NCBI GenBank assembly: GCA_035291665.1
Contig: DATDRP010000006.1
Location: forward strand, 209,255-273,254
DNA: 64,000 nt
Origin: Patescibacteria group bacterium
GTDB lineage: Bacteria; Patescibacteriota; Microgenomatia; UBA8517
Direction of reading: 5' to 3'
Shown here: positions 1 to 64,000 of the stretch, one piece after another
Layout: the number at the start of each line of letters is the position of its first letter
How positions within the stretch are numbered: position 1 is the first letter of the stretch
Notes under the pieces: model-generated
What the model was told of the DNA's origin: nothing
The model's database searches: none
Seen by the model: only the letters and a program-made list of their open reading frames with translations
Position numbers and translations under genes: made by a program

Positions 1-308
1 CTTGTCTTGAATATTCTTTCCGAAGATACGTTTTCATTTAAGGAAAAGCTTGAACTTATTATTGTGGCACCGTTTATGTATATCCTTTTTTATACATTGA
101 GTATGGTGGAATATGTTGCTCTTATAAAGTCATGGATAAATATGCCGGGTTTGAAGAAAAGTTTACTATCCGATAAACAAAATTGGAAACCAATCACAAG
201 ATTGGGGTTTAAGGAAAGTGTGTAATCCCCACAGGGATGATTGTTTTTACTATTATTTGATATATAATTGGCCCAAAGAATAAATTCATCACTGCCCATG
301 TAATTAAC

Positions 309-974
309 ATGGTATTAACAGAAGAAGATAAAAGCCGGATTGAGGAAGAAGAAAAATACAGAGCTCAGGTTAGAGGAGATCTGAAAGAAGAAAAACCTCC
401 AAAAAAAGCCAGTGTTGGTAAGGGGTGTCTTACATTAATACTAATTCTAATCATTGGCTTTGTAATAATATCTTTATTGTCGACTCCTAAGAGTAAGAAC
501 ACTTCAACTGAAAACTCAGTGCCGACTCAATCTCCGGCACAAATAGAACAGGAAAAAGGTGCTGAGGAAATGAAAATAAAAAATCTAAGTAACAGCATTT
601 GCGAAAAGAGAAGCGATGGAATGCCATATCTGAATTTGGAATCAATTTCCAAGATGATTGATGGTCAATGGAAAGAAGGGGAATTAATTTATAACACGAC
701 AACAAAACCCCTACCTGATATTTGCGATAAGATAGCCGGGTTCTGTTTGAAAACTTGGGGAGAAACCGAATGCCAAGGGATTGCTGAAAAGAAGATTTGG
801 ATTGACATGAGCCAATTTCAGTTGGAATTGGCTATGGGAAACCCCCGTGACAAGAACAACACGACGGGTACCTGGGGAATACACTCACAATGGGTATATG
901 GTGATTTTGGACCTTACATATATTTGGAGGGTGAAGATAAAGATAGTATGAAGGTTACAAGTTGGCAGGATTAA
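309..974 (+). CDS. hypothetical membrane-anchored protein (charged N-terminus, one TM helix LTLILILIIGFVIISLL, extracytoplasmic domain)
   Basis: ORF track. Hydrophobic helix after a K/E-rich N-terminus. No recognisable catalytic motif. Confidence 0.5.
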   Translation: MVLTEEDKSRIEEEEKYRAQVRGDLKEEKPPKKASVGKGCLTLILILIIGFVIISLLSTPKSKNTSTENSVPTQSPAQIEQEKGAEEMKIKNLSNSICEKRSDGMPYLNLESISKMIDGQWKEGELIYNTTTKPLPDICDKIAGFCLKTWGETECQGIAEKKIWIDMSQFQLELAMGNPRDKNNTTGTWGIHSQWVYGDFGPYIYLEGEDKDSMKVTSWQD

Positions 975-1026
975 ATATTACAACAGCGTTAATTCCAATT
1001 CCCGGTGTGGAAATCCTCGTTTACCT

Positions 1027-1845
1027 ATGTCTATTGAATCAAAGAGCAATGCTTTGAAGGTTGCATCAACTCTTTTTTATAAAAAAAGAGCAGGGAACCG
1101 GGCGGGTTTAAGATTAACATACCGGATGCTGGCTGAACAGGATCCTCGGGCTCCATATTCTACGAACGAATCTTTGGTTAATGATATTTTTGAAGTCATG
1201 GACGATTTTCAAGACAAAACCAAGCATTTTGATCTACTTCGTTTATATTGGCTAAAAGCTGAAAAATACGATACGTCCGAGATTTTTTTGTCAGCTATAC
1301 AGTTTATGGATGATCACAACGCAATTTTACCCAAGACCACCCTTCCCCCGGCGGATGACATACTCGAGTTTTCAAACTTTGTTTTACAAAGCACGGATAA
1401 GGCTACTCATAAAAAGCAGTTCGAAAAATTGATGCAAATTTCAGGTGGAAATCCGATTGGTGCGTCAAATGTTGGCTTTATTGCATCCAGGCTGTATGCC
1501 CGGGGAGGCGATACAAGAGCATATCCGGAAATAAAAATTGGAATAGAAGATATTGTCGCCTGGAATGTAAAGATGCCCTATTTTGAGGGAAACGGGAAAA
1601 CAAATGATGCCTCAGGAGATAACTATTATTTTTGGACACATTTTTTTGCGGCCTCAACACTGCGTTTAATCGGAACCGCCGAGGCGAATTTTTACGATAA
1701 AATTTTTGAATACGGTTCGGATATAATGACTTTTGTCAGAAAAACTTTTGTCGGACAGCCCACCGTCACAGCACACCGCGAAGCATCTATGATCGGAAGG
1801 AATTTGGGAATTGCAGTTATAGAGAAATGTGAGGGATCTATTTGA
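1027..1845 (+). CDS. hypothetical protein
   Basis: Long ORF consistent with local coding density. No motif recognised. Confidence 0.45.
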   Translation: MSIESKSNALKVASTLFYKKRAGNRAGLRLTYRMLAEQDPRAPYSTNESLVNDIFEVMDDFQDKTKHFDLLRLYWLKAEKYDTSEIFLSAIQFMDDHNAILPKTTLPPADDILEFSNFVLQSTDKATHKKQFEKLMQISGGNPIGASNVGFIASRLYARGGDTRAYPEIKIGIEDIVAWNVKMPYFEGNGKTNDASGDNYYFWTHFFAASTLRLIGTAEANFYDKIFEYGSDIMTFVRKTFVGQPTVTAHREASMIGRNLGIAVIEKCEGSI

Positions 1846-1856
1846 TATAATAGTAG

Positions 1857-2459
1857 ATGACGGAACGAAATAGACAATTTACTGCTCCACCGGAATTTTC
1901 CAAAACTTATACTGCTTCAACCGATTCAATTGGTCAAATGAGTATTGATTTAGGTAACGTCTTTGTCTGGTTGGGATCTTCAAGGGAAATGGGAAGCCGG
2001 ATGGCTTGGCATGAATATCTCCATATGATGGCGGATGGGGTAAGAGACGGACAGCTGGGATACCGGGTTGGCGCCTCTTCAATAGTTGCTTACTATATGG
2101 TTTTTGGGAAAAGAGATCCCGGGGAAATGATGAAAATTGCCTCGGCGCCGGGTTTTGGGGAAATGAGCGGACAGGATCACAACATTTATAACAGCGCAAA
2201 AACCGATTATTATCATGAACTTCAGGAAAAAGACAGGGAAAAGGTACGGGAAGATTTGAATGCGTATATCAAGATCAGAAATAAACTGCACGAGCTTGAC
2301 CGGTATGGAGGTCTCACACCGGACCAAATTGAAAAAATGGATTTCGGAATCTTCAGCGAGAATAAAGATCTTATAAAGCGAGCGGTAGATGAGGTGAAAA
2401 AAGAAATTAACGGAAACAGGAAAAACGATGTTTTAATGGAAAGAACGGTTATAATTTGA
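1857..2459 (+). CDS. hypothetical protein with HExxH-like motif (AWHEYLHMM)
   Basis: ORF track. Possible zinc-binding HEYLH motif. Otherwise unassigned. Confidence 0.4.
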   Translation: MTERNRQFTAPPEFSKTYTASTDSIGQMSIDLGNVFVWLGSSREMGSRMAWHEYLHMMADGVRDGQLGYRVGASSIVAYYMVFGKRDPGEMMKIASAPGFGEMSGQDHNIYNSAKTDYYHELQEKDREKVREDLNAYIKIRNKLHELDRYGGLTPDQIEKMDFGIFSENKDLIKRAVDEVKKEINGNRKNDVLMERTVII

Positions 2460-2485
2460 CATCTGGATGGGATTTAATATAGAAT
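2456..2485 (+). promoter_or_regulatory. candidate sigma70-type promoter TTGACA-N18-TAGAAT reading into the Arg-codon leader ORF
   Basis: TTGACA at 2456-2461 and TAGAAT at 2480-2485. The predicted transcription start falls at the leader ORF ATG at 2493. Confidence 0.3.
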
Positions 2486-2492
2486 ATCGCAA

Positions 2493-2552
2493 ATGTTTGA
2501 AGATTTCTCAGTCACCACAAAGCTAATTTTGTCTCTCCGCAGGAGAACATAG
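2493..2552 (+). CDS. candidate attenuation leader peptide MFEDFSVTTKLILSLRRRT (three consecutive Arg codons CGC-AGG-AGA before the stop)
   Basis: 19-codon ORF read from the sequence. The Arg codons sit directly 3' of segment 1 (TCTCTC, 2532-2537) of an alternative-pairing attenuator. See findings. Confidence 0.45.
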   Translation: MFEDFSVTTKLILSLRRRT

Positions 2553-2591
2553 CTTTTGGTGAGAGGAACTTAAATATTCCTGTTAATACGA

Positions 2592-2618
2592 CCTCTCACG
2601 AAAACGAGAGGTTTTTTT
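2592..2618 (+). terminator. intrinsic terminator CCTCTC-acgaaaac-GAGAGG plus T7, ending 5 nt before the ATG at 2624; part of an attenuator
   Basis: 6-bp GC-rich stem with an 8-nt loop and a run of 7 T. An upstream GTGAGAGG (2559-2566) can pair with CCTCTCAC (2592-2599) as an antiterminator. Confidence 0.6.
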
Positions 2619-2623
2619 GTATC

Positions 2624-3757
2624 ATGAAGGGAAAAAAAATGATTAAAGAAACAGAAAAACAACTAGCATTAGATCAAAAATCACTCACAGATAAATACTA
2701 TGAGTTTATAGATTTTTCTTATGACTATGGAGCAATCTCAGATTTCCCGGTTCCGGGAAAGAAGGGACTTAATAGATATTTGCCGCTATTGCCGGTTGAG
2801 AGTGTTGATACCAAGATAAAAAATTTGGGGAATACTCCTTTGGAAAAGGCTAAAAAATTTGGTTATGAGGTTGGTTTGTCTAATCTTTGGATCAAAAGAG
2901 AAGACTTGAACCCGACTGGATGTTTTAAAGACAGAGAAAGCGCGGTAATAATTTCAGCTGCGAAAGAAAGAAACATCACTTCAGTATATGTTGTTTCCTC
3001 TGGTAATGCGGCTTTATCTACAGCTAAGTTTGCGAAAGAAGCCGGTATAGCCTGCACCTGCTATGTACCTGAAAAGACCTCTAAAGAAAAGAAAGACCTT
3101 ATCCAAAAATATGGAGCAGAACTCGAATTGATTCCCGGTTTTTATGAAGATGTATATAGAACTGTTGTAGACATGCATCCAAAAGGATGGAACGTTACTT
3201 CTGGACAAAATCCATACAGAATCGAGGGCGGTAAAACGATGGCTTATGAAATAGTTGAACAATTAAAAGAAGTCCCTGATGTTGTTGTTATTCCGAGTGG
3301 AAACGGAGGTTGTTTGGCTGCAACATGGAAAGGGTTTAAGGAACTCAAAGAAATTGGAAAAATAGATAAACTACCAAAAATGGTGTGCGTACAAATAAAA
3401 GGGGCAGCTCCAATAAAAGTAGCTTTAGAACAGAACAAACCTTATGTGGTCCTCGGAGAAATTGAGGACTCAGTTGCTGAAGGAATTGTTGCTCAAGAAT
3501 CATATAACTCTCCACAAGCAGTCCAAGCTCTGAAAGAGTCGGGGGGCTATGTAATCGAAGTGAATGATTCGGAAGTAATCAGCGCTCTGAAGAAAATTAT
3601 AGAAACAGAATCTATCGTTCCTGAACCAACATCTGCAGCCACATTTGCAGCATTATACAAATTGGAAGAACAATCTGACTCACTTGTCGTTGCCGTTAAT
3701 ACTGGTGACGGAAAGAAAATGATAGATGAGGTTAAACATCTAATTCAGAAAACCTAA
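2624..3757 (+). CDS. PLP-dependent fold-type II enzyme, threonine synthase-like
   Basis: GNTPLE...REDLNPTGCFKDRES lysine motif and a Gly-rich SGNGG loop, typical of threonine synthase or threonine dehydratase family enzymes. Confidence 0.65.
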   Translation: MKGKKMIKETEKQLALDQKSLTDKYYEFIDFSYDYGAISDFPVPGKKGLNRYLPLLPVESVDTKIKNLGNTPLEKAKKFGYEVGLSNLWIKREDLNPTGCFKDRESAVIISAAKERNITSVYVVSSGNAALSTAKFAKEAGIACTCYVPEKTSKEKKDLIQKYGAELELIPGFYEDVYRTVVDMHPKGWNVTSGQNPYRIEGGKTMAYEIVEQLKEVPDVVVIPSGNGGCLAATWKGFKELKEIGKIDKLPKMVCVQIKGAAPIKVALEQNKPYVVLGEIEDSVAEGIVAQESYNSPQAVQALKESGGYVIEVNDSEVISALKKIIETESIVPEPTSAATFAALYKLEEQSDSLVVAVNTGDGKKMIDEVKHLIQKT

Positions 3758-3759
3758 AT

Positions 3760-4590
3760 ATGAGTATCGTAGAATCAATTAACGGAAAAGATAAACCCAA
3801 AGGAAATTGGATCAGTGTGGAACATGAGGGGAGTTTTCATCAGATAGAAATTGCAAAAACTCCGGAACAGTTGGCCGAAGCAAAGGCGCTTGATGATTTG
3901 GTTTTTGCCGGACATGTTGGTATAACAATGAATGAATTATATGAAATTGCTAATAATGGAGCGGTATTGCTCATGCGAGATATTAATGGGAATTTAATTG
4001 GAGAATCACAGGTAATAACCTCACCAATATCCGAACATCCTAATTTAGATAAAGATGAAGCTTATAATTATGGAACTGCTATATATCCGGGATTACAGAA
4101 TAACGGATTGGCTCAAGTCTTATTCAAAGCTCAAGAACAGATTGCAATCGAAGCTGGAAAATCAAAGAGCACTCTGACAGTCAGGCTTGAAAATGCCCAA
4201 AGCATCAGGGGAAGATTTAAATCTGGCTTCTACATTGTAGGCTATGATCCAAACCATTATGGTTCGTTCGAAGATGGTGGAGCAAGATTAATTATGGAAA
4301 AAAACCTTTCAAGAAAAAATGGGGTGGTCCCAGTACCTGTTCTTGCGGGAATGGTTGATCAGGGAAAGGTGAGAATTATAAATGGCCATACCGAAAGTCC
4401 CAATATGAAAGATGAGGGGTTGTTAATTGGAATCGGTGTTAATTCAGGCGACGAAATAGACCATGCGGCACATGTTGCTGTGAAAGAAGTTTTTGAAAAT
4501 AATAAACATCTTGGTATCGGTATTCTAAAGTCATGTGAATTTAAGACTAAAGTTGACAAAACAAGCCTGTTAGTTTTTACTGAAAAATAA
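3760..4590 (+). CDS. hypothetical protein, possibly GNAT-fold in the N-terminal half
   Basis: Weak GNAT motif-A-like LQNNGLAQVLF...IEAGKS segment. The assignment is tentative. Confidence 0.35.
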   Translation: MSIVESINGKDKPKGNWISVEHEGSFHQIEIAKTPEQLAEAKALDDLVFAGHVGITMNELYEIANNGAVLLMRDINGNLIGESQVITSPISEHPNLDKDEAYNYGTAIYPGLQNNGLAQVLFKAQEQIAIEAGKSKSTLTVRLENAQSIRGRFKSGFYIVGYDPNHYGSFEDGGARLIMEKNLSRKNGVVPVPVLAGMVDQGKVRIINGHTESPNMKDEGLLIGIGVNSGDEIDHAAHVAVKEVFENNKHLGIGILKSCEFKTKVDKTSLLVFTEK

Positions 4591-4600
4591 TTCACCTCAA

Positions 4601-5347
4601 ATGGTAAAAACAAATCCTTCGCATCTTAAGGAAAAATATAAATTATTATCAGAGAAATTAGATAGAGAATTACTTAAGATATCTTTCAAGGAAAATAAAG
4701 AAAATATAGTCTATTTGCCGGATTTAATAAAAAAACAAAATGTTGAGATGGTTATCAAGTACAAGGAAAATGCGTATTTAAGGGAATCAGTGGCTTTAAA
4801 TCTAATTAAAGCTGCAAAATATTTTAAAAATAAAAACTTTACTCTTGAATTGGAAAGTGCCTATAGAAGCATAAATGAACAAAAAAAACGGTTTATAAGT
4901 AGATATGCTTCAATTAAAAAAAAATATCCTAACAAACCAAAATCTGAATTATTGAAATTAGCAAATACATATACTGCAGGAATTTTAATATTAGCTGCTC
5001 ATACTGCAGGTGCGGCTGTTGATGTTCTTTTAAAAGACTGGAAAAATTCCAGTCTTGATTTTGGGACAGACTATCTTAATGGTGATGAAAAATCTGTTAC
5101 AGATTATCCTAATTTATCAAAAAAAGTTAAAGCAAATCGGAAAATTCTGAAAAAGGGTATGGAAAAATTTGGTTTTACTAATTACCCATTCGAATATTGG
5201 CATTACAGTATAGGTGATGTTTTTGCAGCTTATTTTAATAAACAAAAATATGCAAAGTATGGACCTGTTAATTATGATATGAAAAAAAATATCACAATAT
5301 TTTCGAACAATAAAAAAGATTTATATAAATTTTTTAAAATTAGATGA
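4601..5347 (+). CDS. M15-family zinc D-Ala-D-Ala dipeptidase-like protein (VanX/VanY-type)
   Basis: AAHTAGAAVDV matches the SxHxxGxAxD motif. EYWHYS matches the ExxH motif. Confidence 0.5.
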   Translation: MVKTNPSHLKEKYKLLSEKLDRELLKISFKENKENIVYLPDLIKKQNVEMVIKYKENAYLRESVALNLIKAAKYFKNKNFTLELESAYRSINEQKKRFISRYASIKKKYPNKPKSELLKLANTYTAGILILAAHTAGAAVDVLLKDWKNSSLDFGTDYLNGDEKSVTDYPNLSKKVKANRKILKKGMEKFGFTNYPFEYWHYSIGDVFAAYFNKQKYAKYGPVNYDMKKNITIFSNNKKDLYKFFKIR

Positions 5348-5898
5348 TAGAACAAGAAATAAATCCTCAAAAAAATGTAAAGATTGTTATCCCCGACACC
5401 TCTTCAGTAGGTGAATTTATCAATACAATCGAAGAAGTATCCAAATGGACACATTTTTATAAAGATACAATGTGGCCAAGGAGTCCTGAAAAAATAAAAA
5501 GTTACTTTCAGAAAGGACATTCTGTATTATTAGTAAATGAGAAAACCGATGAACTTCTTGCACATGGAGCGATAAAATGGATATCTGATGTTAATCCAAT
5601 ACTGGAAATAGGAACAGTTGTCGTTAATCCAAAATATAAAGGTTTAGGGTATGGTACTAAAGTTACTAAAGCGGTTATAGAACATGCGAACGTGATGTAT
5701 CCAGAAAAAACTCAGTTCGCGTTTTGTAATCCATCCAGCCTAGGGATATTAAAAAAATTAGGTGCTATCGAAGCACAAATAAACGATTTACCGCTAGAGG
5801 TATGGGAAGGATGCGCAACTTGCCCCAATAAACCTAAACCTGAAACCGGAAAATTTTGTTGCGATACGATTGTCTTTTTCCCTAAAGTCATTAACTAG
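5344..5898 (+). CDS. GNAT N-acetyltransferase with Cys-rich C-terminal tail
   Basis: Motif A VVVNPKYKGLGYGTK. C-terminal CATCPNKPKPETGKFCCD. Start overlaps the previous stop (ATGA). Confidence 0.55.
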   Translation: MIEQEINPQKNVKIVIPDTSSVGEFINTIEEVSKWTHFYKDTMWPRSPEKIKSYFQKGHSVLLVNEKTDELLAHGAIKWISDVNPILEIGTVVVNPKYKGLGYGTKVTKAVIEHANVMYPEKTQFAFCNPSSLGILKKLGAIEAQINDLPLEVWEGCATCPNKPKPETGKFCCDTIVFFPKVIN

Positions 5899-5917
5899 TT
5901 ATTAGTATCTAAATAAA

Positions 5918-6634
5918 ATGTCTGTCTCAAAAGAAATTTTTCAAAATGAGCATATTGTTTTACCTGTTATTCACGCGGAAACAGAAAACCAGGTTTTGGA
6001 CAATGCAAGAGTTGCATATGAGGCTGGTTGTGATGGAATATTTCTTATAAATATGAAGGATCCTACAACGTCCACCAGAATGAGCTACGAAAATCTTCGT
6101 AAGTTACACAAAATGGTACGTAGCGAATATGCCACTTGGTGGATCGGTGTAAATTATTTGGATTTACCAGCGGTTAAGGTTTTTGAAAATGTTGACTCTA
6201 CAGTTTCTGGAGTTTGGGTGGATAATGCGGAAATTTACGAATGGCTTGATAAGCAAGTGGCCGCGCATAAAATTCTTCAAGCCAGAGAGAATAGTGGTTG
6301 GCGTGGATTATACTTCGGAGGGGTCGCGTTTAAGTACCAAAAAGAAGTTGATAATCCAGGTCTTGCAGCAAAAATTGCAACTTCTTTTGTTGATGTTGTG
6401 ACAACCAGTGGTAAGGCAACAGGTTCTGCTCCCGATCTGGAAAAAATACGTTTGATGAAAGAATCTTTGGGAGAGTTTCCCTTAGCGATAGCGAGTGGTG
6501 TTTCTCCTGAAAATGTTAAGCAATTTATGCCTTATGCTGATTATTTCATTGTAGCAACAAGTATTTTGGTACATGGAACAGAAAACTTTGATATAAATAA
6601 AATTAAATCTTTAATTGACAATGTACGAGGGTAA
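5918..6634 (+). CDS. BtpA/SgcQ-family TIM-barrel protein
   Basis: N-terminal VLPVIHAE...AGCDGIFLIN and C-terminal TTSGKATGSAP...AIASGVSPENV...ADYFIVATSI match the BtpA family pattern. Confidence 0.5.
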   Translation: MSVSKEIFQNEHIVLPVIHAETENQVLDNARVAYEAGCDGIFLINMKDPTTSTRMSYENLRKLHKMVRSEYATWWIGVNYLDLPAVKVFENVDSTVSGVWVDNAEIYEWLDKQVAAHKILQARENSGWRGLYFGGVAFKYQKEVDNPGLAAKIATSFVDVVTTSGKATGSAPDLEKIRLMKESLGEFPLAIASGVSPENVKQFMPYADYFIVATSILVHGTENFDINKIKSLIDNVRG

Positions 6635-6719
6635 TTTCCCGGTAATAAGTCATATTAAAAATCGATATTATTAATTAATATTTGACTCCTATAATATAAA
6701 AAGAGTAGAATCCCCTTAA

Positions 6720-7634
6720 ATGTCGAAAGAGTCTACTATAGAGCAAGAAAAATTTGCGAAAGTTATACCACATATAGAAAATGAGTATTCGCCTCTTAAA
6801 AAAGTCTTAGTTAACAGGAATCCTCAATTGGTAACAACCTTTACAGATCTTGTGGTAAACCCTATACAAGGCAGATCTTTGGAAAAAGTTGAACATAGAG
6901 GAGAAATCAAAGTGCTTCCAGGTGCTGCTGAATGTCATGGAAATTTATTGAAGGTCTTATCTGAAAATGGTGTCGAACTTTTATATTCCGATGTTACTCC
7001 CATCAAAGAAGGTCATACACCACTCTTTACCAGAGATGTGGGGGTTGTTATTGATAACAGAGTATTACCTTCCAAAATGAGGTACGAGTATCGTTCAGTG
7101 GAGGTTCCGGAAATGTTGTCCAAAATTTCTGATGGCAGCATTATCAGAACAAACCAAGAATATAAAATAGAAGGAGGGGACGTCGTTTTTTTGGAACCAA
7201 ATCTTCTTCTAATTGGTATTGGTCCCCGAACCGATGTAAATGGATTAAATTTATTGAAGGGTATTTACCCGGGTAAAGAATTTATATCTTTTTCAACAGT
7301 CCGTAAAGAAGAAGCATTTCACATTGATACAAATTTGGGTATTTTGGGAAAGAAGCATTTGGTATATCTTCCCGAACTTGTCCCACAAGATGTTGTTAAC
7401 CTCTTAAAAGATCGGGATTATACATTTGTTGAAGCCGAAATGTCAGAACATGATACTTGCTGTACAAATATATTAGCTATTAATGATAGGAGAATAATCG
7501 CCCCTGCTGAAAATAAAATTACGAACTCAAGGATTCGAAAGTCGGGGGTTGAGGTAATAGAGGTATCACTTAAAGACATATTATCTTTCGGAGGGGGCCC
7601 TCACTGCTTAACACTCCCTCTTGTCAGAGATTAA
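6720..7634 (+). CDS. pentein-fold guanidino-group modifying enzyme (amidinotransferase / DDAH / arginine deiminase superfamily)
   Basis: N-terminal EYSPLKKVLVNRNP motif. C-terminal GGGPHCLTLPLVRD with the catalytic Cys in the position seen in arginine deiminase, DDAH and amidinotransferases. Confidence 0.6.
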   Translation: MSKESTIEQEKFAKVIPHIENEYSPLKKVLVNRNPQLVTTFTDLVVNPIQGRSLEKVEHRGEIKVLPGAAECHGNLLKVLSENGVELLYSDVTPIKEGHTPLFTRDVGVVIDNRVLPSKMRYEYRSVEVPEMLSKISDGSIIRTNQEYKIEGGDVVFLEPNLLLIGIGPRTDVNGLNLLKGIYPGKEFISFSTVRKEEAFHIDTNLGILGKKHLVYLPELVPQDVVNLLKDRDYTFVEAEMSEHDTCCTNILAINDRRIIAPAENKITNSRIRKSGVEVIEVSLKDILSFGGGPHCLTLPLVRD

Positions 7635-7637
7635 ATT

Positions 7638-8522
7638 ATGACAAGTGAACAAGAAGAAAAAAATATTTCTGACGGAAAAGATGCAAAGATTAATAATTCT
7701 GAGTTAGACGCAGTTAAAAAAGATACATACGTTAAAATTAAGTCAGAGTTTCCTGGAATAAGTCAGGAATTAACTGACACATTTTTAAAATACTTTTATC
7801 AGGACAACTCAATAAAGTATAAGACTAGTAACAGAGACATTGTCACCAAAGCGGATTTAGAAATCGAAAAAATATTTACAAGCTTTATCCATAAAAGATT
7901 TCCAAAACATAGAGTCGTAGGAGAAGAGACTTACGATCCACACGAAAAAGAACGAAGTGATTGGGTTTGGTATATTGATCCAATTGACGGTACAACAAAT
8001 TTTGCCCACCATAATGAAGAATGTGCCATCATGGTAGGTTTATTGCACAAACACCGACCTTTTTACTCTTGGATTAATTTTCCTGTAAAAAATCAAACTT
8101 ACACTTCGATTCCCAACGAAGGTTGCTACTTGAATGGCCAACAAATTGTAAGAATTCACGACAGGGAAGTTGAGCTTAATAATTCTCTGTTGGGTGTTCT
8201 CCAAGAAAGATCGTTGGAAGAATTCACAAAGATTTACAAAAATGTATGGAATAAAAATCAGGGAACACGAATTTATGGTTGTTCCGCTAGCCTATTTTGC
8301 AGGTTGGCAACGGGTGAGCTTGATGCATCAATTATAAAAGAATCTTATATTTGGGAATATGCATCAGGATTGTTGATAGCATCCGAATCTGGATGCTCAA
8401 CACATGTTGTTAACGGCAATCTTTTCAATGATAAAAAAACAGATTTGATTTTAGCCAGAGATAAAGGTTTACTTAATAATTTAATTCCTTTGGTAAATAT
8501 TCAAAAGGAGAAATTAGAATGA
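7638..8522 (+). CDS. inositol monophosphatase family phosphatase
   Basis: WYIDPIDGTTNFAHH matches the WxIDPIDGT motif, with an upstream EE metal-binding pair. Confidence 0.75.
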   Translation: MTSEQEEKNISDGKDAKINNSELDAVKKDTYVKIKSEFPGISQELTDTFLKYFYQDNSIKYKTSNRDIVTKADLEIEKIFTSFIHKRFPKHRVVGEETYDPHEKERSDWVWYIDPIDGTTNFAHHNEECAIMVGLLHKHRPFYSWINFPVKNQTYTSIPNEGCYLNGQQIVRIHDREVELNNSLLGVLQERSLEEFTKIYKNVWNKNQGTRIYGCSASLFCRLATGELDASIIKESYIWEYASGLLIASESGCSTHVVNGNLFNDKKTDLILARDKGLLNNLIPLVNIQKEKLE

Positions 8523-8538
8523 AAGAAAATGATAGGAT

Positions 8539-9075
8539 ATGATCGAAAATAGAGAACATCTAATTCCTAAGAATATAGTTTTTTTTGACGCCGACAAAAC
8601 CTTATGGCAGGTTATTACAACTGACGGATCAGACGATTGGTCAAGTAAAGTTAAAAATGCAACTTTCTTGCTTGATGATGGAAACACCGTTACCAGGAAA
8701 GAAAATGGGACAAAATTTGTTTTAAAGGATGAAGTGAAAGAATGTTTGGAAAAACTGTCAAAAGAAGGGATAGGAATCGGATTAATAAGTGACAATGAGC
8801 CGGAAGATGTTAAAAAAATAACGGATTTATTTGGGATCTCTGAATTTTTTGACTCAAAACTTATAAATGTTAGTTTATGGGAAGGTCCATGTCCGAAAGA
8901 AGTGATGATTACGGAAGTGGTTGAAAAAATCGGATCAGAAAATTTCTCAAGAGTACTGTTGGTTGATGATAAAGATTATAGTGAGGCAATGAAAAATTCA
9001 GGTTATTCATTTATACAATCTCCAAAGGACAGCTTTCCCAAAGAAATTGTTTTGGACTACTTTGGATTAAAATAA
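8539..9075 (+). CDS. HAD-superfamily phosphatase, MDP-1-like
   Basis: IVFFDADKTLW (DxDxT motif I resembling MDP-1 VVFDLDYTLW). LLVDDKD motif. Confidence 0.5.
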   Translation: MIENREHLIPKNIVFFDADKTLWQVITTDGSDDWSSKVKNATFLLDDGNTVTRKENGTKFVLKDEVKECLEKLSKEGIGIGLISDNEPEDVKKITDLFGISEFFDSKLINVSLWEGPCPKEVMITEVVEKIGSENFSRVLLVDDKDYSEAMKNSGYSFIQSPKDSFPKEIVLDYFGLK

Positions 9076-9183
9076 TCAGTAAGTGATTCGTCTGTTGGTA
9101 TTCCTAATTAGATTGATCAAGAAACGGACCATCGGTGAATGAAGAATTAAGAAGTTTATGAAAATTGTTAACGTCATGCGAGC

Positions 9184-9212
9184 TTACAAGCAATATATCA
9201 TTAATGTATATT
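9184..9212 (+). promoter_or_regulatory. candidate promoter TTACAA-N17-TATATT upstream of argG
   Basis: Sequence match to the sigma70 consensus, about 95 nt upstream of the argG ATG. Confidence 0.35.
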
Positions 9213-9306
9213 TCTCACCAATAAATGTATACTTATAAATTATTAAATAATTGGAGTAAGTTTTTATAGTGGTTGCCCACCTAAAAGATGGGTTTTTGAT
9301 GATAAA

Positions 9307-10566
9307 ATGGACTTTCAAAAGAATGATTATGTGAGAGTAGCTTCTTACGAAGGACAACCCGGTAAAGTCAAGAAAGTTGTCTTGCTTTATTCAGGTGGTT
9401 TGGATACTTCAATAAGCCTTAAGTGGATCCAGGATACCTACAAGGCGGAAGTGGTTACGCTCACGGTTGATTTAGGGCAACCTACGGAAGACATTAGTCT
9501 TATAAAGAAAAAGGCTCTTAAGTTAGGGGCAAAAGCTGCTTATGTACTTGATTTGAAAAGAGAATTTGCAAACGGTTACATTTCAAAAGCAATTAAGGCA
9601 AATGGATTATACGAAGGTAAATACCCTTTATCAAGTGCAATATCGAGATATGTGACTGTTAAGGCAGGCGTCGATATAGCGAGAAAAATTAAAGCTGATG
9701 CAATTGCGCACGGATGTACTGGTAAAGGTAACAGTCAGGTAAGGTTCGACCTAGCAATAACAACACTAGACCCAAAGTTAAAAGTAATTGCCCCAATTCG
9801 CGAGTGGGGTATATCAAGGGATGCTGGTTACAAGTATGCAAAGGAAAACAATATACCAGTCGTAATCAACAAAAAAACCTTATACTCAGTTGACGAGAAT
9901 CTTTGGGGAAGAGGAATTGCAAGCGGTATACTTGAAGATCCATCAAAGGAACCTCCTCAGGATACATTAGGCTGGGTAACACGACCTGAAGATGCACCAA
10001 ATAAACCGGAGTATGTCACATTAACCTTCAAAAATGGTGTTCCTACAGAATTGAATGGAAAGAAAATGGAACTGTACAAGCTTATTATGAAGCTTAATAG
10101 TGTTGCTGGAAAACATGGTGTCGGGTTAATTGACCACGTTGAAGATAGAATTGTTGGACTTAAATCTAGGGATTATTATGAATGTCCAGGAGCAGTAACG
10201 ATATTAGAAGCCCACAAGGATCTAGAAAAATATGTTTGTACTATTCATGAGAATCTATTCAAAGAGATTATTGATAGTAAATGGGCACAGATGGCATATT
10301 TTGGATTGTGGTTTGATCCTCTCATGGATGCTCTGAATGCGTTTGTTGATGTGGTAAACGAAAAGGTAACTGGAATAGTTAGACTAAAACTTTATAAAGG
10401 TGTAGTTATTGTTGTAGGGAGGGAATCAAAATATGCGCTTTATGATATGAAACTAAACACTTACTTTACAGGGCAAACCTTCAATAGACAGGCTTCAACT
10501 GGATTTATAGAGCTCTTCGGTCTCGAAAGTAAAATGGCTAATTTACTAAGAAAGAGTAATCGTTAG
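9307..10566 (+). CDS. argG: argininosuccinate synthase
   Basis: VVLLYSGGLDTSISL (PP-loop SGGLDTS), plus overall length and conserved blocks typical of ArgG. Confidence 0.9.
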   Translation: MDFQKNDYVRVASYEGQPGKVKKVVLLYSGGLDTSISLKWIQDTYKAEVVTLTVDLGQPTEDISLIKKKALKLGAKAAYVLDLKREFANGYISKAIKANGLYEGKYPLSSAISRYVTVKAGVDIARKIKADAIAHGCTGKGNSQVRFDLAITTLDPKLKVIAPIREWGISRDAGYKYAKENNIPVVINKKTLYSVDENLWGRGIASGILEDPSKEPPQDTLGWVTRPEDAPNKPEYVTLTFKNGVPTELNGKKMELYKLIMKLNSVAGKHGVGLIDHVEDRIVGLKSRDYYECPGAVTILEAHKDLEKYVCTIHENLFKEIIDSKWAQMAYFGLWFDPLMDALNAFVDVVNEKVTGIVRLKLYKGVVIVVGRESKYALYDMKLNTYFTGQTFNRQASTGFIELFGLESKMANLLRKSNR

Positions 10567-10677
10567 TAGTATTAGTTATACAGAACATCGCAAGCCCACA
10601 GTTAGTAGGAATGTGAAGTAAATGAAGGTTTTTTAGAATAAAGTCAAGAAATTAATGGACGAAGAATTGGTCCTTAC

Positions 10678-10706
10678 TTGACAATAATTCCACCCTCTTG
10701 TATATT
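10678..10706 (+). promoter_or_regulatory. candidate promoter TTGACA-N17-TATATT upstream of the aminotransferase gene
   Basis: Perfect -35 hexamer and a near-consensus -10 with 17-nt spacing. Followed by hairpin GTCTCA-gacta-TGAGAC at 10710-10726. Confidence 0.5.
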
Positions 10707-10774
10707 CTGGTCTCAGACTATGAGACATTTATTGATTGGTTCATTTTGGAATAACTTCCCTTTTCATTACTTAA

Positions 10775-11986
10775 ATGGCTGAACTTATTAAGACATCAGA
10801 ATACTTCATAGATCTAGAAAATAGATTTGGTGCCAGAAACTATAAGCCGTTAGACGTTGTAATTGAAAAAGGTGATGGTGTTTGGGTGACCGATGTCAAC
10901 GGAAAAACCTATATTGACATGTTAAGTGCTTATAGTGCTCTTAACCAAGGACACAGGCACCCGAGAATTGTCGAAGCCGCCCAAAATCAGTTGAATAAAA
11001 TTACACTTACTTCAAGAGCTTTTAGAAATGACCAATTCGGACCATTTATTGAAAAGTTGAGTGAAATAACTAATAAAGAAATGGTACTTCCGATGAATTC
11101 AGGATCAGAAGCTGTGGAAACCGCATTAAAAACAGCAAGAAAATGGGGGTACAAGAATAAATTGAAGGAGGATGAAGAAGCTCGGATTATTGTTTGTCGG
11201 GGCAACTTTCATGGGAGAACTATTAGCGTGATTAGTTTTTCTACTGAAGAACAATATCGGGATGGCTTTGGACCATACACACCCGGTTTCGATGTGATTC
11301 CATACGGGGATACAAATGCGTTGGAAAACGCGATAAAGCCAAATACTGTAGGATTTTTGGTTGAGCCAATTCAAGGTGAAGGTGGTGTAATAGTTCCTCC
11401 AAAAGGATACTTGCGTGACGCTTTCGACATTTGCCGAAAAAATAATGTACTTTTTATGGCCGATGAGATTCAAACTGGTTTGGGAAGAACTGGTAAAATG
11501 TTTGCCTGTGATCATGAAAACGTAATACCCGATGTTTATATTTTGGGTAAAGCACTTTCTGGCGGAATACTTCCTCTTTCTGCCGTAGTAGCAAATAAAA
11601 ATATACTTGGGGTATTTGAACCTGGTGATCATGGATCAACTTTTGGAGGAAACCCCCTGGCTTCAGCGGTAGGTCTTGCATCGCTTAATGTTCTGGTTTA
11701 TGAGAATTTGGCAGAGAACTCTGCTCAAATGGGAGAATATTTTCAAGATAGATTGAAAAGGATGGAATCTCCCCATGTTAAAGACATAAGAGGAAAAGGA
11801 CTTCTTATTGGAGTTGAATTGGAACCCGCTGCCGGAAAAGCCCGAGGTTTTTGTGAGCGGTTGCAGGAGGTGGGGGTGTTGGCCAAAGAAACCCATGATG
11901 TTGTTGTTAGATTTGCTCCTCCACTAATAATTAATAAGAATCAAATAGACTGGGCAATGGAGGGAATCGAAAGTGTCTTTAAATAA
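10775..11986 (+). CDS. rocD: ornithine aminotransferase (class III PLP aminotransferase; ArgD/RocD family)
   Basis: Near-identity of blocks to RocD/OAT: GARNYKPL, DMLSAYSALNQGHRHP, KITLTSRAFRND, FHGRT, EIQTGLGRTGK, THD..VRFAPPL. An acetylornithine aminotransferase (ArgD) role cannot be excluded. Confidence 0.8.
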   Translation: MAELIKTSEYFIDLENRFGARNYKPLDVVIEKGDGVWVTDVNGKTYIDMLSAYSALNQGHRHPRIVEAAQNQLNKITLTSRAFRNDQFGPFIEKLSEITNKEMVLPMNSGSEAVETALKTARKWGYKNKLKEDEEARIIVCRGNFHGRTISVISFSTEEQYRDGFGPYTPGFDVIPYGDTNALENAIKPNTVGFLVEPIQGEGGVIVPPKGYLRDAFDICRKNNVLFMADEIQTGLGRTGKMFACDHENVIPDVYILGKALSGGILPLSAVVANKNILGVFEPGDHGSTFGGNPLASAVGLASLNVLVYENLAENSAQMGEYFQDRLKRMESPHVKDIRGKGLLIGVELEPAAGKARGFCERLQEVGVLAKETHDVVVRFAPPLIINKNQIDWAMEGIESVFK

Positions 11987-12030
11987 ATTTGGTATTATAT
12001 TGTTGTAAATCAGGAAGATAATAAAGTTAT

Positions 12031-13188
12031 ATGACCGAACACGAAAAACTATTATCAAGTCTTATTGAAATAAAGTCATACTCAGGTGAAGAGAAAGATA
12101 TTCGTGGTTATATAAAAAAATGGTTTAAAGAGCGGAAAATTGATTCTTTTCGGCAGGATGAAAATTTAATAGTTCATTTTGAAGGTGCAGACAGGTCCAA
12201 AGCATTTATTTTTAATTCCCATATGGATACTGTCAATAGGGGGGACGCAGCTTGGGAATATGGACCTTGGAAGCCAACTAAAGTAGGAAATACGCTTGTT
12301 GGATTAGGAGCGAGTGATATGAAGTCCGGACTTACAGCTTCAATGATTTTGGCGGAAAAATATTCGAACGAAAAGCCCCCAGTTGATCTTTGGTTCACAT
12401 ATGTGACAAGAGAGGAAGTAGATGGTTCCGGAACCGATAGTTTTGCACGGTGGTTCTCTCAAAATAAGTACAACATTCAATACAAAGACAAGGCGGGGAT
12501 ATTTACTGAGCCTACGGGATTGAAAGAAATTGAACACGGACATAGAGGCAATTTATTCTTAATCGCGCAAGCAGAGGGTGAATCCGGACATTCATCTCGA
12601 CCTGGCGATATTAAAGGAACTTTAGCAGTGAAACAAATGTTTAATTTTTCTCAATCTTTTCAAGAACAAGTAAAGTTATGGAATGAAAAATATCAAAGTA
12701 AGTATTTTAATCCGGCAATCACTTTGGGAGAACTAACCTCAATCCAGGCGGGTGTAAACGTTGTTACAAAAAACGGACTTCCCGTAATAGTTCCAGCGTC
12801 ACCAAATAAATTTCCGTCTCTTTGCGTTGCGACATTCGATTTGAGAACCACACCGGAATTTCATGCTGCAGCTTTGAAGAAAGTCGAAGATTTAGCCAAA
12901 AAAGAGGGAATTAAGGTTGATTTACTCTATCCGGAAGCACCTGCTGGATTTACTGACCCTCAAGAAAAGATTATTGAAATAACGAAAAGTAAAGTACCGG
13001 ATGCAATATTGAAAGTATCGCAAGGATCGGCTGATTTGGGCTTTTTAACAGGGTTGGGAATAAAAGCAATAATATTTGGTCCCGGTGAAAAACTTCAGGC
13101 ACATAAGACTAATGAATATTGTTATCCTGTTAAAATTCCTCAAGCAGTTGACCTATATCAAGCAATCGTCGAATCTTGGGCAAAGTGA
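12031..13188 (+). CDS. M20-family metallopeptidase (ArgE/DapE-like deacylase)
   Basis: FNSHMDTV, GLGASDMKSGL and E..G motifs of the M20 family. 385 aa. Confidence 0.7.
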   Translation: MTEHEKLLSSLIEIKSYSGEEKDIRGYIKKWFKERKIDSFRQDENLIVHFEGADRSKAFIFNSHMDTVNRGDAAWEYGPWKPTKVGNTLVGLGASDMKSGLTASMILAEKYSNEKPPVDLWFTYVTREEVDGSGTDSFARWFSQNKYNIQYKDKAGIFTEPTGLKEIEHGHRGNLFLIAQAEGESGHSSRPGDIKGTLAVKQMFNFSQSFQEQVKLWNEKYQSKYFNPAITLGELTSIQAGVNVVTKNGLPVIVPASPNKFPSLCVATFDLRTTPEFHAAALKKVEDLAKKEGIKVDLLYPEAPAGFTDPQEKIIEITKSKVPDAILKVSQGSADLGFLTGLGIKAIIFGPGEKLQAHKTNEYCYPVKIPQAVDLYQAIVESWAK

Positions 13189-13189
13189 T

Positions 13190-14011
13190 ATGAATGAAAG
13201 AGAAAAATTAGTGGAATTTCCTTCTCCTCAACTTCTTCGGATTAATGGAATAGCTGGGATGCATTATCGGACAAACATTTCTCCAAGAGCATTACTGATC
13301 TATGGAATTGGCGCTCCCATTCTTCCCGATAATGGCAATTTACCTGATGCACCAAACATTTTAGAAAGAGGTGTAGATGTGTTTGTACCTGATTACATAG
13401 GTTATGGAAGAAGTGACGGAAATTTTACACCTCAGAATTGCATTAACACATTTGTTGAACTATATGAAAATTTTAAACAAGGATGTACTGGAAGAAATTA
13501 CTATGAAGGGGTATCAACAAAACTTAAATATGAAAGAATAATATTTATCGGTAGAAGTTTTGGTGGTACTTATGTACCTTTACTCCCAAGATTCAATTCA
13601 GAAATTAAAGAATTGGCTCTTTTTTACCCTGTTGTAGATAGTAAGCATTGCGGAGTAGTCGCCGGAGAGGAAACAAACGAACGATTTTTGGGAAGCATGA
13701 AGGAGGATGGTTATCACTACCTATATCGGGGAATTCTTGATCTAATGTGGAAAGCTCATTTGGAGAATGAAGACGATTTGTCACCCATGGACAATATGGA
13801 ATATTTGAAAGAAGCTAAATTATTTATTGCCCATGGAATGAAAGATGCCTGTGTAGATTATTCACATTCTGTTGAGTATTTTAACCAACTTCTGGAGAGG
13901 TATCCGGATAAAAAAGATCAAATTAAACTTAATTTATACCCAGAAGGAAAACACGATAAGTCAACATCAAATTTAGCTATAAGTGATTTCCTGGATTGGC
14001 TAGGTAAGTAA
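13190..14011 (+). CDS. alpha/beta-hydrolase fold protein
   Basis: GRSFGG nucleophile elbow and a His near the C-terminus. The ORF-track start at 13076 overlaps the previous gene by about 110 nt. The in-frame ATG at 13190 (MNEREK) directly follows the upstream stop. Confidence 0.55.
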   Translation: MNEREKLVEFPSPQLLRINGIAGMHYRTNISPRALLIYGIGAPILPDNGNLPDAPNILERGVDVFVPDYIGYGRSDGNFTPQNCINTFVELYENFKQGCTGRNYYEGVSTKLKYERIIFIGRSFGGTYVPLLPRFNSEIKELALFYPVVDSKHCGVVAGEETNERFLGSMKEDGYHYLYRGILDLMWKAHLENEDDLSPMDNMEYLKEAKLFIAHGMKDACVDYSHSVEYFNQLLERYPDKKDQIKLNLYPEGKHDKSTSNLAISDFLDWLGK

Positions 14012-14015
14012 TATT

Positions 14016-14768
14016 ATGATCGAAAAGTTGAATATAAGCGTCTTTGAAAGTTCATTCAAGTCAGAAAAAGAAGCAGAATTGAAAACAGGTTTGAATGGAT
14101 GGAGTGACTTGGTAATGAAAGGCTATGGATTTTCTGGTGACAGTGTGCAAAGGAGTCGGCAATTTGGTTATGAATATTCGGAAAATCCGGATATAAATAT
14201 AATCGCAATTCATTCTAAAGATGAGGTAATTGCGACCTTAACTCTTAGTAAAACGAATATATTTGGAGAATATAATTCGTATTGGTTAAATGGGATAGTA
14301 ATTCTTCCTGAATATAGACAGAAAGGGTTTGGTACAAAATTAATTAAAGAGGCAGCGTTTTTAACAAGCGCTGATGTTTTTGTCGGATCAACGAAAAACC
14401 CAGCGGCAGTAATGACTGTTGTAAATGGAGTACTCGATTGTAGTATGAGATCATACTACGGAATGTATGAAGTAACATCTGAAGTCAATTCAGGTAGATC
14501 TGACCTGCATACAAATTATATTTTAGAATATTTAAAAGCAAAAGGTATTGACAACCCGTCATTGCCTCTTGATGAGAATTCGGTGGTTTTATATAAAGAT
14601 ACTGATGTTTTATCACCCGACATTCCAGCAATTGAAACCTACCCTCAATATTTAAAGGAAGCTTTTGTGCCGGTTATCAGAGCCCAAATATCTGTAGGAA
14701 GGACTAAAACTGCCGTCATGCCATTGATTTCAATTGATGAAAAACTTTTATATGGAAAAACTAAATAG
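14016..14768 (+). CDS. GNAT N-acetyltransferase
   Basis: GIVILPEYRQKGFGTKLIKEA matches motif A. Confidence 0.5.
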   Translation: MIEKLNISVFESSFKSEKEAELKTGLNGWSDLVMKGYGFSGDSVQRSRQFGYEYSENPDINIIAIHSKDEVIATLTLSKTNIFGEYNSYWLNGIVILPEYRQKGFGTKLIKEAAFLTSADVFVGSTKNPAAVMTVVNGVLDCSMRSYYGMYEVTSEVNSGRSDLHTNYILEYLKAKGIDNPSLPLDENSVVLYKDTDVLSPDIPAIETYPQYLKEAFVPVIRAQISVGRTKTAVMPLISIDEKLLYGKTK

Positions 14769-15612
14769 AGATGATGAAGACAAGAAAATTGAATTGTGGT
14801 TTGAGATCGAACAAATTGGAGGTGGTATATTCGTAATCGGTGAACCATATCACCGGGAAGAGGTTTTTTGCTACTTTATTGAAGAAAGAGATAAAGATTT
14901 GTTAATCGATACCGGCATGGGGGTTGTACCAATTACAAAGGCTTTGGAAAAAATTCGAAACTCCAATAAAGAGCTTGTTGCTGTTAATTCTCATGCTCAT
15001 TTTGACCACATTGGGGGCAATTATCAATTAGATAATATATTAGTTCCTGATAATGATTGGGAAATTAATATTATTCGTAAAGGATGGAACCACAGTTCTT
15101 TAGAAAGGTATGGATTTAGTAAAGAGTTTAAGAAGAAACCGATCGGTTTTATAGCCGACACTTTTGAAATTCCAGGTTATGAGAAAATATTACCTGTGCT
15201 TAAAGAAGGTTTTATAATTGATTTAGGTGACAGAAAAATAGAGGTTCTTGAAACCCCTGGCCATACTCCTGGTGGAGTATGTTTTTTCGATAGAAGTAAC
15301 GAGAAATTATTCACATCGGATTTGCTTTATCAGGGACCGCTTTTTTGTTTCGAAAATGAGAGTTCAATTGAAGATTATTATAGTAGTTTAGTGAAACTTA
15401 GAGAGATGAAAAACAACATTAAGCAGATTCACCCTGGCCATAATTATTATGTAGCACAACCGACCCTAATTGATTCCGCATTAGAGTGTTTTGATAGGAT
15501 AATAAGTCATCTCAAACCGGATTATGAAGAAAAATTTAATGATCAGACTTTATTTGTATATTCACATCCGTCTGTTGAAAGTTTAAGTGTATTGGTTAAT
15601 AGTAAAGGTTGA
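14734..15612 (+). CDS. metallo-beta-lactamase fold hydrolase
   Basis: NSHAHFDHIGGN (HxHxDH), plus downstream His/Asp ligands (TPGHTPG). Confidence 0.65.
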   Translation: MMKNFYMEKLNRDDEDKKIELWFEIEQIGGGIFVIGEPYHREEVFCYFIEERDKDLLIDTGMGVVPITKALEKIRNSNKELVAVNSHAHFDHIGGNYQLDNILVPDNDWEINIIRKGWNHSSLERYGFSKEFKKKPIGFIADTFEIPGYEKILPVLKEGFIIDLGDRKIEVLETPGHTPGGVCFFDRSNEKLFTSDLLYQGPLFCFENESSIEDYYSSLVKLREMKNNIKQIHPGHNYYVAQPTLIDSALECFDRIISHLKPDYEEKFNDQTLFVYSHPSVESLSVLVNSKG

Positions 15613-15624
15613 AATATCAAACAT

Positions 15625-16059
15625 ATGTTTATGGAAAATGAGTTGATAAAAAGGAATTTCGGCCGTTTGGAATATCACTACGAGGAGGAGCAGCACGTGT
15701 GGATAATTGACTGGATTGAATCGCATGAAAAAATGGGAGGTAGTAAACTCATCAAAGAATTTGTTGAAATAATCGGTTCCGGGGAAAATGTAGTTATTGA
15801 ATACGTCATAGAAAAAGAGACAAGAAACCAACTTATGAATTTGGGATATGTGAACCGATTATTGTCAGGTAACGATCAGGAAATTGAAATAAAAGACAAA
15901 AAACAACTGGGAAAGCTTAAGTTAGTTAATGTTCAGGAAGACGGAGGGGTTCATGTCGATAGTGTAAAAATCAGCAAGCTCGGATTGATAGGGAGAACAG
16001 AAGGTGGGTTAATGCAGCAATTCGGAAATATTCAAATTAGTATTAATGGGCATACTTAA
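15625..16059 (+). CDS. hypothetical protein
   Basis: ORF only. Confidence 0.4.
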   Translation: MFMENELIKRNFGRLEYHYEEEQHVWIIDWIESHEKMGGSKLIKEFVEIIGSGENVVIEYVIEKETRNQLMNLGYVNRLLSGNDQEIEIKDKKQLGKLKLVNVQEDGGVHVDSVKISKLGLIGRTEGGLMQQFGNIQISINGHT

Positions 16060-16069
16060 AAATAAAAAA

Positions 16070-16098
16070 TTGACTACTATATACCTATAGTGTATATT
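16070..16098 (+). promoter_or_regulatory. candidate promoter TTGACT-N17-TATATT upstream of the RocB-like gene
   Basis: Consensus-like hexamers at correct spacing, 18 nt before the ATG at 16116. Confidence 0.4.
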
Positions 16099-16115
16099 AT
16101 CAATAATTTAAAATT

Positions 16116-17786
16116 ATGGCTGTAGAAAAAAAAATTGAGGCTGAAATTCTTACAAAAGCGTTGATTAAACAACAGAGTATAAGCAAACCTGGTGAGGCAG
16201 AATATAGGATTGAAGAGACTAAATTAGCCGAACAAATAAACAAATGGTTTGAGGAAAAAAATGTTCCCTCCTTTTTACAAGAACTCCCAGACGGTCGAAA
16301 AAACGTTTTCGCATTTGTAGCAGGGAAAAGAGATGAAACAATAGTAATTGCTGGTCATTTTGATACGGTTGATGTTAAAGATTATCTTCGAATGAAACTG
16401 CATCCTTTCGACTCTGACACCTTGGCTGAAGAGCAAGAGATTGATACTGAAAGGTATGTTGTCGGTAGGGGTGCTTTTGACATGAAATCAGGAATTGCTG
16501 TTGGGATGACCTTAATGAATAAATGGAATGAAAATAAAGATAATCTTAATGGATCAGTGCTTTTTGTTGCCACATGTGACGAAGAAAACGATTCTTTCGG
16601 GATACTCAATGCGGCCGATGTTCTACTAGCCGCAAAAGGTAGCGCAATTGATGACGGTAAATTAACCAATCAAGTCAAAAAGCTTACTGGAGGTAGAGAA
16701 CTAAATTTACAAGGAGTAATAAACATGGATTATACAACTGAAAGATTCCCTGGAGATAAAGAATACCATGTTTGGAGTGGAACAATAGGAAAACTTTTAC
16801 CAAGTATAATTGTCAGGGGAAAAGAAACGCATGTGGGTGAACACTTTGGTGGTTTTCATGCCTCATCCTTAATGTCGAGAATAGTTTCAGAATTTGAAGG
16901 AAATATGGAATTTGCAGGGAATAGCGTTCCTCCAACTGTCCTTAAATTGAGTGATGGTAGAGATTTATATAATGTTATGACTGAGAGTACTTTAAGAGCG
17001 TATGTAAATGTGTTTAGTGTAGGCCAAACACCCGCTGAAATCATAGATAAGTTGAAAGATAAAGTGACCCAGGTTGTTGGCGATTATTCAGAATCAATTA
17101 AAAACAATTATGGAATTTACAAAAATAGAATGGGTTTACCAAATGAGGTTGAAATCCCCGATTGGGGAAAGCGAACGAAGGTTATGACCTATTCCGAGCT
17201 ATTGGGGTTGGCTAATGAGAAAATCGGAAAAAGTGAAGTAGACAATCTTATAAAGAAAATAGCCTCAACTGTTCAAGGTGACGGGAGAGATGTAAGTTTC
17301 GCCATTGTTGACGCTTTGCTAACAAGTTCAGAGCTTAAAGATCCCGCTGTTATAATTTTCTACTCTCCACCTTACTATCCCTATATTAAACCTGATAATG
17401 GGAAACTCTATGAAGCGACAAAGGCAAAATCTGATGAAGTTGGAAAAGAATATGGTGTATCAATTACCATGCATCACTTTTATCCTTATATTTCGGATAT
17501 GAGTTACCTGAAACTTGAACCGGAAATCAGTTCAAGTATAAATAAATTAACCGGAGAAATGCCTGTCTGGGGTGTAGAGAACGAAAATGGAAAAAAGGTT
17601 TATCACGTCGATCTTGATAAAGTGGCTAAATTGGGGTTACCTGTAGTCAACGTTGGTCCTTATGGACATGGGGCGCATAAAACCGAAGAAAGGGTAGAGA
17701 AGAAGTATTCGTTCGAAATTCTTCCTGATCTGGTAGATCGTATTGTCAATAATATATTTAATGATGACAAAACCCCTTCATTGTGA
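16116..17786 (+). CDS. RocB-like M20-family peptidase (arginine utilisation protein RocB family)
   Basis: GHFDTVDV and GRGAFDMKSG M20 motifs in a roughly 556-aa protein. Size and motifs resemble Bacillus RocB. Confidence 0.6.
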   Translation: MAVEKKIEAEILTKALIKQQSISKPGEAEYRIEETKLAEQINKWFEEKNVPSFLQELPDGRKNVFAFVAGKRDETIVIAGHFDTVDVKDYLRMKLHPFDSDTLAEEQEIDTERYVVGRGAFDMKSGIAVGMTLMNKWNENKDNLNGSVLFVATCDEENDSFGILNAADVLLAAKGSAIDDGKLTNQVKKLTGGRELNLQGVINMDYTTERFPGDKEYHVWSGTIGKLLPSIIVRGKETHVGEHFGGFHASSLMSRIVSEFEGNMEFAGNSVPPTVLKLSDGRDLYNVMTESTLRAYVNVFSVGQTPAEIIDKLKDKVTQVVGDYSESIKNNYGIYKNRMGLPNEVEIPDWGKRTKVMTYSELLGLANEKIGKSEVDNLIKKIASTVQGDGRDVSFAIVDALLTSSELKDPAVIIFYSPPYYPYIKPDNGKLYEATKAKSDEVGKEYGVSITMHHFYPYISDMSYLKLEPEISSSINKLTGEMPVWGVENENGKKVYHVDLDKVAKLGLPVVNVGPYGHGAHKTEERVEKKYSFEILPDLVDRIVNNIFNDDKTPSL

Positions 17787-18334
17787 AAGAAACAGTTGAA
17801 CGATTAGTTATAAAAGAAAATCGTTTCGATAGTTTAAAGGTTGTTGAAATTATTGTTTCAAGTCAAAAGGGCAAGTTTAGACTTAACAATTTGCTTCCCC
17901 AGGGATGGATTTTTGTTGAAGGCAATAAACCGATCCATACTGACCCTGAAAGGAAAAGGATTCAGATACCTCAAACGCAAAAAGACAAAAAAACAAATAA
18001 GGAAGTCCCTTTCTTGTCCGTTCCCGGTAATACAATTGGACTTCTACACGAAGCCGGACATGCTTTTATAGATGAAGAAATGTCAATGGATGATATTGAG
18101 TTAGATTTGTATTTAAGACAAAAGATGAATTACCAAAGTCTTTCTTCTTTTACACAGGTAGAGTTGAAAGAATATGTAAGACTAGTTTTAAAAGCGGAGA
18201 AAAAAGCTTGGGACTTTGCCTTGAGTACATATAGTAATTTATTGAAAATGGGATTTAATATAGAACCGGATTTAAATAAAAACGATCTAAAAAGTTTAGC
18301 TGCCAGGAAGATGAAATCTTATCCAATTCCTTGA
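17783..18334 (+). CDS. hypothetical protein with HExxH-like motif (LLHEAGHAF)
   Basis: ORF overlaps the previous stop. Possible metallopeptidase-like zinc site. Confidence 0.4.
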   Translation: MKETVERLVIKENRFDSLKVVEIIVSSQKGKFRLNNLLPQGWIFVEGNKPIHTDPERKRIQIPQTQKDKKTNKEVPFLSVPGNTIGLLHEAGHAFIDEEMSMDDIELDLYLRQKMNYQSLSSFTQVELKEYVRLVLKAEKKAWDFALSTYSNLLKMGFNIEPDLNKNDLKSLAARKMKSYPIP

Positions 18335-18421
18335 TGAATACAATTTCTAAGGCTAATATTTGAACAGTAATAGTAATAACTTGACAGTATGATATATACT
18401 ATATACACATTTATTATAAAT

Positions 18422-18466
18422 ATGAGACGTGCTCGTACACTTAGAAATACCAGGAGGATTAATTGA
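18422..18466 (+). CDS. candidate Arg-rich leader peptide MRRARTLRNTRRIN
   Basis: 14-codon ORF with 6 Arg codons (AGA CGT CGT AGA AGG AGG), read from the sequence. Directly followed by two hairpin-plus-T-run structures. Confidence 0.35.
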   Translation: MRRARTLRNTRRIN

Positions 18467-18483
18467 ATCCTTTTTTACTTTGA

Positions 18484-18506
18484 CCCGCGATAAGCGGGTT
18501 TTTTTT
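18484..18506 (+). terminator. intrinsic terminator CCCGC-gataa-GCGGG plus T8, ending 5 nt before the ATG at 18512
   Basis: Perfect 5-bp GC stem with a run of 8 T. A weaker hairpin GGATT-aattg-AATCC plus T6 lies at 18456-18476. Confidence 0.6.
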
Positions 18507-18511
18507 GACTT

Positions 18512-19828
18512 ATGGCAGAAAGAATTAGAGTAGAACAAAAAGAATTAAAAACCCCCGATATGGGTGTATTTGAAGAGACGGCAGAACTGAAAAGGGTGAT
18601 GATGTGGGGACTTCCCGGAGCAGAAACTGTTTTGGGACAACTGTTACCTAAAAAAAGGAGTTGTTTTCAAAAATCTTTTAATGTTTCAGAAGCCAGAGAT
18701 GAGATGGAAGGCGCAATGGATTTGCTCAGAAAAAAAGGAGTTGAAATTTTTGTGGTGAAGGACGAATGGGCAAAAATGATCCAAGAAAAAGGAATAAAAG
18801 CAGATTACGGAATTGATGAACTTAAATCAGAATTAAAGGATAAGGGGGAGTACTTGTACCTGAAATATAAAAAAGAACGCGATGAGGAATATCAAAAGGA
18901 AAAGAAAGAAGCATTGGAAAAAGGGGAAAGGCCTGAAGAACCTGCTGGTCTGGAAGTTTTGGAACTCTTGGACTCAATATTAGACGCAGATGTTAAAAAA
19001 TATGGAGAGAATGCGGCAGTCGTAATGAATCAGAAACTATCCATTGATGGATATTGCTGTAAAGACGGAGAAAATCTTCCTTTGTCAAATATTTTTTACG
19101 CGAGAGATCAGTCAAACCTGATGGGCTCAACATGGATTTGGTCGTCAATGAAGCATGAAATCAGAAAAGCAGAAGTTCCGATTTATAAAGAAGTTGTCAG
19201 ATATTCCGGAATTCTTAAGGATCAGGGTATTACTGAAGTGAATGTCGAGGAAACAAAAGAAGGTGTAGGATTGTTTGAGGGTGGGGATGGGATTGTAAAT
19301 AATGGTATAGCATATATAGGTCTTGGCGGACGATCCGATCTCGAAGGAATAAAACAGGCGGCAAAACCAATTCTTGAAAGCGGATTGAGACTCGTGATTT
19401 GTCGGGATAGAAATAGGGCGCGTTTGGGTGAAGACGAAATGGACGCGATGCATCTGGATACTTTTTGGATGCCTACGGATTTGAATGAAGTAGTTGGATG
19501 TCCTGATGAGATAAAAAACAGGAAAGCATTTGAAGTTTATTTGGATGAAAAATCTCAAATTAAATTTAAATCATTGGGGAGTTTTTCAGATCATTTGCAT
19601 CAGAGGGAGATTGATATGGTGCCGTTAACGATAGACGAACAAAGAAAATATGCTCCGAATTTTCTTAACCTGGGTGGAGGGATTATCATACTGTCATTAG
19701 CGAATGGTAATAACTTGACGGAAGAACTAACCAGTAGGGGAAAAGTTGTTTATAACGCTGATTTTCAGGAGGTTACCAAAGGTTTCGGGGGGCTACATTG
19801 TGCTACCGCTTCACTTTTAAGAGTTTAA
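18512..19828 (+). CDS. pentein-fold enzyme, arginine deiminase-like (amidinotransferase superfamily) with a long charged insertion
   Basis: MGVFEETAELKRVMMWGLPGAE resembles the ADI/DDAH N-terminal motif. C-terminal GGLHCATASLLRV holds the catalytic Cys. The true start may be the internal MGVF at 18560. Confidence 0.55.
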   Translation: MAERIRVEQKELKTPDMGVFEETAELKRVMMWGLPGAETVLGQLLPKKRSCFQKSFNVSEARDEMEGAMDLLRKKGVEIFVVKDEWAKMIQEKGIKADYGIDELKSELKDKGEYLYLKYKKERDEEYQKEKKEALEKGERPEEPAGLEVLELLDSILDADVKKYGENAAVVMNQKLSIDGYCCKDGENLPLSNIFYARDQSNLMGSTWIWSSMKHEIRKAEVPIYKEVVRYSGILKDQGITEVNVEETKEGVGLFEGGDGIVNNGIAYIGLGGRSDLEGIKQAAKPILESGLRLVICRDRNRARLGEDEMDAMHLDTFWMPTDLNEVVGCPDEIKNRKAFEVYLDEKSQIKFKSLGSFSDHLHQREIDMVPLTIDEQRKYAPNFLNLGGGIIILSLANGNNLTEELTSRGKVVYNADFQEVTKGFGGLHCATASLLRV

Positions 19829-19829
19829 T

Positions 19830-21608
19830 ATGCCAATAACAAAAGAACGCGAAATAGGCTACGACTTCACAAATGAGAGGTACCCAATTGTTGGTTTTGA
19901 AAAGGGTATAAAAGGTCTTATAAAAAATTACACCGGTTATAACGGTGAAATTACCATAACAGAAGCCCCTGCAAATTCGGGATCAGATTTTGGAATTCAA
20001 ACTTCTTCTATAGCAAGAGCCAAAGGTGAAAATCCCGTTAGCGTGGCACAAAGTTTATCTCAAAAAGGTTGGTCGCATCCATATATTGATGAAGTAAGAA
20101 GTCAAGGTCCATATTTGAATTTCCGCTTGGAATACGGCACATTTGGTTTGGATGTTGTAAATGGAATTCTCAGCGAGGAAGCAAATTATGGCATGGAAAG
20201 AAAGAAAGAGAAAGGACGGGTAATAGTTGACATGTCTTCACCGAATATAGCCAAAAGAATGAGTTATGGCCATTTGAGATCAACTATTATTGGTGACGCA
20301 GTATCGAATTTATATATAAGCCAAGGCTATGATGTGGTTCGTGATAACCACATTGGAGACTGGGGTACTCAATTCGGAAAGCAAATTGCAGCGATAAAGA
20401 TGTGGGGGGACGAGAAAGAATTGATGAGATCATCGGAACCCGTCGGGGATTTGCAGGAACTTTATCAAAAATTCCATCAAGAAGCTGAAAAACATCCCGA
20501 ATTAGAAGACTTGGGAAGACAGTGGTTTTTGAAATTAGAGCAGGGAGATAAAGAAGCCAGAAGACTTTGGAAAATGTGTGTAGATTTATCAATGAAGGAG
20601 TTTGACCGGGTATATAAAACTTTGGGTGTAAGATTTGATGTTGCAATGGGAGAAAGTTTCTATGAAAAGATGCTTCCGTCGGTGATGAAACAGGTAGATC
20701 GAAGTCCGATCTCAAGCAGAAGTGAAGGAGCATTAGTTGTTGATATGAAAGATAGAAATCTGGGTGTGGCAATTATACAAAAATCTGATGGAGCCAGTGT
20801 TTATATGACAAGAGATTTGGCAACTGCTATGTACAGAGAAAAGAAAATGGGAGCAGAGAAAGCAGTCTACGTTGTAGGGGAAGATCAAAAGCTCTATTTT
20901 CAACAACTGTTTCAAATTTTACAAGGATTAGGTTATGAAATAGGTGAAAAAAGCGACCATGTTTATTTTGGGATGGTCAGGATGGAAGAGGGGAAAATGT
21001 CGACCAGGAAGGGAAGAACCATTCTTCTGGATGATGTTATTAAGGAAGGTTTAGAAAGAGAAAGACAAGTTATATCAAATAGAAATCCCAAACTTTTTAA
21101 TTCAAGAAAAAGAGAAGAGGTAGTAAGACAGGTTGCAATAGGGGCACTCAAATGGAACGATTTATCACGTGACCCGAGAAGATCTATAGTCTTCGATTGG
21201 GATGAAGCATTAAATATGGAAGGTTTTTCTGCTCCATATGTTCAATATGCGGCAGTGAGGGCGAATGCAATTTTAGAACATGCTGGTGTTAATCATAGGC
21301 ACATTGCTCAAGATAATCCTGAAGGTGATGATGTATATAAAGAATCCAGTGAACAAAGTTTAATAAAGAAACTTGCTGCTTATCCAAAAGCTGTAAAACT
21401 TGCTCAGGAACAAAACAATCCATCGATTGTTGCAACCAACGTTTATGAAGTCGCAAAAGAATTTAATTCTTTCTATAGGAACAATCCTGTTTTAAGGGGA
21501 ACGGATAAGAATTTAATTCTTTCAAGATTGAAGTTGGTGGGTGCGACAAGTCAGGTGATAAAAAACGGTCTCGGGATATTGGGAATAGAAGTCCCGGATG
21601 TGATGTAA
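19830..21608 (+). CDS. argS: arginyl-tRNA synthetase
   Basis: Class I HIGH-type SYGHLRSTIIGD, KMSTRKG (KMSKS-like), and DALR-type anticodon-binding YVQYAAVRANAIL. Ends ...DVM. Start is 2 nt after the upstream stop. Confidence 0.9.
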   Translation: MPITKEREIGYDFTNERYPIVGFEKGIKGLIKNYTGYNGEITITEAPANSGSDFGIQTSSIARAKGENPVSVAQSLSQKGWSHPYIDEVRSQGPYLNFRLEYGTFGLDVVNGILSEEANYGMERKKEKGRVIVDMSSPNIAKRMSYGHLRSTIIGDAVSNLYISQGYDVVRDNHIGDWGTQFGKQIAAIKMWGDEKELMRSSEPVGDLQELYQKFHQEAEKHPELEDLGRQWFLKLEQGDKEARRLWKMCVDLSMKEFDRVYKTLGVRFDVAMGESFYEKMLPSVMKQVDRSPISSRSEGALVVDMKDRNLGVAIIQKSDGASVYMTRDLATAMYREKKMGAEKAVYVVGEDQKLYFQQLFQILQGLGYEIGEKSDHVYFGMVRMEEGKMSTRKGRTILLDDVIKEGLERERQVISNRNPKLFNSRKREEVVRQVAIGALKWNDLSRDPRRSIVFDWDEALNMEGFSAPYVQYAAVRANAILEHAGVNHRHIAQDNPEGDDVYKESSEQSLIKKLAAYPKAVKLAQEQNNPSIVATNVYEVAKEFNSFYRNNPVLRGTDKNLILSRLKLVGATSQVIKNGLGILGIEVPDVM

Positions 21609-21674
21609 TTACCGGAAATTTATAAAAAATATGGATAGAAAAAAACACTGCAACAATCTTTCTGTTATTTTAAT

Positions 21675-23522
21675 ATGACGGCGGAAGCAAATTTACCTCG
21701 CGACGTTGATCCGTATTCTCCTGAAAACGGCAATATCCCGGAGCTGGTACGTAGAGCTTTGCACATTGCCACCCTTGCGCATGAAGGACAAGTCAGAAAA
21801 TCAGGCGAGCCGTACGTTTCACACCCTATCGCGGTTGAAAAAATATTACACGAGGAATGGGGTTTGGAAAATGAAAATGTAAGGGCTGCCGCACTACTTC
21901 ACGATACTCTGGAGGACACCGATTTGACACCGATTGATCTGACTAATACGTTTGGATCGCAAGTTTCCGGATTGGTTTTTGCCCAAACAAACCTTAATGC
22001 CAGTACTGCAGGCGTGACATCCGAGGAGTGGAAAAAAATTAAGGACAAGGAAAATGCAAGAAAAATTCTTGCCAGAAGTTTTTTGGATCCAACAGTAGGA
22101 GTGGGGAAGCTCGCCGACAGGCTCCATAATATGCGAACGCTGGAACCGATGACACCTCAAAAACAGCAGGAAACTGCTGATGAAACCCGCAGAGTCTATG
22201 CCCCATTGGCGGAAGCTCTCGGAATGTGGCTCGTAAAAACCGAATTGGAAGATCTTTCTTTCCAGTATCTTGATCCGCTGTATTTCGAAAAAGTTAAAAA
22301 AGAGATAGATTCGGATGCAAGACTGAGTGAAAACTCAGTCGGATTTTGGCAATCCAGATTAAGTCTCCTTTTGAACGAAAATGGTATTGATGGCGACGTA
22401 CGGGTAAAGAAAAACGGCTACTGGTCAATTGTGAACAAAAGAAGATCTCAATCGGTTGTCAGAAAGAGCTCGCTTTCGAATTTTTCAGATGTTAATGATG
22501 TTGTCAGTTATCGTTTGGTTTTGGAAAACGAAAGCGATTGTTATCAAGCTTTCGGTCTTGTTCATAAGGAATTTGGCGAGCTGGTCGATTTTGAGAGAGA
22601 TGATGTTTTCATGTATGACAATAAAAGAGATAACGGCTATCAGGCTTTGCAGACAACTTTATCGACAAAAGACGGAGATATTGAAATTGCAATCATGACG
22701 AAGGAGATGGAAGAATTCAATAACTGGGGAGTAGTCAGTCTCAGTAAATATGGTGTAGAAGATTTAAGTCAGTACAGATTGAAATTGGTTTTTACTCCAA
22801 CCGGAGATGTGAAGTTTTTGAAACCTCAGGCAACTGGTATTGATTTTGCATATTTGATTAGCGAAAGTTTGGGTGCACAAGCGTCGGGGTTAACAATAGA
22901 CGGAAAAAGACAACCGATTGCAACCGTTATTCCCAATGCAACCGTGGTTGAAGTTGATCCTGCGAAAGAAACCAGAATTGCGCCAAGTGAGGAAAGCCTG
23001 AACTATGCTCTTCCTGAAACGCGGAGGGTTATTAATAGACAATTAATAATTTCGGAAAACCAGGAAATCGTAACCAGTGTTGGAGATCGTCTTAACAAAG
23101 CTCTTTTATATAAAAGGGGGTTGTTGGAATTTGAGGATTTGGACAGAGGAGTTAAAAGAATAATCCTGAATCGATTCGGAGTACCAGACTTCAATAGTCT
23201 GTGTTTGAAATATGCCGATGATCAAGGCTTGTCGCGCTTGATTTCAAAAATAGATGAAATTCTAGATGGCTTGGGAATCGATAAAGAACTTCGAAGCATA
23301 AGTACGGTATATGTCGAAGGTGTTGATACCCCCGGAGTCTTGGCGGAAATTTCAAACTGGATAAATAAAAAGAAAGGGAATATTAAAAAAGTATCGCACG
23401 AGGTCGATGGAGACAGATATGAACTAAGGCTTGTTGTTGAAGGAATCGGCTCTGTTGGCGAAGTTTTTATGAGAGATAAGCTTGAAAAAGACCCGAGGTT
23501 TGATAAGTGGATCGTTATTTAA
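21675..23522 (+). CDS. RelA/SpoT-family (p)ppGpp synthetase/hydrolase (short RSH with HD, synthetase, TGS-like and ACT regions)
   Basis: HD motif YVSHPIAV...LHDTLEDT. Synthetase block DCYQAFGLVHKEF. C-terminal ACT-like segment. Confidence 0.75.
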   Translation: MTAEANLPRDVDPYSPENGNIPELVRRALHIATLAHEGQVRKSGEPYVSHPIAVEKILHEEWGLENENVRAAALLHDTLEDTDLTPIDLTNTFGSQVSGLVFAQTNLNASTAGVTSEEWKKIKDKENARKILARSFLDPTVGVGKLADRLHNMRTLEPMTPQKQQETADETRRVYAPLAEALGMWLVKTELEDLSFQYLDPLYFEKVKKEIDSDARLSENSVGFWQSRLSLLLNENGIDGDVRVKKNGYWSIVNKRRSQSVVRKSSLSNFSDVNDVVSYRLVLENESDCYQAFGLVHKEFGELVDFERDDVFMYDNKRDNGYQALQTTLSTKDGDIEIAIMTKEMEEFNNWGVVSLSKYGVEDLSQYRLKLVFTPTGDVKFLKPQATGIDFAYLISESLGAQASGLTIDGKRQPIATVIPNATVVEVDPAKETRIAPSEESLNYALPETRRVINRQLIISENQEIVTSVGDRLNKALLYKRGLLEFEDLDRGVKRIILNRFGVPDFNSLCLKYADDQGLSRLISKIDEILDGLGIDKELRSISTVYVEGVDTPGVLAEISNWINKKKGNIKKVSHEVDGDRYELRLVVEGIGSVGEVFMRDKLEKDPRFDKWIVI

Positions 23523-23893
23523 ACCGTTTCGATTATTTCGGAATCAAATTCTATACTTTTTACCTTTATGCTTGTTGGATTATATTTGTCAAAAGCTGAC
23601 TCTAAGGCGTTTTTAAATTCCCCTTCCTCTTTCTCGACGCAAGCCACCAAATCTATATGGACAGTATTATATTCCGGCCAGGTGTGTATAACCAAATGAG
23701 ACTGAGATAGTACGAAAATTGTTGTTGACCCGCCGGGTTGGAAATTGTGAATAAATTTTTCGACCAGATTCAGATTTAAATTACTTATGATAGTTTGTGC
23801 AACGGCCTCGATTGCGGACTCAGAATCCTCGAACGATTTTAATTTTATCAACCCGACAAATTGTTTAATCAGCGGTGTAGATTTTTCCTGCAT
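23519..23893 (-). CDS. speH: S-adenosylmethionine decarboxylase proenzyme, SpeH (class 1b pyruvoyl enzyme) family
   Basis: FVLSQSHLVIHTWPEYNTVHIDLVACVE aligns with the SpeH processing/active-site block (VxSESHxxIHTWPE...DxFTC). Gln replaces the usual Glu before the pyruvoyl Ser. Confidence 0.7.
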   Translation of the reverse strand: MQEKSTPLIKQFVGLIKLKSFEDSESAIEAVAQTIISNLNLNLVEKFIHNFQPGGSTTIFVLSQSHLVIHTWPEYNTVHIDLVACVEKEEGEFKNALESAFDKYNPTSIKVKSIEFDSEIIETV

Positions 23894-24848
23894 AATTTTG
23901 TTTAATCAGCGGTTTAGTAAGCTGTGTAACGTCGCAAACATATAAACTGCTGGTGTTTCCGATGGACTCAGCTTTATTATATCGATTAAATTTATCAAAT
24001 ACCCATCGAACCATTAAACCCATGGATGTTATTGCGCCATGAACCGATACAAATCTTTCTTTTGCCCTGTCGCTGTTTCCATAGCAGAAGTAAATTCTTG
24101 CAGCTTGATTTTGCGGGTCAAGACATTCAATTGCTCTTGAAATAAAGAGTTTCATTCCTTCAGTTGTATAAGGCGGATCCGTAAACACGACATCATACTT
24201 GCCTTGGTATTTTTCGGGTAAGGATTTCTTGACATCATACCGAGCAGTTTCGATTTTGAATTTTTCTTTTTTTGAAATTACATTAATATTTTCTAAAATC
24301 CTGTCATCGATATCCAAAACAGTAATGGCGGATGCTTTTTTTGTATTGGCAATTGCAACGGAAGTAAAATCATCATCTCCCAATAAAAGTATTCTCTTTC
24401 CGGCCACGTCTTCAAACCAGTTAAGTATTTGAGACCGCCTTGCCGTAGTTTCCGCGGTTGCCAAAAACTGATCATAACCCCTCACGGGTTCCGGTCGTTT
24501 ATCGATATATTTATTGAGAAGCTTCAAAGTGGAGTTAAACTCCTTGGTTTTCAAAAATGACCAGAGTGCACCTTCCGGTTGGTATTCGGAATCAAAAAGA
24601 GATAAAACTTCTTCAACAGCATCAACTTTTAATTGGGTATTTTTGGAAGGGATCATTAGCATGTCTGATAACATTTCCTTAGCCTGGTTTAAGGCATTTT
24701 TTGAAACACCTGATTTCTGAAGTAATTCATTATTTTCAACTGGATTGCCGTCGCGCAAAAAATATAAAAAATCTTTAGTCTTCTTTGTTGGTATTCCTGT
24801 TTTTCGCGAAACTTCCAGGATTTTTTCCTTTATGGTATTTTCCATCAT
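23865..24848 (-). CDS. DUF43 / BpsA-like putative aminopropyltransferase (class I MTase-like fold)
   Basis: LLLGDDDFTSVA and DVVFTDPPYT motifs. 29-nt overlap with speH suggests translational coupling with the dcSAM-producing enzyme. Confidence 0.45.
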   Translation of the reverse strand: MMENTIKEKILEVSRKTGIPTKKTKDFLYFLRDGNPVENNELLQKSGVSKNALNQAKEMLSDMLMIPSKNTQLKVDAVEEVLSLFDSEYQPEGALWSFLKTKEFNSTLKLLNKYIDKRPEPVRGYDQFLATAETTARRSQILNWFEDVAGKRILLLGDDDFTSVAIANTKKASAITVLDIDDRILENINVISKKEKFKIETARYDVKKSLPEKYQGKYDVVFTDPPYTTEGMKLFISRAIECLDPQNQAARIYFCYGNSDRAKERFVSVHGAITSMGLMVRWVFDKFNRYNKAESIGNTSSLYVCDVTQLTKPLIKQNYAGKIYTAD

Positions 24849-24991
24849 ATTGAACCAGATTCTATTTGTTTGAATATGCTTTTGTCAAGGAAAAGCAACT
24901 AAGATTTTCTTTGTAAGCAGTTATTTTGATGCATAGAAATTTTTGCCTCAATTACATATTTAACCAGGAAGTTTAGTGTTAGAATTAAACG

Positions 24992-26764
24992 ATGTCACTC
25001 AATAGGAAAATACTTCTAATTATTGGTTTCACAATGTTATTATTCATTGCAATTCTTTTTGTCACGTCGAGGCTCTTCTTGCTGGAAAGTTTTTCAGAAA
25101 TAGAAAATCAAAAAATGGTGACGAATGTCGGTAGAGCTGAATCTTCGTTTGATGAACGCGTCAATGATATTGAAGTTGCAATAAGCGATTGGTCAATGTG
25201 GGATGATACGTACCAATTTGTTGACGATGCCAACGTTGATTATATCGAATCGAATATCTCAACAAATTCCCTCACAAATTTAAATATTAATTTCATGGTC
25301 TTTGCCAATATTGATGGGGAGATTGTTTTTCATGAAACTGCCGATATTGATACGGAAAAATATCCCGATTTAACCGATGAACTTATAAGTTATATCAGGT
25401 CAACGGATCTTTTACTTAATCACCAAAATACCGACGACAGTATTGCCGGATTAGTAATTCTTCCGGGGGGAACGCCACTTTTGATAGCGTCTCAACCTAT
25501 CGTAAAGAGCGACGGCTCAGGTCCCATTAACGGAACTTTAATTTTTGCAAAACAGATGGATGAGGAGGTTGTTAAAAAAATTCAAGACAGGGTGCGTTTA
25601 TCAATTAATTATTACGATGTTAATAAACTTGATGACGAAGATCTTCAAAATGCTTTTAATAATTTAAAAAATAGTGAAATTTTTACGGAACCACACGAGG
25701 AACATATTCGGGGTTATAAGATTATTAAAGACCTGAATGGTAATCCGGCCTTATTGATGCGCGTTGAAATAGCAAGAGATATTTACAGGCAGGGTCTAAC
25801 GACTATTAATTACTTTTTATTTTTTGTTATCGCAATCGGCGTGGCAGTTACTGTAATTTCTGTACTTTTTCTGACTGTTACTATCATTAAACCCATTAGA
25901 ACATTGATTAGTGCGACAAACCGGATATCGGAAGGAAATTTCGACCAGAGAATTGAAACAAAATCAAAAGACGAGATTGGGAAACTCGCAACGACCTTTA
26001 ATTCGATGACTGAAAAACTGCAGAAAACTTTCAAAGAATTGGAAGAGACCAAAGAAAGTGAAATCGGGAAAGCAAAAGAATTGGTCAAATTAAAAGATGA
26101 ATTTGTATTTATCGCAGCGCATGAAATCAGATCACCTGTTGTTGCCATCACCGGTTTTACAGATATGATCGCTGACAGTTTAAAAAATATGCCTAAAGAT
26201 GTTCTTGAATCTTTCGGTCTGTTGAAAAAAGCAACGGAAAGGCTTGGACAGCTGGTGAACGACCTTCTTCAGACTGCAAGATCTGAGTCAGGTACGATTA
26301 AAATTCAAGATAAGGATGTTAATTTTTCGGAATTTTTGACCGGTTTGGTTAAAAATTATAACGGGAGGATAAAAGAAAGTCACCTGAAGATTACATTGAA
26401 AATCGATCCTCAGATAAAAATTATTAAGACAGATGAGACAAAGTTGTCGGAAATTATCGGGAATCTTTTGACGAATGCAATCAAATACAATAAAAAGCGG
26501 GGTTCTATAAATATAACGGCTGAAACTACCGGTAAGTTTTTGAAAATTAGGGTGAAAGATACGGGTGTCGGGATTAATCCCGATCTCCATAAAATGGTTT
26601 TTGGTAAATTTTTCCGCGCACACCAAGAGGGGACTGAGGAAGTTGAAGGAACCGGTCTGGGACTCTTCGTGACAAAGATGCTGGTGGAAAAAATGGGGGG
26701 AGAAATTGGATTTACATCAGAAGAGCGGGTAGGTTCTGAATTCTGGTTCACAATTCCGATATGA
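24992..26764 (+). CDS. sensor histidine kinase (TM, extracytoplasmic domain, TM, HAMP, HisKA, HATPase)
   Basis: H-box FIAAHEIRSPV. HATPase GTGLGLFVTK. HAMP-like segment after the second TM. Confidence 0.8.
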   Translation: MSLNRKILLIIGFTMLLFIAILFVTSRLFLLESFSEIENQKMVTNVGRAESSFDERVNDIEVAISDWSMWDDTYQFVDDANVDYIESNISTNSLTNLNINFMVFANIDGEIVFHETADIDTEKYPDLTDELISYIRSTDLLLNHQNTDDSIAGLVILPGGTPLLIASQPIVKSDGSGPINGTLIFAKQMDEEVVKKIQDRVRLSINYYDVNKLDDEDLQNAFNNLKNSEIFTEPHEEHIRGYKIIKDLNGNPALLMRVEIARDIYRQGLTTINYFLFFVIAIGVAVTVISVLFLTVTIIKPIRTLISATNRISEGNFDQRIETKSKDEIGKLATTFNSMTEKLQKTFKELEETKESEIGKAKELVKLKDEFVFIAAHEIRSPVVAITGFTDMIADSLKNMPKDVLESFGLLKKATERLGQLVNDLLQTARSESGTIKIQDKDVNFSEFLTGLVKNYNGRIKESHLKITLKIDPQIKIIKTDETKLSEIIGNLLTNAIKYNKKRGSINITAETTGKFLKIRVKDTGVGINPDLHKMVFGKFFRAHQEGTEEVEGTGLGLFVTKMLVEKMGGEIGFTSEERVGSEFWFTIPI

Positions 26765-26797
26765 CATTGGTATTACCCCAAAAGTCCCCGGGTTTTG

Positions 26798-27232
26798 TCA
26801 TTTTGTTTCTGACAAATCGGAAAGAATTTGATCGGCGTGAACTTTTGGATCCACTTTATCATAAATTTTTTCAATAACTCCTTTTGAGTTAATCAAAAAG
26901 GATACTCTTTTTGCAAAAACCACTCCCGTTGCTCCATATAAGTTAATTACTTTTCGATCGCTGTCGGATAAGAGTGTAAAGGGAAGTGAATATTTTTCAG
27001 AAAACTTTTTGTGAGATTTAACGCTGTCCGCGCTGACTCCCAGTATTTTCACCACCCCTTTTAGCTTCTCAAAATTGTCTCTAAGGGAACACGCCTCTTT
27101 GATGCATCCGGGCGTGAAATCTTTGGGATAAAAATACAAAAGCACCCAATCTCCCCTGTAATCGGAAAGTTTATGGTTTCTTCCCATTTCATCCGGAAGT
27201 GTAAAATCGGGGGCTGCGTCCGCCTTTTTCAT
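26798..27232 (-). CDS. bcp: thiol peroxidase / peroxiredoxin Bcp
   Basis: PKDFTPGCIKEAC matches the Bcp FTPGCTxxAC motif. Confidence 0.8.
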   Translation of the reverse strand: MKKADAAPDFTLPDEMGRNHKLSDYRGDWVLLYFYPKDFTPGCIKEACSLRDNFEKLKGVVKILGVSADSVKSHKKFSEKYSLPFTLLSDSDRKVINLYGATGVVFAKRVSFLINSKGVIEKIYDKVDPKVHADQILSDLSETK

Positions 27233-27383
27233 ATTATAAATTTTACTCCACTCTTCATTAATTTAGTAATTATTTTTTTCTGAGTAGAAGGGACTGAAAA
27301 TGTAGATTTGGCATATCGCTTCCGATATCGATAACCTTGAATTCTAAAATCTCAAATAAATTTTTAACGTTATCCAGTAAGGT

Positions 27384-27896
27384 TTAATCCGATAAAAAAG
27401 AAAAAAAGCGGGGAAGGTTCATTTTTTTCTTATCAGTAAGTGTCTTTTCTTCATTCATGCCTCCGTAAACACCATAATAAAATACTCCATCATTATTGAG
27501 CACACGATGAATATTTTGAAGTACATCATCAAGATCTTTTTTGGGGACGTGAAGCAATACATTCAAAGAGAATATACCGTCAAAAGTAGTTCCTAACGAG
27601 GGTAAATCGTATAAATCAAACACTCTTGCATCAAGTCCTCTTTTTTTACACATCTCCACCATCTTGTCAGATAAGTCTGTTGCCAAAACCTTGAAACCGC
27701 TTTCCTGAAAATATTTTGCATCTAGTCCGGCGCCGGAACCCAATTCCAAAATAGTTGTCTTATTTTCCTTTTTTAAAAGCTCAACAAATTTTTGTCTTAT
27801 ATCCAACTTCCATTGATCTCTTTTCCCCTCTAAGGAGTCTCTTCTTTTTGCATCTGCATCATATGCAGTTTTTAATTGCTTCTTAAGTTCATTCAT
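27384..27896 (-). CDS. class I SAM-dependent methyltransferase
   Basis: Motif I ILELGSGAGLDA and a downstream acidic loop. Confidence 0.6.
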   Translation of the reverse strand: MNELKKQLKTAYDADAKRRDSLEGKRDQWKLDIRQKFVELLKKENKTTILELGSGAGLDAKYFQESGFKVLATDLSDKMVEMCKKRGLDARVFDLYDLPSLGTTFDGIFSLNVLLHVPKKDLDDVLQNIHRVLNNDGVFYYGVYGGMNEEKTLTDKKKMNLPRFFSFLSD

Positions 27897-28195
27897 TTTT
27901 CTTAATCCTAGTATACCGCTCTTATTCTTTATTGCTCTACAGGAATCTTAAGAAGCATTCAAGAATTTCCCCCAAGTCTGACCAAGTTGGATGTCATAAC
28001 AATCCTAATCCGATAATACCAATAATAATAAGATAACCGGCTATCAGATAATTAAGAAACTTCGGAAACAAAAGAATCAATATGCCAAACAACAATGATG
28101 CCAAAGGACTTAAGTTAGTTGTAGAAATATTTATATATCATCACCCCCCTAAAAATTATCAAAGGTAAAACCCCCGCACCCACAGCATTTTCGAT

Positions 28196-28444
28196 TTATC
28201 GCTTTAGTAAACGTGCGACAAATATCACAACAGCCGAACCAATGACGGCAACCACCAAGCTATAGATATTAAACCCACTCACACCGGGTTTACCAACCAA
28301 CCCCATGAGAAAACCGCCGACAACCGCACCGACAATACCCAAAATAATATCCGTAATGGTGCCTTGGCTGGAATTGGTTTTCATTACCATAGAAGCTATC
28401 CAACCCGCAATTGCTCCAAAAATAATCCAAAGTATAATTCCCAT
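28196..28444 (-). CDS. GlsB/YeaQ/YmgE-family small membrane protein
   Basis: MGIILWIIFGAIAGWIASMVM... and a Gly-rich second helix, typical of the transglycosylase-associated family. Confidence 0.55.
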   Translation of the reverse strand: MGIILWIIFGAIAGWIASMVMKTNSSQGTITDIILGIVGAVVGGFLMGLVGKPGVSGFNIYSLVVAVIGSAVVIFVARLLKR

Positions 28445-28492
28445 AATATATTCACCCCCAATCTTTCTAGTTAAACAAATCCAATAAACAGA

Positions 28493-28894
28493 CTAATCTG
28501 TGCTAGTCTGTCGTTCGCCGGAAAGTATCCGTACCAACTTAACAATTCCCAAAGCCACAACAGCATATACAATAATTGCGACCAGTGTTGATGGTTCAAG
28601 AACTGAAGTTGTTTCTAGTCCTGGGTTCAACCCACGTCTGAATATCCCTTCAAAAGGTATAATAAAGATTCCGGTTACACCATAAATCAAACCTACGAAT
28701 CCGCTAGCAATACTTGCTCCCATCAATTTCAGTACCAGACGGAATGCTAAAAGTATTTCCAACGCTCCAAAAAAGAAATAAATTAAATATTCAATTGTTT
28801 GAGAACTGGTTGCTACCATTTTGGTTTCGGTAGTAACAGCTTCTTTCGGACCTTCGTTTTGAGTAGTTATTGATTCTTTTACAATTTCTGCCAT
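28493..28894 (-). CDS. small integral membrane protein, possibly YggT-like
   Basis: Two TM segments and an ...IIPFEGIFRRGL block reminiscent of YggT. Weak. Confidence 0.3.
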   Translation of the reverse strand: MAEIVKESITTQNEGPKEAVTTETKMVATSSQTIEYLIYFFFGALEILLAFRLVLKLMGASIASGFVGLIYGVTGIFIIPFEGIFRRGLNPGLETTSVLEPSTLVAIIVYAVVALGIVKLVRILSGERQTSTD

Positions 28895-28959
28895 ATAATT
28901 TCACCCCCTTTGCCCTCCATAGCTTTAGCGACGGAGGGTTCACTTAATAAATCCATTTT

Positions 28960-29550
28960 TTAAGTCACTATTTTTGTCGTGCTTAATTCTTCGAGCTTCG
29001 AGATGAGTTCTTCTTTGGTGTAGCCGGATGTCTCTATTTGTTTATTCACAAACAACCTTAACCCTTCAACGATCCTTCGGGCAAACACCGCTTCCTTCGG
29101 CCATAAATTTCTTATTCTGACTTCATTGTCTTCAAAAGTTTTTGAAATAATAACCAATTGTGCGAAGAATATATCCCTGTTAATAAAAATATTGGCGATA
29201 TCTTTTATATCAACACTATGAATTTCTGAAGAGAGAAGGTGCCGGTTAATTATCGTAATTCGACCCTCCTCAACATTTATGGTGTCGGGAAATAAATCAA
29301 AAGGAAACGCGTGAGAGGAGATGGAGACTAAGATTCTGTTTGACTTTTTAACCAAGTTGGCGATTGCCCTGTTGTTCAACCTTTTCTGTTTATCGGCAGC
29401 CAATGATTCTTTTTCTATCTCTCGCGCTTTGGAAGAAAGGCGATCTTCTCCCTTTTCGAGTAAATCGTCCACTTCGTGCTGAGTATATAGTTTTTCCGGT
29501 CTGTTATTGTTGCTTCTTTTCTGATCATACATTATTAAGTCCATATTCAT
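28960..29550 (-). CDS. hypothetical protein
   Basis: ORF only. Confidence 0.4.
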   Translation of the reverse strand: MNMDLIMYDQKRSNNNRPEKLYTQHEVDDLLEKGEDRLSSKAREIEKESLAADKQKRLNNRAIANLVKKSNRILVSISSHAFPFDLFPDTINVEEGRITIINRHLLSSEIHSVDIKDIANIFINRDIFFAQLVIISKTFEDNEVRIRNLWPKEAVFARRIVEGLRLFVNKQIETSGYTKEELISKLEELSTTKIVT

Positions 29551-29632
29551 TCCTTCTTTCCATCACAACCTTTACAATAAAAACGCCCTTCAAATTATTT
29601 TAGAGGTACACCTGAACCTCAAATTTTCGTAT

Positions 29633-29863
29633 TTAAGAAGACCGTTTGTTATTTCGGGTGGGGGGTTTACTAATTACGGTCTTTCTTATTATTGTTTCTT
29701 TTGGAAGGACATTAATTAAGGACTTTTCAACAAATGCAGTCAAGCTTAAATCTTCGACAACTGCTTGGGCTCTCGCCTGCTTCAAAATTGAAGGATTAAC
29801 GAAAAGCGTTACTCTTTGTTTATTTATGTTAGTAAGAGCCAAGCCACCAATATTAGTTGTCAT
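29633..29863 (-). CDS. possible ribbon-helix-helix (CopG/Arc-like) small DNA-binding protein
   Basis: QRVTLFVNPSILKQARAQAVVEDLSLTAFVEKSL resembles a beta-strand plus two-helix RHH module. Tentative. Confidence 0.3.
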   Translation of the reverse strand: MTTNIGGLALTNINKQRVTLFVNPSILKQARAQAVVEDLSLTAFVEKSLINVLPKETIIRKTVISKPPTRNNKRSS

Positions 29864-29977
29864 ACTTCATATAGTACTACTAGTTGTAGTACTTGTCAAG
29901 TGTCTTATATTTGAGCTTAGATGAAAAATACGGGTCGGGATTTGCACTCTTCAAATGGAAAGATATATATTTAATTA

Positions 29978-30682
29978 GTGTTCAGGAAAGTTATTTTAGT
30001 ATTAACCATTATTCTACTTGGAGTTGTTTTCACGCCTTCGGCCAGCGCTTCCGGGGACTTAATTAAACCGACTTCACGGTTTTATTTTCTGCAGACTTGG
30101 GGAGAAGAAGTCAGACTTTTATTAACCTTTTCGAAAGATAATAAGATCGATTATCTTCTAACCCTGACGGAAAAAAGAGTTGATGAAATTAGTTCATATC
30201 CCTCATCTTCGGTTTTACAAAGGTATGACAGCAATGTAAATAAATTAAGCCGAATAGCTGAGCAAGTGGAAAATAAAGAGGACGCGGTTGAAAAGATAAA
30301 AGGTGCGAATCTTCGTCAACAGGAGATTTTAGCCAAAGTCTATGCAAAAGTTCCCGACGAAGCCAAAGGAGCAATTGTAAATGCGCAGGAGCAATCTTCA
30401 AAACATGTTGCACAGACAATACAAAATGTTCAAGGTTCCGATAATGCACAGAATTTTACAAACCAAGTAGAACAGATAATAAGAATAGAAAAGGCCGGAC
30501 AGGTTGAACAGGTTCCGATGGAAGGAAGCCCGAATGCTAACCCGGGTGAATTTACCCCGAAAGCCATTAATGGACCTAATGAAATAAAAGGAATACTCCC
30601 GTCAAATCAATCGGGAGATAGTGGCGGTCAAATGCAGCCGGCAGAGCCCGTACAAATTAATCAACAGGGTAGCCAATATTAA
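29978..30682 (+). CDS. secreted protein, DUF5667-like N-terminal region
   Basis: Signal peptide. FYFLQTWGEEVRLLLTF... resembles DUF5667 proteins common in Firmicutes and Patescibacteria. Q/N-rich C-terminus. Confidence 0.4.
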   Translation: MFRKVILVLTIILLGVVFTPSASASGDLIKPTSRFYFLQTWGEEVRLLLTFSKDNKIDYLLTLTEKRVDEISSYPSSSVLQRYDSNVNKLSRIAEQVENKEDAVEKIKGANLRQQEILAKVYAKVPDEAKGAIVNAQEQSSKHVAQTIQNVQGSDNAQNFTNQVEQIIRIEKAGQVEQVPMEGSPNANPGEFTPKAINGPNEIKGILPSNQSGDSGGQMQPAEPVQINQQGSQY

Positions 30683-30687
30683 ATGAA

Positions 30688-31638
30688 ATGAAAATCTTAA
30701 AGAAATGGTGGTTTTGGTTAACAATCATACTATTGGTTATTGTCTTGGCTGTATTATTATTTAATTCTTCAAAGAATAAATCTTCATCTTTTACCCCATC
30801 TACCCCCGGTAAAAATCAGGAAACCAATTGGAAAGATGCGGGCGTTGCCGTCAGCGGAAAATATGCCGATGCGGACGTTCTCGATTTGGGAAATGGAAAA
30901 TTCAGAATGTATTATAGCGTTGAACCGGAAGTGCAGGGGAATAAATTGGAAATGTATTCATCCGTTTCTTCTGACGGAATAAAATGGACAAAAGAAGAGG
31001 GGGCAAGAAAGGAATTTGCAACATTTCCGGATGCAGTCAAATTACCGGATGGAACATTCAGATTATATTTTCAGAATGCCGGTGTAATTAAAAGCGCGGT
31101 ATCTTCCGATGGATTGACTTGGAAAGATGAGACAGGAACAAGGATAGGAAATGATGAGAAAGGCTTCAGCTTGGACAATGTTGGAGCACAAACAACAACT
31201 CAATTAAAAGATGGGACATATATTATTGTTTACCGGGGGTTGGAAAATAAGCCGTATGGAAATGAAAAATTACCAAATAATACAACTTCTTACTTTTTCT
31301 ATGCGACGTCCCCGGACGGAATTAATTTTACAAAAAAAGGCATTGCTTTGGATTCCCGGAATTCCACCTTAAAAGGTTTTGTTGATGGAGCGGAATGGGT
31401 GAAATGGGACGACAATGACCTGCGTCTTTATTTTTGGACCTACTCAGGGATCTATCATATTAATTTTCAAAACGGTGCATTTATCGATAAACCCACCTTT
31501 GACTTCAGCAATAATCCGAACCAGCCAATGCCTTCCAATCCCCCGGGTGATCCGACTTTAATTAAGATTGGCAGTTCTTGGTACATGTATTACGGTCAAC
31601 ATACCAAAGGCATTTACTACGCAACTTTAACAAAATAA
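30688..31638 (+). CDS. membrane-anchored BNR/Asp-box repeat protein (beta-propeller, sialidase/glycosidase-like)
   Basis: N-terminal TM. Repeated SxDGxxW boxes (SSDGIKWTK, SSDGLTWKD, SPDGINFTK). Confidence 0.5.
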   Translation: MKILKKWWFWLTIILLVIVLAVLLFNSSKNKSSSFTPSTPGKNQETNWKDAGVAVSGKYADADVLDLGNGKFRMYYSVEPEVQGNKLEMYSSVSSDGIKWTKEEGARKEFATFPDAVKLPDGTFRLYFQNAGVIKSAVSSDGLTWKDETGTRIGNDEKGFSLDNVGAQTTTQLKDGTYIIVYRGLENKPYGNEKLPNNTTSYFFYATSPDGINFTKKGIALDSRNSTLKGFVDGAEWVKWDDNDLRLYFWTYSGIYHINFQNGAFIDKPTFDFSNNPNQPMPSNPPGDPTLIKIGSSWYMYYGQHTKGIYYATLTK

Positions 31639-31641
31639 AAA

Positions 31642-32634
31642 TTGATTAAATATAAAGGCAAAACAAGCGGTTTATTAAAAGCTTTTAAAATTTCTATCGG
31701 TTTAATTCTTTTGGGAATTGTAGCCTTTCTGGGATTTGAGTTTATACCCGGTTTTTTTAAATCCGGAACCGGTAGTCCTTCTTCAAGCAAAGATGTAGTT
31801 GATCTATCGCCTGATCAATATCAAATTAAATCGGTAAATTTACTGGGGTTGGATAAAATAATCGAAACATCCCATTTCTCCATATATTTTCATAGCGGGA
31901 ATGAAGACGAGGCGCGTCAATTGATTACTATTTGCGAGAATGATTACCCTTCGCTTTCGAAATTCTTTGAGAGTACCCCCAAGACAGAGGTTCTATTGAC
32001 TTATGACGCCGATGAATATGTTAATGTTTTTAATGCTGCTCCGCCTTGGGCAGGCGCCGATAGATATAAAGACCCGAAAACTTCAGCCGGGTCTTTCTGT
32101 CCCAGCTGTACAAAAAGTCTAAAAAACGAAACGGAATATATTTATATGCTTCGTCCCGGAATGAAGTCATTTGCTCATGAGATTTCCCATCGCTACTATT
32201 GGTCCAATTACAAAAATCTGCGATTTAATAATGATCTTACATGGCTCAACGAAGGTTTAGCCGTTTATGTTCAGAATGAAATTGCCAAAGGTCCCGGCGG
32301 ATTATCATCAACATCGCTTCCGAATATTAAGAAATTTACCCTACCGGAGAGTTTTTCGGAACTTAACCAGCTTCAGCAGACAGGCTCAACTGATATGTTT
32401 TATGATTTGGTGGGTTTGATGGCTTATTACATTTCGGACCGATCTTCCGATCCGGGACTAAAGAAATTCATCGACGATTTAAACCAAACGAAGGATCTTG
32501 ATAAAACATCACAAAAAATTCTGAATATGAATTCCAACCAACTATTTACCGGATGGAAAGAAAATGTTGAAAAGGTAGCCGCGGGGAATCCAAAAGACTT
32601 CCTAACCAGTTTCAGATCGCAAACTCAAAAATAA
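31642..32634 (+). CDS. secreted putative zinc metallopeptidase (HExxH)
   Basis: N-terminal TM/signal. FAHEISHRYYW HExxH motif followed by NEGLA. Confidence 0.4.
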   Translation: MIKYKGKTSGLLKAFKISIGLILLGIVAFLGFEFIPGFFKSGTGSPSSSKDVVDLSPDQYQIKSVNLLGLDKIIETSHFSIYFHSGNEDEARQLITICENDYPSLSKFFESTPKTEVLLTYDADEYVNVFNAAPPWAGADRYKDPKTSAGSFCPSCTKSLKNETEYIYMLRPGMKSFAHEISHRYYWSNYKNLRFNNDLTWLNEGLAVYVQNEIAKGPGGLSSTSLPNIKKFTLPESFSELNQLQQTGSTDMFYDLVGLMAYYISDRSSDPGLKKFIDDLNQTKDLDKTSQKILNMNSNQLFTGWKENVEKVAAGNPKDFLTSFRSQTQK

Positions 32635-32643
32635 ATCAGTAGA

Positions 32644-33027
32644 CTATTCAACTACCACTTTTCCAACCATTGATGGATGAAGTCCGCAGCTATAATCAAA
32701 ACTTCCCTTTTCCGTAAAAGTAAATTCAAATTTATCGCCCTTCATTAAGGTGGACGAATTAAAAGTATCCGACTTAATTGTATGAGTTACCGAATCTTGA
32801 TTTACCCATGTTACTTTTGTACCCGCCTTAACAGTTAAGGCTCCGGGACTAAAAGTGAAATTTTGGATGTTTACTACGTTAGCAGCTTCTCCGGTTTGTG
32901 ATTGTTGAGCCGGTTGTGTTGAATTTTGTTGGTTTGACGAATATTTATTTTTCGTAAAATAAATAAAACCGCCTACAACAACTATTAATAAAACAATTCC
33001 GATGACAATTTTATTATTCGTATTTAT
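32644..33027 (-). CDS. type-1-copper cupredoxin (plastocyanin/amicyanin-like) with N-terminal TM anchor; no canonical start codon
   Basis: Minus-strand translation from 33048 to the TAG at 32644 gives ...NNKIVIGIVLLIVVVGGFIYF...VTHTIKSD...YSCGLHPSMVGKVVVE. That is a blue-copper H...C..H..M ligand set. GGAGGGGG SD-like sequence 6 nt upstream of an in-frame ATA. No in-frame ATG/GTG/TTG before residue about 100, so it is absent from the ORF track. Confidence 0.45.
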   Translation of the reverse strand: MNTNNKIVIGIVLLIVVVGGFIYFTKNKYSSNQQNSTQPAQQSQTGEAANVVNIQNFTFSPGALTVKAGTKVTWVNQDSVTHTIKSDTFNSSTLMKGDKFEFTFTEKGSFDYSCGLHPSMVGKVVVE

Positions 33028-33109
33028 GCACCCCCTCCAAGTTAGTCTCTAACCATATTATACAAGTTAACTGCCAAATTAAAGGGGAATGAGAAGACAA
33101 ATTTGAAGA

Positions 33110-34702
33110 TTAATTACCCCCGAGTTCAACGATTACTTTATCTATTTCTTCTTTAGTAAGGATCATCCAGGGAGAACTGTCGGGGTTTGATGTTGATGCA
33201 GCCGGACTGTCCCCCTGAGTCCACCATTTTGCCTGATAGGGAATGCCGTTAAAAAGCACCCTCTGGCCGTCATCATAAACTGTCTCACCTGACCATACCG
33301 GATAAATTCCTGCCGGAAGTGTCACCTGGGGAATGGGTTTTTCTCCGGGTAAAACCGGCCCGATGAGTTGCCAGGGAGTTTCCCATGATTGTAGGACCGG
33401 GTTATCGGGAAGATTACCTTGCGTCCACCATTTTGCCTGATATACACTTTGATGCCAAACCACTTTTGTTCCTTGCAAATAAGTTCCCGATTCACTCCAG
33501 ATTTGATAGGGACTTTCATCGGGGTTATCAGGTTTTTGCTTCGTTGCAGGACTTTCAACCGTTATTAAAGATGCGTTACCGCTAATATCTCCGGCAAATC
33601 CCCTGCCAAGAATATTTGTAAAAGCGGACTTTTCCTGCTTTATGCCGCTGCAGGAGTCGGATACGACGCTTATGTTTACATAATTTTCCCCGCACTCGAC
33701 ATCCCTATTTCCCGACCATATTGATATTCTGGCAATGCCTTTTGAGATCGCAAATTCATTCAAACCGGCGGCATCTTCCAGAGTGAATATTTCATCCGCA
33801 AAATCATTTTGGCCGATCATCGGGGTTGCACCGATTTTTGTCCAAAGGGTCGAATCACTAAGGTTTTTTCCCGATTGATTGTACAAAATTCGAAGTTGCC
33901 GGTGAGTTTCGGTTAACGCCATTTCCGAGGCTTGCTGCATGGTTTGGTTCTTTTCCCGGCTTGCACCGTAATCCATAGTCATGACATTTACACCCGCCAA
34001 GTCAACACCTTCCGATAACATCGCAGAAACTGCATTAGTTCCGTCCTGGGTGAGTCCCTGCGGAGAAACGGGTAAAGTCAGCCAAACAGCAAGGCTTTTT
34101 CCTTCAAGTCTTTTAGTTTTTTGAAGTTCAGCAACAACCATTCCCCTTCGCTTCAATGCATCTGGATCAGTGAGGCCGTTGCCTTCAAGATCAAGGTCAA
34201 TCGTATCAATACCATAGCGGTCAATTACAGATTTATACGCTTCAATCAGATTCCCTTGATCTTCACATTTGACTGCAAGCTCATCGTTTCGTAAACCGCC
34301 AAATGATACAGCGATATTGCCCTGCTTTTGCCTGAAAAGAGCAATCCGCCTGTCAAGATCAAGCTGAACTCCGGCTTCGTCAAGCGTGTACGCTCCTCCC
34401 CAGGCGGGTGTACAAGTGTCTTTTGCGGAAGAAACAATAAATGACAAAACCGCATTATTTGATAAACTTTTGCCGTCGATATGCTCAAAATCAAATATTG
34501 GTGTTGCGGTAACATCCACATATTCGGCAAACCAGGGTTTGACGTTTACCGATAAATAATTATCCTTAAACCTTTGCAAGCTCCAAAAAATACTCCAGGA
34601 GATACCCGCAAGCATAAGAAGGGCAAGGATCACCCTCCAAGGAGAAAGTCGTCTTCTTTTTTCTGTATTGACAGTTGTTGAGGTTGCATCTATTTTACTC
34701 AT
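33110..34702 (-). CDS. GH18 chitinase-like glycoside hydrolase with two C-terminal CBM5/12 chitin-binding domains, N-terminal TM anchor
   Basis: GIDTIDLDLEG (DxxDxDxE catalytic motif), VMTMDYGAS. Two C-terminal repeats each containing YQAKWWTQG (CBM5/12 signature). Confidence 0.75.
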   Translation of the reverse strand: MSKIDATSTTVNTEKRRRLSPWRVILALLMLAGISWSIFWSLQRFKDNYLSVNVKPWFAEYVDVTATPIFDFEHIDGKSLSNNAVLSFIVSSAKDTCTPAWGGAYTLDEAGVQLDLDRRIALFRQKQGNIAVSFGGLRNDELAVKCEDQGNLIEAYKSVIDRYGIDTIDLDLEGNGLTDPDALKRRGMVVAELQKTKRLEGKSLAVWLTLPVSPQGLTQDGTNAVSAMLSEGVDLAGVNVMTMDYGASREKNQTMQQASEMALTETHRQLRILYNQSGKNLSDSTLWTKIGATPMIGQNDFADEIFTLEDAAGLNEFAISKGIARISIWSGNRDVECGENYVNISVVSDSCSGIKQEKSAFTNILGRGFAGDISGNASLITVESPATKQKPDNPDESPYQIWSESGTYLQGTKVVWHQSVYQAKWWTQGNLPDNPVLQSWETPWQLIGPVLPGEKPIPQVTLPAGIYPVWSGETVYDDGQRVLFNGIPYQAKWWTQGDSPAASTSNPDSSPWMILTKEEIDKVIVELGGN

Positions 34703-34706
34703 AGTT

Positions 34707-36989
34707 TTATGTCAGGCTTTGCTGAGGGACAACCCCTTTTGCTTCACCGTGGTAAAGAACCGCTTTCCAATCCACGTCAACCTTACTTTCAACTTTATTT
34801 TGCGTCACTTTAACGGGTTTATCTTCAATATAAAGCCAGTCTGTCAGGTTAAGCCATATGTCTTTAAACATATTACCGATGCCGATATAGGCAACAATTG
34901 CCCATGAAGCTGCGAAGGCATTAAATCCTGCAAAGAATGCATTACCCCAATTCTGAATAATTATATTTCGCCATACGGTGAATATAGAAAACCCGACAAT
35001 CAAAAGCGGCACGATGATAAATTGAAGCGAAGCCGGAGTCCGGTCTTTCACTTTCGGAGTACGGGCAAAGGGTATCTTTTTCCCGGTTATTGCCTGTTCA
35101 ATTGACTTTAATACTCCTGCGAGATTAACGGGTAGCATTATCAAGTTGAATCCATAAATTCGAAAAATATCGCTGTATTTGTATCCGCAATATTTCAGGT
35201 CGCTGGCCATAGCTGTAAAGTAAGGAACAGCAGCAAGAAGTACAAGCGGGCTTAACAGCCGGCCGTCGTACGGATATGCCAAAAGAAAGATTAAGCCGAA
35301 TGTCGCCCAGGCAATGGACGCCATATAATTAAGCCGGAGCATAAATTCAGTTCGCGAAACTTCATCGTTTCTGTTTTTTCTCACCTGAATCTGCGAAAAC
35401 AGCTTAGGCATAATAAGGAGTCCTCCATTTGCCCAGCGCCTGCGCTGAACCACCAGTGATCCGAAATCCGGAGGGGTTGCACTATAGCTCAGGCGTTCCG
35501 GATAATTCATGAGCTGCCATCCGTGAAATGTTAAGTCTATGCTAGATTCGGTGTCTTCAATAACGGTTCGGTCCTGAATAAAACGCTTTACAATAAAGCC
35601 GTTTTGCAATTCATTTTCAACAATGTCGTTCAGAGCGATTTTACGAATAACTGCATTAGCTCCTACCCAGAAAGTTGCGCCAAAATAGCTCATCCCTTGG
35701 TGAAGAATATGTTGGATATCAGTGGTTGCACCGGCCAACCGCTCGATTCGAGTATAAGCACCTCGGAAAGATGAGTATGGTGTTTGGGCAACCGCTATCC
35801 GGGCATTTTCAGGCTGTTTTAAAAAATAAACCAACCTCAAGCAATATTCTCTGAGTAAAATTGAATCCGCGTCAAGCGTAAGCAGAAACTCACTATCCGG
35901 AACTGTCAGATTATTAACATTTTTCTTATTTGTCGGTGTAAGGATAATTCCATTAGGCGAATTTTCTTTACGGAAAGTTCCACCCATAAGACCAATATAA
36001 GAATTGAGGTTCATAGCCTTATTGACTTCGTGAGAAAGCGAGACATACTTTTTGCGTTCAAAAACGCTCACATCTCCCTTGAATGTCCATGATAAACGCA
36101 GATATAACTGGTGAATACGGTCTCTTGAGAGTTTTACACCTTCCTTTGCGGACAAATTCAAAGCTTGAGCTACCAAATTTAAATCTTCCGCAAGTTTTTT
36201 AAGTACCTGATCAGCAAAAAAGACATCAACGTGGTCGTCGATTTTTTCTTTTTCAGCCATTTCGTTTAACCAGGCTGATGCCCATTTATAATGAGACGCC
36301 AAAGTTTTTATATCCCCGGTTGTTACGGAATTCTTGATCGGATTATTTTCAAAGCAATTTAGCGCCTTTTTGAATCGGCTGTAAGGCACGGAAAGATAGG
36401 ATTTTATATCCTTGCCAAGATTGCGTGCGCCAATCAAGCGGGCGGCATCTGCCGGATTTGTCGGATAAGGTTTATCATCGAGAAGCAGGATTATTCTCAG
36501 ATTGGGATATTCCTGTAAAGCTGCCGAAAGAAGAGTCTTTCGGATGACTTCATTTTCCTCATTGTAAGAAGGGACCAAAACTGTGATTGCCGGTTGATTT
36601 TTGCTGAAATATTTCTCAAGAATTGCCCTTGGGGTTCTTTCGTGGGCGGCGAATCGTTCAAGCGCCCCGTGGCGGGAAATAAGATACATCAAAGACGAGA
36701 AGGTAAGAAACGAAACGACGAGTGAATAGCTGAATGCCTCCATCGTGAATTGATAATTTTGAGGTCCATCCAAAAGCTGACGGATGATGATTGAAAATAT
36801 ATAAACAAGCCAAAAAACGATCGTAAACATGATACTTAAACGGCTGAGCGTTAATTTGAAAGTTGACGGTTTGTCATGAAAGATTGATAGAGGAGTAGTA
36901 CTTTTTTCAGCACCCCACTGACGTTTTCTTAACTTTTTAATTCTTTGTTTCAAATTTTTCATATTCATGATCAATTTATATTTCCACAT
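34707..36989 (-). CDS. processive family-2 glycosyltransferase (chitin/cellulose synthase-like), multi-TM
   Basis: D, DxD (TLDADS), TED-like (TVIEDTES) and QRRRWANG (QxxRW) motifs. Several TM helices flank the catalytic domain. Confidence 0.75.
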   Translation of the reverse strand: MWKYKLIMNMKNLKQRIKKLRKRQWGAEKSTTPLSIFHDKPSTFKLTLSRLSIMFTIVFWLVYIFSIIIRQLLDGPQNYQFTMEAFSYSLVVSFLTFSSLMYLISRHGALERFAAHERTPRAILEKYFSKNQPAITVLVPSYNEENEVIRKTLLSAALQEYPNLRIILLLDDKPYPTNPADAARLIGARNLGKDIKSYLSVPYSRFKKALNCFENNPIKNSVTTGDIKTLASHYKWASAWLNEMAEKEKIDDHVDVFFADQVLKKLAEDLNLVAQALNLSAKEGVKLSRDRIHQLYLRLSWTFKGDVSVFERKKYVSLSHEVNKAMNLNSYIGLMGGTFRKENSPNGIILTPTNKKNVNNLTVPDSEFLLTLDADSILLREYCLRLVYFLKQPENARIAVAQTPYSSFRGAYTRIERLAGATTDIQHILHQGMSYFGATFWVGANAVIRKIALNDIVENELQNGFIVKRFIQDRTVIEDTESSIDLTFHGWQLMNYPERLSYSATPPDFGSLVVQRRRWANGGLLIMPKLFSQIQVRKNRNDEVSRTEFMLRLNYMASIAWATFGLIFLLAYPYDGRLLSPLVLLAAVPYFTAMASDLKYCGYKYSDIFRIYGFNLIMLPVNLAGVLKSIEQAITGKKIPFARTPKVKDRTPASLQFIIVPLLIVGFSIFTVWRNIIIQNWGNAFFAGFNAFAASWAIVAYIGIGNMFKDIWLNLTDWLYIEDKPVKVTQNKVESKVDVDWKAVLYHGEAKGVVPQQSLT

Positions 36990-37192
36990 ATCGTATAATT
37001 ACGAACATATACTATAGATATCTATTTGTAATCGTGCGTGGATCAAGAGGTGTTATTATAGGCTATAAACAGTATTTATTCAAGCGAAGTTATATGAAAT
37101 CCCCGTTCGTTAATCTGAAGGAAAAGCTGTCCAAATGCCATGATGGTACGAAGTATGAATTTATTCGTAATATTGTATGCTAAAATGCACTT

Positions 37193-37807
37193 ATGGATGA
37201 AAAAATTTTATTCCTAATTCAGCAAGCGGGTACGCTTATGAATATGCCCAGAAGCCACAAAAAACATCTTGGTACTGCCTTTGATACAGTCGCATCTCAC
37301 AGCTTCCATGTTGCTGTGATTGCCTATTGTGTAGCAAGAATGGAAAGGCTGGATAACGAAGCGGCAGCGAAGGCTGCATTAATGGGCCTTTTTCATGATT
37401 TGGTGGAAGCAAGAACCGGAGACGTTGATTTTGTAGGCAAACATTATACGACTACCGATGAAAAGCAAGCTGTGAAAGACCAATTTGATATCAAGGATTT
37501 CGGGAAAGACTTGGTTGGTTTAATAGAAGATTTTGAAGATCGAACTTCTCTGGAAGCAAAGTGCGCGAAGGATGCCGATAGCCTTGAGCAGCTTTATCAG
37601 GAATGGGTACTTTCATGGCAGGGAAATAAACTGGCGAATAAGTGGTTTGAGTCCGACTTCAAGGACAGGGTGCCCGGACTGAGGACGGAATCGGCGAAGA
37701 TGTTAGCCAACAAAATGAAAGACAGTAATCCGCAGGAGTGGTGGTGGTCGCAGTTTGTCAAAGATGACATGGCAATTGATAGAGAAAAATTACTTGGGAA
37801 AAAATAA
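37193..37807 (+). CDS. HD-domain phosphohydrolase, YfbR-like 5'-deoxynucleotidase family
   Basis: SHSFHVAVIAYCVA...LFHDLVEARTGD matches the YfbR H...HD...D pattern. Confidence 0.6.
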   Translation: MDEKILFLIQQAGTLMNMPRSHKKHLGTAFDTVASHSFHVAVIAYCVARMERLDNEAAAKAALMGLFHDLVEARTGDVDFVGKHYTTTDEKQAVKDQFDIKDFGKDLVGLIEDFEDRTSLEAKCAKDADSLEQLYQEWVLSWQGNKLANKWFESDFKDRVPGLRTESAKMLANKMKDSNPQEWWWSQFVKDDMAIDREKLLGKK

Positions 37808-38006
37808 TTCTCTCAAAGTAGGTCACAACAATAATTTCTATCCAAAGGTCCCTTCTAAATGCTTAGTTTTTTTCTAATACCAATTTTTTTAGATTCCGAA
37901 AAAAACTGAAGAAATATGAAGGGTGTCGAGTCAAACTAGACTTTAACCAAGTTGGACTTGATGCAAATCCATTCCTTCCCGCGGGTGAAATTCTATTTGA
38001 GAAAGA

Positions 38007-38321
38007 TTACACAGCCTGAATATGAAGCTTTTTTTCAATTTTTTCAATCCGATTTAATATTAAGGGTCTTTCTTCTCTGGCTGTAACAACTTCCTTCAAA
38101 ATAGGATCTATTTTTGTAAAGAATTCACTTTTAAATTCTATGAGTTTTTCTTCGAATTTCTCTTCCTGTTCATCCAATTTACTCCCAAATTTTCTTTCCT
38201 GTTCATCCAATTTACCACCAAATCTTCGTTCCTGTTCATCCAATTTTTCACTAATTATTTGATCAAGTTTTAACTCGAATGCATCCAAACGTTCATCTAA
38301 ATCTTTTTTAGTTAATACCAT
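38007..38321 (-). CDS. small coiled-coil protein with tandem 11-aa repeats (KLDEQERKFGx)
   Basis: Three tandem 33-bp DNA repeats at 38162-38250 encode KLDEQERRFGG / KLDEQERKFGS / KLDEQEEKFEE. Confidence 0.5.
   Translation of the reverse strand: MVLTKKDLDERLDAFELKLDQIISEKLDEQERRFGGKLDEQERKFGSKLDEQEEKFEEKLIEFKSEFFTKIDPILKEVVTAREERPLILNRIEKIEKKLHIQAV
38162..38250 (-). repeat. 3 x 33-bp tandem repeat inside the coiled-coil protein gene
   Basis: CCTGTTCATCCAATTT recurs at 38165, 38198 and 38231, a period of 33. Confidence 0.8.
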
Positions 38322-38525
38322 AGTTTATTAAACTTCATGAAAGAGGTGGTGTCAATCTGAAAAACCTTGTTAAATTTGCGAAGTCATTCGAAATATTAAC
38401 GAAGTAGGAAAGAAATCCGGGGGAGTGCGGAGCTGCGTTTGACGCGGCGAATCGTATATCATTATTCGCTAAAACTCACGACTTTAAGAATGAAAAGGAA
38501 AGAACTTTTTTACAGAAGGTTTGGT

Positions 38526-38750
38526 TTACATATATGGATCCAGAAGCACGGCAAGTTCGTCGACAGAATCGGGGAAGTCGGTCTCATTTTCCGACAGTTC
38601 TTTTAACGCGTAGTTTAAATCTTCCCATTGATCAGTGGTGATGACATCGGTGGAATGTATATCATTGAGATTGGAAAGTAGTGAGCCCCAAGTTGATTCT
38701 TCGGTTGTATTCCAAAGCTCTTTTAATATTTTTTTGTTTACATCTGCCAT
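38526..38750 (-). CDS. small acidic hypothetical protein
   Basis: ORF only. Confidence 0.35.
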   Translation of the reverse strand: MADVNKKILKELWNTTEESTWGSLLSNLNDIHSTDVITTDQWEDLNYALKELSENETDFPDSVDELAVLLDPYM

Positions 38751-38841
38751 ACAGGTATTATATCAAACAGGTTACGGGTTATTTTTTTCGGTGTGTTCGA
38801 AAGCTACACACCGGGTGTGGGTAAATGATTCAATAGAACAA

Positions 38842-38901
38842 AGTCGAAGAGTTTGGGATAAGGGTATAGGGTGTAAGGCTATTTGCACCCTAAGGGTGTA
38901 A
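38842..38901 (+). repeat. palindrome-containing intergenic element, copy 1 (extended form), 7 nt upstream of the ATG at 38908
   Basis: AGTCGAAGAGTTTGGGATAAGGGTATAGGGTGTAAGGCTATTTGCACCCTAAGGGTGTAA. Core TTGCACCCTAAGGGTG. Confidence 0.8.
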
Positions 38902-38907
38902 TATTGA

Positions 38908-39657
38908 TTGGGGGTGATATATATGAATATGAAAAACGTCCTTCTAAGTTTGTGTACTTTCGCGTTATTATTAGGCTTGTTTACACTTCCGGCTCAAGCA
39001 GCTACTTTCTTAGATGATTTTAATGATGGAAATGCTGATGGATGGGACTTAAGTCAAACAGAACACCCATTATTAAATATTGGTAATTGGAGAGTTGTTG
39101 ATGGAAAATTAGTTCAAGATACAGGTTATGATGGTGTTCTTGCTTTATTACCGAACCAATACTCAGATCAAACAGATGAAACCTTACTAAAAGTTTATGG
39201 CCCTTCGGGTGCAACAGGATTTGTTATTTGGTATAAAGATAAAACCAATAGTGTATCAGTACTTGTTGCCAATGGACTAATTGGGGTTGCAGAAGTTTAC
39301 AACAATGTTTGGACTAATTATTCCTTCCCAGTAACATTTAACATTAACGAAGACAGATGGGCAGACCTTAAAGTAGAAGCAAACAGTCTTAATGGAGAAA
39401 TAAAGGTTTATTTGGACGGAACTTATTTGTTTACTTATAACGCAACTGCACCCAATCGTGTTGGTCAAACTGGATTTAAACAAGGAAATGCCGGTGGAGC
39501 ACATGATTACATCAGTATAATTACTCCTGATCCTAGTCCGACTAACAAAGATCAGTGTAAAAATGATGACTGGAAAACTTATGGTGAATTTAAAAACCAA
39601 GGAGATTGTATTTCTTTTGTAGTGACACGTGGTAATAGTTCACCAGCAGGTCAGTAG
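38908..39657 (+). CDS. secreted hypothetical protein (signal peptide; DDFNDGNADGW beta-sandwich/lectin-like motif)
   Basis: Signal peptide MKNVLLSLCTFALLLGLFTLPAQA. Possible concanavalin-like or DUF1080-like fold. GGGGGTGAT SD-like sequence. Confidence 0.5.
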   Translation: MGVIYMNMKNVLLSLCTFALLLGLFTLPAQAATFLDDFNDGNADGWDLSQTEHPLLNIGNWRVVDGKLVQDTGYDGVLALLPNQYSDQTDETLLKVYGPSGATGFVIWYKDKTNSVSVLVANGLIGVAEVYNNVWTNYSFPVTFNINEDRWADLKVEANSLNGEIKVYLDGTYLFTYNATAPNRVGQTGFKQGNAGGAHDYISIITPDPSPTNKDQCKNDDWKTYGEFKNQGDCISFVVTRGNSSPAGQ

Positions 39658-39738
39658 ATCTTGAATAAACAGATTCTTTAATTGCAGGGGAACGAAAGCA
39701 TCCCTACTTTTTATCATTTATAAAAATATTACATTGAA

Positions 39739-39764
39739 GCTATTTGCACTCTAAGGGTGCAACA
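39739..39764. repeat. palindromic element, copy 2 (core only), immediately 3' of the minus-strand gene 39768-40202
   Basis: GCTATTTGCACTCTAAGGGTGCAAC (one mismatch in the palindrome). Confidence 0.75.
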
Positions 39765-39767
39765 AAC

Positions 39768-40202
39768 CTAGCTATCCACCGCTGTTGTTTTATCTTCCGC
39801 GACCGCAAGCTTTTGCAAAAGTTTTGCAAACTCTTTCATTTTTTTACCTAAAGCCCGATTTCCTGAATTTACGTTTGAAAGCTCCCGTGATTCATCAAGA
39901 TTTACAAGTTTTAAATCGTGTTTTGATATTATGCCACATCGGGCTAAGTGACGTATGGAACGGTTTAAAAAATGGGAACTTGTTACTATTTTTTCCGGAA
40001 GTAATGAAACGATGGAGTCATCTCCATATTGTTCTATTAAATCAATATGACTTTTGGCCCAAGCAGTCCGTTTTTCTCTCGGATCACGTGGTAAATTTTC
40101 AAGATACTTAAGAAGCTCTTCTTTTAATTTAAGGTGATCATCTGTAGTTTCTTGATCAAAAGTATTCCTTCCCGACTCCATATTTTCTAACATTGTATGC
40201 AA
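39768..40202 (-). CDS. hypothetical protein
   Basis: ORF only. Confidence 0.45.
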   Translation of the reverse strand: MHTMLENMESGRNTFDQETTDDHLKLKEELLKYLENLPRDPREKRTAWAKSHIDLIEQYGDDSIVSLLPEKIVTSSHFLNRSIRHLARCGIISKHDLKLVNLDESRELSNVNSGNRALGKKMKEFAKLLQKLAVAEDKTTAVDS

Positions 40203-40235
40203 TTATACTTCGAGCTTATATGAAAATCGAAGAAA

Positions 40236-40285
40236 TAGGGAAAAGGGTATAGGGTGTAAAGCTAATTGCACCCTAAGGGTGCAGC
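40236..40285 (+). repeat. palindromic element, copy 3 (extended form), between divergent genes (starts at 40202 - and 40330 +)
   Basis: AGGGAAAAGGGTATAGGGTGTAAAGCTAATTGCACCCTAAGGGTGCAGCG. Confidence 0.8.
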
Positions 40286-40329
40286 GTTACAAATTTGAGA
40301 TTGGAATTTTAATATTATAAAATACCCGC

Positions 40330-40761
40330 ATGTCGATAGAACAAGATGGTGATAAAAACGAAGTGGAAGAATATCGCAAAAGAGTTGAAAGATTTATAAA
40401 GAGTGTTCTGAAGGAAAATATTTCAGATGCTGATGATGAAATTGTTGAAAAAGCACTTCCTATAGCTGTTGATTTATTTTTAGAAGCCAAAATGTTTTAC
40501 GAATTGGAGGAAAAAACTCTGAGGGCTACAATTGAATTTGCAGAAGCAGGTGAATACGAGCGAGCGCAAACATCTTCAAACGTCTCAAATTTTTTTCAGG
40601 AAAAACGAACAAAAACCCTTACAAAGCTCCAGGCTATAGGCGGATTGATTAATAATACCAGACACGTAAGTAAATACGGTGTGAATGATGTAATTGATAA
40701 TTTGTCTGATACTCCTTTCTTATACCTTTCGCCTCAAACAATTGTTGTAAGGGAAGAATAA
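40330..40761 (+). CDS. hypothetical protein
   Basis: ORF only. Confidence 0.45.
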   Translation: MSIEQDGDKNEVEEYRKRVERFIKSVLKENISDADDEIVEKALPIAVDLFLEAKMFYELEEKTLRATIEFAEAGEYERAQTSSNVSNFFQEKRTKTLTKLQAIGGLINNTRHVSKYGVNDVIDNLSDTPFLYLSPQTIVVREE

Positions 40762-40841
40762 ACAATAACTAAGGAAGAATATTTATAGGGGGTGTATTAG
40801 TAAATCATCCTGCGGTGATTATAATTCGAGATTAAGAGAAA

Positions 40842-40900
40842 GTTGAAGAGTATGGGAAAAGGGTATAGGGTGTAAAGCTAATTGAACCCTTAGGGTGTGT
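40842..40900 (+). repeat. palindromic element, copy 4 (extended form), upstream of gene 40987
   Basis: GTTGAAGAGTATGGGAAAAGGGTATAGGGTGTAAAGCTAATTGAACCCTTAGGGTGTGTC. The 5' extension AGTyGAAGAGTwTGGGA is shared with copy 1. Confidence 0.8.
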
Positions 40901-40986
40901 CGATTAAATATGTAATTTTAGAAGATATAATATAATCAATAGAAACCGTTCGCATATATGATTTCAAAAAATCACAATAATTCTAT

Positions 40987-41793
40987 ATGACCTATAAGGA
41001 ACCAGAGGACAATAATTCTTATCCGGTTGACTGGGAAAAACTTGTCGGAGAACAAGCGCGGCGGTTGCAGTTAGAAAAAGATGCCAAAAAAGGAATAGAA
41101 AAAGAAAGTGATGATAAAGCGGTCCGTTTTTTGCAAGAAATCGGGGCTAATGAATTATTAACCCAAATAAGAGATCAAGTCTGGAAAGCGGGTAGTGTAA
41201 TTCCAGTTTTTCCCGGAAGTAAAATCTACAAGCCTGGGTTTATGGAAACCTTTTGGTGGGCTTATAAAAGTAAAGAAGAATTAGGTTTGATACCAAAGAA
41301 TTGGTGGAAAAATGATTATATATATCGAAAACAAGCTCGGGAAATGAAAGGACCCTTTGGTGAAGCTGGTATTGCTTTGTGTTTAGCATGGGAAGAGAAA
41401 GCTATGTTTATAAGAAGTAATCCTGATCCCGAAGAAAGAGCCGAAGAAGGAATTAAAATCGTCCAAGCAGATGACCCGATTGTGATTAGATGCGCTTATT
41501 TGGGAATTGAGAATAACTACGCGCTTGGTGTAGCAAGGGGAGGGAGGAAAAAGTATCTAAATGATAATATAGGATATCTCCCAGTTTCGAGAATAACTAC
41601 ATTCGGAGTAGTACCAGATTTTGATCGACAAGAAGTTGGATTAACCGGCACATTTTTCGTACCCGAAGAATCGAATCCGAGGAAAAAATTGATTGAAGAA
41701 CTTGTCAAAAAAATATTACCGAATGAAGATTACAGTAGAGTGAAAGAGACAGAAGTCCATTCTTTTTCCCCCATCATTGAACTTTACGAATAA
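40987..41793 (+). CDS. hypothetical protein
   Basis: ORF only. Confidence 0.5.
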   Translation: MTYKEPEDNNSYPVDWEKLVGEQARRLQLEKDAKKGIEKESDDKAVRFLQEIGANELLTQIRDQVWKAGSVIPVFPGSKIYKPGFMETFWWAYKSKEELGLIPKNWWKNDYIYRKQAREMKGPFGEAGIALCLAWEEKAMFIRSNPDPEERAEEGIKIVQADDPIVIRCAYLGIENNYALGVARGGRKKYLNDNIGYLPVSRITTFGVVPDFDRQEVGLTGTFFVPEESNPRKKLIEELVKKILPNEDYSRVKETEVHSFSPIIELYE

Positions 41794-41995
41794 GTAGTTT
41801 AATTACAATTGAAGCCTCAAACAAATCATTAAAGGTCATAGACAAATATAAAAAGTGAGTCAAATCATAATCCTGAACCTGGTCGAAGGACTACAGATCT
41901 GCATTGTGGCGAGTAGATCGACTTCGCAGAGTTTGACTTAAACCTTCTTGATAGTCGGTATTTGGTTTTACTCTCAACTATTACTATCCCAAAAG

Positions 41996-42027
41996 GAAAA
42001 GTATTTGCACCCTAAGGGTGTAACATT
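41996..42027 (+). repeat. palindromic element, copy 5 (short form), upstream of gene 42095
   Basis: GGAAAAGTATTTGCACCCTAAGGGTGTAACATT. Relative to copies 1, 3 and 4 the GGTATAGGGTGTAAAGC segment is deleted. Confidence 0.75.
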
Positions 42028-42094
42028 AAAGTTTTTTTGTATAACAAAAAAAATATTGATTTGGAATAAATATAGGGTATAACAATCGATTACA

Positions 42095-42400
42095 ATGACA
42101 AAAAAAGGAACCTTGGGTTTTATTCAAAATACAGGGACAAAAGAAAACGGTGGAATTATTGTTGCATCCGATGATCCGAATGAAATTAAAAAACAGCTTG
42201 AAGAAGCTTTGGAATTAGCCCAATCTCAGGAAGGGTCCGGAAGAAAAGAATTTGATTTGGATGTTATCAAAAGTATGCTTGCAAGAGCAGAGAATGGATC
42301 AGAAGTATTTGAGGTACTAGAAAAATTAGAACAATTATTGCGGCTGGGTAAAGAAGCTCAAAAAAAGCCTATAGGATTTGAAATTCCAAAAAAAATATAA
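42095..42400 (+). CDS. hypothetical protein
   Basis: ORF only. Confidence 0.4.
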   Translation: MTKKGTLGFIQNTGTKENGGIIVASDDPNEIKKQLEEALELAQSQEGSGRKEFDLDVIKSMLARAENGSEVFEVLEKLEQLLRLGKEAQKKPIGFEIPKKI

Positions 42401-42485
42401 TTCCTTTTTAGAATTCTTAAAATTTTCTGTGAAATCTTTTTTTCAAAGCTTTCTTCAAAAGATTCGATTTATTCAGCTTTTTTTA

Positions 42486-43832
42486 TTACAAATCAAATTC
42501 CTGATTTAATTGGGGGAGAAAGACCTCTTTTATTCCAAGTTCCTCTGATATTTTTTTGGAAAACACCGAGCGGACCTTGTCCTCCCCGTGTGTGACAAAA
42601 ACCTTTTTGATATTTTTAATGTGTCCAAGCCAATTTAAGAGTTGTTTTTGGTCCGCGTGAGAGCTCATCGCATCGGTAAAATTGACAGTTGCCTTGACAG
42701 AAATATTGACATTATCGATATTTACACTTTTATCTCCATCCAGAAGTTCGCGGCCAAGCGTATCTTCTCCCTGATAACCGACGATAAATAGCCGGGTCGA
42801 GAGCATGGGCAAATAATGTGCGGCGTGACCCAGGATCCTCCCGCCGGACATCATTCCGCTTCCGGCAATAATTACTTTGGAGCCGGTTTGTTCATGAACA
42901 GCCTGACTTTCTTTCCAATCATTTATAATTACAAGTCCGGGAAAATCGAAAGGGGAACCGAATTTCAAATCGTCCTGGATATGAGGATTAAATAGCTTTG
43001 AATACTCCAAATAATCCAAAGTCGCTTTTTGTGCCATTGGGCTGTCCAGATATACGGTGGTCTGATTCTTAACCTTTCCTGACTTTTTCAAATGTTTTAT
43101 AAGATGAAGTATTTCCTGGGTTCGATCAAGTGAAAAAGCCGGAATAAGAAGAGTTCCGCCCGATGTTTCAACAGCATTTATTTCTGATCCCAAAGCAATT
43201 GAGGGGTCCGATTTTTCATGGAGTCGATCGCCGTAGGTGGACTCGATAACCACCGCATCCGCAAAGTTAAGATATTCGGTTTCCTGTAAAAGATCCTCCG
43301 GAGTATTTCCCAAGTCCCCGCTAAAAATTATTTTCCGGTAGTTTCCTTTGGCGGTATTATCCACGATCTCCAAACTGGCCGATCCTAAAATATGCCCATC
43401 GTCATGAAATGTAACACTAAAATCACCTATTTGAAAAGGTGTCCGGTATTCGACAGTTTCGAACTTCTGAATTGTTTTTACTGCCATTTCTTCGTCGTAT
43501 AAAAATTCCCTGTCATCTTTTTGAGCAATTCTTGCGCTGTCCAAAAGTGACAGTTCCGTAAGGGCCCTGGTTGCAGGGGTCATCCTGATAGTACTTTTAT
43601 AGCCATTTTTTAAAAGTATAGGAAGTCGTCCGCAATGGTCCAAGTGTGCATGGGTGAGAACGGCGCTTGTAAGGGTGGTGACATCAAAATCGAACGGTTG
43701 GTAATTCAGTTCTTCATATTTGGTTCCCTGAAACATGCCAAGGTCGATAAGTATGGATTGTCCCGAATCGCCGGTTAAAATGTAACAAGATCCGGTTACA
43801 GAACCCGATGCCCCCAAAAATTTGACCTTCAT
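42486..43832 (-). CDS. metallo-beta-lactamase / beta-CASP family RNA-processing nuclease-like protein
   Basis: LTHAHLDHCGRLP (HxHxDH) and further His/Asp ligands. Size and C-terminal region are consistent with the beta-CASP subfamily. Confidence 0.65.
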   Translation of the reverse strand: MKVKFLGASGSVTGSCYILTGDSGQSILIDLGMFQGTKYEELNYQPFDFDVTTLTSAVLTHAHLDHCGRLPILLKNGYKSTIRMTPATRALTELSLLDSARIAQKDDREFLYDEEMAVKTIQKFETVEYRTPFQIGDFSVTFHDDGHILGSASLEIVDNTAKGNYRKIIFSGDLGNTPEDLLQETEYLNFADAVVIESTYGDRLHEKSDPSIALGSEINAVETSGGTLLIPAFSLDRTQEILHLIKHLKKSGKVKNQTTVYLDSPMAQKATLDYLEYSKLFNPHIQDDLKFGSPFDFPGLVIINDWKESQAVHEQTGSKVIIAGSGMMSGGRILGHAAHYLPMLSTRLFIVGYQGEDTLGRELLDGDKSVNIDNVNISVKATVNFTDAMSSHADQKQLLNWLGHIKNIKKVFVTHGEDKVRSVFSKKISEELGIKEVFLPQLNQEFDL

Positions 43833-43887
43833 ACTATTTATATTTTATCACTTCCAGCCTCGAGTTGACAGAAAATTATTTTTATTA

Positions 43888-44451
43888 TTAAGGAGATTTA
43901 TCAAACCTTCCGATTTTAGGGTTTATATATCCTTTTGGCCATATATAATTGCCTTTCATTTTTTGTTCGTAAACAGTAAATGGTTCCAAACCCATCTTTT
44001 TTCTTTTATTATCAAGCATTTTGTTGTCCTTAATTGGTCTTGGGGTTGGTTCACCTTTCTTATTTTGATAAAACTGTGTACCGTATGTTTGCTGTCTGCC
44101 TCTATTTACAGCAACTCTGTCTGTTAAGTAGGCAATATTTGCCGGTAAAACATCGTTATTGGACTTAAGTATTAACTTTAAACATTCTTCCTGAAAATTA
44201 ACATTGTGATCCGCATGTTGAGCAATTAACCATGCAGCATAGGAAGCTTCTTCACCAACTGAACTTATTGTTGGCCAGCCATTGATCTCTTTTAGAATTT
44301 GCTTTAAACGTGTGGAATTATTTTCATCTATATTTTTATCAAATGTACTTTTACCAGATTGAGAATCCTTCCGCATCTTTTGGTCAGCTTCGGCCATCGC
44401 AATAATTTCTTTTGAAAGATCTGGATATTTCATATTTGTATTATAATTCAT
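43888..44451 (-). CDS. hypothetical basic protein
   Basis: ORF only. Confidence 0.4.
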   Translation of the reverse strand: MNYNTNMKYPDLSKEIIAMAEADQKMRKDSQSGKSTFDKNIDENNSTRLKQILKEINGWPTISSVGEEASYAAWLIAQHADHNVNFQEECLKLILKSNNDVLPANIAYLTDRVAVNRGRQQTYGTQFYQNKKGEPTPRPIKDNKMLDNKRKKMGLEPFTVYEQKMKGNYIWPKGYINPKIGRFDKSP

Positions 44452-44457
44452 CTTAAG

Positions 44458-45033
44458 ATGAAAGATAAAAAGAAAAAGTGGGTAAACCTTATGAAGAAAT
44501 ATTCCGAGTTTGGGGATAAGTTGGGTAAAGGAATCGACAAAGGAATTCTTGAGACAGTAGTTGTTTTGAATGCGTTAGGTATAAATACGGATCAGTCGTG
44601 TGAGGGACATCTAAAATGGGGAACTTGTGCACCCTGGGTGGATATTAAAGCACCCAATACACAGAAACTTGAAGATGAATTACAAAAATATTGGGATGAA
44701 GCAGAATCATTGTCAAATAGAGGTAAAAGTCATGACGTAACGGATAAATTATTTAGTAAATTTCACAAACTAAGAGTAAAGCTGAAATCAACAAATATGG
44801 CCCCCGCGCAAAAACTTCTGGATTTCTTATCTGAGTTTTATGGTGATAGAAATTCGGAGTACAAAACCAGATTAATGCTTTCTTTTACCCCAAAAGGGTT
44901 GGGAAGACTGGAATCTCAAGGAGCTGCTTTTCAGGAAGTGTTACCGATTGGTCAAAGAAAAAGAAATCTATTAGTATACGAGAAAGAAATGCATGAATTT
45001 ACAGAGTTTCTGAAAAAGAAAATCTTCAACTAA
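44458..45033 (+). CDS. hypothetical protein
   Basis: ORF only. Confidence 0.4.
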   Translation: MKDKKKKWVNLMKKYSEFGDKLGKGIDKGILETVVVLNALGINTDQSCEGHLKWGTCAPWVDIKAPNTQKLEDELQKYWDEAESLSNRGKSHDVTDKLFSKFHKLRVKLKSTNMAPAQKLLDFLSEFYGDRNSEYKTRLMLSFTPKGLGRLESQGAAFQEVLPIGQRKRNLLVYEKEMHEFTEFLKKKIFN

Positions 45034-45101
45034 ATAAAAATATCTTTAGTTTCGCATCATCACCTGAAATAGTAGTTTGTTTATTAATTACGAGAGTTAT
45101 C

Positions 45102-45539
45102 TTACTTCCCTTCAATTACTTCAGCTTGTGGTACTGGATAATCTCTTTTTATTGCCTCTGTTATTTCATTTGTTTTATCTTTTATTTCTTCTATTCTATT
45201 GACGGAATCGGATTTTCCAGAATAAATGCTTTCTGCGAATGCTTTTGCATGTTGAACAGATAATTCTTGTGTTGCTCCCAAAATTCCAAATACTTGAATA
45301 GATCGCCTGTCTAGATTTCCTTCATCAATTTTGTTAATTAAATTATCATAAACTTGAATATCACCAGTTTTATGTTCTTCAGTCCAATCCTTCATGTCCA
45401 ATAAGTATCCTTTTGCTAAACCAACAACGTCTTCTTCTGTATATCTCTTTTCAGTTGCTGTTTCCCCGCGGTTGATTATTTCACCCTTTTCATTAAATCT
45501 AGTACCCAAACCTGACTGTTGTTCTGTATCTTCTGACAT
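45102..45539 (-). CDS. hypothetical protein
   Basis: ORF only. Confidence 0.4.
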   Translation of the reverse strand: MSEDTEQQSGLGTRFNEKGEIINRGETATEKRYTEEDVVGLAKGYLLDMKDWTEEHKTGDIQVYDNLINKIDEGNLDRRSIQVFGILGATQELSVQHAKAFAESIYSGKSDSVNRIEEIKDKTNEITEAIKRDYPVPQAEVIEGK

Positions 45540-45595
45540 TTATATCACCTCCTACTATTATTTATTAACCCAACAATTATTTTCTATATCTTATC

Positions 45596-46036
45596 TCATG
45601 CGACATCCTTAATAAAATAGGATTTCCCTTCTTTCACCCTGTATTCTTTAAACCCTCTTTTCAAACAAAAAGAATACATATTTGCAAATTTATTTTTATA
45701 GGTATTTAAAGTTAAATGATTGTATTTTTTATCGATCGCAAACTTTAAAATAGCTTCATACATTTCTTTCCACACACCAAACCCCCTGTAATTTTCCAAT
45801 ACTCCGGCGTTCCAAATATGAAAGTTTTCTTCTTTCGGATAACAAATAGAAAAACCTACCATTTTTTTATTGTTCCAAACAGTAAGCAAAAGACCGACAT
45901 TATTTATCTTATTCAACCAATCGTCTCTGTTGTGATATTTTTTGATTTCTTCAGAAGTAGGTTTGAAAACTTGCTTGGAAAGATACAAAGCGTTATCCAG
46001 CTCCTCAATTTTGTTTTTGTGGAGTGTAATTTTCAT
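45596..46036 (-). CDS. GNAT N-acetyltransferase
   Basis: VLENYRGFGVWKEMYEAIL matches motif A. Confidence 0.5.
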   Translation of the reverse strand: MKITLHKNKIEELDNALYLSKQVFKPTSEEIKKYHNRDDWLNKINNVGLLLTVWNNKKMVGFSICYPKEENFHIWNAGVLENYRGFGVWKEMYEAILKFAIDKKYNHLTLNTYKNKFANMYSFCLKRGFKEYRVKEGKSYFIKDVA

Positions 46037-46179
46037 AATGCCCTACGTTGAGCAGCTCTGTCTGGAAACATTCGAGCCCATAACCAATTTAACCAAGTGT
46101 ATCACAGTTGAGGCTAAATCCCCCTTCGCTTTCAGCTTCGGTGGGACTAGTGAGACATTTAGGACAGTTAAAAAGAGTA

Positions 46180-46446
46180 TTACCTGTTGGCAAAGTAATT
46201 GTAGACCTTTGCAAACAAGTAGCCTGTTAACCATGCAGCAACGGTTAAAGATACAAGCCCTAATACAAACGAGCCCAACGATAAGCTCCATCCTGTTACC
46301 TTGCTAATCTCAAGACCATGAAACCAAGATTGAGCTATGGACATAGATAAATCAGGGAACAAAGAAACCGCAATTCGGCAAAAGACATAAAGAATAGCGC
46401 TGGTGACTGAAACCGCATTTGCTGTAGATGTTGGACTATGCTTCAT
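46180..46446 (-). CDS. small membrane protein
   Basis: Two hydrophobic helices. Lies downstream of the CopB-type ATPase gene on the same strand. Confidence 0.35.
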   Translation of the reverse strand: MKHSPTSTANAVSVTSAILYVFCRIAVSLFPDLSMSIAQSWFHGLEISKVTGWSLSLGSFVLGLVSLTVAAWLTGYLFAKVYNYFANR

Positions 46447-46486
46447 AAAAGATTCACCCCCTGTATCATTTCACTTAATTAAATAG

Positions 46487-48721
46487 TTAGCTTTCTAATC
46501 TTGTATTTTTTAATGTAAGTGCATTTGCAACAACTATAAGAGACGATGTGCTCATAAGAAGAGCACCCCATTCAGGCCGAAGCAAGACGCCGTATGGATA
46601 CAAAACTCCTGCAGCAAGGGGAATTGCAATAATGTTATATCCTGCAGCCCATGCAAGATTCTGTTTCATCTTTCTGTCAGTCTTGCGGCTTAAAGTTATT
46701 GCCTTAACAATATCCTGAGGATTACTTTTTACTAATACAATTTCCGCTGATTCTATCGCAACGGAAGTTCCTGCTCCTATTGCAATTCCGATGTGAGCCT
46801 GGGTTAATGCCGGGGCATCATTTACACCATCTCCGACCATTCCGACAATATATCCTTTATCCTGAAGCTCTTTTACTTTATTGGTTTTTTGGTCAGGTAA
46901 AACTTCTGAGAATACTTTATCTATTCCAAGATTTTTACCAACCATATCAGCGACTTCTTTTTTATCTCCGGTTAACATCGCGACCCGTATTCCCATTTTA
47001 TGAAATGAATCGATAGCATTTTTGGATTCCTTTCTAATTTTGTCTTCTAAAATTATTGCGCCGATTATTTTGTTTTCATTAGACACATAAACAACCGTTC
47101 CGACTAAATCAGTGGGGAGCGTGATTTTTTCGATGTTGATATTTTTATCTTTCATCATCATCCTGTTTCCTACATATACTTTTTCTCCACTAACAATCCC
47201 TTCAGCTCCTTTTCCCGGAAACGACTTAAATTCAGTTGCAGGACTTACATCAACACCATTTTCTTTTGCATAGTTAACTACTCCTTGGGCAATTGAATGT
47301 TGGGAATGCAGTTCGACAGCGGACGCAAGTTTAAGAAGTTGTTTTTCATCCAGACCGGTAGTAATTATTTTTGAAACACCATATTTCCCTTCGGTTAAGG
47401 TACCGGTTTTATCTAACACCAAATACTGAAGTTTTCTGGCAATTTCCAAACCTTTCATATCCCGAATTAAAATCCCGTTTTTAGCAGCCAAAGAAGATGT
47501 AATAGTGGTGACAGTAGGAATGGCTAACCCTAAAGCATGTGGACAAGCAATAACGACAACAGTTATCGCTAGTGTTGCAGCAAAAACTACGCCTTGGGGA
47601 CTTACAAATATCCAATAAATAAACGTTCCCGTTCCAACCGTAATTGCGGTTAAGGTCAACACGTTTGCTGCTTTATCCGCCAGTTCCTGAACTTTGGGTT
47701 TTGTATTTTGCGCTTGTCGTATTAAATCCATAATTTGCGCAATAGCTGATTCGGCTCCGGTTTTGGTAATCCTAACTGTTAACGAACCATCGTTGTTAAT
47801 TGAACCACCTATAACATCGCTATTTGCCTCTTTGGTGATTGGTCGTGATTCGCCGGTTATCATTGATTCATCGACCGAGGATATCCCATCAGTTACGATA
47901 CCGTCTGCAGGGATCCGTTCACCCGGCTTTACTAGAATGACATCGCCTTTCTGAAGCTCGTTTGTGGGAACATCTTTTATTTCCTGTTTACCCTTCGTAG
48001 CTTCAGCGTAGTCGGGTTTTTCTCCAATAGTCAGTAAATGTGCAGTGTCGGGAATAAGTTTTGCCAACTCCCGAAGGGCACCACCTGTTCCGATTACCGC
48101 TCTCATTTCCATCCAATGACCGAAAAGAAATGCTAATGCCAATGTTGAAATTTCCCACCACAAAGACTCACCTGTAAAAAAGAAAGTAGCAGCAGTACTG
48201 AATAGATATCCAGCTGATAATGCAAGAGAAACCAAAGACATCATTCCGAAATTGCTGGTTATAATTTCGCTTTTTGCAGCAGAAAAGAATGGTTTACCGC
48301 CATATACCACAATTAGAGTTCCTAAAAGAAATAGCAATATTTCGTGCCCAAGAAAGACCAAAGTAAATCCCAACCATTCCTGAATCTGCATCGAAAGTAG
48401 AAGAACAAAAATCGTTAGAGGTAAAACTACAAAAAATCTTTTTCTAAAATCATCAGCCATCATTCTGTGGTGCTCCATAGGATCCCCTCCGTCGTTATGT
48501 TTATGGTTTTGGCGGGCAGGCATTCCTTCATGATGTCCCTGATGTGAAGAGAACCTTTCCGTTTCCGCTTTTTTTGCATTATGTCCATCATGAGCCATAT
48601 CCACTCCATGATTTTCCTGTTTTGAATCTTTAACTTCTTGGAGATCCATCCCGCACTTCGGGCATTTTCCAGGTTTGTCACTAGTAACCTCGCTGTGCAT
48701 TGGGCAAGTAAATGTTTTCAT
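46487..48721 (-). CDS. copB: P1B-3 (CopB-type) copper-transporting P-type ATPase
   Basis: DKTGTLTEG phosphorylation site, GDGVNDAPAL, membrane CPH motif (VVIACPHALG). N-terminal CPMHSEV...PGKCPKCGM metal-binding motif plus His-rich stretch. Confidence 0.8.
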   Translation of the reverse strand: MKTFTCPMHSEVTSDKPGKCPKCGMDLQEVKDSKQENHGVDMAHDGHNAKKAETERFSSHQGHHEGMPARQNHKHNDGGDPMEHHRMMADDFRKRFFVVLPLTIFVLLLSMQIQEWLGFTLVFLGHEILLFLLGTLIVVYGGKPFFSAAKSEIITSNFGMMSLVSLALSAGYLFSTAATFFFTGESLWWEISTLALAFLFGHWMEMRAVIGTGGALRELAKLIPDTAHLLTIGEKPDYAEATKGKQEIKDVPTNELQKGDVILVKPGERIPADGIVTDGISSVDESMITGESRPITKEANSDVIGGSINNDGSLTVRITKTGAESAIAQIMDLIRQAQNTKPKVQELADKAANVLTLTAITVGTGTFIYWIFVSPQGVVFAATLAITVVVIACPHALGLAIPTVTTITSSLAAKNGILIRDMKGLEIARKLQYLVLDKTGTLTEGKYGVSKIITTGLDEKQLLKLASAVELHSQHSIAQGVVNYAKENGVDVSPATEFKSFPGKGAEGIVSGEKVYVGNRMMMKDKNINIEKITLPTDLVGTVVYVSNENKIIGAIILEDKIRKESKNAIDSFHKMGIRVAMLTGDKKEVADMVGKNLGIDKVFSEVLPDQKTNKVKELQDKGYIVGMVGDGVNDAPALTQAHIGIAIGAGTSVAIESAEIVLVKSNPQDIVKAITLSRKTDRKMKQNLAWAAGYNIIAIPLAAGVLYPYGVLLRPEWGALLMSTSSLIVVANALTLKNTRLES

Positions 48722-49221
48722 TTTTCTTTTGAAGTTTTAAAGTGTTCGTCAACCCCTTTGATCATTTGTTTTACACACCACTTTGCATAAATACTACCGA
48801 GTAATAGCCCCAGTAATTTAGTAAAGAATGGTTTTGGTAAATTGTAATCAATGTAAACCTTCAATAGTGAATTTTCTTTTTCTGGTTTAATTTCAAAACC
48901 TAATTTATAGTGGTCAACAACAAGAAGGTTGATATTTCCAACGGTTTTCCATTCTTTGTGGTTGGGAGGGGAGTACTTCGTAATCGCTTCATCTAAAAAT
49001 AAGTTAAATCCAAAGACTTTTCCATGTAACTTAATATGCGAACCTAGCTTTTGTCCTTTGCCTTCATCCATTTCAGTTTCCATACTTCCGCCACCCATCA
49101 TCCAGGACGACTTATTCATGTGTGCGGAAAAATTTTTATGATTGTCAGCAAAGTTAAAGATTTCGTCAGGTGTTGCAGACACCAATACGGATTCTTCGTA
49201 ATGTTTACCAAAATCGGTCAT
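48718..49221 (-). CDS. hypothetical protein (possibly SRPBCC-like), start of the copB operon
   Basis: ORF overlapping the copB start by 4 nt. Confidence 0.4.
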   Translation of the reverse strand: MTDFGKHYEESVLVSATPDEIFNFADNHKNFSAHMNKSSWMMGGGSMETEMDEGKGQKLGSHIKLHGKVFGFNLFLDEAITKYSPPNHKEWKTVGNINLLVVDHYKLGFEIKPEKENSLLKVYIDYNLPKPFFTKLLGLLLGSIYAKWCVKQMIKGVDEHFKTSKEK

Positions 49222-49338
49222 GTGCTTTAATGATACATTAATAGTAACTTTCTAAGCATGAACTTTCTGTGAAGATTTAATCCTTTGAGCAACATTCCAT
49301 TTCAGACGTAATATTGTACTTATTTGACCATTAAGGAT

Positions 49339-50742
49339 TTATGAAGAAATTTTTGCCAAGGGTAATTTGACAGATACAGAGGTGCCATTCCCAGGCTTGC
49401 TATTGACAACAATCTTACCTTGATGCGCATTTACTAGCGCTTGCGCGATTGATAAACCCAAGCCTGATCCCAAAGTTTTCTCAGTACCGGTTCCCCTGTA
49501 AAAACGATTAAACACATTCGGTAAATCTTTTTTTGATATTCCTATTCCGGTATCTTTAACGGAAAAAATTGCTGATCCACCTTCTTTTCTAAGTAAAAGC
49601 GTAATTGTTCCGTTGGCTGGAGTAAATTTCACAGCATTGTCTATAATATTCAGGAAGGCTCTCATTAATTTGTCTTCCTGACCTAAAACCTCGATATTAT
49701 TTTCAATATTAGATACAATTTTTAGATTTTTAGTAAGGGTTAGTTTCTCTAATATTTCCTTAAGTTCTTTGGACATTCCTGATAAATCTACTTTTTCGGC
49801 TTTACCTCTCGCATTGTCTGATCTGGTCCATGCAAGATCTAGAATGTTTTTAAGCGTAGACGAAATATTATTTATATCGACAAGAGAATCTGTTAATGCC
49901 GACTTGTATTCAGTACTTGTTCTTTTTTTGGAAAGTGTGATTTCAACCCCGCTTCTAAGAGTAGCTAGAGGGGTTTTGAGCTCATGGGCAAGGTCTCCTA
50001 TAAACATGCGTTCCCGTTCAAAAGCTTCACTGATTCTACCAAGCATGGTATTAAATGTTTCAGCCAATTCTTCTATTTCGTCCCCGGTGTTGGGTTTTTT
50101 AACTCTCTCGGTTAAGTTTTCAGAACTAACTCTTTTTAATTTATCTGTTATTTCTCTCAGAGGACTTATTGCCCCCTTTGCAAGTAAATAGCCTCCAATA
50201 ATTGTGGGAATTACAAGTACGACATATATAATTCCTAAAGTTACCAAAAGACTTTGTAAGGACTTCTGGACTATTTCAATAGGATGAGCCATTAAAACGA
50301 CTCCCAGTAAAGTTCCATTTTTAATAACAGGAGTTGCTCGAAAACGAAGAGGTAATTCACCGACAGTTTTATCTATAAAAAACGGTTCCTTTGTGTTTAA
50401 TACCTTTTGAAACATTTCTTCTGTTATATTTCCTGGGAGATCAGTTTTAAGTGAGCTGGAGATAGTATTGCCGTCGTTATTCAAAACTACTACAAGCATT
50501 CCGGGTATCCCGCTGAATTCTTGTAAGAATGATTGCCTGGCAATTTCTTGATACATGCAACATTCTTGGCGAGTCAAAACTTCAACTACTTTTTCAGAAT
50601 GGGATGTTAAAGCACTGTCAGTATTTATATAAAGAACATATTTTGTCAGGATAAAAAATCCAATTGCAAGAAGTGCGGAGAAGATAACAAATGCGGAAAC
50701 ATACCAAAATGTCAACCTAAACTTAATGCTTTTAATATTCAT
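49339..50742 (-). CDS. sensor histidine kinase (CopS/CusS-like)
   Basis: Two TMs with a periplasmic domain, HAMP, H-box DLAHELKTPL, HATPase GSGLGLSIAQ. Confidence 0.8.
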   Translation of the reverse strand: MNIKSIKFRLTFWYVSAFVIFSALLAIGFFILTKYVLYINTDSALTSHSEKVVEVLTRQECCMYQEIARQSFLQEFSGIPGMLVVVLNNDGNTISSSLKTDLPGNITEEMFQKVLNTKEPFFIDKTVGELPLRFRATPVIKNGTLLGVVLMAHPIEIVQKSLQSLLVTLGIIYVVLVIPTIIGGYLLAKGAISPLREITDKLKRVSSENLTERVKKPNTGDEIEELAETFNTMLGRISEAFERERMFIGDLAHELKTPLATLRSGVEITLSKKRTSTEYKSALTDSLVDINNISSTLKNILDLAWTRSDNARGKAEKVDLSGMSKELKEILEKLTLTKNLKIVSNIENNIEVLGQEDKLMRAFLNIIDNAVKFTPANGTITLLLRKEGGSAIFSVKDTGIGISKKDLPNVFNRFYRGTGTEKTLGSGLGLSIAQALVNAHQGKIVVNSKPGNGTSVSVKLPLAKISS

Positions 50743-51413
50743 ATATCTTCTGTTAGACGATAACCCACACCGTGTAAAGTATGAATTAGTTTTTTATCCG
50801 ACGCTTTATCAATTTTTCGCCGGAGTGATGCTACAAAAACATCTACAATATTACTCATACTGTCAAAATTATAATCCCATGCATGTTCCGTAATCATTGT
50901 ACGGGTAACAACTTCGTCTTTATGTCGTAACAGAAGTTCAAGAATAGAAAACTCCTTAGGAGTAAGAGTAATATTTTTATCATTTCTGGTGACTGTATGT
51001 TTTATCGGATCCACTATTAAATCATCAACTTTTAAAATAGGCGAGGATTCTTGCTTACTTCGTCTGATTAAAGCTTGTATCCTGGACCTAAGTTCTAAGA
51101 ATGAGAAAGGTTTGGTCATGTAATCATCAGCTCCACTATCAAGTCCTGCTACCTTATCTTCAATTGTTGTTTTGGCTGTTAACATTAAAACTGGAGTTTT
51201 TATATTTTTCTCACGGAGCGATCTGCAAAGAGTGAGCCCGTCAATTTTAGGAAGCATAATATCAAGGATAATGAGGTCATACTCTTCAGACTCGGCTAAA
51301 TATTGACCTTCTTCACCATCGTATGCAACATCAACGGCATAACCTTCCTCAAGCAGACCTTTTTTTATGACATTAGATAATCTGAGTTCATCTTCAACCA
51401 ACAAAATTCTCAT
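50739..51413 (-). CDS. OmpR-family response regulator (CopR/CusR-like)
   Basis: MRILLVEDE...DLIILDIMLP receiver plus winged-helix HGVGYRL. Overlaps the kinase start. Confidence 0.85.
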   Translation of the reverse strand: MRILLVEDELRLSNVIKKGLLEEGYAVDVAYDGEEGQYLAESEEYDLIILDIMLPKIDGLTLCRSLREKNIKTPVLMLTAKTTIEDKVAGLDSGADDYMTKPFSFLELRSRIQALIRRSKQESSPILKVDDLIVDPIKHTVTRNDKNITLTPKEFSILELLLRHKDEVVTRTMITEHAWDYNFDSMSNIVDVFVASLRRKIDKASDKKLIHTLHGVGYRLTEDI

Positions 51414-51504
51414 GGTTCGACTCCTCTCACCATGATCTCTTCGAGCCTGAACCTCAGAGCCGATGACTTGAGTGCGATCGAATGGATCATATACCCGTAT
51501 TATA

Positions 51505-51535
51505 TTATAAATTTATGAAGAATTTGTGAAGTTTT
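51505..51535. promoter_or_regulatory. direct TGAAG repeats (ATGAAGAATTTGTGAAG), candidate response-regulator box upstream of the RR-HK genes
   Basis: Two TGAAG half-sites at 10-11 nt spacing between copA and the response regulator gene. Confidence 0.3.
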
Positions 51536-51547
51536 ACCTTATTCTAT

Positions 51548-54500
51548 TTATTTTGCAGATTTTTTGTATTCAATCCCGGTTATGCTTTTAAAAGTTTTTT
51601 TGTCAGTAATGTGATAATTATCCAGTTCGGTATTTGTCATTTCTAATATTCCTGCTATGCGAACTCTAGGCAATCCAAAAATACCGTATATTTCGTCACC
51701 CACATTTTTGAATAATTTGGCTCTTTTCATCATTTCTGCCTCTTCTGACCCTAAGATAATATCTCCCGTTCTTTGAGGGTATGATCCTTGGGCGATTTTT
51801 AAGGCACCTATGTCTTCTACTTCAAGAAAAACTTTAGTTTCACCGTCTTTAATTACTAATTTTGTATTTCCTTTTTGGAGTAACTTTTCAGCTGATACTG
51901 TCATTTTTGTTGTGCCTTCAGTCTGCATATTTTTCTCTCCGCCTGCCATACTTGAACTGACATTAGCGAATTGTATAAACATAAAGGTAAACGCAATTGC
52001 CATAAAAGCTGGTGCAAATGTTGATACATAATCCTTCTTTCCGGGAGTAAATCTTCGTAAAATTAGTGAATTTCCCACTACAGAAATGGAACTTAATGCC
52101 ATTGCAAGACCTGCGAGTTCGGGTTTTAAAACAAGTCCGGCAAAGCTGAAAACTCTAGCAGCAATAGGAATGCCAATGACATTATAAAAAAGTGCAAAGA
52201 ACATATTCTGTTTTATCTTTTGCATAGTTGAGCGGGAAAGTTCGATTGAGGAAACAACATCTCTAAGGTCGTTTTTGATAATAACAATTCCGCCGGTTTC
52301 CATAGCTACATCCGTACCCGAACCCATAGCTATACCAAGATCCGCTTGGGCGAGAGCCGGCGCATCGTTTATTCCATCCCCGACCATCGCCACTTTTTTG
52401 CCGGTATCTTGTAATTTTTTGACTTCATTGGCTTTATCTTCAGGTAACACCTCTGCTAAAACATTAGTAATTCCAACCTGTGAAGCAATCGCTCTTGCCG
52501 TTCTCTCATTATCTCCGGTAATCATATAAACAGTAATTCTTCGCTTTGCGAGCATTTCAATTGCCTCTTTTGAGGTTTCTTTTACCGTATCGGCAACAGC
52601 AATGAGGCCTAACACTTTCTTTTTTGTTGACAATACCATCACGGTTTTACCCTGGTTTTCTAAAGAATCTATAGTGTATCCATGTTCCGAGAGCGACAGC
52701 CCTAATGTTTCGCTTGCAAGTTTTGGTTTACCAAAATAATAAATCTCTTTACCAATGAATCCTTGTACACCAAATCCCGGGATTGCCATAAACCCTTCGA
52801 CTTCGCTTAAAGCAAGGCCTTTTTCCTGGGCATTTGAATATATTGCCTCAGCAAGGGGGTGCTCTGATTGTTTTTCCAGCGAGGCGGCAATTTCTAATAT
52901 ATTCGCTTGCCCAATAATGTCAGTCACTTCAGGTTTTCCTTTTGTTATTGTTCCCGTCTTATCAAAGATAATAGTATCGATTTTGCACGCCTTCTCCAAC
53001 GGTTCTCCACCTTTAACCAATATGCCATGTTCAGCACCTTTACCTGTGCCAACCATAATTGCTGTAGGTGTTGCAAGCCCTAACGCACACGGGCATGCAA
53101 TTACTATAACTGCGGTAAATGCCATTAGAGCAAAAGACAGAGTTGCTCCCAGAACGAAATACCAAATAACAAAAGTTGAAAATGCAATCAATATTACAGC
53201 AGGTACAAAAAACGCAGAAATTTTATCTGCAATTGCTTGGATAGGAGCCTTTGATCCCTGTGCATCTTCAACAAGTTTAATAATTTGGGAAAGAGTGGTT
53301 TCAGAACCGACCCTTGTTGCCATGAATTCAAAGCTTCCCGATTTGTTAATGGTAGAACCTATGACAAAGTCACCTTCATGTTTTTCGACGGGTAAGCTTT
53401 CACCTGTGATCATAGATTCGTCGAGTGCCGAACTGCCTCTTATTATCTCACCATCAACCGGAACCTTTTCTCCGGGACGAACCAATACTGTGTCTCCTTT
53501 AAGGACTTCTTCAAGGGGAATATCAAGTGTTTGGCCATTTCTTATAACCCTTGCTGTTTTTGCCTGTAAACACATTAGTTTTTTGATTGCTTCCGATGTA
53601 CGGCCTTTTGCTTTTGCCTCAAGCCATTTTCCCAAAATGACAAAGGTAATTAAAAATGCTGCGGTTTCGAAATAAAGTTCGGGAATTTTAGATCCGTTTA
53701 AGCCGATAAGTGAATTTTTGGCAAGATAATAAAGAATAAAATTAACTGCACTATAAAAATAAGCAACCGATGTGCCGATTGCTATAAGACTATCCATATT
53801 AAAAGTTCTCATCCTGAGGCCAGACATCATTCCTTTGTAAAAACCTGCTCCGATAATAAATTGAACTGGAGTTGCCAGAATAAATGAAATAATCCCGACA
53901 TAGGGGAGAAGCAGGGTTGCCCCCAGGAAATTCGGGAAAAAGTCAAAAAGCATAAAGTAAATCATCGGGAAACTTAAGACTAAGCTCCAGGTAAACCTCT
54001 TAAAGTAACCACCAATTTGAACTTGTTGTTTTTCTGCTTCTTCTTTTGTATTTGAGGGGTCTGAAACTATTGCCTTATAACCAGTTTTTTCTACTGCTTT
54101 GATGAGGTCCTCTTCTTTTGCAGTCGAAGAATTAAATGTTACTGTCGCTTTCTCTGCAGCAAAATTTACACGGGCTTCCGTTACTCCGGTCACCTTTTTT
54201 AACGACTTTTCAATTACACCTGCACAAGATGTACAATGCATGCCGAAAAGGGACAGAGCAATCTTTTTCTGAGATTCAGTTTTTTCAATAGAAGAAGTTG
54301 CTGGAACTTTTTCTTTTACTTCCGTAACAGGTTCGTTTTTCAATCCTAAGTTACCTTCGAATACAAATTCTCCTTTCTCATCTTTTTTGACCGATCCTTT
54401 GATACTAATACCAGTGGAAATGATGTTTTTAAGAAGCATACTGTCATATATAACTTGTCCAGCAACCTTACCATTACCGTTTTTTTCTTTGAGATTTTCA

Positions 54501-54715
54501 ACCTCACCTTTATACCCTGCGTTCGCGATTGCTTTTAGAATCAAGTCTCTATTTATTTCTTGGTCTGCAGTTAAAAAGCCATCACCAGTTTTATGATCGA
54601 CAGACACGGTATCAACGCCTGGAATATCAGAAATCTCATCTTTTATAAGCATCTCACAGCTTTTGCAGTGCATTCCGTTGACATTAAATTTGACTGTATT
54701 TTTTCCGTTTTTCAT
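51548..54715 (-). CDS. copA: P1B-1 (CopA-type) Cu(I)-transporting P-type ATPase with two N-terminal HMA domains and an extra C-terminal domain
   Basis: GMHCKSC and GMHCTSC HMA motifs, CPC (VIACPCALG), [19 protein letters not shown]. About 170 aa beyond the last TM have no ATPase counterpart. Confidence 0.85.
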
Positions 54716-54846
54716 AGCAATTTCAAGGAAACCCCGATTCTATCGGGGAGGAATTGAACTTGATATATCATTCTCATTCAGATGTGAAACCACACTCACA
54801 AGAGCGTGGAGAATGTTATATAACTTTATATTCCATTCCCTCCAAA
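54716..54846 (-). promoter_or_regulatory. conserved promoter plus structured leader element, copy A, ending at the copA ATG
   Basis: On the minus strand: TTGGAG-N17-TATATAAC, then ACATTCTCC, hairpin, GGTTTCAC..GAGAATGATATATCAAGTTCAATTCCTCC, hairpin CCCCGATagaATCGGGG, GTTTCCTTGAAATTGCTATG. Confidence 0.55.
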
Positions 54847-55022
54847 GCTTTTTGGAATTCATCATTTGAAATATCTCTTGTCAAAACAACTTCGGTTTCG
54901 CCAGTTTCGAAATTAACATTAACCAAGGTAACTCCATTAATCGCACCGAACTTTCTTTCAATAAGTCTTTTACATGCTTGACAGTGAGTACCTTTGATTG
55001 TAATTTGAATTTTCTTTTCCAT
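54816..55022 (-). CDS. copZ: CopZ-like copper chaperone (single HMA domain)
   Basis: MEKKIQITIKGTHCQACKRL...: GTHCxxC motif. The start at 55022 directly follows the upstream stop. The longer ORF-track start at 55106 would overlap the upstream gene by 83 nt. Confidence 0.7.
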   Translation of the reverse strand: MEKKIQITIKGTHCQACKRLIERKFGAINGVTLVNVNFETGETEVVLTRDISNDEFQKALEGMEYKVI

Positions 55023-55023
55023 A

Positions 55024-56859
55024 TTAAATAACTGTAATAGTTCCCCTTGGAACTCCCATTGCACAAGTGATAGGGTACTTACCCGGTTTATCAGGGGTAA
55101 ATTCAAAGACTAGTGTTTTTCCCTTTTCCAAAAACTGCGGATTATCAGTTAGTTGAGGTATATAAATAGTACTCATGCAGCCGCTACCTTCATCTTTTAC
55201 ATCCACTTCCATGCGTACAGGCTTTCCGGCTTTAACGGTAAATTCAAAAGGAGAGATGTCCGTATCACTTTTATAGATGGTATTTAATATCTGGACGCCG
55301 TTTTCATTTTTGGCGAGGGTGGGTGTCACCCCCACACCAACTTTAGCCGCTTGTGCTTTTCCACCTCCGCAACCACAGCCCCCACTACCACTTCCGCAAC
55401 TACCATTTGCCACCGGTTGACCCACAGCGGGAGCTGTGTTTGCTGCTAGCACCTTATTGTCGTTATTGTTTACCTGACCATTAGAAGTGCCTTTTTCAAC
55501 AACCGCAAAACTTCCTGTGTACATTCCCATGCTGCAGGAGAAATTGATTGTTCCAACTTCTTTTGGAGTAAATTCGATTATATTTTCTCCAGGGTGCAGA
55601 CTTTGACGAACGTTTAGTTTCGATGAGACAATGCTCGAAGCACAGGTATTAGGATCCTTGGAGGTTATTATCCATTTTACAGGAACACCAACGGCAACAG
55701 TAAATTTATTCGGTGAATATCCTCTAGCCGTTTGGTCCATTCTCACAATCTGAACTCCGTCTTGTTCTTGAATTCCTGAATTTTTATCGGATGCAGCGTA
55801 TGCATTAATTCGAGTGCCTAAATCATTAAAAGGATTTGTTCCCAAAAGATTGAGGCCGTTATTCAGATTAAAGAAAGCCAATAGTGAAACTACTAATCCA
55901 GCAAATTTAAAAAACTTTTGAGCAAATACACCTTTGATAGCTGCAGTTAAACCTCCCACACTCAAAAGTCCAGGTGCGGTTCCCAAGGCAAAAATACCCA
56001 TAATTGCTGCTCCCTGAACAAAGCTACCAGTTGATACGGCATAAAGTTGCATTGCCTGGGTAAACCCGCATGGAAGGAAAAAAGTTGACCCGCCCATTAA
56101 AAATGCATTTTTATGACTATATTCCTTCTGTGTTTGTTCCTTAATTCCAAATAGTTTTGATATTCCTTTAGGCATTGAAAAACTAACATTCTGGAGTCTT
56201 GGGAAAAGGCCAGTAAGTTGTAATCCGAGTGTAAGCATTACGAGTGCAACGGCTGCAGTAACAAGTCCAAGACTTGTTCCGGAAAACTGAAAGAATGATC
56301 CCAAAAGTCCTATTGCGCCTCCGAGAATAGTGTAAGAAGTAATTCTTCCTAAGTTAAATAATAAATGGGGCTTAAATTTTTCAAAAGGGGTTGCGTTGGC
56401 ATTATTCTGTGAGAAACGAGCTGAAACTCCAAGTACAATTCCTCCGATTAATGCCATGCAAGTTGAAAATCCTGCGGTTAATCCAATAAGTGCAACCGTA
56501 AGTAAATTTGAAGGGTGACCGGGATTTACCGCAAAAAACTTTGACAATCCAAGTCCATCGACCAGAATAAAAAGAAAGAAAAGGACAATAGCTGCATAAA
56601 TTATGTCCATATAGTCTTCAACTTTGGCTGAGAATATGGGAGGTTTTTCTGCAAAACCCACTTGATAACCGGCATTTTGGACTGCTTTATCTATGTCTTC
56701 TACTTTCAATTCGGAGTTTGTATAACAAATTTCTGCACAGGCTTTTTTATGCGAAACGTCTACTTTTTTAACACCTTGGATGTTTTTTAATTCATCCTCT
56801 ATTAAGAGTTCACAGCTTCTGCAGTGCATTCCCTTTATTGGTACGATAGTTTTTTTCAT
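55024..56859 (-). CDS. fusion protein: N-terminal HMA domain, multi-TM Cys-containing permease-like core (DsbD/CcdA-like?), Cys-rich linker, two C-terminal Cys-Met beta-rich domains
   Basis: GMHCRSC. TM Cys in AGFSTCMALIGG and FFLPCGFTQ. Linker GSCGSGSGGCGCGGG. Repeats ...FSCSMGMYTGSF... and ...ITCAMGVPRGTI... Confidence 0.6.
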   Translation of the reverse strand: MKKTIVPIKGMHCRSCELLIEDELKNIQGVKKVDVSHKKACAEICYTNSELKVEDIDKAVQNAGYQVGFAEKPPIFSAKVEDYMDIIYAAIVLFFLFILVDGLGLSKFFAVNPGHPSNLLTVALIGLTAGFSTCMALIGGIVLGVSARFSQNNANATPFEKFKPHLLFNLGRITSYTILGGAIGLLGSFFQFSGTSLGLVTAAVALVMLTLGLQLTGLFPRLQNVSFSMPKGISKLFGIKEQTQKEYSHKNAFLMGGSTFFLPCGFTQAMQLYAVSTGSFVQGAAIMGIFALGTAPGLLSVGGLTAAIKGVFAQKFFKFAGLVVSLLAFFNLNNGLNLLGTNPFNDLGTRINAYAASDKNSGIQEQDGVQIVRMDQTARGYSPNKFTVAVGVPVKWIITSKDPNTCASSIVSSKLNVRQSLHPGENIIEFTPKEVGTINFSCSMGMYTGSFAVVEKGTSNGQVNNNDNKVLAANTAPAVGQPVANGSCGSGSGGCGCGGGKAQAAKVGVGVTPTLAKNENGVQILNTIYKSDTDISPFEFTVKAGKPVRMEVDVKDEGSGCMSTIYIPQLTDNPQFLEKGKTLVFEFTPDKPGKYPITCAMGVPRGTITVI

Positions 56860-56991
56860 AACAGTTTCAAGGAAACCGTAAACTTAATAGTTTACGGAGG
56901 AATTGAACCTGATATATCATTCTCCCTCAGGGGTGAAACCATGCCTAATGGCATGGAGAATGTTATAATCAGTTTTCCAACATCTGATCAA
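56860..56991 (-). promoter_or_regulatory. conserved promoter plus structured leader element, copy B, ending at the ATG of the HMA fusion gene
   Basis: TTGATC-N17-TTATAAC, then ACATTCTCC, hairpin CCATGCCattaGGCATGG, GTTTCAC..GGAGAATGATATATCAGGTTCAATTCCTCC, hairpin CGTAAACTattaAGTTTACG, GTTTCCTTGAAACTGTTATG. Confidence 0.55.
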
Positions 56992-57769
56992 TTGCCTTTT
57001 TGAAATCTTCATATGGGTAAGCTCCCGGCATTAATTTTGTTTTGCCCGTTTTTGTATCCAATAGAATGTTGCCGGGGGTACCATTTACACCTAAGCTTGC
57101 TGCCGTATCTGCGTCACTTTTAACTCTGTCCGCATACTTTCCGCTTTCCAGACAACTCGTAAATTTGGACTCATTTACTCCAGCTTCTTTTGCTAAGTCC
57201 GGTAAATCCGAAAGAGCAATACCTGTTCCACCTGAGTTGGTTTTTGTAAATAGTACATTTACAAATTTCCAAAATGCGGTGTTTCCTCCTAATTCATTTG
57301 CACATTCTGAAGCTTCTGCCTCTTTGGCTGCATTTGCGTGGAAGGGTAGTGGCAGGTGTCGGTAGACCCAAGCAACGTCTCCTTTGTAGCTATCTACAAT
57401 CTTTTGGGCTGTCGGATGGAACCTTTTGCAGTAAGGACATTCCATATCCGAATATTCGAAAAGAAATATCCTTGCATCTTTTTCTCCATTTACATGATCA
57501 TCAGTAGTCAATTTTATCTCACCCTTTAACTCGGGAGCTACTGCGGAAGGCTGAGAGGGTTGAGTCGGGTTGGTATCATTTCCTTTCGCTTCCACCTGTA
57601 TTCCTTCGACTTGAGAACCGTTTTTATAGGTTCCCAGTTCTTTTTCTAGAAATTTTACACGGGTGTACAATGATCCGACAAAGAATAGACTAACAAGTGC
57701 AATTCCTATAGATAAGGCTAAAAAGTTTTCGTTTTTGGGTTCTTGATTATCTGAATTTATTTTTGGCAT
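56969..57769 (-). CDS. membrane-anchored thioredoxin-fold thiol:disulfide oxidoreductase (DsbA/BdbD-like)
   Basis: N-terminal TM. DMECPYCKRFHP CxxC active site in a thioredoxin-fold context. Confidence 0.65.
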   Translation of the reverse strand: MPKINSDNQEPKNENFLALSIGIALVSLFFVGSLYTRVKFLEKELGTYKNGSQVEGIQVEAKGNDTNPTQPSQPSAVAPELKGEIKLTTDDHVNGEKDARIFLFEYSDMECPYCKRFHPTAQKIVDSYKGDVAWVYRHLPLPFHANAAKEAEASECANELGGNTAFWKFVNVLFTKTNSGGTGIALSDLPDLAKEAGVNESKFTSCLESGKYADRVKSDADTAASLGVNGTPGNILLDTKTGKTKLMPGAYPYEDFKKAIDQMLEN

Positions 57770-57785
57770 ATGTTAAGGATACGAA

Positions 57786-57830
57786 ATCATTTATGAAGAA
57801 ATCGTGAATAGATGAAAATAAATCATGAAT
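57786..57830. promoter_or_regulatory. array of (A/G)TGAA direct repeats at about 11-nt phasing upstream of the DsbA-like gene
   Basis: ATGAAgaaatcgTGAAtagATGAAaataaatcATGAA. Similar to the TGAAG pair at 51505-51535. Confidence 0.3.
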
Positions 57831-57838
57831 TGGAATTG

Positions 57839-58357
57839 TTATATGTAATAATTTATTAATATGTAAACGGCAATACTCGCCATTAGCATCGACCCCAAAC
57901 TGAAAACCATGGATTGGTAGGGGAAGAGTCTTTTTCCGTTTTTCTTTTTTATAAAGATGTTTAAAATATCAAACGAGTAAAAAACTACACTTCCCAAGAT
58001 CATGCCGAAAGTTAACTTATCAAAACCAAAGATGCTGTCCATTCTTATAATTAATTTGAATACATAGAAAGACCAAAGTGTCGAAACGAAAATAAGAATA
58101 TATACTAATAGTCCTACAAAGCGATTAAAAAATATTTTGTTTCTTTGACCCAAAGAATTACAAAGCCAAAAGGCAATCGCACCCAATAATCCTCCGATCC
58201 AAATTCCGGTAATTGAGTCGTCAACGCCCACCCATCTGGTTAAAGTAATACCGGCCGCAGCACCTGCAACACATAAAGGACAGTGCGCGAAAGCTAGTGA
58301 AGGTGTTAAAAGTCTAACAACCAAAAAAGATAGAAGAATAAAAGATATTATCCACAT
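57839..58357 (-). CDS. integral membrane protein with TM-proximal CPLC motif (possible DsbB/VKOR-like partner of the DsbA-like protein)
   Basis: Four or five TM helices. AFAHCPLCVAGAA. Tentative functional guess from gene context. Confidence 0.35.
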   Translation of the reverse strand: MWIISFILLSFLVVRLLTPSLAFAHCPLCVAGAAAGITLTRWVGVDDSITGIWIGGLLGAIAFWLCNSLGQRNKIFFNRFVGLLVYILIFVSTLWSFYVFKLIIRMDSIFGFDKLTFGMILGSVVFYSFDILNIFIKKKNGKRLFPYQSMVFSLGSMLMASIAVYILINYYI

Positions 58358-58359
58358 AT

Positions 58360-58878
58360 TTAGTTAACAACGTTACCATTGAATTTGAGTTCTTTTGTTC
58401 CGGACGGATTACTGAAGTAAAGAAAAACCGTGCGGTCAAAAGGACCTACCCCTTTTGGACCGTGTGCAGCCGGATCAAATATTGCAGTAACAGTTGCAGT
58501 TTGTCCTGAAGGTAATTCAAGATTTACCGGAGGATTTTTATCTCCCATCCCTTCCATCCCGAACTCTCTGGTTTCTTTGTCGCCGATTTTTATTTTTGTT
58601 TTGGTACACATACATGAAGTTGCAATTCTTTGAAGTTTCATAGATTCTGCAGACGTATTTTTGACTTCGTAAGTTTTAACCACATTACCGTCTTTCATTT
58701 TGATCGTGCCGACATCATACGATGCAGGACTAACTTCCAAGTCTTTAATATCTACTGATGCTATAGCATCAACCTCTTTTGCCGGAGATTCTTTTCCTCC
58801 TTGCCATATTGCAAAACCAACGATAAGTAGAAAAGAAAAAACCAGTACCCCGATAAGTATTTTCGTATCTTTAGTCAT
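58360..58878 (-). CDS. membrane-anchored secreted protein with CMC and His/Met motifs (possible metal-binding beta-sandwich)
   Basis: N-terminal TM. SCMCTKTK...FGMEGMGDK...AAHGPKG. Confidence 0.35.
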   Translation of the reverse strand: MTKDTKILIGVLVFSFLLIVGFAIWQGGKESPAKEVDAIASVDIKDLEVSPASYDVGTIKMKDGNVVKTYEVKNTSAESMKLQRIATSCMCTKTKIKIGDKETREFGMEGMGDKNPPVNLELPSGQTATVTAIFDPAAHGPKGVGPFDRTVFLYFSNPSGTKELKFNGNVVN

Positions 58879-59138
58879 TTTTTATTGCTTAAGAATTGAA
58901 CAATTTTATAAAATTCTCGGTTACCATTTAAACTTTTAATCTTTTCCCGTAAACAACAACTCAAATGACCTTCAAGCATAATTTTTCGCGCATTTTCCAA
59001 AGCACGTTGTGCTTTTCGGGAACTTTTTACTACCTTAATACACTCATCATGGTTCTCGAATAAAAATAATGTTTTATTCAGATATTTTTTTGCAGTGGAC
59101 AATTCTGATAAAACCTTATCTTTTACTATTGTATCCAT
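58875..59138 (-). CDS. small hypothetical protein
   Basis: ORF only. Confidence 0.3.
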   Translation of the reverse strand: MDTIVKDKVLSELSTAKKYLNKTLFLFENHDECIKVVKSSRKAQRALENARKIMLEGHLSCCLREKIKSLNGNREFYKIVQFLSNKK

Positions 59139-59314
59139 CGAACTAATGGTAGTTTACAAATCTGACTATTAAGAAATCATGAAGACAGCCTCAATAATTT
59201 GCTATTAAAAGATGAAAATTCTGTAGATTGCTTAAATCACTTGGGGAAAATACCGACTTTTCCAGACACCATGATCAGTTTACTGGAATTTAGGCTGGGG
59301 GACATGGATTCACT

Positions 59315-59626
59315 TCACTCACTTTTTAATTCATCTAAACTTTTTCTCAACATTAATTTCAAGGTCTTTTTTCCGGGGTTCGTTTTGAAATATCTTTCCC
59401 TTCTTAGTGCATCATGCTTCGAAACAAAATATTCACAAAATATTAATTTAAAAGGACGCCTTGAAGCAGTGGCTTTTGATTTGCCATGAAAGTGTGCAGT
59501 TAAACGTTCTTTTAAATTAGAGCTGGATCCGATATAGAAAAGACCGTCTTTTTGACTTAAAAGTACATACGTACACCAATTGAGTTTTGACATACTATTT
59601 ATATTAATTTGTCTTTGGAGAAACAT
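59315..59626 (-). CDS. GIY-YIG nuclease-domain protein (YhbQ/UPF0213-like)
   Basis: WCTYVLLSQKDGLFYIGSSSNLKERLTAHFHGKS matches the GIY-x10-YIG motif. Confidence 0.7.
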   Translation of the reverse strand: MFLQRQININSMSKLNWCTYVLLSQKDGLFYIGSSSNLKERLTAHFHGKSKATASRRPFKLIFCEYFVSKHDALRRERYFKTNPGKKTLKLMLRKSLDELKSE

Positions 59627-59690
59627 AAAGTGTCGGTGAAGTACAACGAAGTTGACTTCACGACCATGAAGTGAGCTGTGCTCTACTTCA

Positions 59691-59764
<74 letters not shown>

Positions 59765-59799
59765 ATATCACATTAATTTTAACGTACAATAAATTTCAA

Positions 59800-59878
59800 A
59801 TCCTCAATCCCGCATTGCGGGAAGTCCTACCGTGTCGTCGGGTTTGACTCGACTCTTGCTGTGTACCAGATCCCCCAA
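59800..59878 (-). other. partial tRNA-Gln-like duplicate (shares ATATTGGGGGATC and ACGGTAGGACT with the tRNA) followed by hairpin CCCGCA-a-TGCGGG
   Basis: Minus strand TTGGGGGATCTGG...ACGGTAGGACTTCCCGCAATGCGGGATTGAGGA does not fold as a complete tRNA. Confidence 0.4.
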
Positions 59879-60098
59879 TATAAAAAAAGTAATTAGTTAT
59901 TAGTTATAAGTAGAAAAAATAACTCTAACTAAGGGAATTATATCAAAAATCCGAATCAAATCAGAAGTTGTCGGTTCGGTTTAGTCATTATTTGACGAAT
60001 TAATTAACTGTAATTTCGACTACAGATTTTTTATACCAGCTTTAATAGACTTCATAAGCTATTTGCTCATTATGAAAATATGGCAAATGTGAAGGGGG

Positions 60099-60308
60099 GT
60101 GATAAATATGCAAGACAAGAAAAATGCAATTGAACATTTAAAGAATCATCAGAAGTATCCTGCCACAAAGGAGGATCTTGTGAAGGAATGCGACGATTTG
60201 TCGGATTTTTCGGACGAAGACAAAAAGTGGTTTGAAGAACATCTTATGGAAAAGACCTATAAATCTGCTGATGAAGTTATGCAGGTACTTGGTTTAATGG
60301 AGAAATAA
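60099..60308 (+). CDS. small hypothetical protein (DUF2795-like?)
   Basis: GGGGGGTG SD 7 nt upstream. ...YPATKEDLVKEC... segment. Confidence 0.4.
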   Translation: MINMQDKKNAIEHLKNHQKYPATKEDLVKECDDLSDFSDEDKKWFEEHLMEKTYKSADEVMQVLGLMEK

Positions 60309-60360
60309 ATCTGACAAATTTATATCCTTCTTATTTTTTTAACTTTGGAGGGCAAAGGAG

Positions 60361-60753
60361 GTGATGATTATGATAAAAAAGATAGATTCAATTGGACTTT
60401 TCAGCGAGAATGCCAAGAAATTGAAAGATTTTTATGTTGAGAAAGTCGGCTTGAAGGTTTCGATGGAAGGCGAAATGGGAGAAAATAATGATGTATTATA
60501 TGGATTTGATATCGGTGAAAAAGAAAACTTTTTCATAATGTCGCATTCAGAAGTTAAGGGGAAAAATAAGAATCCCGAAAGATATTTAATAAATTTTGAG
60601 GTTGATGACATTGACAAGGAAGTAGAGAAGTTGAAAAGTAATGATGTCAAACAAATACAGGAAAAATACCATGTTGAAGGATATGGTTACATTTCAACAT
60701 TTGAGGATTCAGACGGTAATTATTTCCAATTGGTTCAGGTAAGAGAAAATTGA
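60361..60753 (+). CDS. VOC/glyoxalase-family small protein (tentative)
   Basis: AGGAGGTG SD. The N-terminal IDSIGLFSENAKKLKDFYVEKVGLKV pattern resembles the glyoxalase fold. Confidence 0.4.
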   Translation: MMIMIKKIDSIGLFSENAKKLKDFYVEKVGLKVSMEGEMGENNDVLYGFDIGEKENFFIMSHSEVKGKNKNPERYLINFEVDDIDKEVEKLKSNDVKQIQEKYHVEGYGYISTFEDSDGNYFQLVQVREN

Positions 60754-60790
60754 TTAAAGATACGGGAACGTTGCATAATTATCTATACAA

Positions 60791-61546
60791 ATGTTTCTTC
60801 TGATAGACAAACCCAAAGGAATTTCGTCGCACGATGTTGTTAACAGAATAAGGCGCATAACCGGAGAAAAGCGTGTTGGGCACGCCGGAACACTGGACCC
60901 AAATGCAACTGGATTATTGATTGTTGCCGTGGGTAGGGATTCAACAAAGAAATTATCAGAATTTCTGAAATTGGATAAAGAATATCTTGCTGAGATAACA
61001 TTGGGAGAAGAAAGGGATACGGATGATGCATTGGGGAAAATTGTAAAAAGTCTAAGTCTAAGTGTAAGAGAAGATCTATCCCGGAAACAGGTTCGTATTT
61101 CACACAACACGAAATCTGTACGGGATGACAAAGCTGGTATCGAAAGTTTACCAACTTTGTCCAGAGAGAAAGTTGAAAATGCGCTGAAGTCATTTGTAGG
61201 AAAGCATGTTCAGATACCTCCGGAATATTCAGCCATAAAGGTAAAAGGAAAAAATGCATATGAGTATGCAAGGAAGGGGATAAGTCTAAGTTTAAGTTCA
61301 AGAAAAGTTGTAATTTATTCAATTGAACTAATTGATTATTCGTTTCCGGTTATAAAATTAAATGTAAAGGTATCAAGCGGTACTTATGTTAGGTCAATTG
61401 CCCGGGATCTTGGGAGGAAGCTTGGAACATTTGCATATTTATCAAATCTTAAACGCTCACAAGTTGGAAAGTATTTGATTAAAAACGCTCTTGATCTTGA
61501 TTCCTTAACAAGCGAAAATTGGAAGGAGTATTCGTTTAACATTTAA
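60791..61546 (+). CDS. truB: tRNA pseudouridine(55) synthase
   Basis: [14 protein letters not shown] (catalytic Asp motif), [21 protein letters not shown]. Confidence 0.85.
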
Positions 61547-61548
61547 TA

Positions 61549-62751
61549 ATGTTCAGAAAAATTGTATATATTCTAATAACTCTTTTTGTTTTTGTAGCCG
61601 GAGCTTATTTTATAGCAACAAAATATTTCCACATTGATGAAAATGCCGTAAAAACTCTTGTTGAATCACCTTCGCAGGACGTTGTCAAACTGATTAATGA
61701 AAATCCGACAAACTCAGGACCTTTTACTATTTATGGTGATTATAAAATCGGTATTTTTGCGGATCTGGGTGAAAAAGCACCCCGGGTTCTGAGCTTTGAC
61801 AACTCGGGGACACTTTTTACATCAATTACCGGAAAAGGTGAAATCTTGGCGCTGCCGGACGCAGATGCGGATGGCAAAGCGGACAGGATTGAAGTCGTGT
61901 CAAAAGGCTTAAACCGTCCTCACGGAATTGTTTTTTACAATGATTATTTTTATATTGCCGAGACAGACCGGGTGGTCAGGTATAAATACGGTTCTGACCG
62001 TAAGTTGGGAGAGAAGGAGTTTTTATTTAATCTACCGGGGGGTGGAAGACATTTTACAAGAACAATAAAAGTATACGAAAACAAATTGTATACATCAGTA
62101 GGGTCATCTTGCGATGTATGTGTTGAAAAAGAAATCGATAGAGCTTCAATACTTGTATCCGATCTTGACGGTTCAAATTTGAATGTTTTTGCGACGGGGC
62201 TTCGTAATACTGTGTTTTTTGATTTTGCTCCATCGGGAAGCTCAGGAGAAGTTAAAATTTGGGGAAGTGATATGGGGAGGGATTTTTTGGGAGACAATTT
62301 GCCTCCTGATGAGTTGAATGTTATTGAGAATGGGGGAAATTATGGCTGGCCGTGGTGTTATGGCAATAAGGCAATCGACTCCGATTTCAATCGGAACGCA
62401 GGTTTTGATTGTTCAGTTACGCGGGCTTCTGAATTCAATTATCCGGCACACAATGCACCGCTCGGGACCACTTTTATCAAATCCGGAGTATTACCCAAAT
62501 CTTATGAAGGCGATTTGTTGGTATCATTCCACGGATCATGGAATAGCACATCTAAAGTCGGGTATAAAATAGTCAGAATCGATATAGAAAACGGAAAAGC
62601 CGTAGACATGAAGGATTTTATTACGGGTTTTGCCGACAGCAAAGGAAATGTTATCGGGCGTCCGGTTGATCTTGTATTTGATTCAAAAGGGAATTTATAT
62701 ATAAGTGATGACAAGGCTAATGTAGTGTATGTTTTGACCAAAAAGAATTAA
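61549..62751 (+). CDS. PQQ-dependent sugar (glucose/sorbosone) dehydrogenase-like beta-propeller protein, N-terminal TM
   Basis: NRPHGIVF, GGNYGWPWCYG and further propeller blades. Confidence 0.7.
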   Translation: MFRKIVYILITLFVFVAGAYFIATKYFHIDENAVKTLVESPSQDVVKLINENPTNSGPFTIYGDYKIGIFADLGEKAPRVLSFDNSGTLFTSITGKGEILALPDADADGKADRIEVVSKGLNRPHGIVFYNDYFYIAETDRVVRYKYGSDRKLGEKEFLFNLPGGGRHFTRTIKVYENKLYTSVGSSCDVCVEKEIDRASILVSDLDGSNLNVFATGLRNTVFFDFAPSGSSGEVKIWGSDMGRDFLGDNLPPDELNVIENGGNYGWPWCYGNKAIDSDFNRNAGFDCSVTRASEFNYPAHNAPLGTTFIKSGVLPKSYEGDLLVSFHGSWNSTSKVGYKIVRIDIENGKAVDMKDFITGFADSKGNVIGRPVDLVFDSKGNLYISDDKANVVYVLTKKN

Positions 62752-62763
62752 GATAAAGAAAGA

Positions 62764-63507
62764 ATGATCGATGCAAAAATATCAATATTGCTGGGATTTA
62801 TCCAAGGGCTGACCGAGTTCTTGCCCGTTTCCTCGTCAGCACACTTGGTTCTTATCCAAAACCTAATTCCTAATTTCTCTCAACCCGGAATTTTGTTTGA
62901 TGTAGTTTTGCATTTTGGAACTTTGTTTTCCGTTTTGCTGTTTTTCAGAAAACAGATATTAAGCATTAACTTGAAATATCTGATGCTTATTGCAGCCGGA
63001 ACAGTACCGGCTGTTCTGGCTGGCCTTCTTTTTCGGAAAAGTTTTGAGGTGATGTTTTCCAGCATCGGCTGGTTGGGGGTTGAACTCATGATAACAGGGG
63101 TTTTGAATATTATGATAGACAAACCCGATGACGGAAAAAAAGTTTTAAATTATCGAAATTCGCTCTTGATAGGTGTTGCCCAGGCAATAAGTATAATACC
63201 CGGGATTTCCAGATCGGGAGCAACAATCTTTACCGGGGTTAAATTAGGTATCAGTAAAGAGAAAGCAGCTGAATTTTCATTTCTTTTATCGGTTCCTGCA
63301 ATTCTGGGAGCAAATATACTTGAATTTCTTTCCCATCGTGAAGTTAGTATTCTTCCTGCTAATATCTACATATTAGGATTTTTAACAGCGTTATTGATCG
63401 GTTATGTTTCGATTAATCTTGTATACAGATTTTTAAAACAGGGAAAATTCAAACTCTTTGGTTATTATGCCATTCTTCTCGGGCTGGTTACGATTCTTCT
63501 ATTCTAA
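62764..63507 (+). CDS. uppP: undecaprenyl-diphosphate phosphatase
   Basis: GLTEFLPVSSSAHLVL (EFLPxSSSxHL) and PGISRSGATI motifs. Eight TM helices. Confidence 0.85.
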   Translation: MIDAKISILLGFIQGLTEFLPVSSSAHLVLIQNLIPNFSQPGILFDVVLHFGTLFSVLLFFRKQILSINLKYLMLIAAGTVPAVLAGLLFRKSFEVMFSSIGWLGVELMITGVLNIMIDKPDDGKKVLNYRNSLLIGVAQAISIIPGISRSGATIFTGVKLGISKEKAAEFSFLLSVPAILGANILEFLSHREVSILPANIYILGFLTALLIGYVSINLVYRFLKQGKFKLFGYYAILLGLVTILLF

Positions 63508-63872
63508 GTGAGGATTGTAATTATCTTCGGTAAAAAAAGTACGATGCCGACGATAATCGACATGGCAGCGGCCAGAAGTACGCAAGCTGCTGCAACATCT
63601 TTAGCAATTTTTGCATAAGGATTAACCTCGGGACTTGTGGTATTGACGATAGCTTCCAGGACCGTATTTAAAAGTTCCAATACCAACACAAAAAATATTG
63701 TAAAAGTCAGAAATAACCACTCCAGAAGATTAAGTTTAAGTATAAGACCAAGAATAAGAGCAAAGACGGAAAACGAAAGATGGATTCGGAAATTGGGTTC
63801 GTTTTTTAACGCCGTATTCAATCCCTGGAATGCGTAAGAAAAACTTTTTAGAGTTGTATGACGTAAGCCCAT
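63504..63872 (-). CDS. dgkA: diacylglycerol/undecaprenol kinase DgkA family
   Basis: SFSYAFQGLNTALKNEPNFRIH and ELLNTVLEAIVN motifs. Start MGLRHTT at 63872 preferred. The ORF-track start at 63947 is GTG and would translate a copy of the conserved leader element. Confidence 0.65.
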   Translation of the reverse strand: MGLRHTTLKSFSYAFQGLNTALKNEPNFRIHLSFSVFALILGLILKLNLLEWLFLTFTIFFVLVLELLNTVLEAIVNTTSPEVNPYAKIAKDVAAACVLLAAAMSIIVGIVLFLPKIITILT

Positions 63873-64000
63873 GTTGTTAAGTATTAGTGTAAGTCCTGCA
63901 ACAAGATAATGTAAATGGATATTTATAACAGCGTTCAAGAATACCACGCCCTTTAGGGCGTGGATGAATTGAACTCAGATATGTCATCCTCCTTAGGGAA

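Follow-up and report, generated by a model that had tools for sequence, protein, structure and literature searches.

The question raised by this locus is how a cluster of enzyme genes beginning with a threonine-synthase-like (ThrC-like) gene is controlled in an uncultured Patescibacteria (CPR) bacterium represented by a metagenome-assembled genome. Within the window, by which we mean the whole 64-kb stretch of DNA that was analysed, the leader ahead of this cluster is most readily explained as a ribosome-mediated (leader-peptide) transcription attenuator that senses charged tRNA-Arg and would promote expression of the cluster when charged tRNA-Arg is scarce, a reading to which we assign a probability of roughly 80%. 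Sequence comparison shows the leader ORF, its Arg codons, the spacing of the parts, the covariation of hairpin P1, the complementarity of segment 3 to segments 2 and 4, and the operon's linkage to arginine; the transcription start, the translation of the ORF, the ribosome footprint geometry and the kinetic competition of the hairpins are what we infer. The 5' part of the leader consists of the following features.

2456-2461, + strand: -35 hexamer TTGACA, overlapping the TGA stop of an upstream ORF (1857-2459)
2480-2485, + strand: -10 hexamer TAGAAT, separated from the -35 hexamer by an 18-nt spacer
2493-2552, + strand: leader ORF of 19 codons plus TAG, encoding MFEDFSVTTKLILSLRRRT; no Shine-Dalgarno sequence, predicted translation as a leaderless mRNA
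2538-2546, + strand: CGC AGG AGA, three putative regulatory Arg codons, each with its own tRNA-Arg isoacceptor

Both the promoter, TTGACA-N18-TAGAAT, and the 19-codon ORF ending with CGC-AGG-AGA had been put forward in the original prediction, and direct reading of the sequence found them where they had been placed. The promoter, of the sigma-70-like kind, agrees at 11 of 12 positions and is the second-best promoter match in 12 kb; TTGACA (TTGACT in locus L088) stands at the same place in every relative whose upstream sequence could be compared. The distance from the -10 hexamer to the ATG was 7-9 nt in nine of ten distinct leaders, which would place the transcription start at about 2491-2493, at the ATG or 1-2 nt 5' of it. 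Because the ATG of the uORF coincides with this predicted start, the leader mRNA is probably leaderless. The absence of a Shine-Dalgarno (SD) sequence on the uORF is no objection to its predicted translation, because an SD-like tetramer was found in only 3 of the 47 genes in the window and several window genes (at 6720, at 23865-24848 on the - strand, and at 24992) have a -10 box 6-10 nt 5' of their ATG; leaderless mRNA thus appears to be normal in this genome. A hidden ORF started by the SD-like GGGAGG or AGGAGA was also considered and rejected, as no conserved start codon follows either motif and the genome hardly uses SD sequences.

The same element was recovered 5' of the orthologous ThrC-like gene in 14 metagenomic loci (10 distinct sequences encoding 9 distinct peptides), all on contigs from uncultured organisms, and the ThrC-like orthologues behind these leaders share 74-84% protein identity. 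In the relatives the parts follow one another 5' to 3' as TTGACA promoter and -10 box, ORF, GTGRGAGG, CCTCTCAC, GAGAGG and a T-run. A contig search with the ThrC-like protein alone returned only threonine-synthase relatives at no more than 37% identity, too distant for comparison of leaders. The ORF is 15-19 codons long in the relatives and always in frame, with an invariant ATG, and its peptides have a variable N-terminal part and a conserved Arg-rich end. Across the ten distinct leaders the Arg run is RRR in eight, RR in one and RCR in one; the peptide usually ends in RRR-X-stop, with T, V, I, G or A following the Arg run, the exceptions being RRID-stop in L090 and RCRI-stop in L091. The first Arg codon is CGC, CGT or CGA, so that its first two bases are invariant and only the third changes. 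Of all codons in the window 3.6% encode Arg, CGC being the least used among them. Aligning related leaders was a check that the original prediction had itself proposed, and all ten distinct leaders that keep the hairpins also retain the uORF, the position of its stop and at least two Arg codons.

Downstream of the Arg codons the spacing is equally regular: exactly 6 nt separate the stop codon from the GTGRGAGG box in ten of ten distinct leaders, and the Arg run ends 1-2 codons 5' of the stop. Ribosome footprint sizes are known as general values, and with these a terminating ribosome would be expected to occlude segment 2, where a ribosome stalled at the Arg codons would not. The RNA structures into which the ORF is built are as follows.

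2504-2525, + strand: segment 1, the 5' arm of anti-antiterminator hairpin P1, present in the MFE and centroid structures and covarying with the 3' arm in relatives
2534-2546, + strand: predicted apical stem-loop of the long hairpin, UCUCC / GCA / GGAGA, its 3' strand formed by the second and third Arg codons
2550-2568, + strand: segment 2, the 3' arm of P1, containing the TAG (2550-2552), the 6-nt spacer and the antiterminator 5' strand
2559-2566, + strand: antiterminator 5' strand GTGAGAGG (GTGGGAGG in most relatives), at least its first 4 nt shared with P1
2592-2599, + strand: segment 3, CCTCTCAC, invariant in all relatives, with segment 2 (antiterminator, 8 bp) or segment 4 (terminator) as alternative partners
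2590-2618, + strand: intrinsic terminator with stem 2590-2597 / 2606-2613, an 8-nt loop and T7 at 2612-2618

Folding of the window leader gave -43.9 kcal/mol, against -25.2 ± 3.5 for shuffled sequences (z = -5.4; none of 200 shuffles folded as well), and P1 plus terminator is also the fold of every related leader (z-scores from -3.1 to -7.4). In both the MFE and the centroid structure UCUCC (2534-2538) is paired with GGAGA (2542-2546), and GUGAGAGGAA (2559-2568) is paired with UCAC (2512-2515) and UUUCUC (2504-2509), within a long hairpin that spans 2492-2578. The whole ORF lies inside P1, and the Arg codons are at its tip. An alignment of the whole leader by MAFFT and RNAalifold set the 5' arms of the window and of L055 out of register by 3 nt, and pairs were therefore tabulated with the invariant box as anchor, the anchor being taken from each sequence's own MFE fold. 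In these tables 51 of 54 P1 pairs were canonical in register, a figure to be read with the 3-nt periodicity of the arms, owing to which shifts of ±3 also pair well. Compensatory changes were seen at relative positions -1 (CG to UA), -3 (AU, CG or GC) and +3 (UA to CG), and where the stop codon is UGA instead of UAG, the 5' arm carries the compensating change. Based on these comparisons, we concluded that P1 is a real structure. Segment 1 had originally been assigned to TCTCTC (2532-2537) pairing with GAGAGG (2561-2566); complementary on paper, this pairing appears in neither the MFE nor the centroid structure and is not conserved in relatives, and, judged by the covariation, segment 1 is in fact the 5' arm of P1 at 2504-2525, which pairs with 2550-2568.

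AGG AGA, the second and third Arg codons, also supply the 3' strand of the apical stem, and their conservation could be partly structural. In L090, the apical stem is rebuilt with another sequence (UAUUUU/AGAAUA) and CGC AGA is retained, while in L091 the stem is largely lost and CGC-UGC-AGA is retained. In these two sequences, the Arg codons outlast the local RNA stem.

The remaining pairings of the original prediction held. Between GTGAGAGG (2559-2566) and CCTCTCAC (2592-2599) the complementarity is perfect, and both reading and folding of the sequence bear out a 3:4 terminator whose T7 tract ends 5 nt before the ATG at 2624; in the folds of all relatives a terminator likewise lies directly 5' of the first structural gene. 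The 2:3 (8 bp) and 3:4 (6-8 bp) pairings share CCUCUC and are therefore mutually exclusive, and they are nearly isoenergetic, at -9.5 to -13 kcal/mol for the antiterminator, a plain 8-bp helix with no bulge, and -10.5 to -11.6 kcal/mol for the terminator. Segments 2, 3 and 4 are invariant save for one A/G position, in the segment 2 box, which stays pairable with the U of segment 3, and the case for the antiterminator and terminator therefore rests on complementarity and not on covariation. The combined motif of segments 2, 3 and 4 occurs once in the 64-kb window and in none of 100 dinucleotide shuffles. GAGAGG lies 10-12 nt 5' of the first ATG and may have an added translational effect on the first gene.

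When the full-length leader was folded at equilibrium with a ribosome-sized stretch forced to remain unpaired, the terminator was favoured in every state modelled, so that on these models the switch would have to be kinetic. Full-leader equilibrium folds were replaced by folds of truncated transcripts together with footprint geometry. In the truncated folds, which have the artefact that pairs can form 'around' the ribosome, the antiterminator remained unformed without a ribosome in seven of nine leaders; in the constrained fold with a ribosome at the first Arg codon, for example, the uncovered outer arms of P1 re-pair around it.

The proposed sequence of events is as follows. Transcription would start about 7 nt past TAGAAT, giving an RNA that begins at the AUG or 1-2 nt before it, and a ribosome would load on the 5' end of this RNA with no Shine-Dalgarno sequence. 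If no ribosome is present, or if the ribosome has departed, P1 (2504-2525 with 2550-2568, plus the apical stem) would form and occupy the first half of GUGAGAGG. This would leave CCUCUCAC free for GAGAGG, and the resulting terminator with its U7 would halt RNA polymerase 5 nt before the ThrC-like gene. With plentiful Arg-tRNA, the ribosome would run on to the stop codon, exactly 6 nt 5' of GUGAGAGG, where its leading edge would cover the start of that strand and the terminator would again form. With scarce Arg-tRNA, a ribosome stalled at CGC-AGG-AGA would keep P1 melted and GUGAGAGG exposed, to pair with CCUCUCAC as soon as this is transcribed; the terminator would then come too late and the operon would be transcribed.

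The genes that would fall under this control are listed below.

2624-3757, + strand: threonine-synthase-like PLP enzyme, the first regulated gene (Pfam PALP, 4e-72)
3760-9075, + strand: rest of the probable operon, its extent judged from spacing only, with GNAT-like, M15 dipeptidase, GNAT, BtpA, pentein (ADI/DDAH-like), IMPase and HAD genes

The ThrC-like gene has two candidate starts, ATG 2624 and ATG 2639; the double ATG is conserved, and database homologues of the protein begin at the position of 2639. A second unit may begin at 6720, from a leaderless-type promoter at 6682-6711. The original prediction had described the downstream genes as not being those of canonical arginine biosynthesis. 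As a list of the cluster enzymes this is accurate, but arginine genes are not missing from the region: between 9.3 and 23.5 kb of the window come argG, genes for an argD-like aminotransferase and an argE-like M20 peptidase, an ADI-like gene, argS and relA. In relatives, argS lies inside the same operon in four loci (L065, L068, L092 and L095) and adjacent to it in L089; six tandem tRNA-Arg genes stand just upstream of the operon in L084, and tRNA-Arg genes are likewise found upstream in L065, L070 and L071. From these neighbouring genes, the cluster may be one that relieves Arg shortage. A separate but related element also lies within this region.

18422-18507, + strand: second element, with an Arg-rich uORF, MRRARTLRNTRRIN, containing 6 Arg in 14 codons, directly before the ADI-like gene, argS and relA
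18452-18474, + strand: hairpin of the second element
18482-18507, + strand: strong terminator of the second element

An ortholog in L096 (75% protein identity) has a uORF, MISSYIKLMERRKTS, and a terminator. An antiterminator was looked for in the 18422 element and not found.

In other lineages the operon carries other devices. In L060, L092 and L094, the same place ahead of the orthologous operon is taken by probable T-box leaders, with Rfam RF00230 scores of 30.0 bits (E = 5e-5) and 32.6 bits (E = 7e-4); both fall short of the gathering score, 93, since these leaders lack about 76 nt of distal stem I. The K-turn, the IIA/B element and the T-box sequence (GGUGGNACC) all align in these leaders, which also carry a predicted stem II. 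After the K-turn a 5-bp stem covaries (GUCUA/UAGAC versus UCCCG/CGGGA) around an invariant loop, C-CGC-A-G. By analogy with the truncated stem I T-boxes of the actinobacterial ileS type (PMC7583486), the CGC triplet of this loop would be the specifier, an Arg codon followed by a purine. In L095 the device is instead an attenuator of the classical type (z = -5.05), whose segment 1 contains CGA-GUA-CGA. One operon therefore seems to be served across lineages by three devices (a leaderless RRR attenuator, a CGC T-box with an ultrashort stem I and a classical Arg attenuator), all of which would read tRNA-Arg charging. Together with the ties to argS and tRNA-Arg, this is strong comparative evidence that the uncharacterised genes of the operon serve arginine or Arg-tRNA supply, and it opens that role to direct test. 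The central claim of the original prediction, an Arg-codon leader peptide with 1:2 / 2:3 / 3:4 attenuation and induction of the cluster by Arg-tRNA shortage, gains support from this linkage, from these devices and from the retention of the uORF and its Arg codons in relatives.

Three other explanations were weighed against this reading. The sensor could be the RNA alone, with an incidental ORF: the tip of P1, C-CGC-A-G, would bind either an RNA-binding protein or the tRNA-Arg anticodon and so shift the balance of P1, antiterminator and terminator. The P1 loop CCGCAG (2537-2542) is indeed identical to the invariant stem I loop of the probable T-boxes in L060, L092 and L094, the CGC, CGU and CGA variants could all be read by a single inosine-containing anticodon, and the apical stem, too, depends on the second and third Arg codons. 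However, the tRNA-Arg sets of the relatives have GCG rather than ACG anticodons, and the loop context is destroyed in L090 and L091, where the Arg codons persist. The leader has no T-box sequence, UGGN bulge or K-turn, and an Rfam search of 2300-2800 at E <= 10 yielded chance-level matches only, of which Yfr10 scored highest (21.9 bits; threshold 43). Nor would such a sensor explain the invariant ATG at the predicted start, the conserved frame over 15-19 codons or the UAG or UGA exactly 6 nt before the box, and we regard it as quite unlikely. Equally hard to credit is an arrest peptide, in which a nascent RRR-X (of the +X+ type) would stall the ribosome on a small molecule such as free arginine, ornithine or a ribosome-targeting antibiotic and so switch on the GNAT and VanX-like genes as putative resistance genes. 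Arrest peptides available for comparison are the fungal arginine attenuator peptide and SpeFL for arginine or ornithine, and the Erm leader peptides for antibiotics, and such peptides usually need specific upstream residues. RRR-X-stop is the sole conserved part of the peptide here and the downstream genes do include GNATs and an M15 protein resembling D-Ala-D-Ala dipeptidases, but the residues upstream of the Arg run are variable, and its end is not strictly conserved either, as the L090 and L091 peptides and the range of residues that follow the run attest. R-x-R motifs are known in antibiotic-responsive leader peptides (PMC8632094). Against a drug sensor, the element is replaced in relatives by probable T-boxes, a class that senses tRNA charging and not drugs, and the linkage to argS and tRNA-Arg points to Arg-tRNA supply.

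Finally, the hairpin and T7 could act constitutively, as a mere terminator or insulator that separates the ThrC-like gene from the upstream genes, the ORF and the alternative pairings being fortuitous. A strong terminator does follow a gene that ends at 2459, and the equilibrium folds of the full-length RNA always favour it. Nevertheless, a near-consensus promoter runs straight into this terminator with no gene in between, and promoter, uORF, P1, antiterminator and terminator travel with the downstream gene in the 14 loci despite differing upstream neighbours (tRNA-Arg arrays, an M20 peptidase and hypothetical genes). The perfect 8-nt complementarity of GTGRGAGG to CCTCTCAC is moreover invariant, and its motif is the one absent from all shuffles. 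We thus consider the absence of regulation very improbable, and the Arg-codon attenuator remains the preferred reading.

For the genes themselves a broader proposal can be made, which we hold as a tentative one. The module, comprising the ThrC-like PLP enzyme, the GNAT-like protein and the M15 dipeptidase, often with BtpA, the pentein enzyme, the M20 peptidase and phosphatases, would possibly be an unrecognised Patescibacteria route of arginine supply or a pathway linked to tRNA-Arg, placed across lineages under three interchangeable sensors of tRNA-Arg charging and coupled to argS and complete tRNA-Arg arrays. If this is true, the attenuator would serve to label functionally a new pathway, in organisms regarded as lacking amino-acid biosynthesis.

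Leader-peptide attenuation is textbook biology, with trpL, hisL, leuL, thrL, ilvL and pheL as its classical examples in Proteobacteria and the trp, ilvB and leuA leaders in Corynebacterium. The window element shares with these a short ORF with a run of cognate codons, the 1:2, 2:3 and 3:4 pairings, a terminator before the first gene, a stop codon whose ribosome would mask segment 2, and expression when the charged tRNA is scarce. It differs from them in its amino acid, arginine, in its lack of an SD sequence, in an ORF that sits at the predicted 5' end of the RNA and in its Patescibacteria (CPR) host, and from trpL and hisL in that the Arg codons lie at the tip of the 1:2 hairpin and not in segment 1. 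To our knowledge, arginine operons are normally under repressors of the ArgR/AhrC type. At Rfam gathering thresholds the region had no match, and Rfam 15 holds no Arg leader family; with no Rfam match, identities as a T-box, PyrR or ykkC element or as a Trp, His, Leu, Thr or Phe leader were ruled out for the window element, which for a T-box also lacks stem II and the IIA/B pseudoknot. Searches of the literature for an Arg leader-peptide attenuator of the terminator type, for T-boxes in Patescibacteria and for argS T-boxes returned nothing directly matching. A terminator-type, Arg-specific attenuator is thus not among the described families, as judged from Rfam and the literature searched.

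The nearest known systems each share a part of the design. T-boxes with a truncated stem I (PMC7583486) respond to the same signal, uncharged tRNA, with the same output, antitermination, but bind the tRNA directly, whereas the window element would read charging through a translating ribosome. In the speF leader of Salmonella and E. coli, orf34/SpeFL has consecutive Arg codons at which the progress of the ribosome reports arginine supply and alters how the mRNA downstream folds (Ben-Zvi et al. 2019, PMC6386406). As described there, speF control acts through Rho-dependent termination, unfolding of the RBS and RNase G-sensitive structures in a long leader, and its ORF starts from a normal initiation region, in contrast to the 2:3 / 3:4 antiterminator-terminator pair of the window element. 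The leaderless polycysteine short ORFs of mycobacteria, the 'Cys ribulon' (Canestrari et al., bioRxiv 10.1101/834739), are likewise leaderless first-cistron ORFs with a codon run for a single amino acid, at which a stalled ribosome remodels the RNA when that amino acid limits. They occur at several loci per genome, and here there are two candidates, at 2493 and 18422. The mycobacterial output is the sequestering or unmasking of a downstream RBS, whereas the window element has a canonical intrinsic terminator with U7, reads Arg and not Cys, and belongs to a different phylum. A leaderless sensor ORF in a nearly SD-free genome would thus carry the idea of the mycobacterial leaderless short-ORF attenuator over to transcription termination and to the Patescibacteria, a group whose gene regulation is essentially unexplored.

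Direct reading of the sequence recovered, in place, every sequence feature listed in the original prediction, which had proposed a trp-type attenuator with an Arg-Arg-Arg leader peptide ahead of the 2.6-9 kb enzyme cluster. The TTGACA/TAGAAT pair ranks in the top two promoter matches over the first 12 kb of the window, and the antiterminator strands are perfectly complementary.

2456-2461, plus strand: -35 hexamer TTGACA
2480-2485, plus strand: -10 hexamer TAGAAT, 18-nt spacer from TTGACA
2493-2552, plus strand: leader ORF of 19 codons, MFEDFSVTTKLILSLRRRT and stop
2538-2546, plus strand: Arg codons CGC AGG AGA at the end of the leader ORF
2559-2566 with 2592-2599: GTGAGAGG (segment 2, the GTGRGAGG-type box) and CCTCTCAC (segment 3)
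2590-2597 with 2606-2613, plus strand: terminator stem, followed by T7 ending 5 nt upstream of ATG 2624

The combined motif of segments 2, 3 and 4 occurred once in the window and in 0 of 100 shuffles, and the element matched no Rfam family, even at E <= 10. No Shine-Dalgarno sequence lies upstream of the ATG at 2493; the genome is almost devoid of such sequences, with an SD-like tetramer in only 3 of 47 window genes. Several ordinary genes of the window (6720; 23865-24848, minus strand; 24992) have a TAGAAT-type -10 located 6-10 nt 5' of the ATG, as in these examples among the 47 genes:

6682-6719: upstream region with -10 close to the ATG
24849-24893, minus strand: the same
24960-24991: the same

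From sequence, this arrangement suggests that leaderless initiation is usual in this organism and its mRNAs widely leaderless, and the leader uORF, which shares the architecture, is probably leaderless too. Downstream of the terminator, two in-frame ATGs (2624 and 2639; ATGAAG...ATATG), 12-15 nt apart and both candidate starts, are kept in all related leaders. The GAGAGG of the terminator 3' arm precedes the first of them by 10-12 nt (window 2606-2641 and all related leaders), and its sequestration may add a translational effect.

The leader folded at -43.9 kcal/mol, compared with -25.2 +/- 3.5 for shuffled sequences (z = -5.4), into P1, an extended imperfect hairpin over 2492-2578, with the terminator downstream of it. 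The entire leader ORF lies inside P1 in this predicted fold, with the Arg codons at its tip.

2559-2562 with 2512-2515: GUGA / UCAC
2563-2568 with 2504-2509: GAGGAA / UUUCUC
2550-2556 with 2519-2525: stop codon and flank
2534-2538 with 2542-2546: apical stem UCUCC / GGAGA, containing the second and third Arg codons

Segment 1 had been placed just 5' of the Arg codons, but UCUCC is predicted to pair in the apical stem with GGAGA instead, while the box pairs with 2504-2515, and the functional segment 1 therefore corresponds to 2504-2525.

Metagenome homologues of the ThrC-like protein were found at 50-84% identity, the few named ones being attributed to Patescibacteria, Buchananbacteria, and Microgenomates; a scan of genome contigs with this protein returned distant threonine synthases only. 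The window's ADI-like protein shows 100% identity to a protein of a 'Patescibacteria group bacterium' MAG. Leader loci were collected by a metagenome scan with alignment and exact-protein look-ups, and the same leader was present at 14 loci, which reduce to 10 distinct sequences with 9 distinct peptides. Of the remaining nine leaders, eight are MFEILSFTTKLVKSLRRRV, MSKKFQFTATITLRRRV, MSNGFLISAAADSRRRI, MKTNLTATITLRRRG, MFKKFITATISLRRRI, MSLKYSINTAVTDSRRRA, MFKKLATTIFFRRID, and MFKNFTSAAISLRCRI, with MFKKFITATISLRRRI common to loci L079 and L083. These leaders have a TTGACA-type -35, a spacer of 17-18 nt, and a -10 located 7-9 nt (12 nt in one) from the ATG of an in-frame ORF of 15-19 codons with a variable N-terminal part. 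Arg codons, usually three and at least two, form a run ending one or two codons 5' of the stop, which is followed after exactly 6 nt by GTGRGAGG, then by an invariant CCTCTCAC, GAGAGG, and a T-run. At the first Arg codon only the wobble base differs (CGC, CGT, CGA), bases 1-2 being invariant. In locus L090 the apical stem is remade as UAUUUU/AGAAUA with CGC AGA kept, and in L091 it is gone with CGC UGC AGA kept; these two leaders tell coding constraint apart from RNA constraint. A third leader type precedes 77%-identical orthologues in L057/L058 (~3840-3950) and L089 (~2880-3000), with a conserved TTGACA, 17-nt spacer, and TAAAGT and a 7-nt distance from the -10 to the ATG; in these leaders RRR, the GTGRGAGG/CCTCTCAC motif, and the terminator are all absent, and the ORFs are mutually dissimilar.

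Every related leader of the window type folded P1 and the terminator (z-scores -3.1 to -7.4). With pair positions anchored on the invariant box, compensatory changes were seen at position -1 (C-G to U-A) and +3 (U-A to C-G), position -3 occurred as A-U, C-G, and G-C, and a stop-codon change from UAG to UGA was compensated in the 5' arm. Across nine leaders the six core P1 pairs were canonical in 51 of 54 cases in register, versus 16-21 of 54 at shifts of 1-2 nt; pairing was also good at shifts of 3 nt because both P1 arms have a 3-nt periodicity. The anchor was taken from each leader's own MFE fold. Segments 2 to 4 were unvarying save one A/G position that remains pairable, as expected for a segment 3 tied to two partners at once, and thus give no covariation signal for either the antiterminator or the terminator. 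The alignment of orthologous leaders, proposed with the original prediction as a check on covariation and Arg codons, bears out P1 and the retention of at least two Arg codons, while the 2:3 and 3:4 pairings rest on complementarity.

The antiterminator (-9.5 to -13 kcal/mol) and terminator (-10.5 to -11.6 kcal/mol) hairpins are nearly equal in energy. In ribosome-free transcripts ending after segment 3, the antiterminator was missing from the MFE structure in seven of nine leaders because P1 holds the box, and in the full-length RNA the terminator was always favoured at equilibrium, so under this model the decision must be kinetic, as in classical attenuators. The footprint of a ribosome usually reaches ~12-15 nt beyond its P or A site. 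A ribosome holding the second or third Arg codon in its A site would open the P1 3' arm and halt before the box, and a ribosome at the stop codon would extend 1-5 nt into it; the invariant 6-nt stop-to-box spacing fits this modelled geometry.

The downstream genes had been described as not canonical arg biosynthesis genes, which holds for the first 9 kb only, as argG, argD-like, M20, ADI-like (arginine deiminase-like), argS, and relA/spoT genes lie beyond. To our knowledge Patescibacteria are generally described as lacking amino-acid biosynthesis, and such an arginine island is unusual for one of their genomes. A second Arg-rich uORF, with 6 Arg in 14 codons, lies with its hairpin and strong terminator (region 18381-18511) directly 5' of the ADI-like, argS, and relA genes.

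2639 onward, plus strand: ThrC-like, GNAT-like, M15, GNAT, BtpA, pentein, IMPase, HAD
9307-10566, plus strand: argG (argininosuccinate synthase)
10775-11986, plus strand: argD-like class-III aminotransferase
12031-13188 and 16116-17786, plus strand: M20/argE-like peptidases
within 2639-23522, plus strand: alpha/beta hydrolase, GNAT, and MBL genes
18422-18466: second uORF, MRRARTLRNTRRIN, ATG to TGA
18452-18474: hairpin AGGAGGAUU/AAUCCUUUU
18482-18507: terminator ACCCGCG..CGCGGGU + U8
18512-19828, plus strand: ADI-like gene
19830-21608, plus strand: argS
21675-23522, plus strand: relA/spoT

In an ortholog with 75% protein identity, locus L096, the uORF reads MISSYIKLMERRKTS, AGG AGG is retained, and a terminator is present; an antiterminator pairing was looked for at the second uORF (18422 region) and none was found. 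Before argG (9183-9306), a promoter-like CTTACA, 18-nt spacer, and TATATT (9183-9212) are followed by a small Arg-free ORF, MYTYKLLNNWSKFL, and by a weak hairpin with T-run (CCCACC..UGGG UUUUU, ~9273-9297); this region may be another leader. Elsewhere in the window, two heavy-metal P-type ATPase/metal-handling genes (51548-54715 and 55024-56859, minus strand) have a common upstream motif that may be a shared operator or 5'-UTR element:

54716-54765 and 56860-56910, minus strand: AATTCCTCC, hairpin, and GGTTTCCTTGAAAYTG directly before the start codon

Among the relatives, L065, L068, L092, and L095 have argS downstream of the operon and co-oriented with it, and in L089 argS adjoins the operon. 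Upstream of the ThrC-like operon, L084 carries a tandem array of six tRNA-Arg genes (tcg, gcg, cct, ccg, tct, gcg), covering all isoacceptors, which stops ~85 nt short of the attenuator promoter; in L070 and L071 only a single unannotated ORF (~225 aa) with no Pfam match stands between the tRNA and the ThrC-like gene.

L084 2138-2768; L061 22-534; L065 1581-1655; L070 2053-2126; L071 1250-1400: tRNA-Arg genes directly 5' of the ThrC-like operon

A probable T-box takes the place of the window-type element before the orthologous operon in L060, L092, and L094, and L064 and L093 contain partial copies.

L060 85-307; L092 ~2700-2990; L094 1549-1797: probable T-box leaders (Rfam RF00230)

Scores were 30.0 bits (E = 5e-5) and 32.6 bits (E = 7e-4) against a gathering score of 93, the shortfall arising from the lack of ~76 nt of distal stem I, and standard annotation thus misses these leaders. 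Their ultrashort stem I consists of a K-turn and a 5-bp stem in which four of five pairs covary (GUCUA/UAGAC versus UCCCG/CGGGA), with an invariant loop, C-CGC-A-G, corresponding to an Arg codon plus the usual purine; the bulge is UGGU in L060 and L094 and UGGC in L092. T-boxes with naturally truncated stem I, reliant on the K-turn, stem II, and the IIA/B pseudoknot, have been documented (PMC7583486). In L095 (62% identity; operon ThrC-like, GNAT, M15, argS), two devices stand in tandem (2280-3000), with a classical attenuator (z = -5.05) ~200 nt downstream of a T-box-like element.

L095: T-box-like element, K-turn UGAUGAG, loop ...GUGCGAAGG, with GCGUGGUACCACG at ~2519-2531
L095 2831-2884: uORF MKKLDVLVIDARVREAS, SD-like AAGGA upstream, CGA-GUA-CGA in segment 1
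L095: antiterminator, GGGGGUU with AACCCC
L095 ~2916-2936: terminator CCCCGC-CAA-GCGGGG, then U6

Three different probable tRNA-Arg-sensing devices, together with the argS and tRNA-Arg linkage, mark this uncharacterised CPR gene module as arginine-related.

The CCGCAG loop, identical in the T-box relatives, makes it attractive to suppose that the RNA alone does the sensing, but this would leave the conservation of start, frame, and stop position unexplained, and the window element has none of the other T-box features. An arrest peptide or drug sensor is argued against by the replacement of the element by probable T-boxes in relatives and by a C-terminus that varies (RRID, RCRI, variable X), and a merely constitutive terminator by the conserved alternative pairing and by a consensus promoter that runs directly into it. 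We conclude that the observed element is real and that its interpretation as an Arg-codon leader-peptide device is supported, with corrections, by the conserved uORF, Arg codons, and spacing, P1 covariation, and the operon's arginine links.

In our literature search, whose incomplete coverage makes this absence of evidence only, neither an Arg leader-peptide terminator attenuator nor a report of a Patescibacteria T-box turned up. For the leaderless start, the nearest precedent is provided by the polycysteine sORFs of mycobacteria, whose action is on translation (10.1101/834739); for leader Arg codons it is orf34 of speF, reported to work via Rho and RNase G (PMC6386406). The trp/his/leu attenuators are alike in working, and the window element shows all sequence-level features of that class, from which it differs in being Arg-specific, in its probably leaderless uORF, in the position of its regulatory codons at the hairpin tip, and in its Patescibacteria host.

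Follow-up and report, generated by a model that had tools for sequence, protein, structure and literature searches.

An arginine-rich leader ORF followed by a strong intrinsic terminator stands directly before an arginine deiminase-like (ADI-like) gene and argS in the window (the whole 64 kb stretch of DNA that was analysed), and the same unit of promoter, ORF, terminator and ATG recurs in 17 distinct orthologous loci of Microgenomates-like Patescibacteria. As arranged, the unit exceeds chance. It is very probably an arginine-specific, ribosome-dependent attenuator, and the genes under its control are most likely the ADI-family gene and the co-transcribed argS. As to mechanism, we favour, with about equal measures of confidence and doubt, an arginine-specific occlusion (coupling) attenuator of the pyrBI/pyrE type with inverted logic: the operon would be ON when Arg-tRNA is plentiful.

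Anatomy of the leader

The unit lies on the + strand and begins with a promoter, made up of a -35 hexamer, TTGACA (18381..18386), and a -10 region at 18402..18409 that can be read as TATACA (15-nt spacing) or TACACA (17-nt spacing) and is weaker than the family consensus of TATATT at N17. The leader ORF (18422..18466) encodes MRRARTLRNTRRIN and ends in a TGA stop; six of its 14 codons are Arg (AGA, CGT, CGT, AGA, AGG, AGG), the AGG-AGG pair occupying 18452-18457. These two codons form the 5′ arm of a first hairpin (hairpin 1: AGGAGGAUU-AAUUG-AAUCCUUUU plus U6, 18452..18476, with the core GGAUU/AAUCC at 18456-18470, the extended stem at 18452-18474 and the U6 tract at 18471-18476), and the stop codon falls within its loop and 3′ arm. 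The main intrinsic terminator follows (GACCCGC-GAUAA-GCGGGUU plus U8, 18482..18506, stem 18482-18500, -12 kcal/mol), and only 5 nt separate its U tract from the ATG of the ADI-like gene at 18512. The original prediction had described the -35-like hexamer, the 14-codon ORF with its six Arg codons and tandem AGG-AGG, a weak hairpin with T6 overlapping the end of the ORF, and a strong CCCGC-gataa-GCGGG terminator with T8 just before the ATG; each is present at the coordinates given here. A minus-strand ORF at 18353-18538 (61 aa, TTG start) is composed of the reverse complement of the leader.

The promoter is shared by the family. The -35 hexamer is TTGACA in 16/17 orthologous leaders and TTGACT in the remaining one, it sits 36-48 nt 5′ of the leader start codon, and the full TTGACA-N17-TATATT arrangement is found in 9/17 relatives. 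Since the distance from the -10 element to the leader ATG is 7-19 nt across the 17 leaders, the 5′ UTR would be only about 0-12 nt long. Shine-Dalgarno sequences precede only 7/59 genes (a few genes in the window have strong ones), and many genes of this genome have a -10 box 6-10 nt 5′ of the ATG, so that the lack of a Shine-Dalgarno sequence before the leader ORF or the ADI-like gene is normal here. The AGGAGG of the leader was considered as a Shine-Dalgarno sequence for a downstream start and rejected: such sequences are rare, and no start codon is conserved at the appropriate spacing.

The main terminator is the most constant part of the RNA structure. Its CCCGC/GCGGG stem is nearly invariant (97.8% of cells paired in 18 aligned leaders), it alone was recovered by RNAalifold on the 18-sequence alignment, and throughout the family the terminators combine a GC-rich stem with a U6-8 tract. 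In folding predictions the 111-nt leader forms two hairpins in series and is more stable than shuffled sequence (z = -2.9). Hairpin 1 is weak alone in the window (-6.6 to -7.1 kcal/mol; z = -1.5 vs shuffles). A hairpin in its position is more stable than shuffles in 12/17 loci and insignificant in 5/17 (mean z = -1.65), its position shifts among loci with a few compensatory changes, and only the window and L011 have a U6 tract behind it. The predicted "tandem terminators" thus describe the window and L011, where both hairpins have U tracts, but not the family. Hairpin 1 probably serves either to pause RNA polymerase or as a weak first terminator; its anatomy would best suit a pause that keeps polymerase and ribosome in step, of the sort found in the trp, pyrBI and speFL leaders.

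Arginine codons and reading frame

The leaders were collected from the loci of ADI-like homologs whose proteins are 42-75% identical to that of the window: a scan of genome contigs gave 7 loci, and closer relatives were reached through contigs encoding homologs and a metagenome scan. The comparison covered 17 distinct leaders. Of these, 16-17 contain an ORF that opens with ATG, spans at least 13 codons and closes beside the terminator, against 0.9 expected from dinucleotide shuffles, with the proviso that the loci are phylogenetically related, so that this and the counts that follow overstate their independence. The original prediction had named the absence of the ORF from orthologous loci as a finding that would refute it; there the ORF is found, with its arginine richness kept. 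The ORFs are 13-22 codons long and start with ATG, except for a TTG in one locus. In the ORF frame 100/303 codons (33%) are Arg over the 17 leaders; the other two frames hold 5 and 10 Arg codons and 32 stops each, and the genes of the window use Arg for 3.7% of their codons. Each leader carries 4-12 Arg codons, which are scattered along the whole ORF, the first of them at codon 2-3 in 9/17 leaders. AGG is over-represented among them, and Arg positions alternate between the AGR and CGN codon families across loci. The ratio of Arg to Lys is 100:16 in the leaders vs 3.7%:8.3% in window proteins, which points to selection for arginine and not for positive charge.

A regulator that reads the RNA itself would offer a different account of this enrichment: AGGA/GGAG repeats would bind a CsrA-, TRAP- or HutP-like protein or the anti-Shine-Dalgarno sequence, and the ORF would be incidental. 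Several leaders do have three to four GGA motifs (e.g., AGGAUCAGGAGGAUUGAAAGGAGA in L018), GAAAGGAGA is the most conserved nucleotide stretch of the aligned leaders, and the strong Shine-Dalgarno sequences before a few window genes imply that an anti-Shine-Dalgarno sequence exists. The coding pattern speaks against such a switch. Frame, start codon and stop position are kept despite changes in length, whereas the other frames are broken by the stops counted above; Arg codons outside GGA motifs (AGA, CGU) are enriched too, and interchange with those inside; and the leaders of the window, L011 and L014 lack a GGA repeat array. We consider a protein-binding switch very improbable.

Downstream genes and dependence on read-through

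The first structural gene (18512..19828, + strand) belongs to the ADI family (PF02274) and scores far below the arcA cut-offs; in a sequence search against the PDB its product gave only a marginal match, to Pseudomonas ADI (E = 3e-4). The gene for arginyl-tRNA synthetase, argS (19830..21608, + strand), has its ATG one base after the stop codon of the ADI-like gene (19826-19828), which argues that the two are co-transcribed, and the order ADI-like then argS is almost universal in the loci compared. A RelA/SpoT homolog is also among the genes downstream. Elsewhere in the window, whose GC content is low (about 37%), there are DDAH-like, ArgG, ArgD-like and ArgE-like genes, including a class-III aminotransferase and M20 deacylases; in L057, DDAH-ArgG-ArgH lie next to ADI-argS.

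Transcripts from the leader promoter must pass the terminator to reach these genes. In the window the space from terminator to ATG has no room for a sigma-70-like promoter, as the original prediction had it, and across relatives the gap from U tract to ATG is only 0-12 nt, which bears out its further claim of dependence on terminator read-through for expression from the leader promoter. Two candidate promoters were considered: TTGACT at 18506-18511, examined in connection with an internal start, is without a usable -10 element, and TTGACC at 18479-18484 with the U tract, which would overlap the terminator, has no -10 element in the window. In some relatives TTTAAT is found 3′ of the U tract, without the critical A at position 2. 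An internal start at MGVF (18560), served by a promoter within 18507-18560, had been named as a finding that would overturn the prediction, and it is contradicted by the alignment of homologs. Every aligned ADI-like homolog has a variable N-terminus of 16-25 residues before a conserved LGVFEE motif, and the residue aligned with M17 of MGVF is Leu (TTA or CTT) in L008 and L011, the closest two relatives examined; the annotated ATG at 18512 is therefore upheld.

The distribution of terminators adds to this picture. Strong intergenic intrinsic terminators number two in the 64 kb window, this one included, and both lie directly 5′ of a start codon, behind a TTGACA promoter and a short ORF; none was found at a gene 3′ end in the same 64 kb. 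In about 300 kb of related DNA strong terminators are likewise nearly all in 5′ leader positions, not at gene ends. The possibility that the terminators mark the 3′ end of an upstream operon was rejected, since the unit moves with the ADI-like gene into unrelated contexts.

A strong promoter followed by an efficient-looking terminator would be expected to yield an abundant short transcript, and the unit might then be no sensor at all but a small gene encoding a basic micro-protein or a ~100-nt sRNA, with the downstream genes expressed by constitutive leaky read-through or from an upstream operon. There are precedents for sRNAs derived from attenuators and for trans-acting leader peptides, e.g., rnTrpL and peTrpL, and weak Rfam matches to Hfq-type sRNAs were obtained, driven by the terminator. 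At gathering thresholds there was no Rfam match in the window (T-box included), and a permissive search of 18330-18560 gave terminator-driven matches only, the best being OmrA-B (24 bits vs a cut-off of 40), with Trp_leader at 12 vs 41. A free-standing small gene, however, does not account for a unit that accompanies the ADI-like gene through differing contexts and always keeps within 0-12 nt of its ATG, nor for strong terminators confined nearly always to 5′ leaders, and an arginine-specific enrichment beside arginine genes is hard to explain in this way. We regard this explanation as distinctly improbable.

Association with the ADI-like gene

The upstream contexts of the unit are unrelated among loci: L016 and L017 have identical leaders with different flanks, and in L008 an insertion sequence lies immediately upstream. 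In L003 the leader and the ADI-like gene are present without argS, and no leader or terminator was found before the stand-alone argS of L055 and L056 (an Amesbacteria and a Pacebacteria locus). Judged from these gene arrangements, the leader tracks the ADI-like gene and not argS, which would fit control of a catabolic-type enzyme that is "ON when arginine is plentiful".

Folding and the search for an antiterminator

In classical attenuation a stalled ribosome favours an antiterminator (2:3) pairing, and such a pairing was sought by moving a ribosome footprint (A site -15 to +12) codon by codon along the 17 leaders and computing the terminator-stem probability by equilibrium folding. No antiterminator emerged: with the ribosome at any Arg codon the terminator probability was at least 0.85 in 17/17 leaders. 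Nor was a consistent alternative partner for the 5′ arm of the terminator found when the RNA was truncated before the 3′ arm. The original prediction had identified no clean antiterminator pairing in the window, and this holds for all 17 leaders; the folding with ribosome masking that it had proposed as a check, run here at all codons, leaves the terminator standing at the Arg codons and reveals no antiterminator.

A second leader in the window, the 2.5 kb leader (2455-2626), served as positive control. It stands before a ThrC-like gene, 39 nt separate its stop codon from its terminator, and its antiterminator (GGUGAGAGG:CCUCUCAC) is favoured with a ribosome on codons S-V-T-T-K, where the terminator probability drops to 0.42-0.49. 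By this modelling, the 2.5 kb leader is a classical attenuator whose stall-sensitive codons are predicted to be S-V-T-T-K, not RRR. Because the method shows an antiterminator there, its absence from the arginine leaders can be taken as a real property of the family. The arginine leader had been predicted to be a "second arginine-responsive attenuator"; the link to arginine and the dependence on read-through stand, but it does not duplicate the 2.5 kb leader.

These results bear most directly on classical, starvation-induced attenuation of the pheST, trp or his kind, in which stalling at hungry Arg codons would prevent termination and turn on argS and a salvage enzyme. The resemblance is considerable. 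Like trpL, hisL, pheL, thrL and pheM (pheST), the arginine leader is a short ORF enriched in codons for the related amino acid, with an intrinsic terminator between it and the first structural gene, and in pheST too the regulated genes include an aminoacyl-tRNA synthetase. Synthetase genes are normally starvation-induced, as with the pheST leader peptide, T-boxes and a His leader before a hisS paralog (PMC2965389). The neighbouring genes look biosynthetic or salvage-related (ArgG, aminotransferase and M20 deacylases in the window; DDAH-ArgG-ArgH in L057), and in the window and L011 stalling at the last RR codons would place the ribosome over hairpin 1 and its U6 tract. However, there are multiple points on which the leaders depart from the classical type. 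First, the antiterminator/anti-antiterminator pairing on which the classical leaders rely is absent in 17/17 arginine leaders. Second, 14-24 nt lie between the end of the last Arg codon and the terminator stem (hand-counted from the leader sequences), so that a ribosome stalled at that codon falls short of the stem. Third, the regulatory codons of classical leaders are clustered over region 1 and not at the ORF start, whereas the Arg codons begin at codon 2-3 in 9/17 leaders and would hold the ribosome far upstream. Stand-alone argS genes, moreover, have no leader. With no alternative pairing, Arg codons from codon 2-3 onwards and a stop codon that abuts the terminator, stalling should raise termination and not lower it, and the predicted logic is inverted with respect to the classical leaders. 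Read-through upon arginine starvation is not predicted by the anatomy of the leader, and starvation-induced logic is probably not what operates here; we rate it as unlikely.

T-box riboswitches are the usual regulators of aminoacyl-tRNA synthetase genes in Firmicutes and some other phyla. They resemble the arginine leader in that a terminator controls a synthetase gene in response to the status of the cognate tRNA or amino acid, but the arginine leader is only ~100 nt long, it has no stem I, specifier loop or T-box sequence, and its sensor would be a translated ORF.

Proposed ribosome occlusion of the terminator

The stop codon lies -2 to 15 nt (median 7) 5′ of the terminator stem in the 17 leaders. 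Leader translation thus ends within reach of the terminator, and in L005 and L007 it runs through it. With a ribosome placed at the stop codon, the terminator probability falls to 0-0.56 in 10/17 leaders (with a conservative +12 nt footprint); in the other 7/17, among them that of the window (15 nt to the main terminator), the stop codon is 9-15 nt from the stem, which a strict +12 nt footprint does not reach. In E. coli the translating ribosome all but abolishes termination at a terminator placed 5-9 bp past a stop codon, with a stop-terminator distance of 17-18 bp the termination efficiency is 0.12-0.8, the maximum is reached only beyond ~30 bp, and uncoupling of translation abolishes the repression (PMC4824070). 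The gaps in the arginine leaders fall within this E. coli range of repression, the host here being a CPR bacterium. In the pyrL leader, a stall motif upstream of the terminator together with slowed translation leads to more termination (PMC5021804).

Three variant loci support occlusion by their sequence arrangement. In L005 the leader ORF runs through its own terminator. L007 has an in-frame fusion of an Arg-rich stretch to the enzyme, with a 10-bp GC hairpin and U6 within the ORF. In L001 the stop codon of an upstream DDAH gene is 11-12 nt 5′ of the terminator, which is itself 5 nt from the ADI-like ATG.

From this anatomy and the E. coli experiments we propose the following sequence of events. 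Transcription would begin at the conserved TTGACA promoter, and the near-leaderless short ORF would be translated upon emerging from RNA polymerase. Hairpin 1, in which the last Arg codons make up the 5′ arm, probably makes the polymerase pause long enough for the ribosome to catch up. A leading ribosome positioned on the leader stop codon, or close to it, would cover the 5′ arm of the strong terminator, which would otherwise form. When Arg-tRNA(Arg) is plentiful, the ribosome would stay coupled, the terminator would be occluded and the operon would be ON; when it is scarce, the ribosome would lag, the terminator would form and the operon would be OFF. The anatomy of the leader, its conservation, its bias to arginine and the lack of an antiterminator are observed; the pausing role of hairpin 1, the occlusion and the direction of regulation are inferred. 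In the absence of an antiterminator, the signal would be the speed of the ribosome through the 4-12 Arg codons, and the spread of these codons fits a race of ribosome against polymerase that adds up over the ORF, and not a stall at one particular position.

The closest known systems in mechanism are the coupling attenuators of E. coli pyrBI (pyrL) and pyrE (rph). There too translation of the leader ORF reaches an intrinsic terminator or passes through it, no antiterminator is involved, termination is avoided only with the leading ribosome directly behind the polymerase, and upstream pauses aid the synchrony of the two. The arginine leader differs in what would vary: in pyrBI and pyrE it is the speed of the polymerase (UTP-sensitive pausing) and the peptide has no amino acid bias, whereas in a leader ORF that is 33% Arg the variable should be the speed of the ribosome on Arg codons. 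The setting also differs, with arginine-related genes, a CPR host, few Shine-Dalgarno sequences and near-leaderless mRNAs.

A stop codon that abuts the terminator would also suit a peptide that is itself the sensor. In this explanation the nascent Arg-rich peptide, with free L-arginine in the exit tunnel, would block release at the stop codon, and the parked ribosome would cover the adjacent intrinsic terminator and leave the ADI-like gene ON, a TnaC/SpeFL logic in Rho-independent form. Conservation does go beyond the number of Arg codons: the peptide pattern is semi-conserved at non-Arg positions as a hydrophobic/Arg pattern (e.g., IRIRRIERRQ), with the consensus (I/L)R(I/L)RRI(E/N)RR(Q/R)xx(L/I)-stop and a fixed 3-4 codons from the RR pair to the stop. 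TnaC and SpeFL (orf34) likewise precede inducible enzymes of the amino-acid-degrading type, and the target here is a catabolic-type enzyme family; in those systems too a ribosome at the stop codon protects the transcript, and a hairpin takes in the 3′ end of the ORF. In SpeFL the two Arg codons of an Ile-Arg-Arg motif tune expression (10.1101/604074; PMC6386406).

Other features fit an arrest peptide less well. The leader peptides are 13-22 residues long, far shorter than SpeFL (34 residues), and they have no sequence homology to known arrest peptides; TnaC and SpeFL peptides comprise 24-34 residues with sensor and effector domains and share no sequence similarity with the arginine leader. The leader sequences vary widely, that of the window (MRRARTLRNTRRIN) matches the consensus poorly, all three stop codons are used, and the nucleotide needs of hairpin 1 (GAAAGGAGAC) explain part of the conservation. 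Furthermore, TnaC and SpeFL block the loading of Rho at a rut site, whereas in place of a masked Rho-dependent terminator the arginine leader has a canonical intrinsic hairpin with a U tract. An arrest peptide therefore seems to us rather improbable.

Occlusion by a coupled ribosome has difficulties of its own. First, under ON-when-replete control the essential argS would feed back positively on itself, an odd design. Second, the gene context suits arginine salvage, for which ON-when-starved control would be expected. Third, the semi-conserved non-Arg positions of the peptide exceed the needs of pure codon counting. Given the salvage-rich neighbourhood and the positive feedback on argS, we hold occlusion with inverted logic at no better than even confidence.

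Implications

In the literature no description was found of an Arg-rich leader before ADI or argS genes, nor of leader-peptide attenuation in Patescibacteria (CPR), and an older review places leader-peptide systems only in Proteobacteria, Actinobacteria and some Firmicutes (PMC2965389). The window appears to have two leader-peptide attenuators, of which the Arg-rich one defines a conserved family absent from Rfam.

What this family means for the biology of these bacteria depends on the mechanism. If the nascent peptide is the sensor, the leader would be a metabolite-sensing peptide of the TnaC/SpeFL kind coupled to Rho-independent termination in the candidate phyla radiation. If the terminator is occluded by the ribosome, as we favour, the leader would be an amino-acid-specific attenuator with inverted logic that turns its genes on when charged tRNA is plentiful, joining the codon-run idea of trp and his to the antiterminator-free coupling of pyrBI, and it would provide indirect evidence of tight transcription-translation coupling in ultra-small CPR bacteria. 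The arginine leader also offers a way into the function of the widespread ADI-like/argS gene pair.

Leader terminators and variant Arg leaders

Strong intrinsic terminators are uncommon in these genomes: across the whole window and the related loci L001-L034, nearly all of them occupy 5′ leader positions, 0-13 nt upstream of a start codon, rather than gene 3′ ends. In the window's genome, Shine-Dalgarno sequences are scarce, with 7 of 59 genes using one, and the -10 box is frequently only 6-10 nt upstream of the ATG, a spacing that implies leaderless-type mRNAs.

Some orthologous loci depart from the common form of the Arg leader. At L007 (3899-4040), the N-terminus of the arginine-deiminase-like (ADI-like) protein carries an in-frame fused Arg-rich stretch (MKMLTERRTELFSDQLEKSRGGRRSRRHVENVEALRPPEKVGVF...), and a 10-bp GC hairpin followed by U6 lies inside the coding sequence, which makes this an in-ORF attenuator variant. 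At L008, an insertion-sequence integrase (rve) gene (4169-4829) sits directly upstream of the leader (4865-5000); the leader ORF is degenerate (MISSYIKLMERRKTS, with only 2 Arg) and hairpin 1, the hairpin at the 3′ end of the leader ORF, is missing. A further variation concerns the end of the leader: in 10 of the 18 leaders of alignment A2, among them L002, L018-L020, L023, L025 and L027, an AUG directly follows the U tract as UUUUUU(A)AUG (columns 103-112), opening mini-ORFs of 1-6 codons that either finish at the ADI-like start codon or overlap with it. This AUG is absent from the window. The TTTAAT at this site could be a poor -10 element.

On the minus strand, a TTG-initiated 61-aa ORF (window 18353-18538) covers the whole Arg leader antisense, but it is probably spurious because it is the reverse complement of a conserved leader.

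Related leaders before other genes

The architecture of the Arg leader recurs before PrmA-like methyltransferase genes at L011 (1060-1185) and L005 (1020-1152). The L011 leader has a Phe-rich ORF, MFQFIFRSVFEVIGI, whose stop is 3 nt upstream of the terminator. The L005 ORF, MQNRIIRNLNQTGSTRHVAGFFMA, reads directly across its own terminator, and the genes downstream run methyltransferase-MBL-DDAH-ADI-like-argS.

A distinct, classical leader-peptide attenuator lies at window 2455-2626, with orthologues at L020 (480-630) and L023 (about 200-330). Its promoter is TTGACA-N16-TATAGA and its ORF (2493-2552) encodes MFEDFSVTTKLILSLRRRT; a terminator, CCUCUCAC..GAGAGG plus U7, competes with the antiterminator GGUGAGAGG. 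Ribosome masking placed the stall-sensitive codons at S-V-T-T-K, not at RRR. Because the gene downstream is ThrC-like, this leader probably senses threonine rather than arginine.

An arginine gene island

Arginine-related genes in the window form a long island on a single strand (2624-23522, +). Along with the ADI-like gene, argS and RelA/SpoT, it includes a DDAH-like gene (6720-7634), argininosuccinate synthase (9307-10566), a class-III aminotransferase (10775-11986), two M20 ArgE/DapE-like deacylases (12031-13188 and 16116-17786) and an MBL hydrolase (14737-15612), all on the plus strand. In a distant relative (L057), DDAH-ArgG-ArgH adjoins ADI-argS. Together, the island and the L057 neighbourhood suggest a salvage route that yields arginine from citrulline or methylarginine.

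Follow-up and report, generated by a model that had tools for sequence, protein, structure and literature searches.

A gene pair encoding a BpsA-like protein and SpeH was analyzed in a stretch of 64,000 nucleotides (64 kb; hereafter the window) from a candidate-phyla-radiation bacterium. The two products probably make up a self-contained, co-translated aminopropylation module which produces its own dcSAM; we give this reading a probability of roughly 0.7. The observations concern family membership, conserved motifs, fold, coupling of the genes, natural fusions and genomic context; the two enzymatic activities, the self-cleavage of SpeH and, above all, the nature of the acceptor are inferred.

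Layout of the gene pair

The elements of the pair are listed below, approximately in the direction of transcription.

24859..24888, minus strand: promoter-like site, TTGACA-18 nt-TAGAAT (consensus scan, 11/12 positions; a pattern match only)
23865..24848, minus strand: BpsA-like gene, 327 aa (ORF list and Pfam BpsA_C)
24369..24380, minus strand: GDDD motif, G157-D158-D159-D160 (read from the sequence)
24168..24179, minus strand: DPPY motif, D224-P225-P226-Y227 (read from the sequence)
23865..23936, minus strand: codons of the C-terminal tail, residues 305-327 (...TKPLIKQNYAGKIYTAD), and stop codon (family alignment)
23861..23913, no strand assigned: two perfect 16-nt direct repeats (23861-23876 and 23898-23913), period 37
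23865..23893, minus strand: 29-nt overlap of the BpsA-like gene and speH (read from the sequence)
23519..23893, minus strand: speH, 124 aa (ORF list and Pfam AdoMet_dc)
23699..23704, minus strand: codons of Gln64-Ser65, predicted self-cleavage site (LSQSH; alignment to Thermotoga)

Judged by the Pfam scores and by the recurrence of the arrangement, both ORFs are real genes, not chance ORFs. The start codon of speH falls within the last 29 nt of the BpsA-like gene, and in the overlap the same nucleotides serve as IYT codons of the latter and as STP codons of speH. The promoter-like site ends 10 nt 5' of the ATG of the BpsA-like gene, and no Shine-Dalgarno sequence is evident before this gene, so that the leader would be very short. 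No terminator-like site was found between the two genes, which, together with the promoter-like site upstream, supports their reading as an operon. The 16-nt repeats are absent at the DNA level from the other loci, and the chance expectation for a repeat of this length is 0 matches. Read in separate frames, they encode PLIKQ twice, once within the BpsA-like tail and once at the N-terminal end of SpeH.

A SpeE-type motif had been noted as missing, and neither this motif nor a nearby SpeE-type enzyme was detected. The GGG[DE]G motif occurs in no window ORF of at least 50 aa, PF01564 (spermine synthase domain) has no match among the ~52 window proteins scanned, and phmmer searches with an approximate E. 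coli SpeE query, a rough probe, matched nothing in the window and nothing in 87 loci. SpeE, ADC, ODC, agmatinase and a Pot transporter are all missing from the proteins encoded in the 64-kb window. Genes related to arginine are found just upstream of the pair, and encode ArgG, two ADI/DDAH-family proteins and ArgRS. In one related locus (L002), an OTCase gene precedes the pair.

The two encoded proteins

The 327-aa protein matches Pfam BpsA_C (PF01861; cut-off 27 bits) with 168.9 bits (E 1.5e-49, residues 112-308), about 140 bits above the two methyltransferase models N6-adenineMlase (26.3 bits) and Cons_hypoth95/RsmD (24.8 bits), which it matches just over their cut-offs. The PF01861 search thus bears out the assignment of the upstream gene to the DUF43/BpsA family made in the original prediction. 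BpsA (EC 2.5.1.128) is represented by the proteins of Thermococcus kodakarensis (Tk-BpsA) and Thermus thermophilus (Tt-BpsA; structures 5xnc, 5xnf, 5xnh, 6j27), and the best solved relative of the window protein is Tk-BpsA 5xnc (E 1.4e-22, or 1.5e-37 with the family profile). The AlphaFold2 model (pLDDT 91.4) has 5xnc/6j27 as top Foldseek match (E 3.7e-22; for 5xnc_B, TM 0.65/0.61 over 342 columns), followed by METTL5, PH1948 and TrmN. The model features a winged-helix-like N-terminal domain (~residues 1-100) and then a Rossmann-fold catalytic domain, a two-domain fold shared with the solved BpsA structures. The window protein is ~30% identical to BpsA when the catalytic domains are compared and ~22% identical when the structures are aligned, and it is shorter (327 versus 351 aa). 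In NCBI, where both proteins of the pair are already named in this sense, it is called 'bis-aminopropyl spermidine synthase family protein'. It is most likely a putative dcSAM-dependent aminopropyltransferase of the BpsA family.

The GDDD and DPPY motifs, noted earlier, were read at residues 157-160 and 224-227, respectively. Within GDDD, D159 is conserved in at least 90% of 40 family members, and the other three residues (G157, D158, D160) never vary. The GDDD loop has identical residue numbers in Tk-BpsA (G157-D160), where it positions the aminopropyl amine of dcSAM (PMC12979288). DPPY is invariant in the same alignment, and corresponds to DPPE in Tk-BpsA and DPVE in Tt-BpsA, as seen in alignments to 5xnc and 6j27. 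The acceptor-activating residues of Tk-BpsA are D225, E259, Y290 and Y316 (PMC12979288). In the 40 family members D224 and Y290 are invariant, and E259 is aligned to the nearly invariant D260; Y316 falls beyond the alignable region, and the tail of the BpsA-like protein has Y319 and Y324. Counterparts of D126/Q127 are also found.

The family tail has the consensus KTKPLIxGxYDKPIYTNN, with a conserved IYTNN end in which Y324 and T325 are invariant; Y319 is nearly so. According to the alignment, neither the tail of the window protein nor the family consensus includes an acidic cluster. In Tk-BpsA, the C-terminal acidic residues E339, D342, D343, E344 and E345 are covalent aminopropyl carriers, and this cluster has been shown to set product specificity in BpsA (PMC12979288). 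Because such carriers are absent, the BpsA-like enzyme may not follow the covalent ping-pong route of BpsA. The version of the flexible acidic cluster featured by Tt-BpsA is DEE.

SpeH matches Pfam AdoMet_dc (PF02675; cut-off 25 bits) with 66.5 bits (E 3.1e-18), and scores 59.4 bits with NCBIfam TIGR03330, under the equivalog cut-off of 75.65. Its best solved relatives are the AdoMetDCs of Aquifex (2iii) and Thermotoga (1tlu), both at ~1e-9. Ser65, His70 and Cys85 align to Thermotoga S63, H68 and C83 (residue roles in PMC10407285), in keeping with the small class-1b pyruvoyl AdoMetDC-type protein originally predicted. Cleavage would yield a beta chain of residues 1-64 and an alpha chain of residues 65-124, Ser65 being converted into the pyruvoyl group. 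SpeH resembles the class 1b enzymes of Thermotoga maritima, Aquifex aeolicus and Bacillus subtilis in size, fold family, Ser/His/Cys residues and the Pro of HTWPE (H70-T-W-P73-E), as in having an aminopropyltransferase for genetic partner. It differs from them in the TIGR03330 score, in the partner, which is BpsA-like rather than SpeE, and in the Gln which replaces Glu before the pyruvoyl Ser.

Gln64, noted earlier as a deviation, is indeed read in the sequence, but neither meaning attached to it, altered processing or an arginine-decarboxylase paralogue, was sustained. Across the 150 closest representatives at 50% identity, the residue preceding the pyruvoyl Ser is E in 69, Q in 37, S in 13, T in 6 and others in 10, and could not be parsed in 14; in the coupled gene pairs, 24 have Glu and 18 Gln. 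Glu at this position is no strict family feature and Gln is ordinary in the clade, and therefore does not point to defective processing or to such a paralogue.

The type of decarboxylase was assessed by comparison with biochemically validated domains. SpeH scores 21–30 bits with AdoMetDC domains and ~0 bits with ODC domains; with a profile of the SpeH clade, the values are 37–53 and 4–7 bits, respectively. The Gln, Thr, Phe and Tyr residues diagnostic of SpeDC around the cleavage site are missing (0/4) in SpeH: validated ODC domains read QLIETS..GHF..Y, and the window protein FVLSQS..HTW. SpeDA, the ADC-type homologues of SpeD, are poorly separable from AdoMetDC by sequence; the Pro of HTWPE, which SpeH retains, is a conserved residue of every bona fide AdoMetDC (Li et al. 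2023, PMC10407285). An agmatinase/SpeY gene, also considered as a mark of SpeDA, is not found in the window. SpeDA and SpeDC are, like SpeH, small class-1b SpeD homologues of SpeE-less genomes, and some reside in the candidate phyla radiation (PMC10407285); SpeH differs as it has no ODC signature, keeps the AdoMetDC Pro and has a dcSAM-using partner enzyme. It is most likely a class-1b pyruvoyl AdoMetDC homologue making dcSAM, as far as the sequence tells.

Conservation of the pair in related loci

More than 600 homologues of the BpsA-like protein were found, mostly in Patescibacteria MAGs, and contig names suggest that many loci come from groundwater or sediment. According to a 2026 review, bpsA and branched polyamines are restricted to thermophiles and hyperthermophiles, a distribution to which these homologues do not conform. 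The window transferase belongs to a large non-thermophile, Patescibacteria-wide clade separate from the characterised BpsA.

Of 63 distinct homologous loci, 49 show the BpsA-like gene followed directly by speH. The overlap measures exactly 29 nt in 27 of the 49, and 23–77 nt in nearly all others; 3 have a short gap. One SpeD homologue only accompanies each transferase, the lone exception looking like a split gene. Two independent natural proteins (P0174 and P0185) fuse BpsA_C to AdoMet_dc, and in each a spacer separates the IYT tail from the N-terminus of SpeH, so that a simple frameshift at the overlap does not explain the fusions. The original view of two translationally coupled genes overlapping by 29 nt agrees with the window coordinates, and is strengthened by this conservation and by the fusions.

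Fusions of AdoMetDC and spermidine synthase, which Green et al. reportedly described in some bacteria (2011, Mol Microbiol), offer a parallel. In both cases the producer and the consumer of dcSAM reside in one polypeptide; P0174 and P0185 differ in having a transferase of the BpsA (PF01861) rather than the SpeE type, and the order transferase-decarboxylase.

Of 46 related loci which could be assessed, 22 have the pair at the head of a conserved 7-deazaguanine cluster, FolE-QueD-QueE-QueC or a preQ-transporter variant of it. These clusters also encode a NodU-type carbamoyltransferase, glycosyltransferases, PIG-L, DegT and APH proteins; in some, a Vut_1/YhhQ-type transporter and a QueF-like protein replace the genes for de novo synthesis. 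The pair of the window stands alone.

Proposed reaction and alternative readings

According to the module reading, the SpeH proenzyme would cleave itself between Gln64 and Ser65, giving the pyruvoyl-bearing alpha chain, and would then decarboxylate S-adenosylmethionine to dcSAM. The BpsA-like enzyme would bind dcSAM via the GDDD loop (residues 157-160); D224 (of DPPY), D260 and Y290 would hold the amine that receives the aminopropyl group, and methylthioadenosine would be released. An aliphatic amine is the most probable acceptor, with a scavenged di- or polyamine as the best candidate; the pair would then yield a polyamine that is extended or branched. Branching is one possibility among others, and branched or long-chain polyamines may not be made. 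The module reading is weakened by the TIGR03330 score of SpeH and the inseparability of ADC-type SpeD by sequence, as by the missing acidic carriers and the lack of a spermidine or putrescine source in the window. DPPY is moreover typical of enzymes alkylating the exocyclic amino groups of nucleobases, which also counts against it, as does the 7-deazaguanine cluster next to the pair in 22 of the 46 related loci.

The transferase could be a true BpsA orthologue, converting spermidine to N4-aminopropylspermidine and N4-bis(aminopropyl)spermidine, or making long-chain polyamines, with dcSAM from SpeH. Pfam membership, the closest solved structures, the GDDD loop, the equivalents of D225, E259 and Y290 and the NCBI name all agree with this, but the low identity, the replacement of the acidic cluster (E339, D342-E345) by the IYTNN tail, and a window which encodes nothing to make or import spermidine make it unlikely. 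The hosts, Patescibacteria and in many loci apparently of groundwater or sediment, likewise contrast with the view of bpsA as a gene of thermophiles only, and the family is further set apart from BpsA by DPPY in place of DPPE/DPVE, by coupling or fusion to AdoMetDC and by its frequent position at the head of a 7-deazaguanine cluster. It is still less probable that SpeH is a neofunctionalised ADC or ODC, supplying agmatine or putrescine as acceptor rather than the donor, with dcSAM coming from elsewhere or being unused. Neither the ODC-diagnostic residues nor the scores on validated ODC domains point that way, and the AdoMetDC-conserved Pro is present; a single SpeD homologue per locus next to a GDDD loop built for dcSAM would leave the module without a donor, and the fusion proteins agree with a SpeH that supplies it. 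Arguing for it are the absence of SpeE, the sub-threshold TIGR03330 score, the arginine-related genes upstream, the OTCase gene of L002, and the precedent set by Li et al. (2023, PMC10407285), in which SpeD homologues lacking a SpeE partner, one of the candidate phyla radiation among them, are often ADC or ODC. Least probable is a SAM-dependent DPPY-type N-methyltransferase acting on RNA, DNA or protein (RsmD, METTL5 or N6-adenine methylase-like), its adjacency to speH being incidental. The GDDD sequence takes the place of the glycine-rich SAM loop, its aspartates bind the amine of dcSAM (PMC12979288) and would presumably clash with the SAM carboxylate, and neither the lead of BpsA_C over the methyltransferase models nor the overlap and fusion with AdoMetDC would be accounted for; the invariant DPPY, the weak Pfam matches, the next-best structural matches and the winged-helix-like domain are the features in its favor.

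The frequency of 7-deazaguanine clusters in related loci suggests that, in some lineages at least, the acceptor is not a polyamine. These loci, though not the window, share the FolE-QueD-QueE-QueC core and glycosyltransferase(s) with toyocamycin-, huimycin- and dapiramicin-type clusters and with queuosine/preQ0 pathways; they differ in the added NodU-type carbamoyltransferase, PIG-L, DegT and APH genes and, in some, in the transporter and QueF-like genes. No AdoMetDC or BpsA-type transferase was encountered in described 7-deazapurine clusters in the literature searched. It is conceivable, if rather improbable, that in Patescibacteria the pair does not belong to a polyamine pathway but serves as the module which provides aminopropyl groups in a 7-deazaguanine pathway of a kind not yet described. 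A preQ0- or CDG-derived base would then be made de novo or imported, and aminopropylation, glycosylation and carbamoylation would follow, either on the base or on an amino sugar that it carries. The pathway would end in a secreted compound, a nucleoside or something akin to an aminoglycoside, or else in a new modification of nucleic acids, and the stand-alone pair of the window would be a reduced version using a scavenged form of the same acceptor.

Structure and identity of the gene pair

The two genes probably encode a maker of decarboxylated S-adenosylmethionine (dcSAM) and a non-SpeE aminopropyltransferase (rough probability 0.7). This reading of the original prediction is well supported by Pfam matches, residues and fold of the proteins, as by the coupling and fusion of the genes in relatives. 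Branched or long-chain polyamine synthesis, the outcome originally envisaged, is only one of the options for the pair, and an unlikely one. The following features were obtained by reading the sequence:

23865..24848, minus strand: BpsA-like gene, 327 aa
23519..23893, minus strand: speH, 124 aa, overlapping the BpsA-like gene by 29 nt
residues 157-160 of the BpsA-like protein: GDDD motif
residues 224-227 of the BpsA-like protein: DPPY motif
Gln64 of SpeH, just before Ser65: LSQSH

A GGG[DE]G motif was not found in any ORF of the window, and the proposed arrangement, an overlapping pair marked by these three motifs and lacking the GGG[DE]G one, is confirmed. The 327-aa protein scores 168.9 bits against the Pfam family BpsA_C (cut-off 27), and its placement in the DUF43/BpsA family holds; identity as a methyltransferase is rejected as the main reading on the Pfam scores. 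The 124-aa protein scores 66.5 bits against AdoMet_dc (cut-off 25) and 59.4 bits against NCBIfam TIGR03330, under the equivalog cut-off of 75.65. Judged from sequence, both ORFs are genuine genes. Identical proteins from a "Patescibacteria group bacterium" MAG are already public, named "bis-aminopropyl spermidine synthase family protein" and "S-adenosylmethionine decarboxylase". The pair is already annotated in this sense, acceptor aside, and the result is modest for the window alone; new is the family-level picture, in which a BpsA subfamily with a divergent tail is spread across Patescibacteria, firmly tied to AdoMetDC and often at the head of a 7-deazaguanine cluster.

A promoter-like site (11/12 consensus matches) ends 10 nt 5' of the first ATG, and no terminator-like site was found between the BpsA-like gene and speH. 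Rfam searches of the window and of nine cluster loci for preQ1, SAM or other riboswitches returned tRNAs only. The gene junction is straddled by a perfect 16-nt direct repeat (23861-23876 and 23898-23913, period 37), for which the chance expectation is none. The repeat codes for PLIKQ twice, in the BpsA-like tail and in the SpeH N-terminus, each in its own frame, and loss of one 37-nt unit would join both genes in frame. At the DNA level it is confined to the window, missing from other loci, and was rejected as a family feature. At the protein level, the tail TKPLIxGxY resembles the SpeH N-terminus STPxIxx[FY] across the family.

Properties of the two predicted enzymes

The BpsA-like protein is a predicted aminopropyltransferase of BpsA fold. 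The nearest solved proteins are the characterised enzymes of Thermococcus kodakarensis (Tk-BpsA, 5xnc) and Thermus thermophilus (Tt-BpsA, 6j27), and the Pyrococcus homologue of Tk-BpsA (2qm3); searches against solved structures gave E-values of 1.4e-22 with the single sequence and 1.5e-37 with the family profile. Both domains of an AlphaFold2 model (pLDDT 91.4) match BpsA structures (E 3.7e-22, TM 0.65), the next structural matches being DPPY-type amino-methyltransferases, such as METTL5, PH1948 and TrmN. In an alignment of 40 members the RxYDQF segment, GDDD, D224-P-P-Y227, D260 (aligned with E259 of Tk-BpsA) and Y290 are invariant or nearly so. In BpsA, GDDD positions the aminopropyl group of dcSAM, the acceptor amine is activated by D225, E259, Y290 and Y316, and a flexible acidic C-terminal cluster (E339, D342-E345) is the covalent aminopropyl carrier and also determines product specificity (PMC12979288). 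In contrast to BpsA, the window protein has no acidic C-terminal cluster, and therefore fails one defining BpsA feature. Its C-terminus reads ...TKPLIKQNYAGKIYTAD, and the tail conserved in the 40-member alignment is KTKPLIxGxYDKPIYTNN, in which Tyr-Thr is invariant.

SpeH can be aligned to the AdoMetDC structures of Aquifex and Thermotoga. Ser65, His70 and Cys85 correspond to S63, H68 and C83 of the Thermotoga enzyme, which serve self-processing and catalysis (PMC10407285). SpeD-derived decarboxylases of ornithine (SpeDC) or arginine (SpeDA) are the alternatives to be weighed. SpeH retains the Pro of HTWPE, which is reported to be present in every bona fide AdoMetDC but not to be conserved among the derivatives that decarboxylate arginine (PMC10407285). 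None of the four residues diagnostic of ornithine decarboxylases is present in SpeH, validated domains of this type reading QLIETS...GHF...Y. Against the validated two-domain proteins printed in the supplement of PMC10407285, the window SpeH scores 21-30 bits on AdoMetDC domains versus about 0 on ornithine decarboxylase domains, and the profile of its clade 37-53 versus 4-7 bits. Diagnostic residues and scores together reject a SpeDC identity.

Gln64 had raised the concern of an inactive or arginine-decarboxylase-type paralogue. The residue before the pyruvoyl Ser could be read in 136 of the 150 nearest representatives at 50% identity, and is E in 69, Q in 37, S in 13, T in 6, N in 3, A in 3, and G, F, D or K in one each. 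SpeH proteins coupled to a BpsA-like gene carry E in 24 cases and Q in 18. Gln is the second commonest residue in the clade and, like Glu, is found in coupled pairs; the concern is unfounded, and Gln64 is rejected as a sign of such a paralogue. E. coli SpeD is cleaved after a Lys, and hence the chemistry does not involve the side chain of this residue.

Coupling, fusions and 7-deazaguanine genes in related loci

A scan of genome collections identified a single related locus, from Saccharibacteria, in which the overlap is likewise 29 nt; 80 further loci from a metagenome scan are the source of the comparative set. Downstream sequence of at least 380 nt is available for 63 distinct BpsA-like genes; speH follows directly in 49 of them, and the overlap measures exactly 29 nt in 27 of these 49. 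Within such an overlap the IYT codons of the BpsA-like gene and the STP codons of speH are the same nucleotides. Two representatives, P0174 (417 aa, 38% identity with the window protein) and P0185 (427 aa, 24% identity), are BpsA_C-AdoMet_dc fusions; they are not frameshift artefacts of the overlap, since in both a spacer separates IYT from the SpeH N-terminus.

In 14 of the 63 genes (about one fifth) speH is not directly downstream. BpsA-like genes with no adjacent speH were noted in loci L005-L007, L021, L023 (Woesebacteria), L013/L014, L031, L039, L055 and L071; in L020, L022 and L087, FolE is found directly 3' of the BpsA-like gene instead of speH. The Chisholmbacteria-type locus (L002-L004) features a co-directional 394-aa OTCase-family carbamoyltransferase immediately upstream of the pair (6659-7843 in L002).

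Neighbour clustering, combined with Pfam and NCBIfam scans, defined a recurrent co-directional order made by BpsA-like, SpeH, FolE, QueD, QueE-like radical SAM, QueC-like PP-loop (195-419 aa), NodU-type carbamoyltransferase and GT2 genes. Variable additions are DegT aminotransferase, APH-family kinase, GT1, PIG-L, SHMT, a P-loop protein and a KsgA/Erm-like methyltransferase; the SHMT and KsgA-like genes may be housekeeping genes retained by synteny. In several loci a 110-aa QueF-like T-fold protein and a Vut_1 (YhhQ-type) transporter replace FolE, QueD and QueE at the same position, QueC being present. Examples of the two types are:

de novo type: L044:1028-10008, L030:8001-16174, L048, L050, L081, L082
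salvage type: L008:8001-16584, L009, L011, L017, L026

That one module for deazaguanine supply can take the place of another at this position speaks for a functional connection. 7-deazaguanine genes adjoin the pair in 22 of the 46 distinct loci with enough flank, and these loci are scattered in a neighbour-joining tree, where the window protein stands beside such clades. Homologues of FolE, QueC, QueD, QueE, the carbamoyltransferase and GT2 were not found within the 64-kb window. The contig of the window is not represented among the best 120 homologues (at least 44% identity) of the carbamoyltransferase encoded in the cluster, while the L008 gene, used as control, returned its own contig, which suggests that the cluster is absent from the window genome. 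Such a cluster is not described in the literature searched, and no link between deazaguanine and aminopropyl transfer was found there.

A further representative, P0224 (400 aa), combines a PP-loop ATPase with a C-terminal AdoMetDC domain of the window-SpeH clade. Its PP-loop part has weak matches to QueC, ThiI and PP-loop families; BLAST finds no match to the cluster QueC-like proteins, and P0224 was dropped as evidence of a tie between SpeH and QueC.

Distribution and genomic surroundings

A word-indexed search returned 624 homologues of the BpsA-like protein. Identity ranges from 52 to 66% among the 120 matches listed, and Woesebacteria, Chisholmbacteria and "Patescibacteria group" are among the names of their sources. 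These homologues show that the BpsA family extends beyond thermophiles. The field regards branched-chain polyamine synthase as a thermophile hallmark (PMC12979288). Since the Patescibacteria clade branches off far from characterised BpsA, the statement on orthologues is not contradicted. Searches of the literature on DUF43/PF01861 yielded nothing relevant. The ultra-small, mostly uncultured Patescibacteria harbour a large and well-conserved clade of the family, coupled or fused to a dcSAM source of its own; either BpsA chemistry is therefore independent of heat, or there is a second class of substrates that has escaped recognition. The recurrent tie to 7-deazaguanine, glycosyl- and carbamoyl-transfer genes hints at unexplored small-molecule or nucleic-acid chemistry, in a group commonly thought poor in biosynthetic capacity. 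For annotation, SpeD without SpeE does not in itself imply a neofunctionalised decarboxylase, and a BpsA-type partner must be checked.

The pair stands alone in the window, between a convergent RelA/SpoT homologue downstream and a divergent CHASE4-HAMP histidine kinase upstream. The RelA/SpoT homologue (21675-23522, plus strand) is full-length (HD, RelA_SpoT, TGS and ACT domains), and its stop codon has 4 nt (TTAA) in common with that of speH. SpeE, arginine and ornithine decarboxylases, agmatinase, polyamine transporter, MetK and MTA nucleosidase were not found among the approximately 52 window proteins scanned. A long co-directional array rich in arginine/guanidino-type metabolism, unusual in a reduced genome, spans 2624-21608 (plus strand). 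It includes a PALP enzyme, three to four GNATs, M15 dipeptidase, BtpA, inositol monophosphatase, HAD hydrolase, two ADI/DDAH-amidinotransferase-family proteins (6720-7634 and 18512-19828), argininosuccinate synthase, class-III aminotransferase, two M20 peptidases, MBL hydrolase and arginyl-tRNA synthetase, and might provide or use up an amine connected with the pair. A copper/heavy-metal block (46487-58878, minus strand) features two P-type ATPases (HMA/HMBD), a two-component system, a DsbD_2-cupredoxin-HMA protein and a DsbA-like thioredoxin. At 33110-36989 (minus strand), a GH18-like protein with CBM5/12 adjoins a 760-aa family-2 glycosyltransferase of the chitin/cellulose synthase type.
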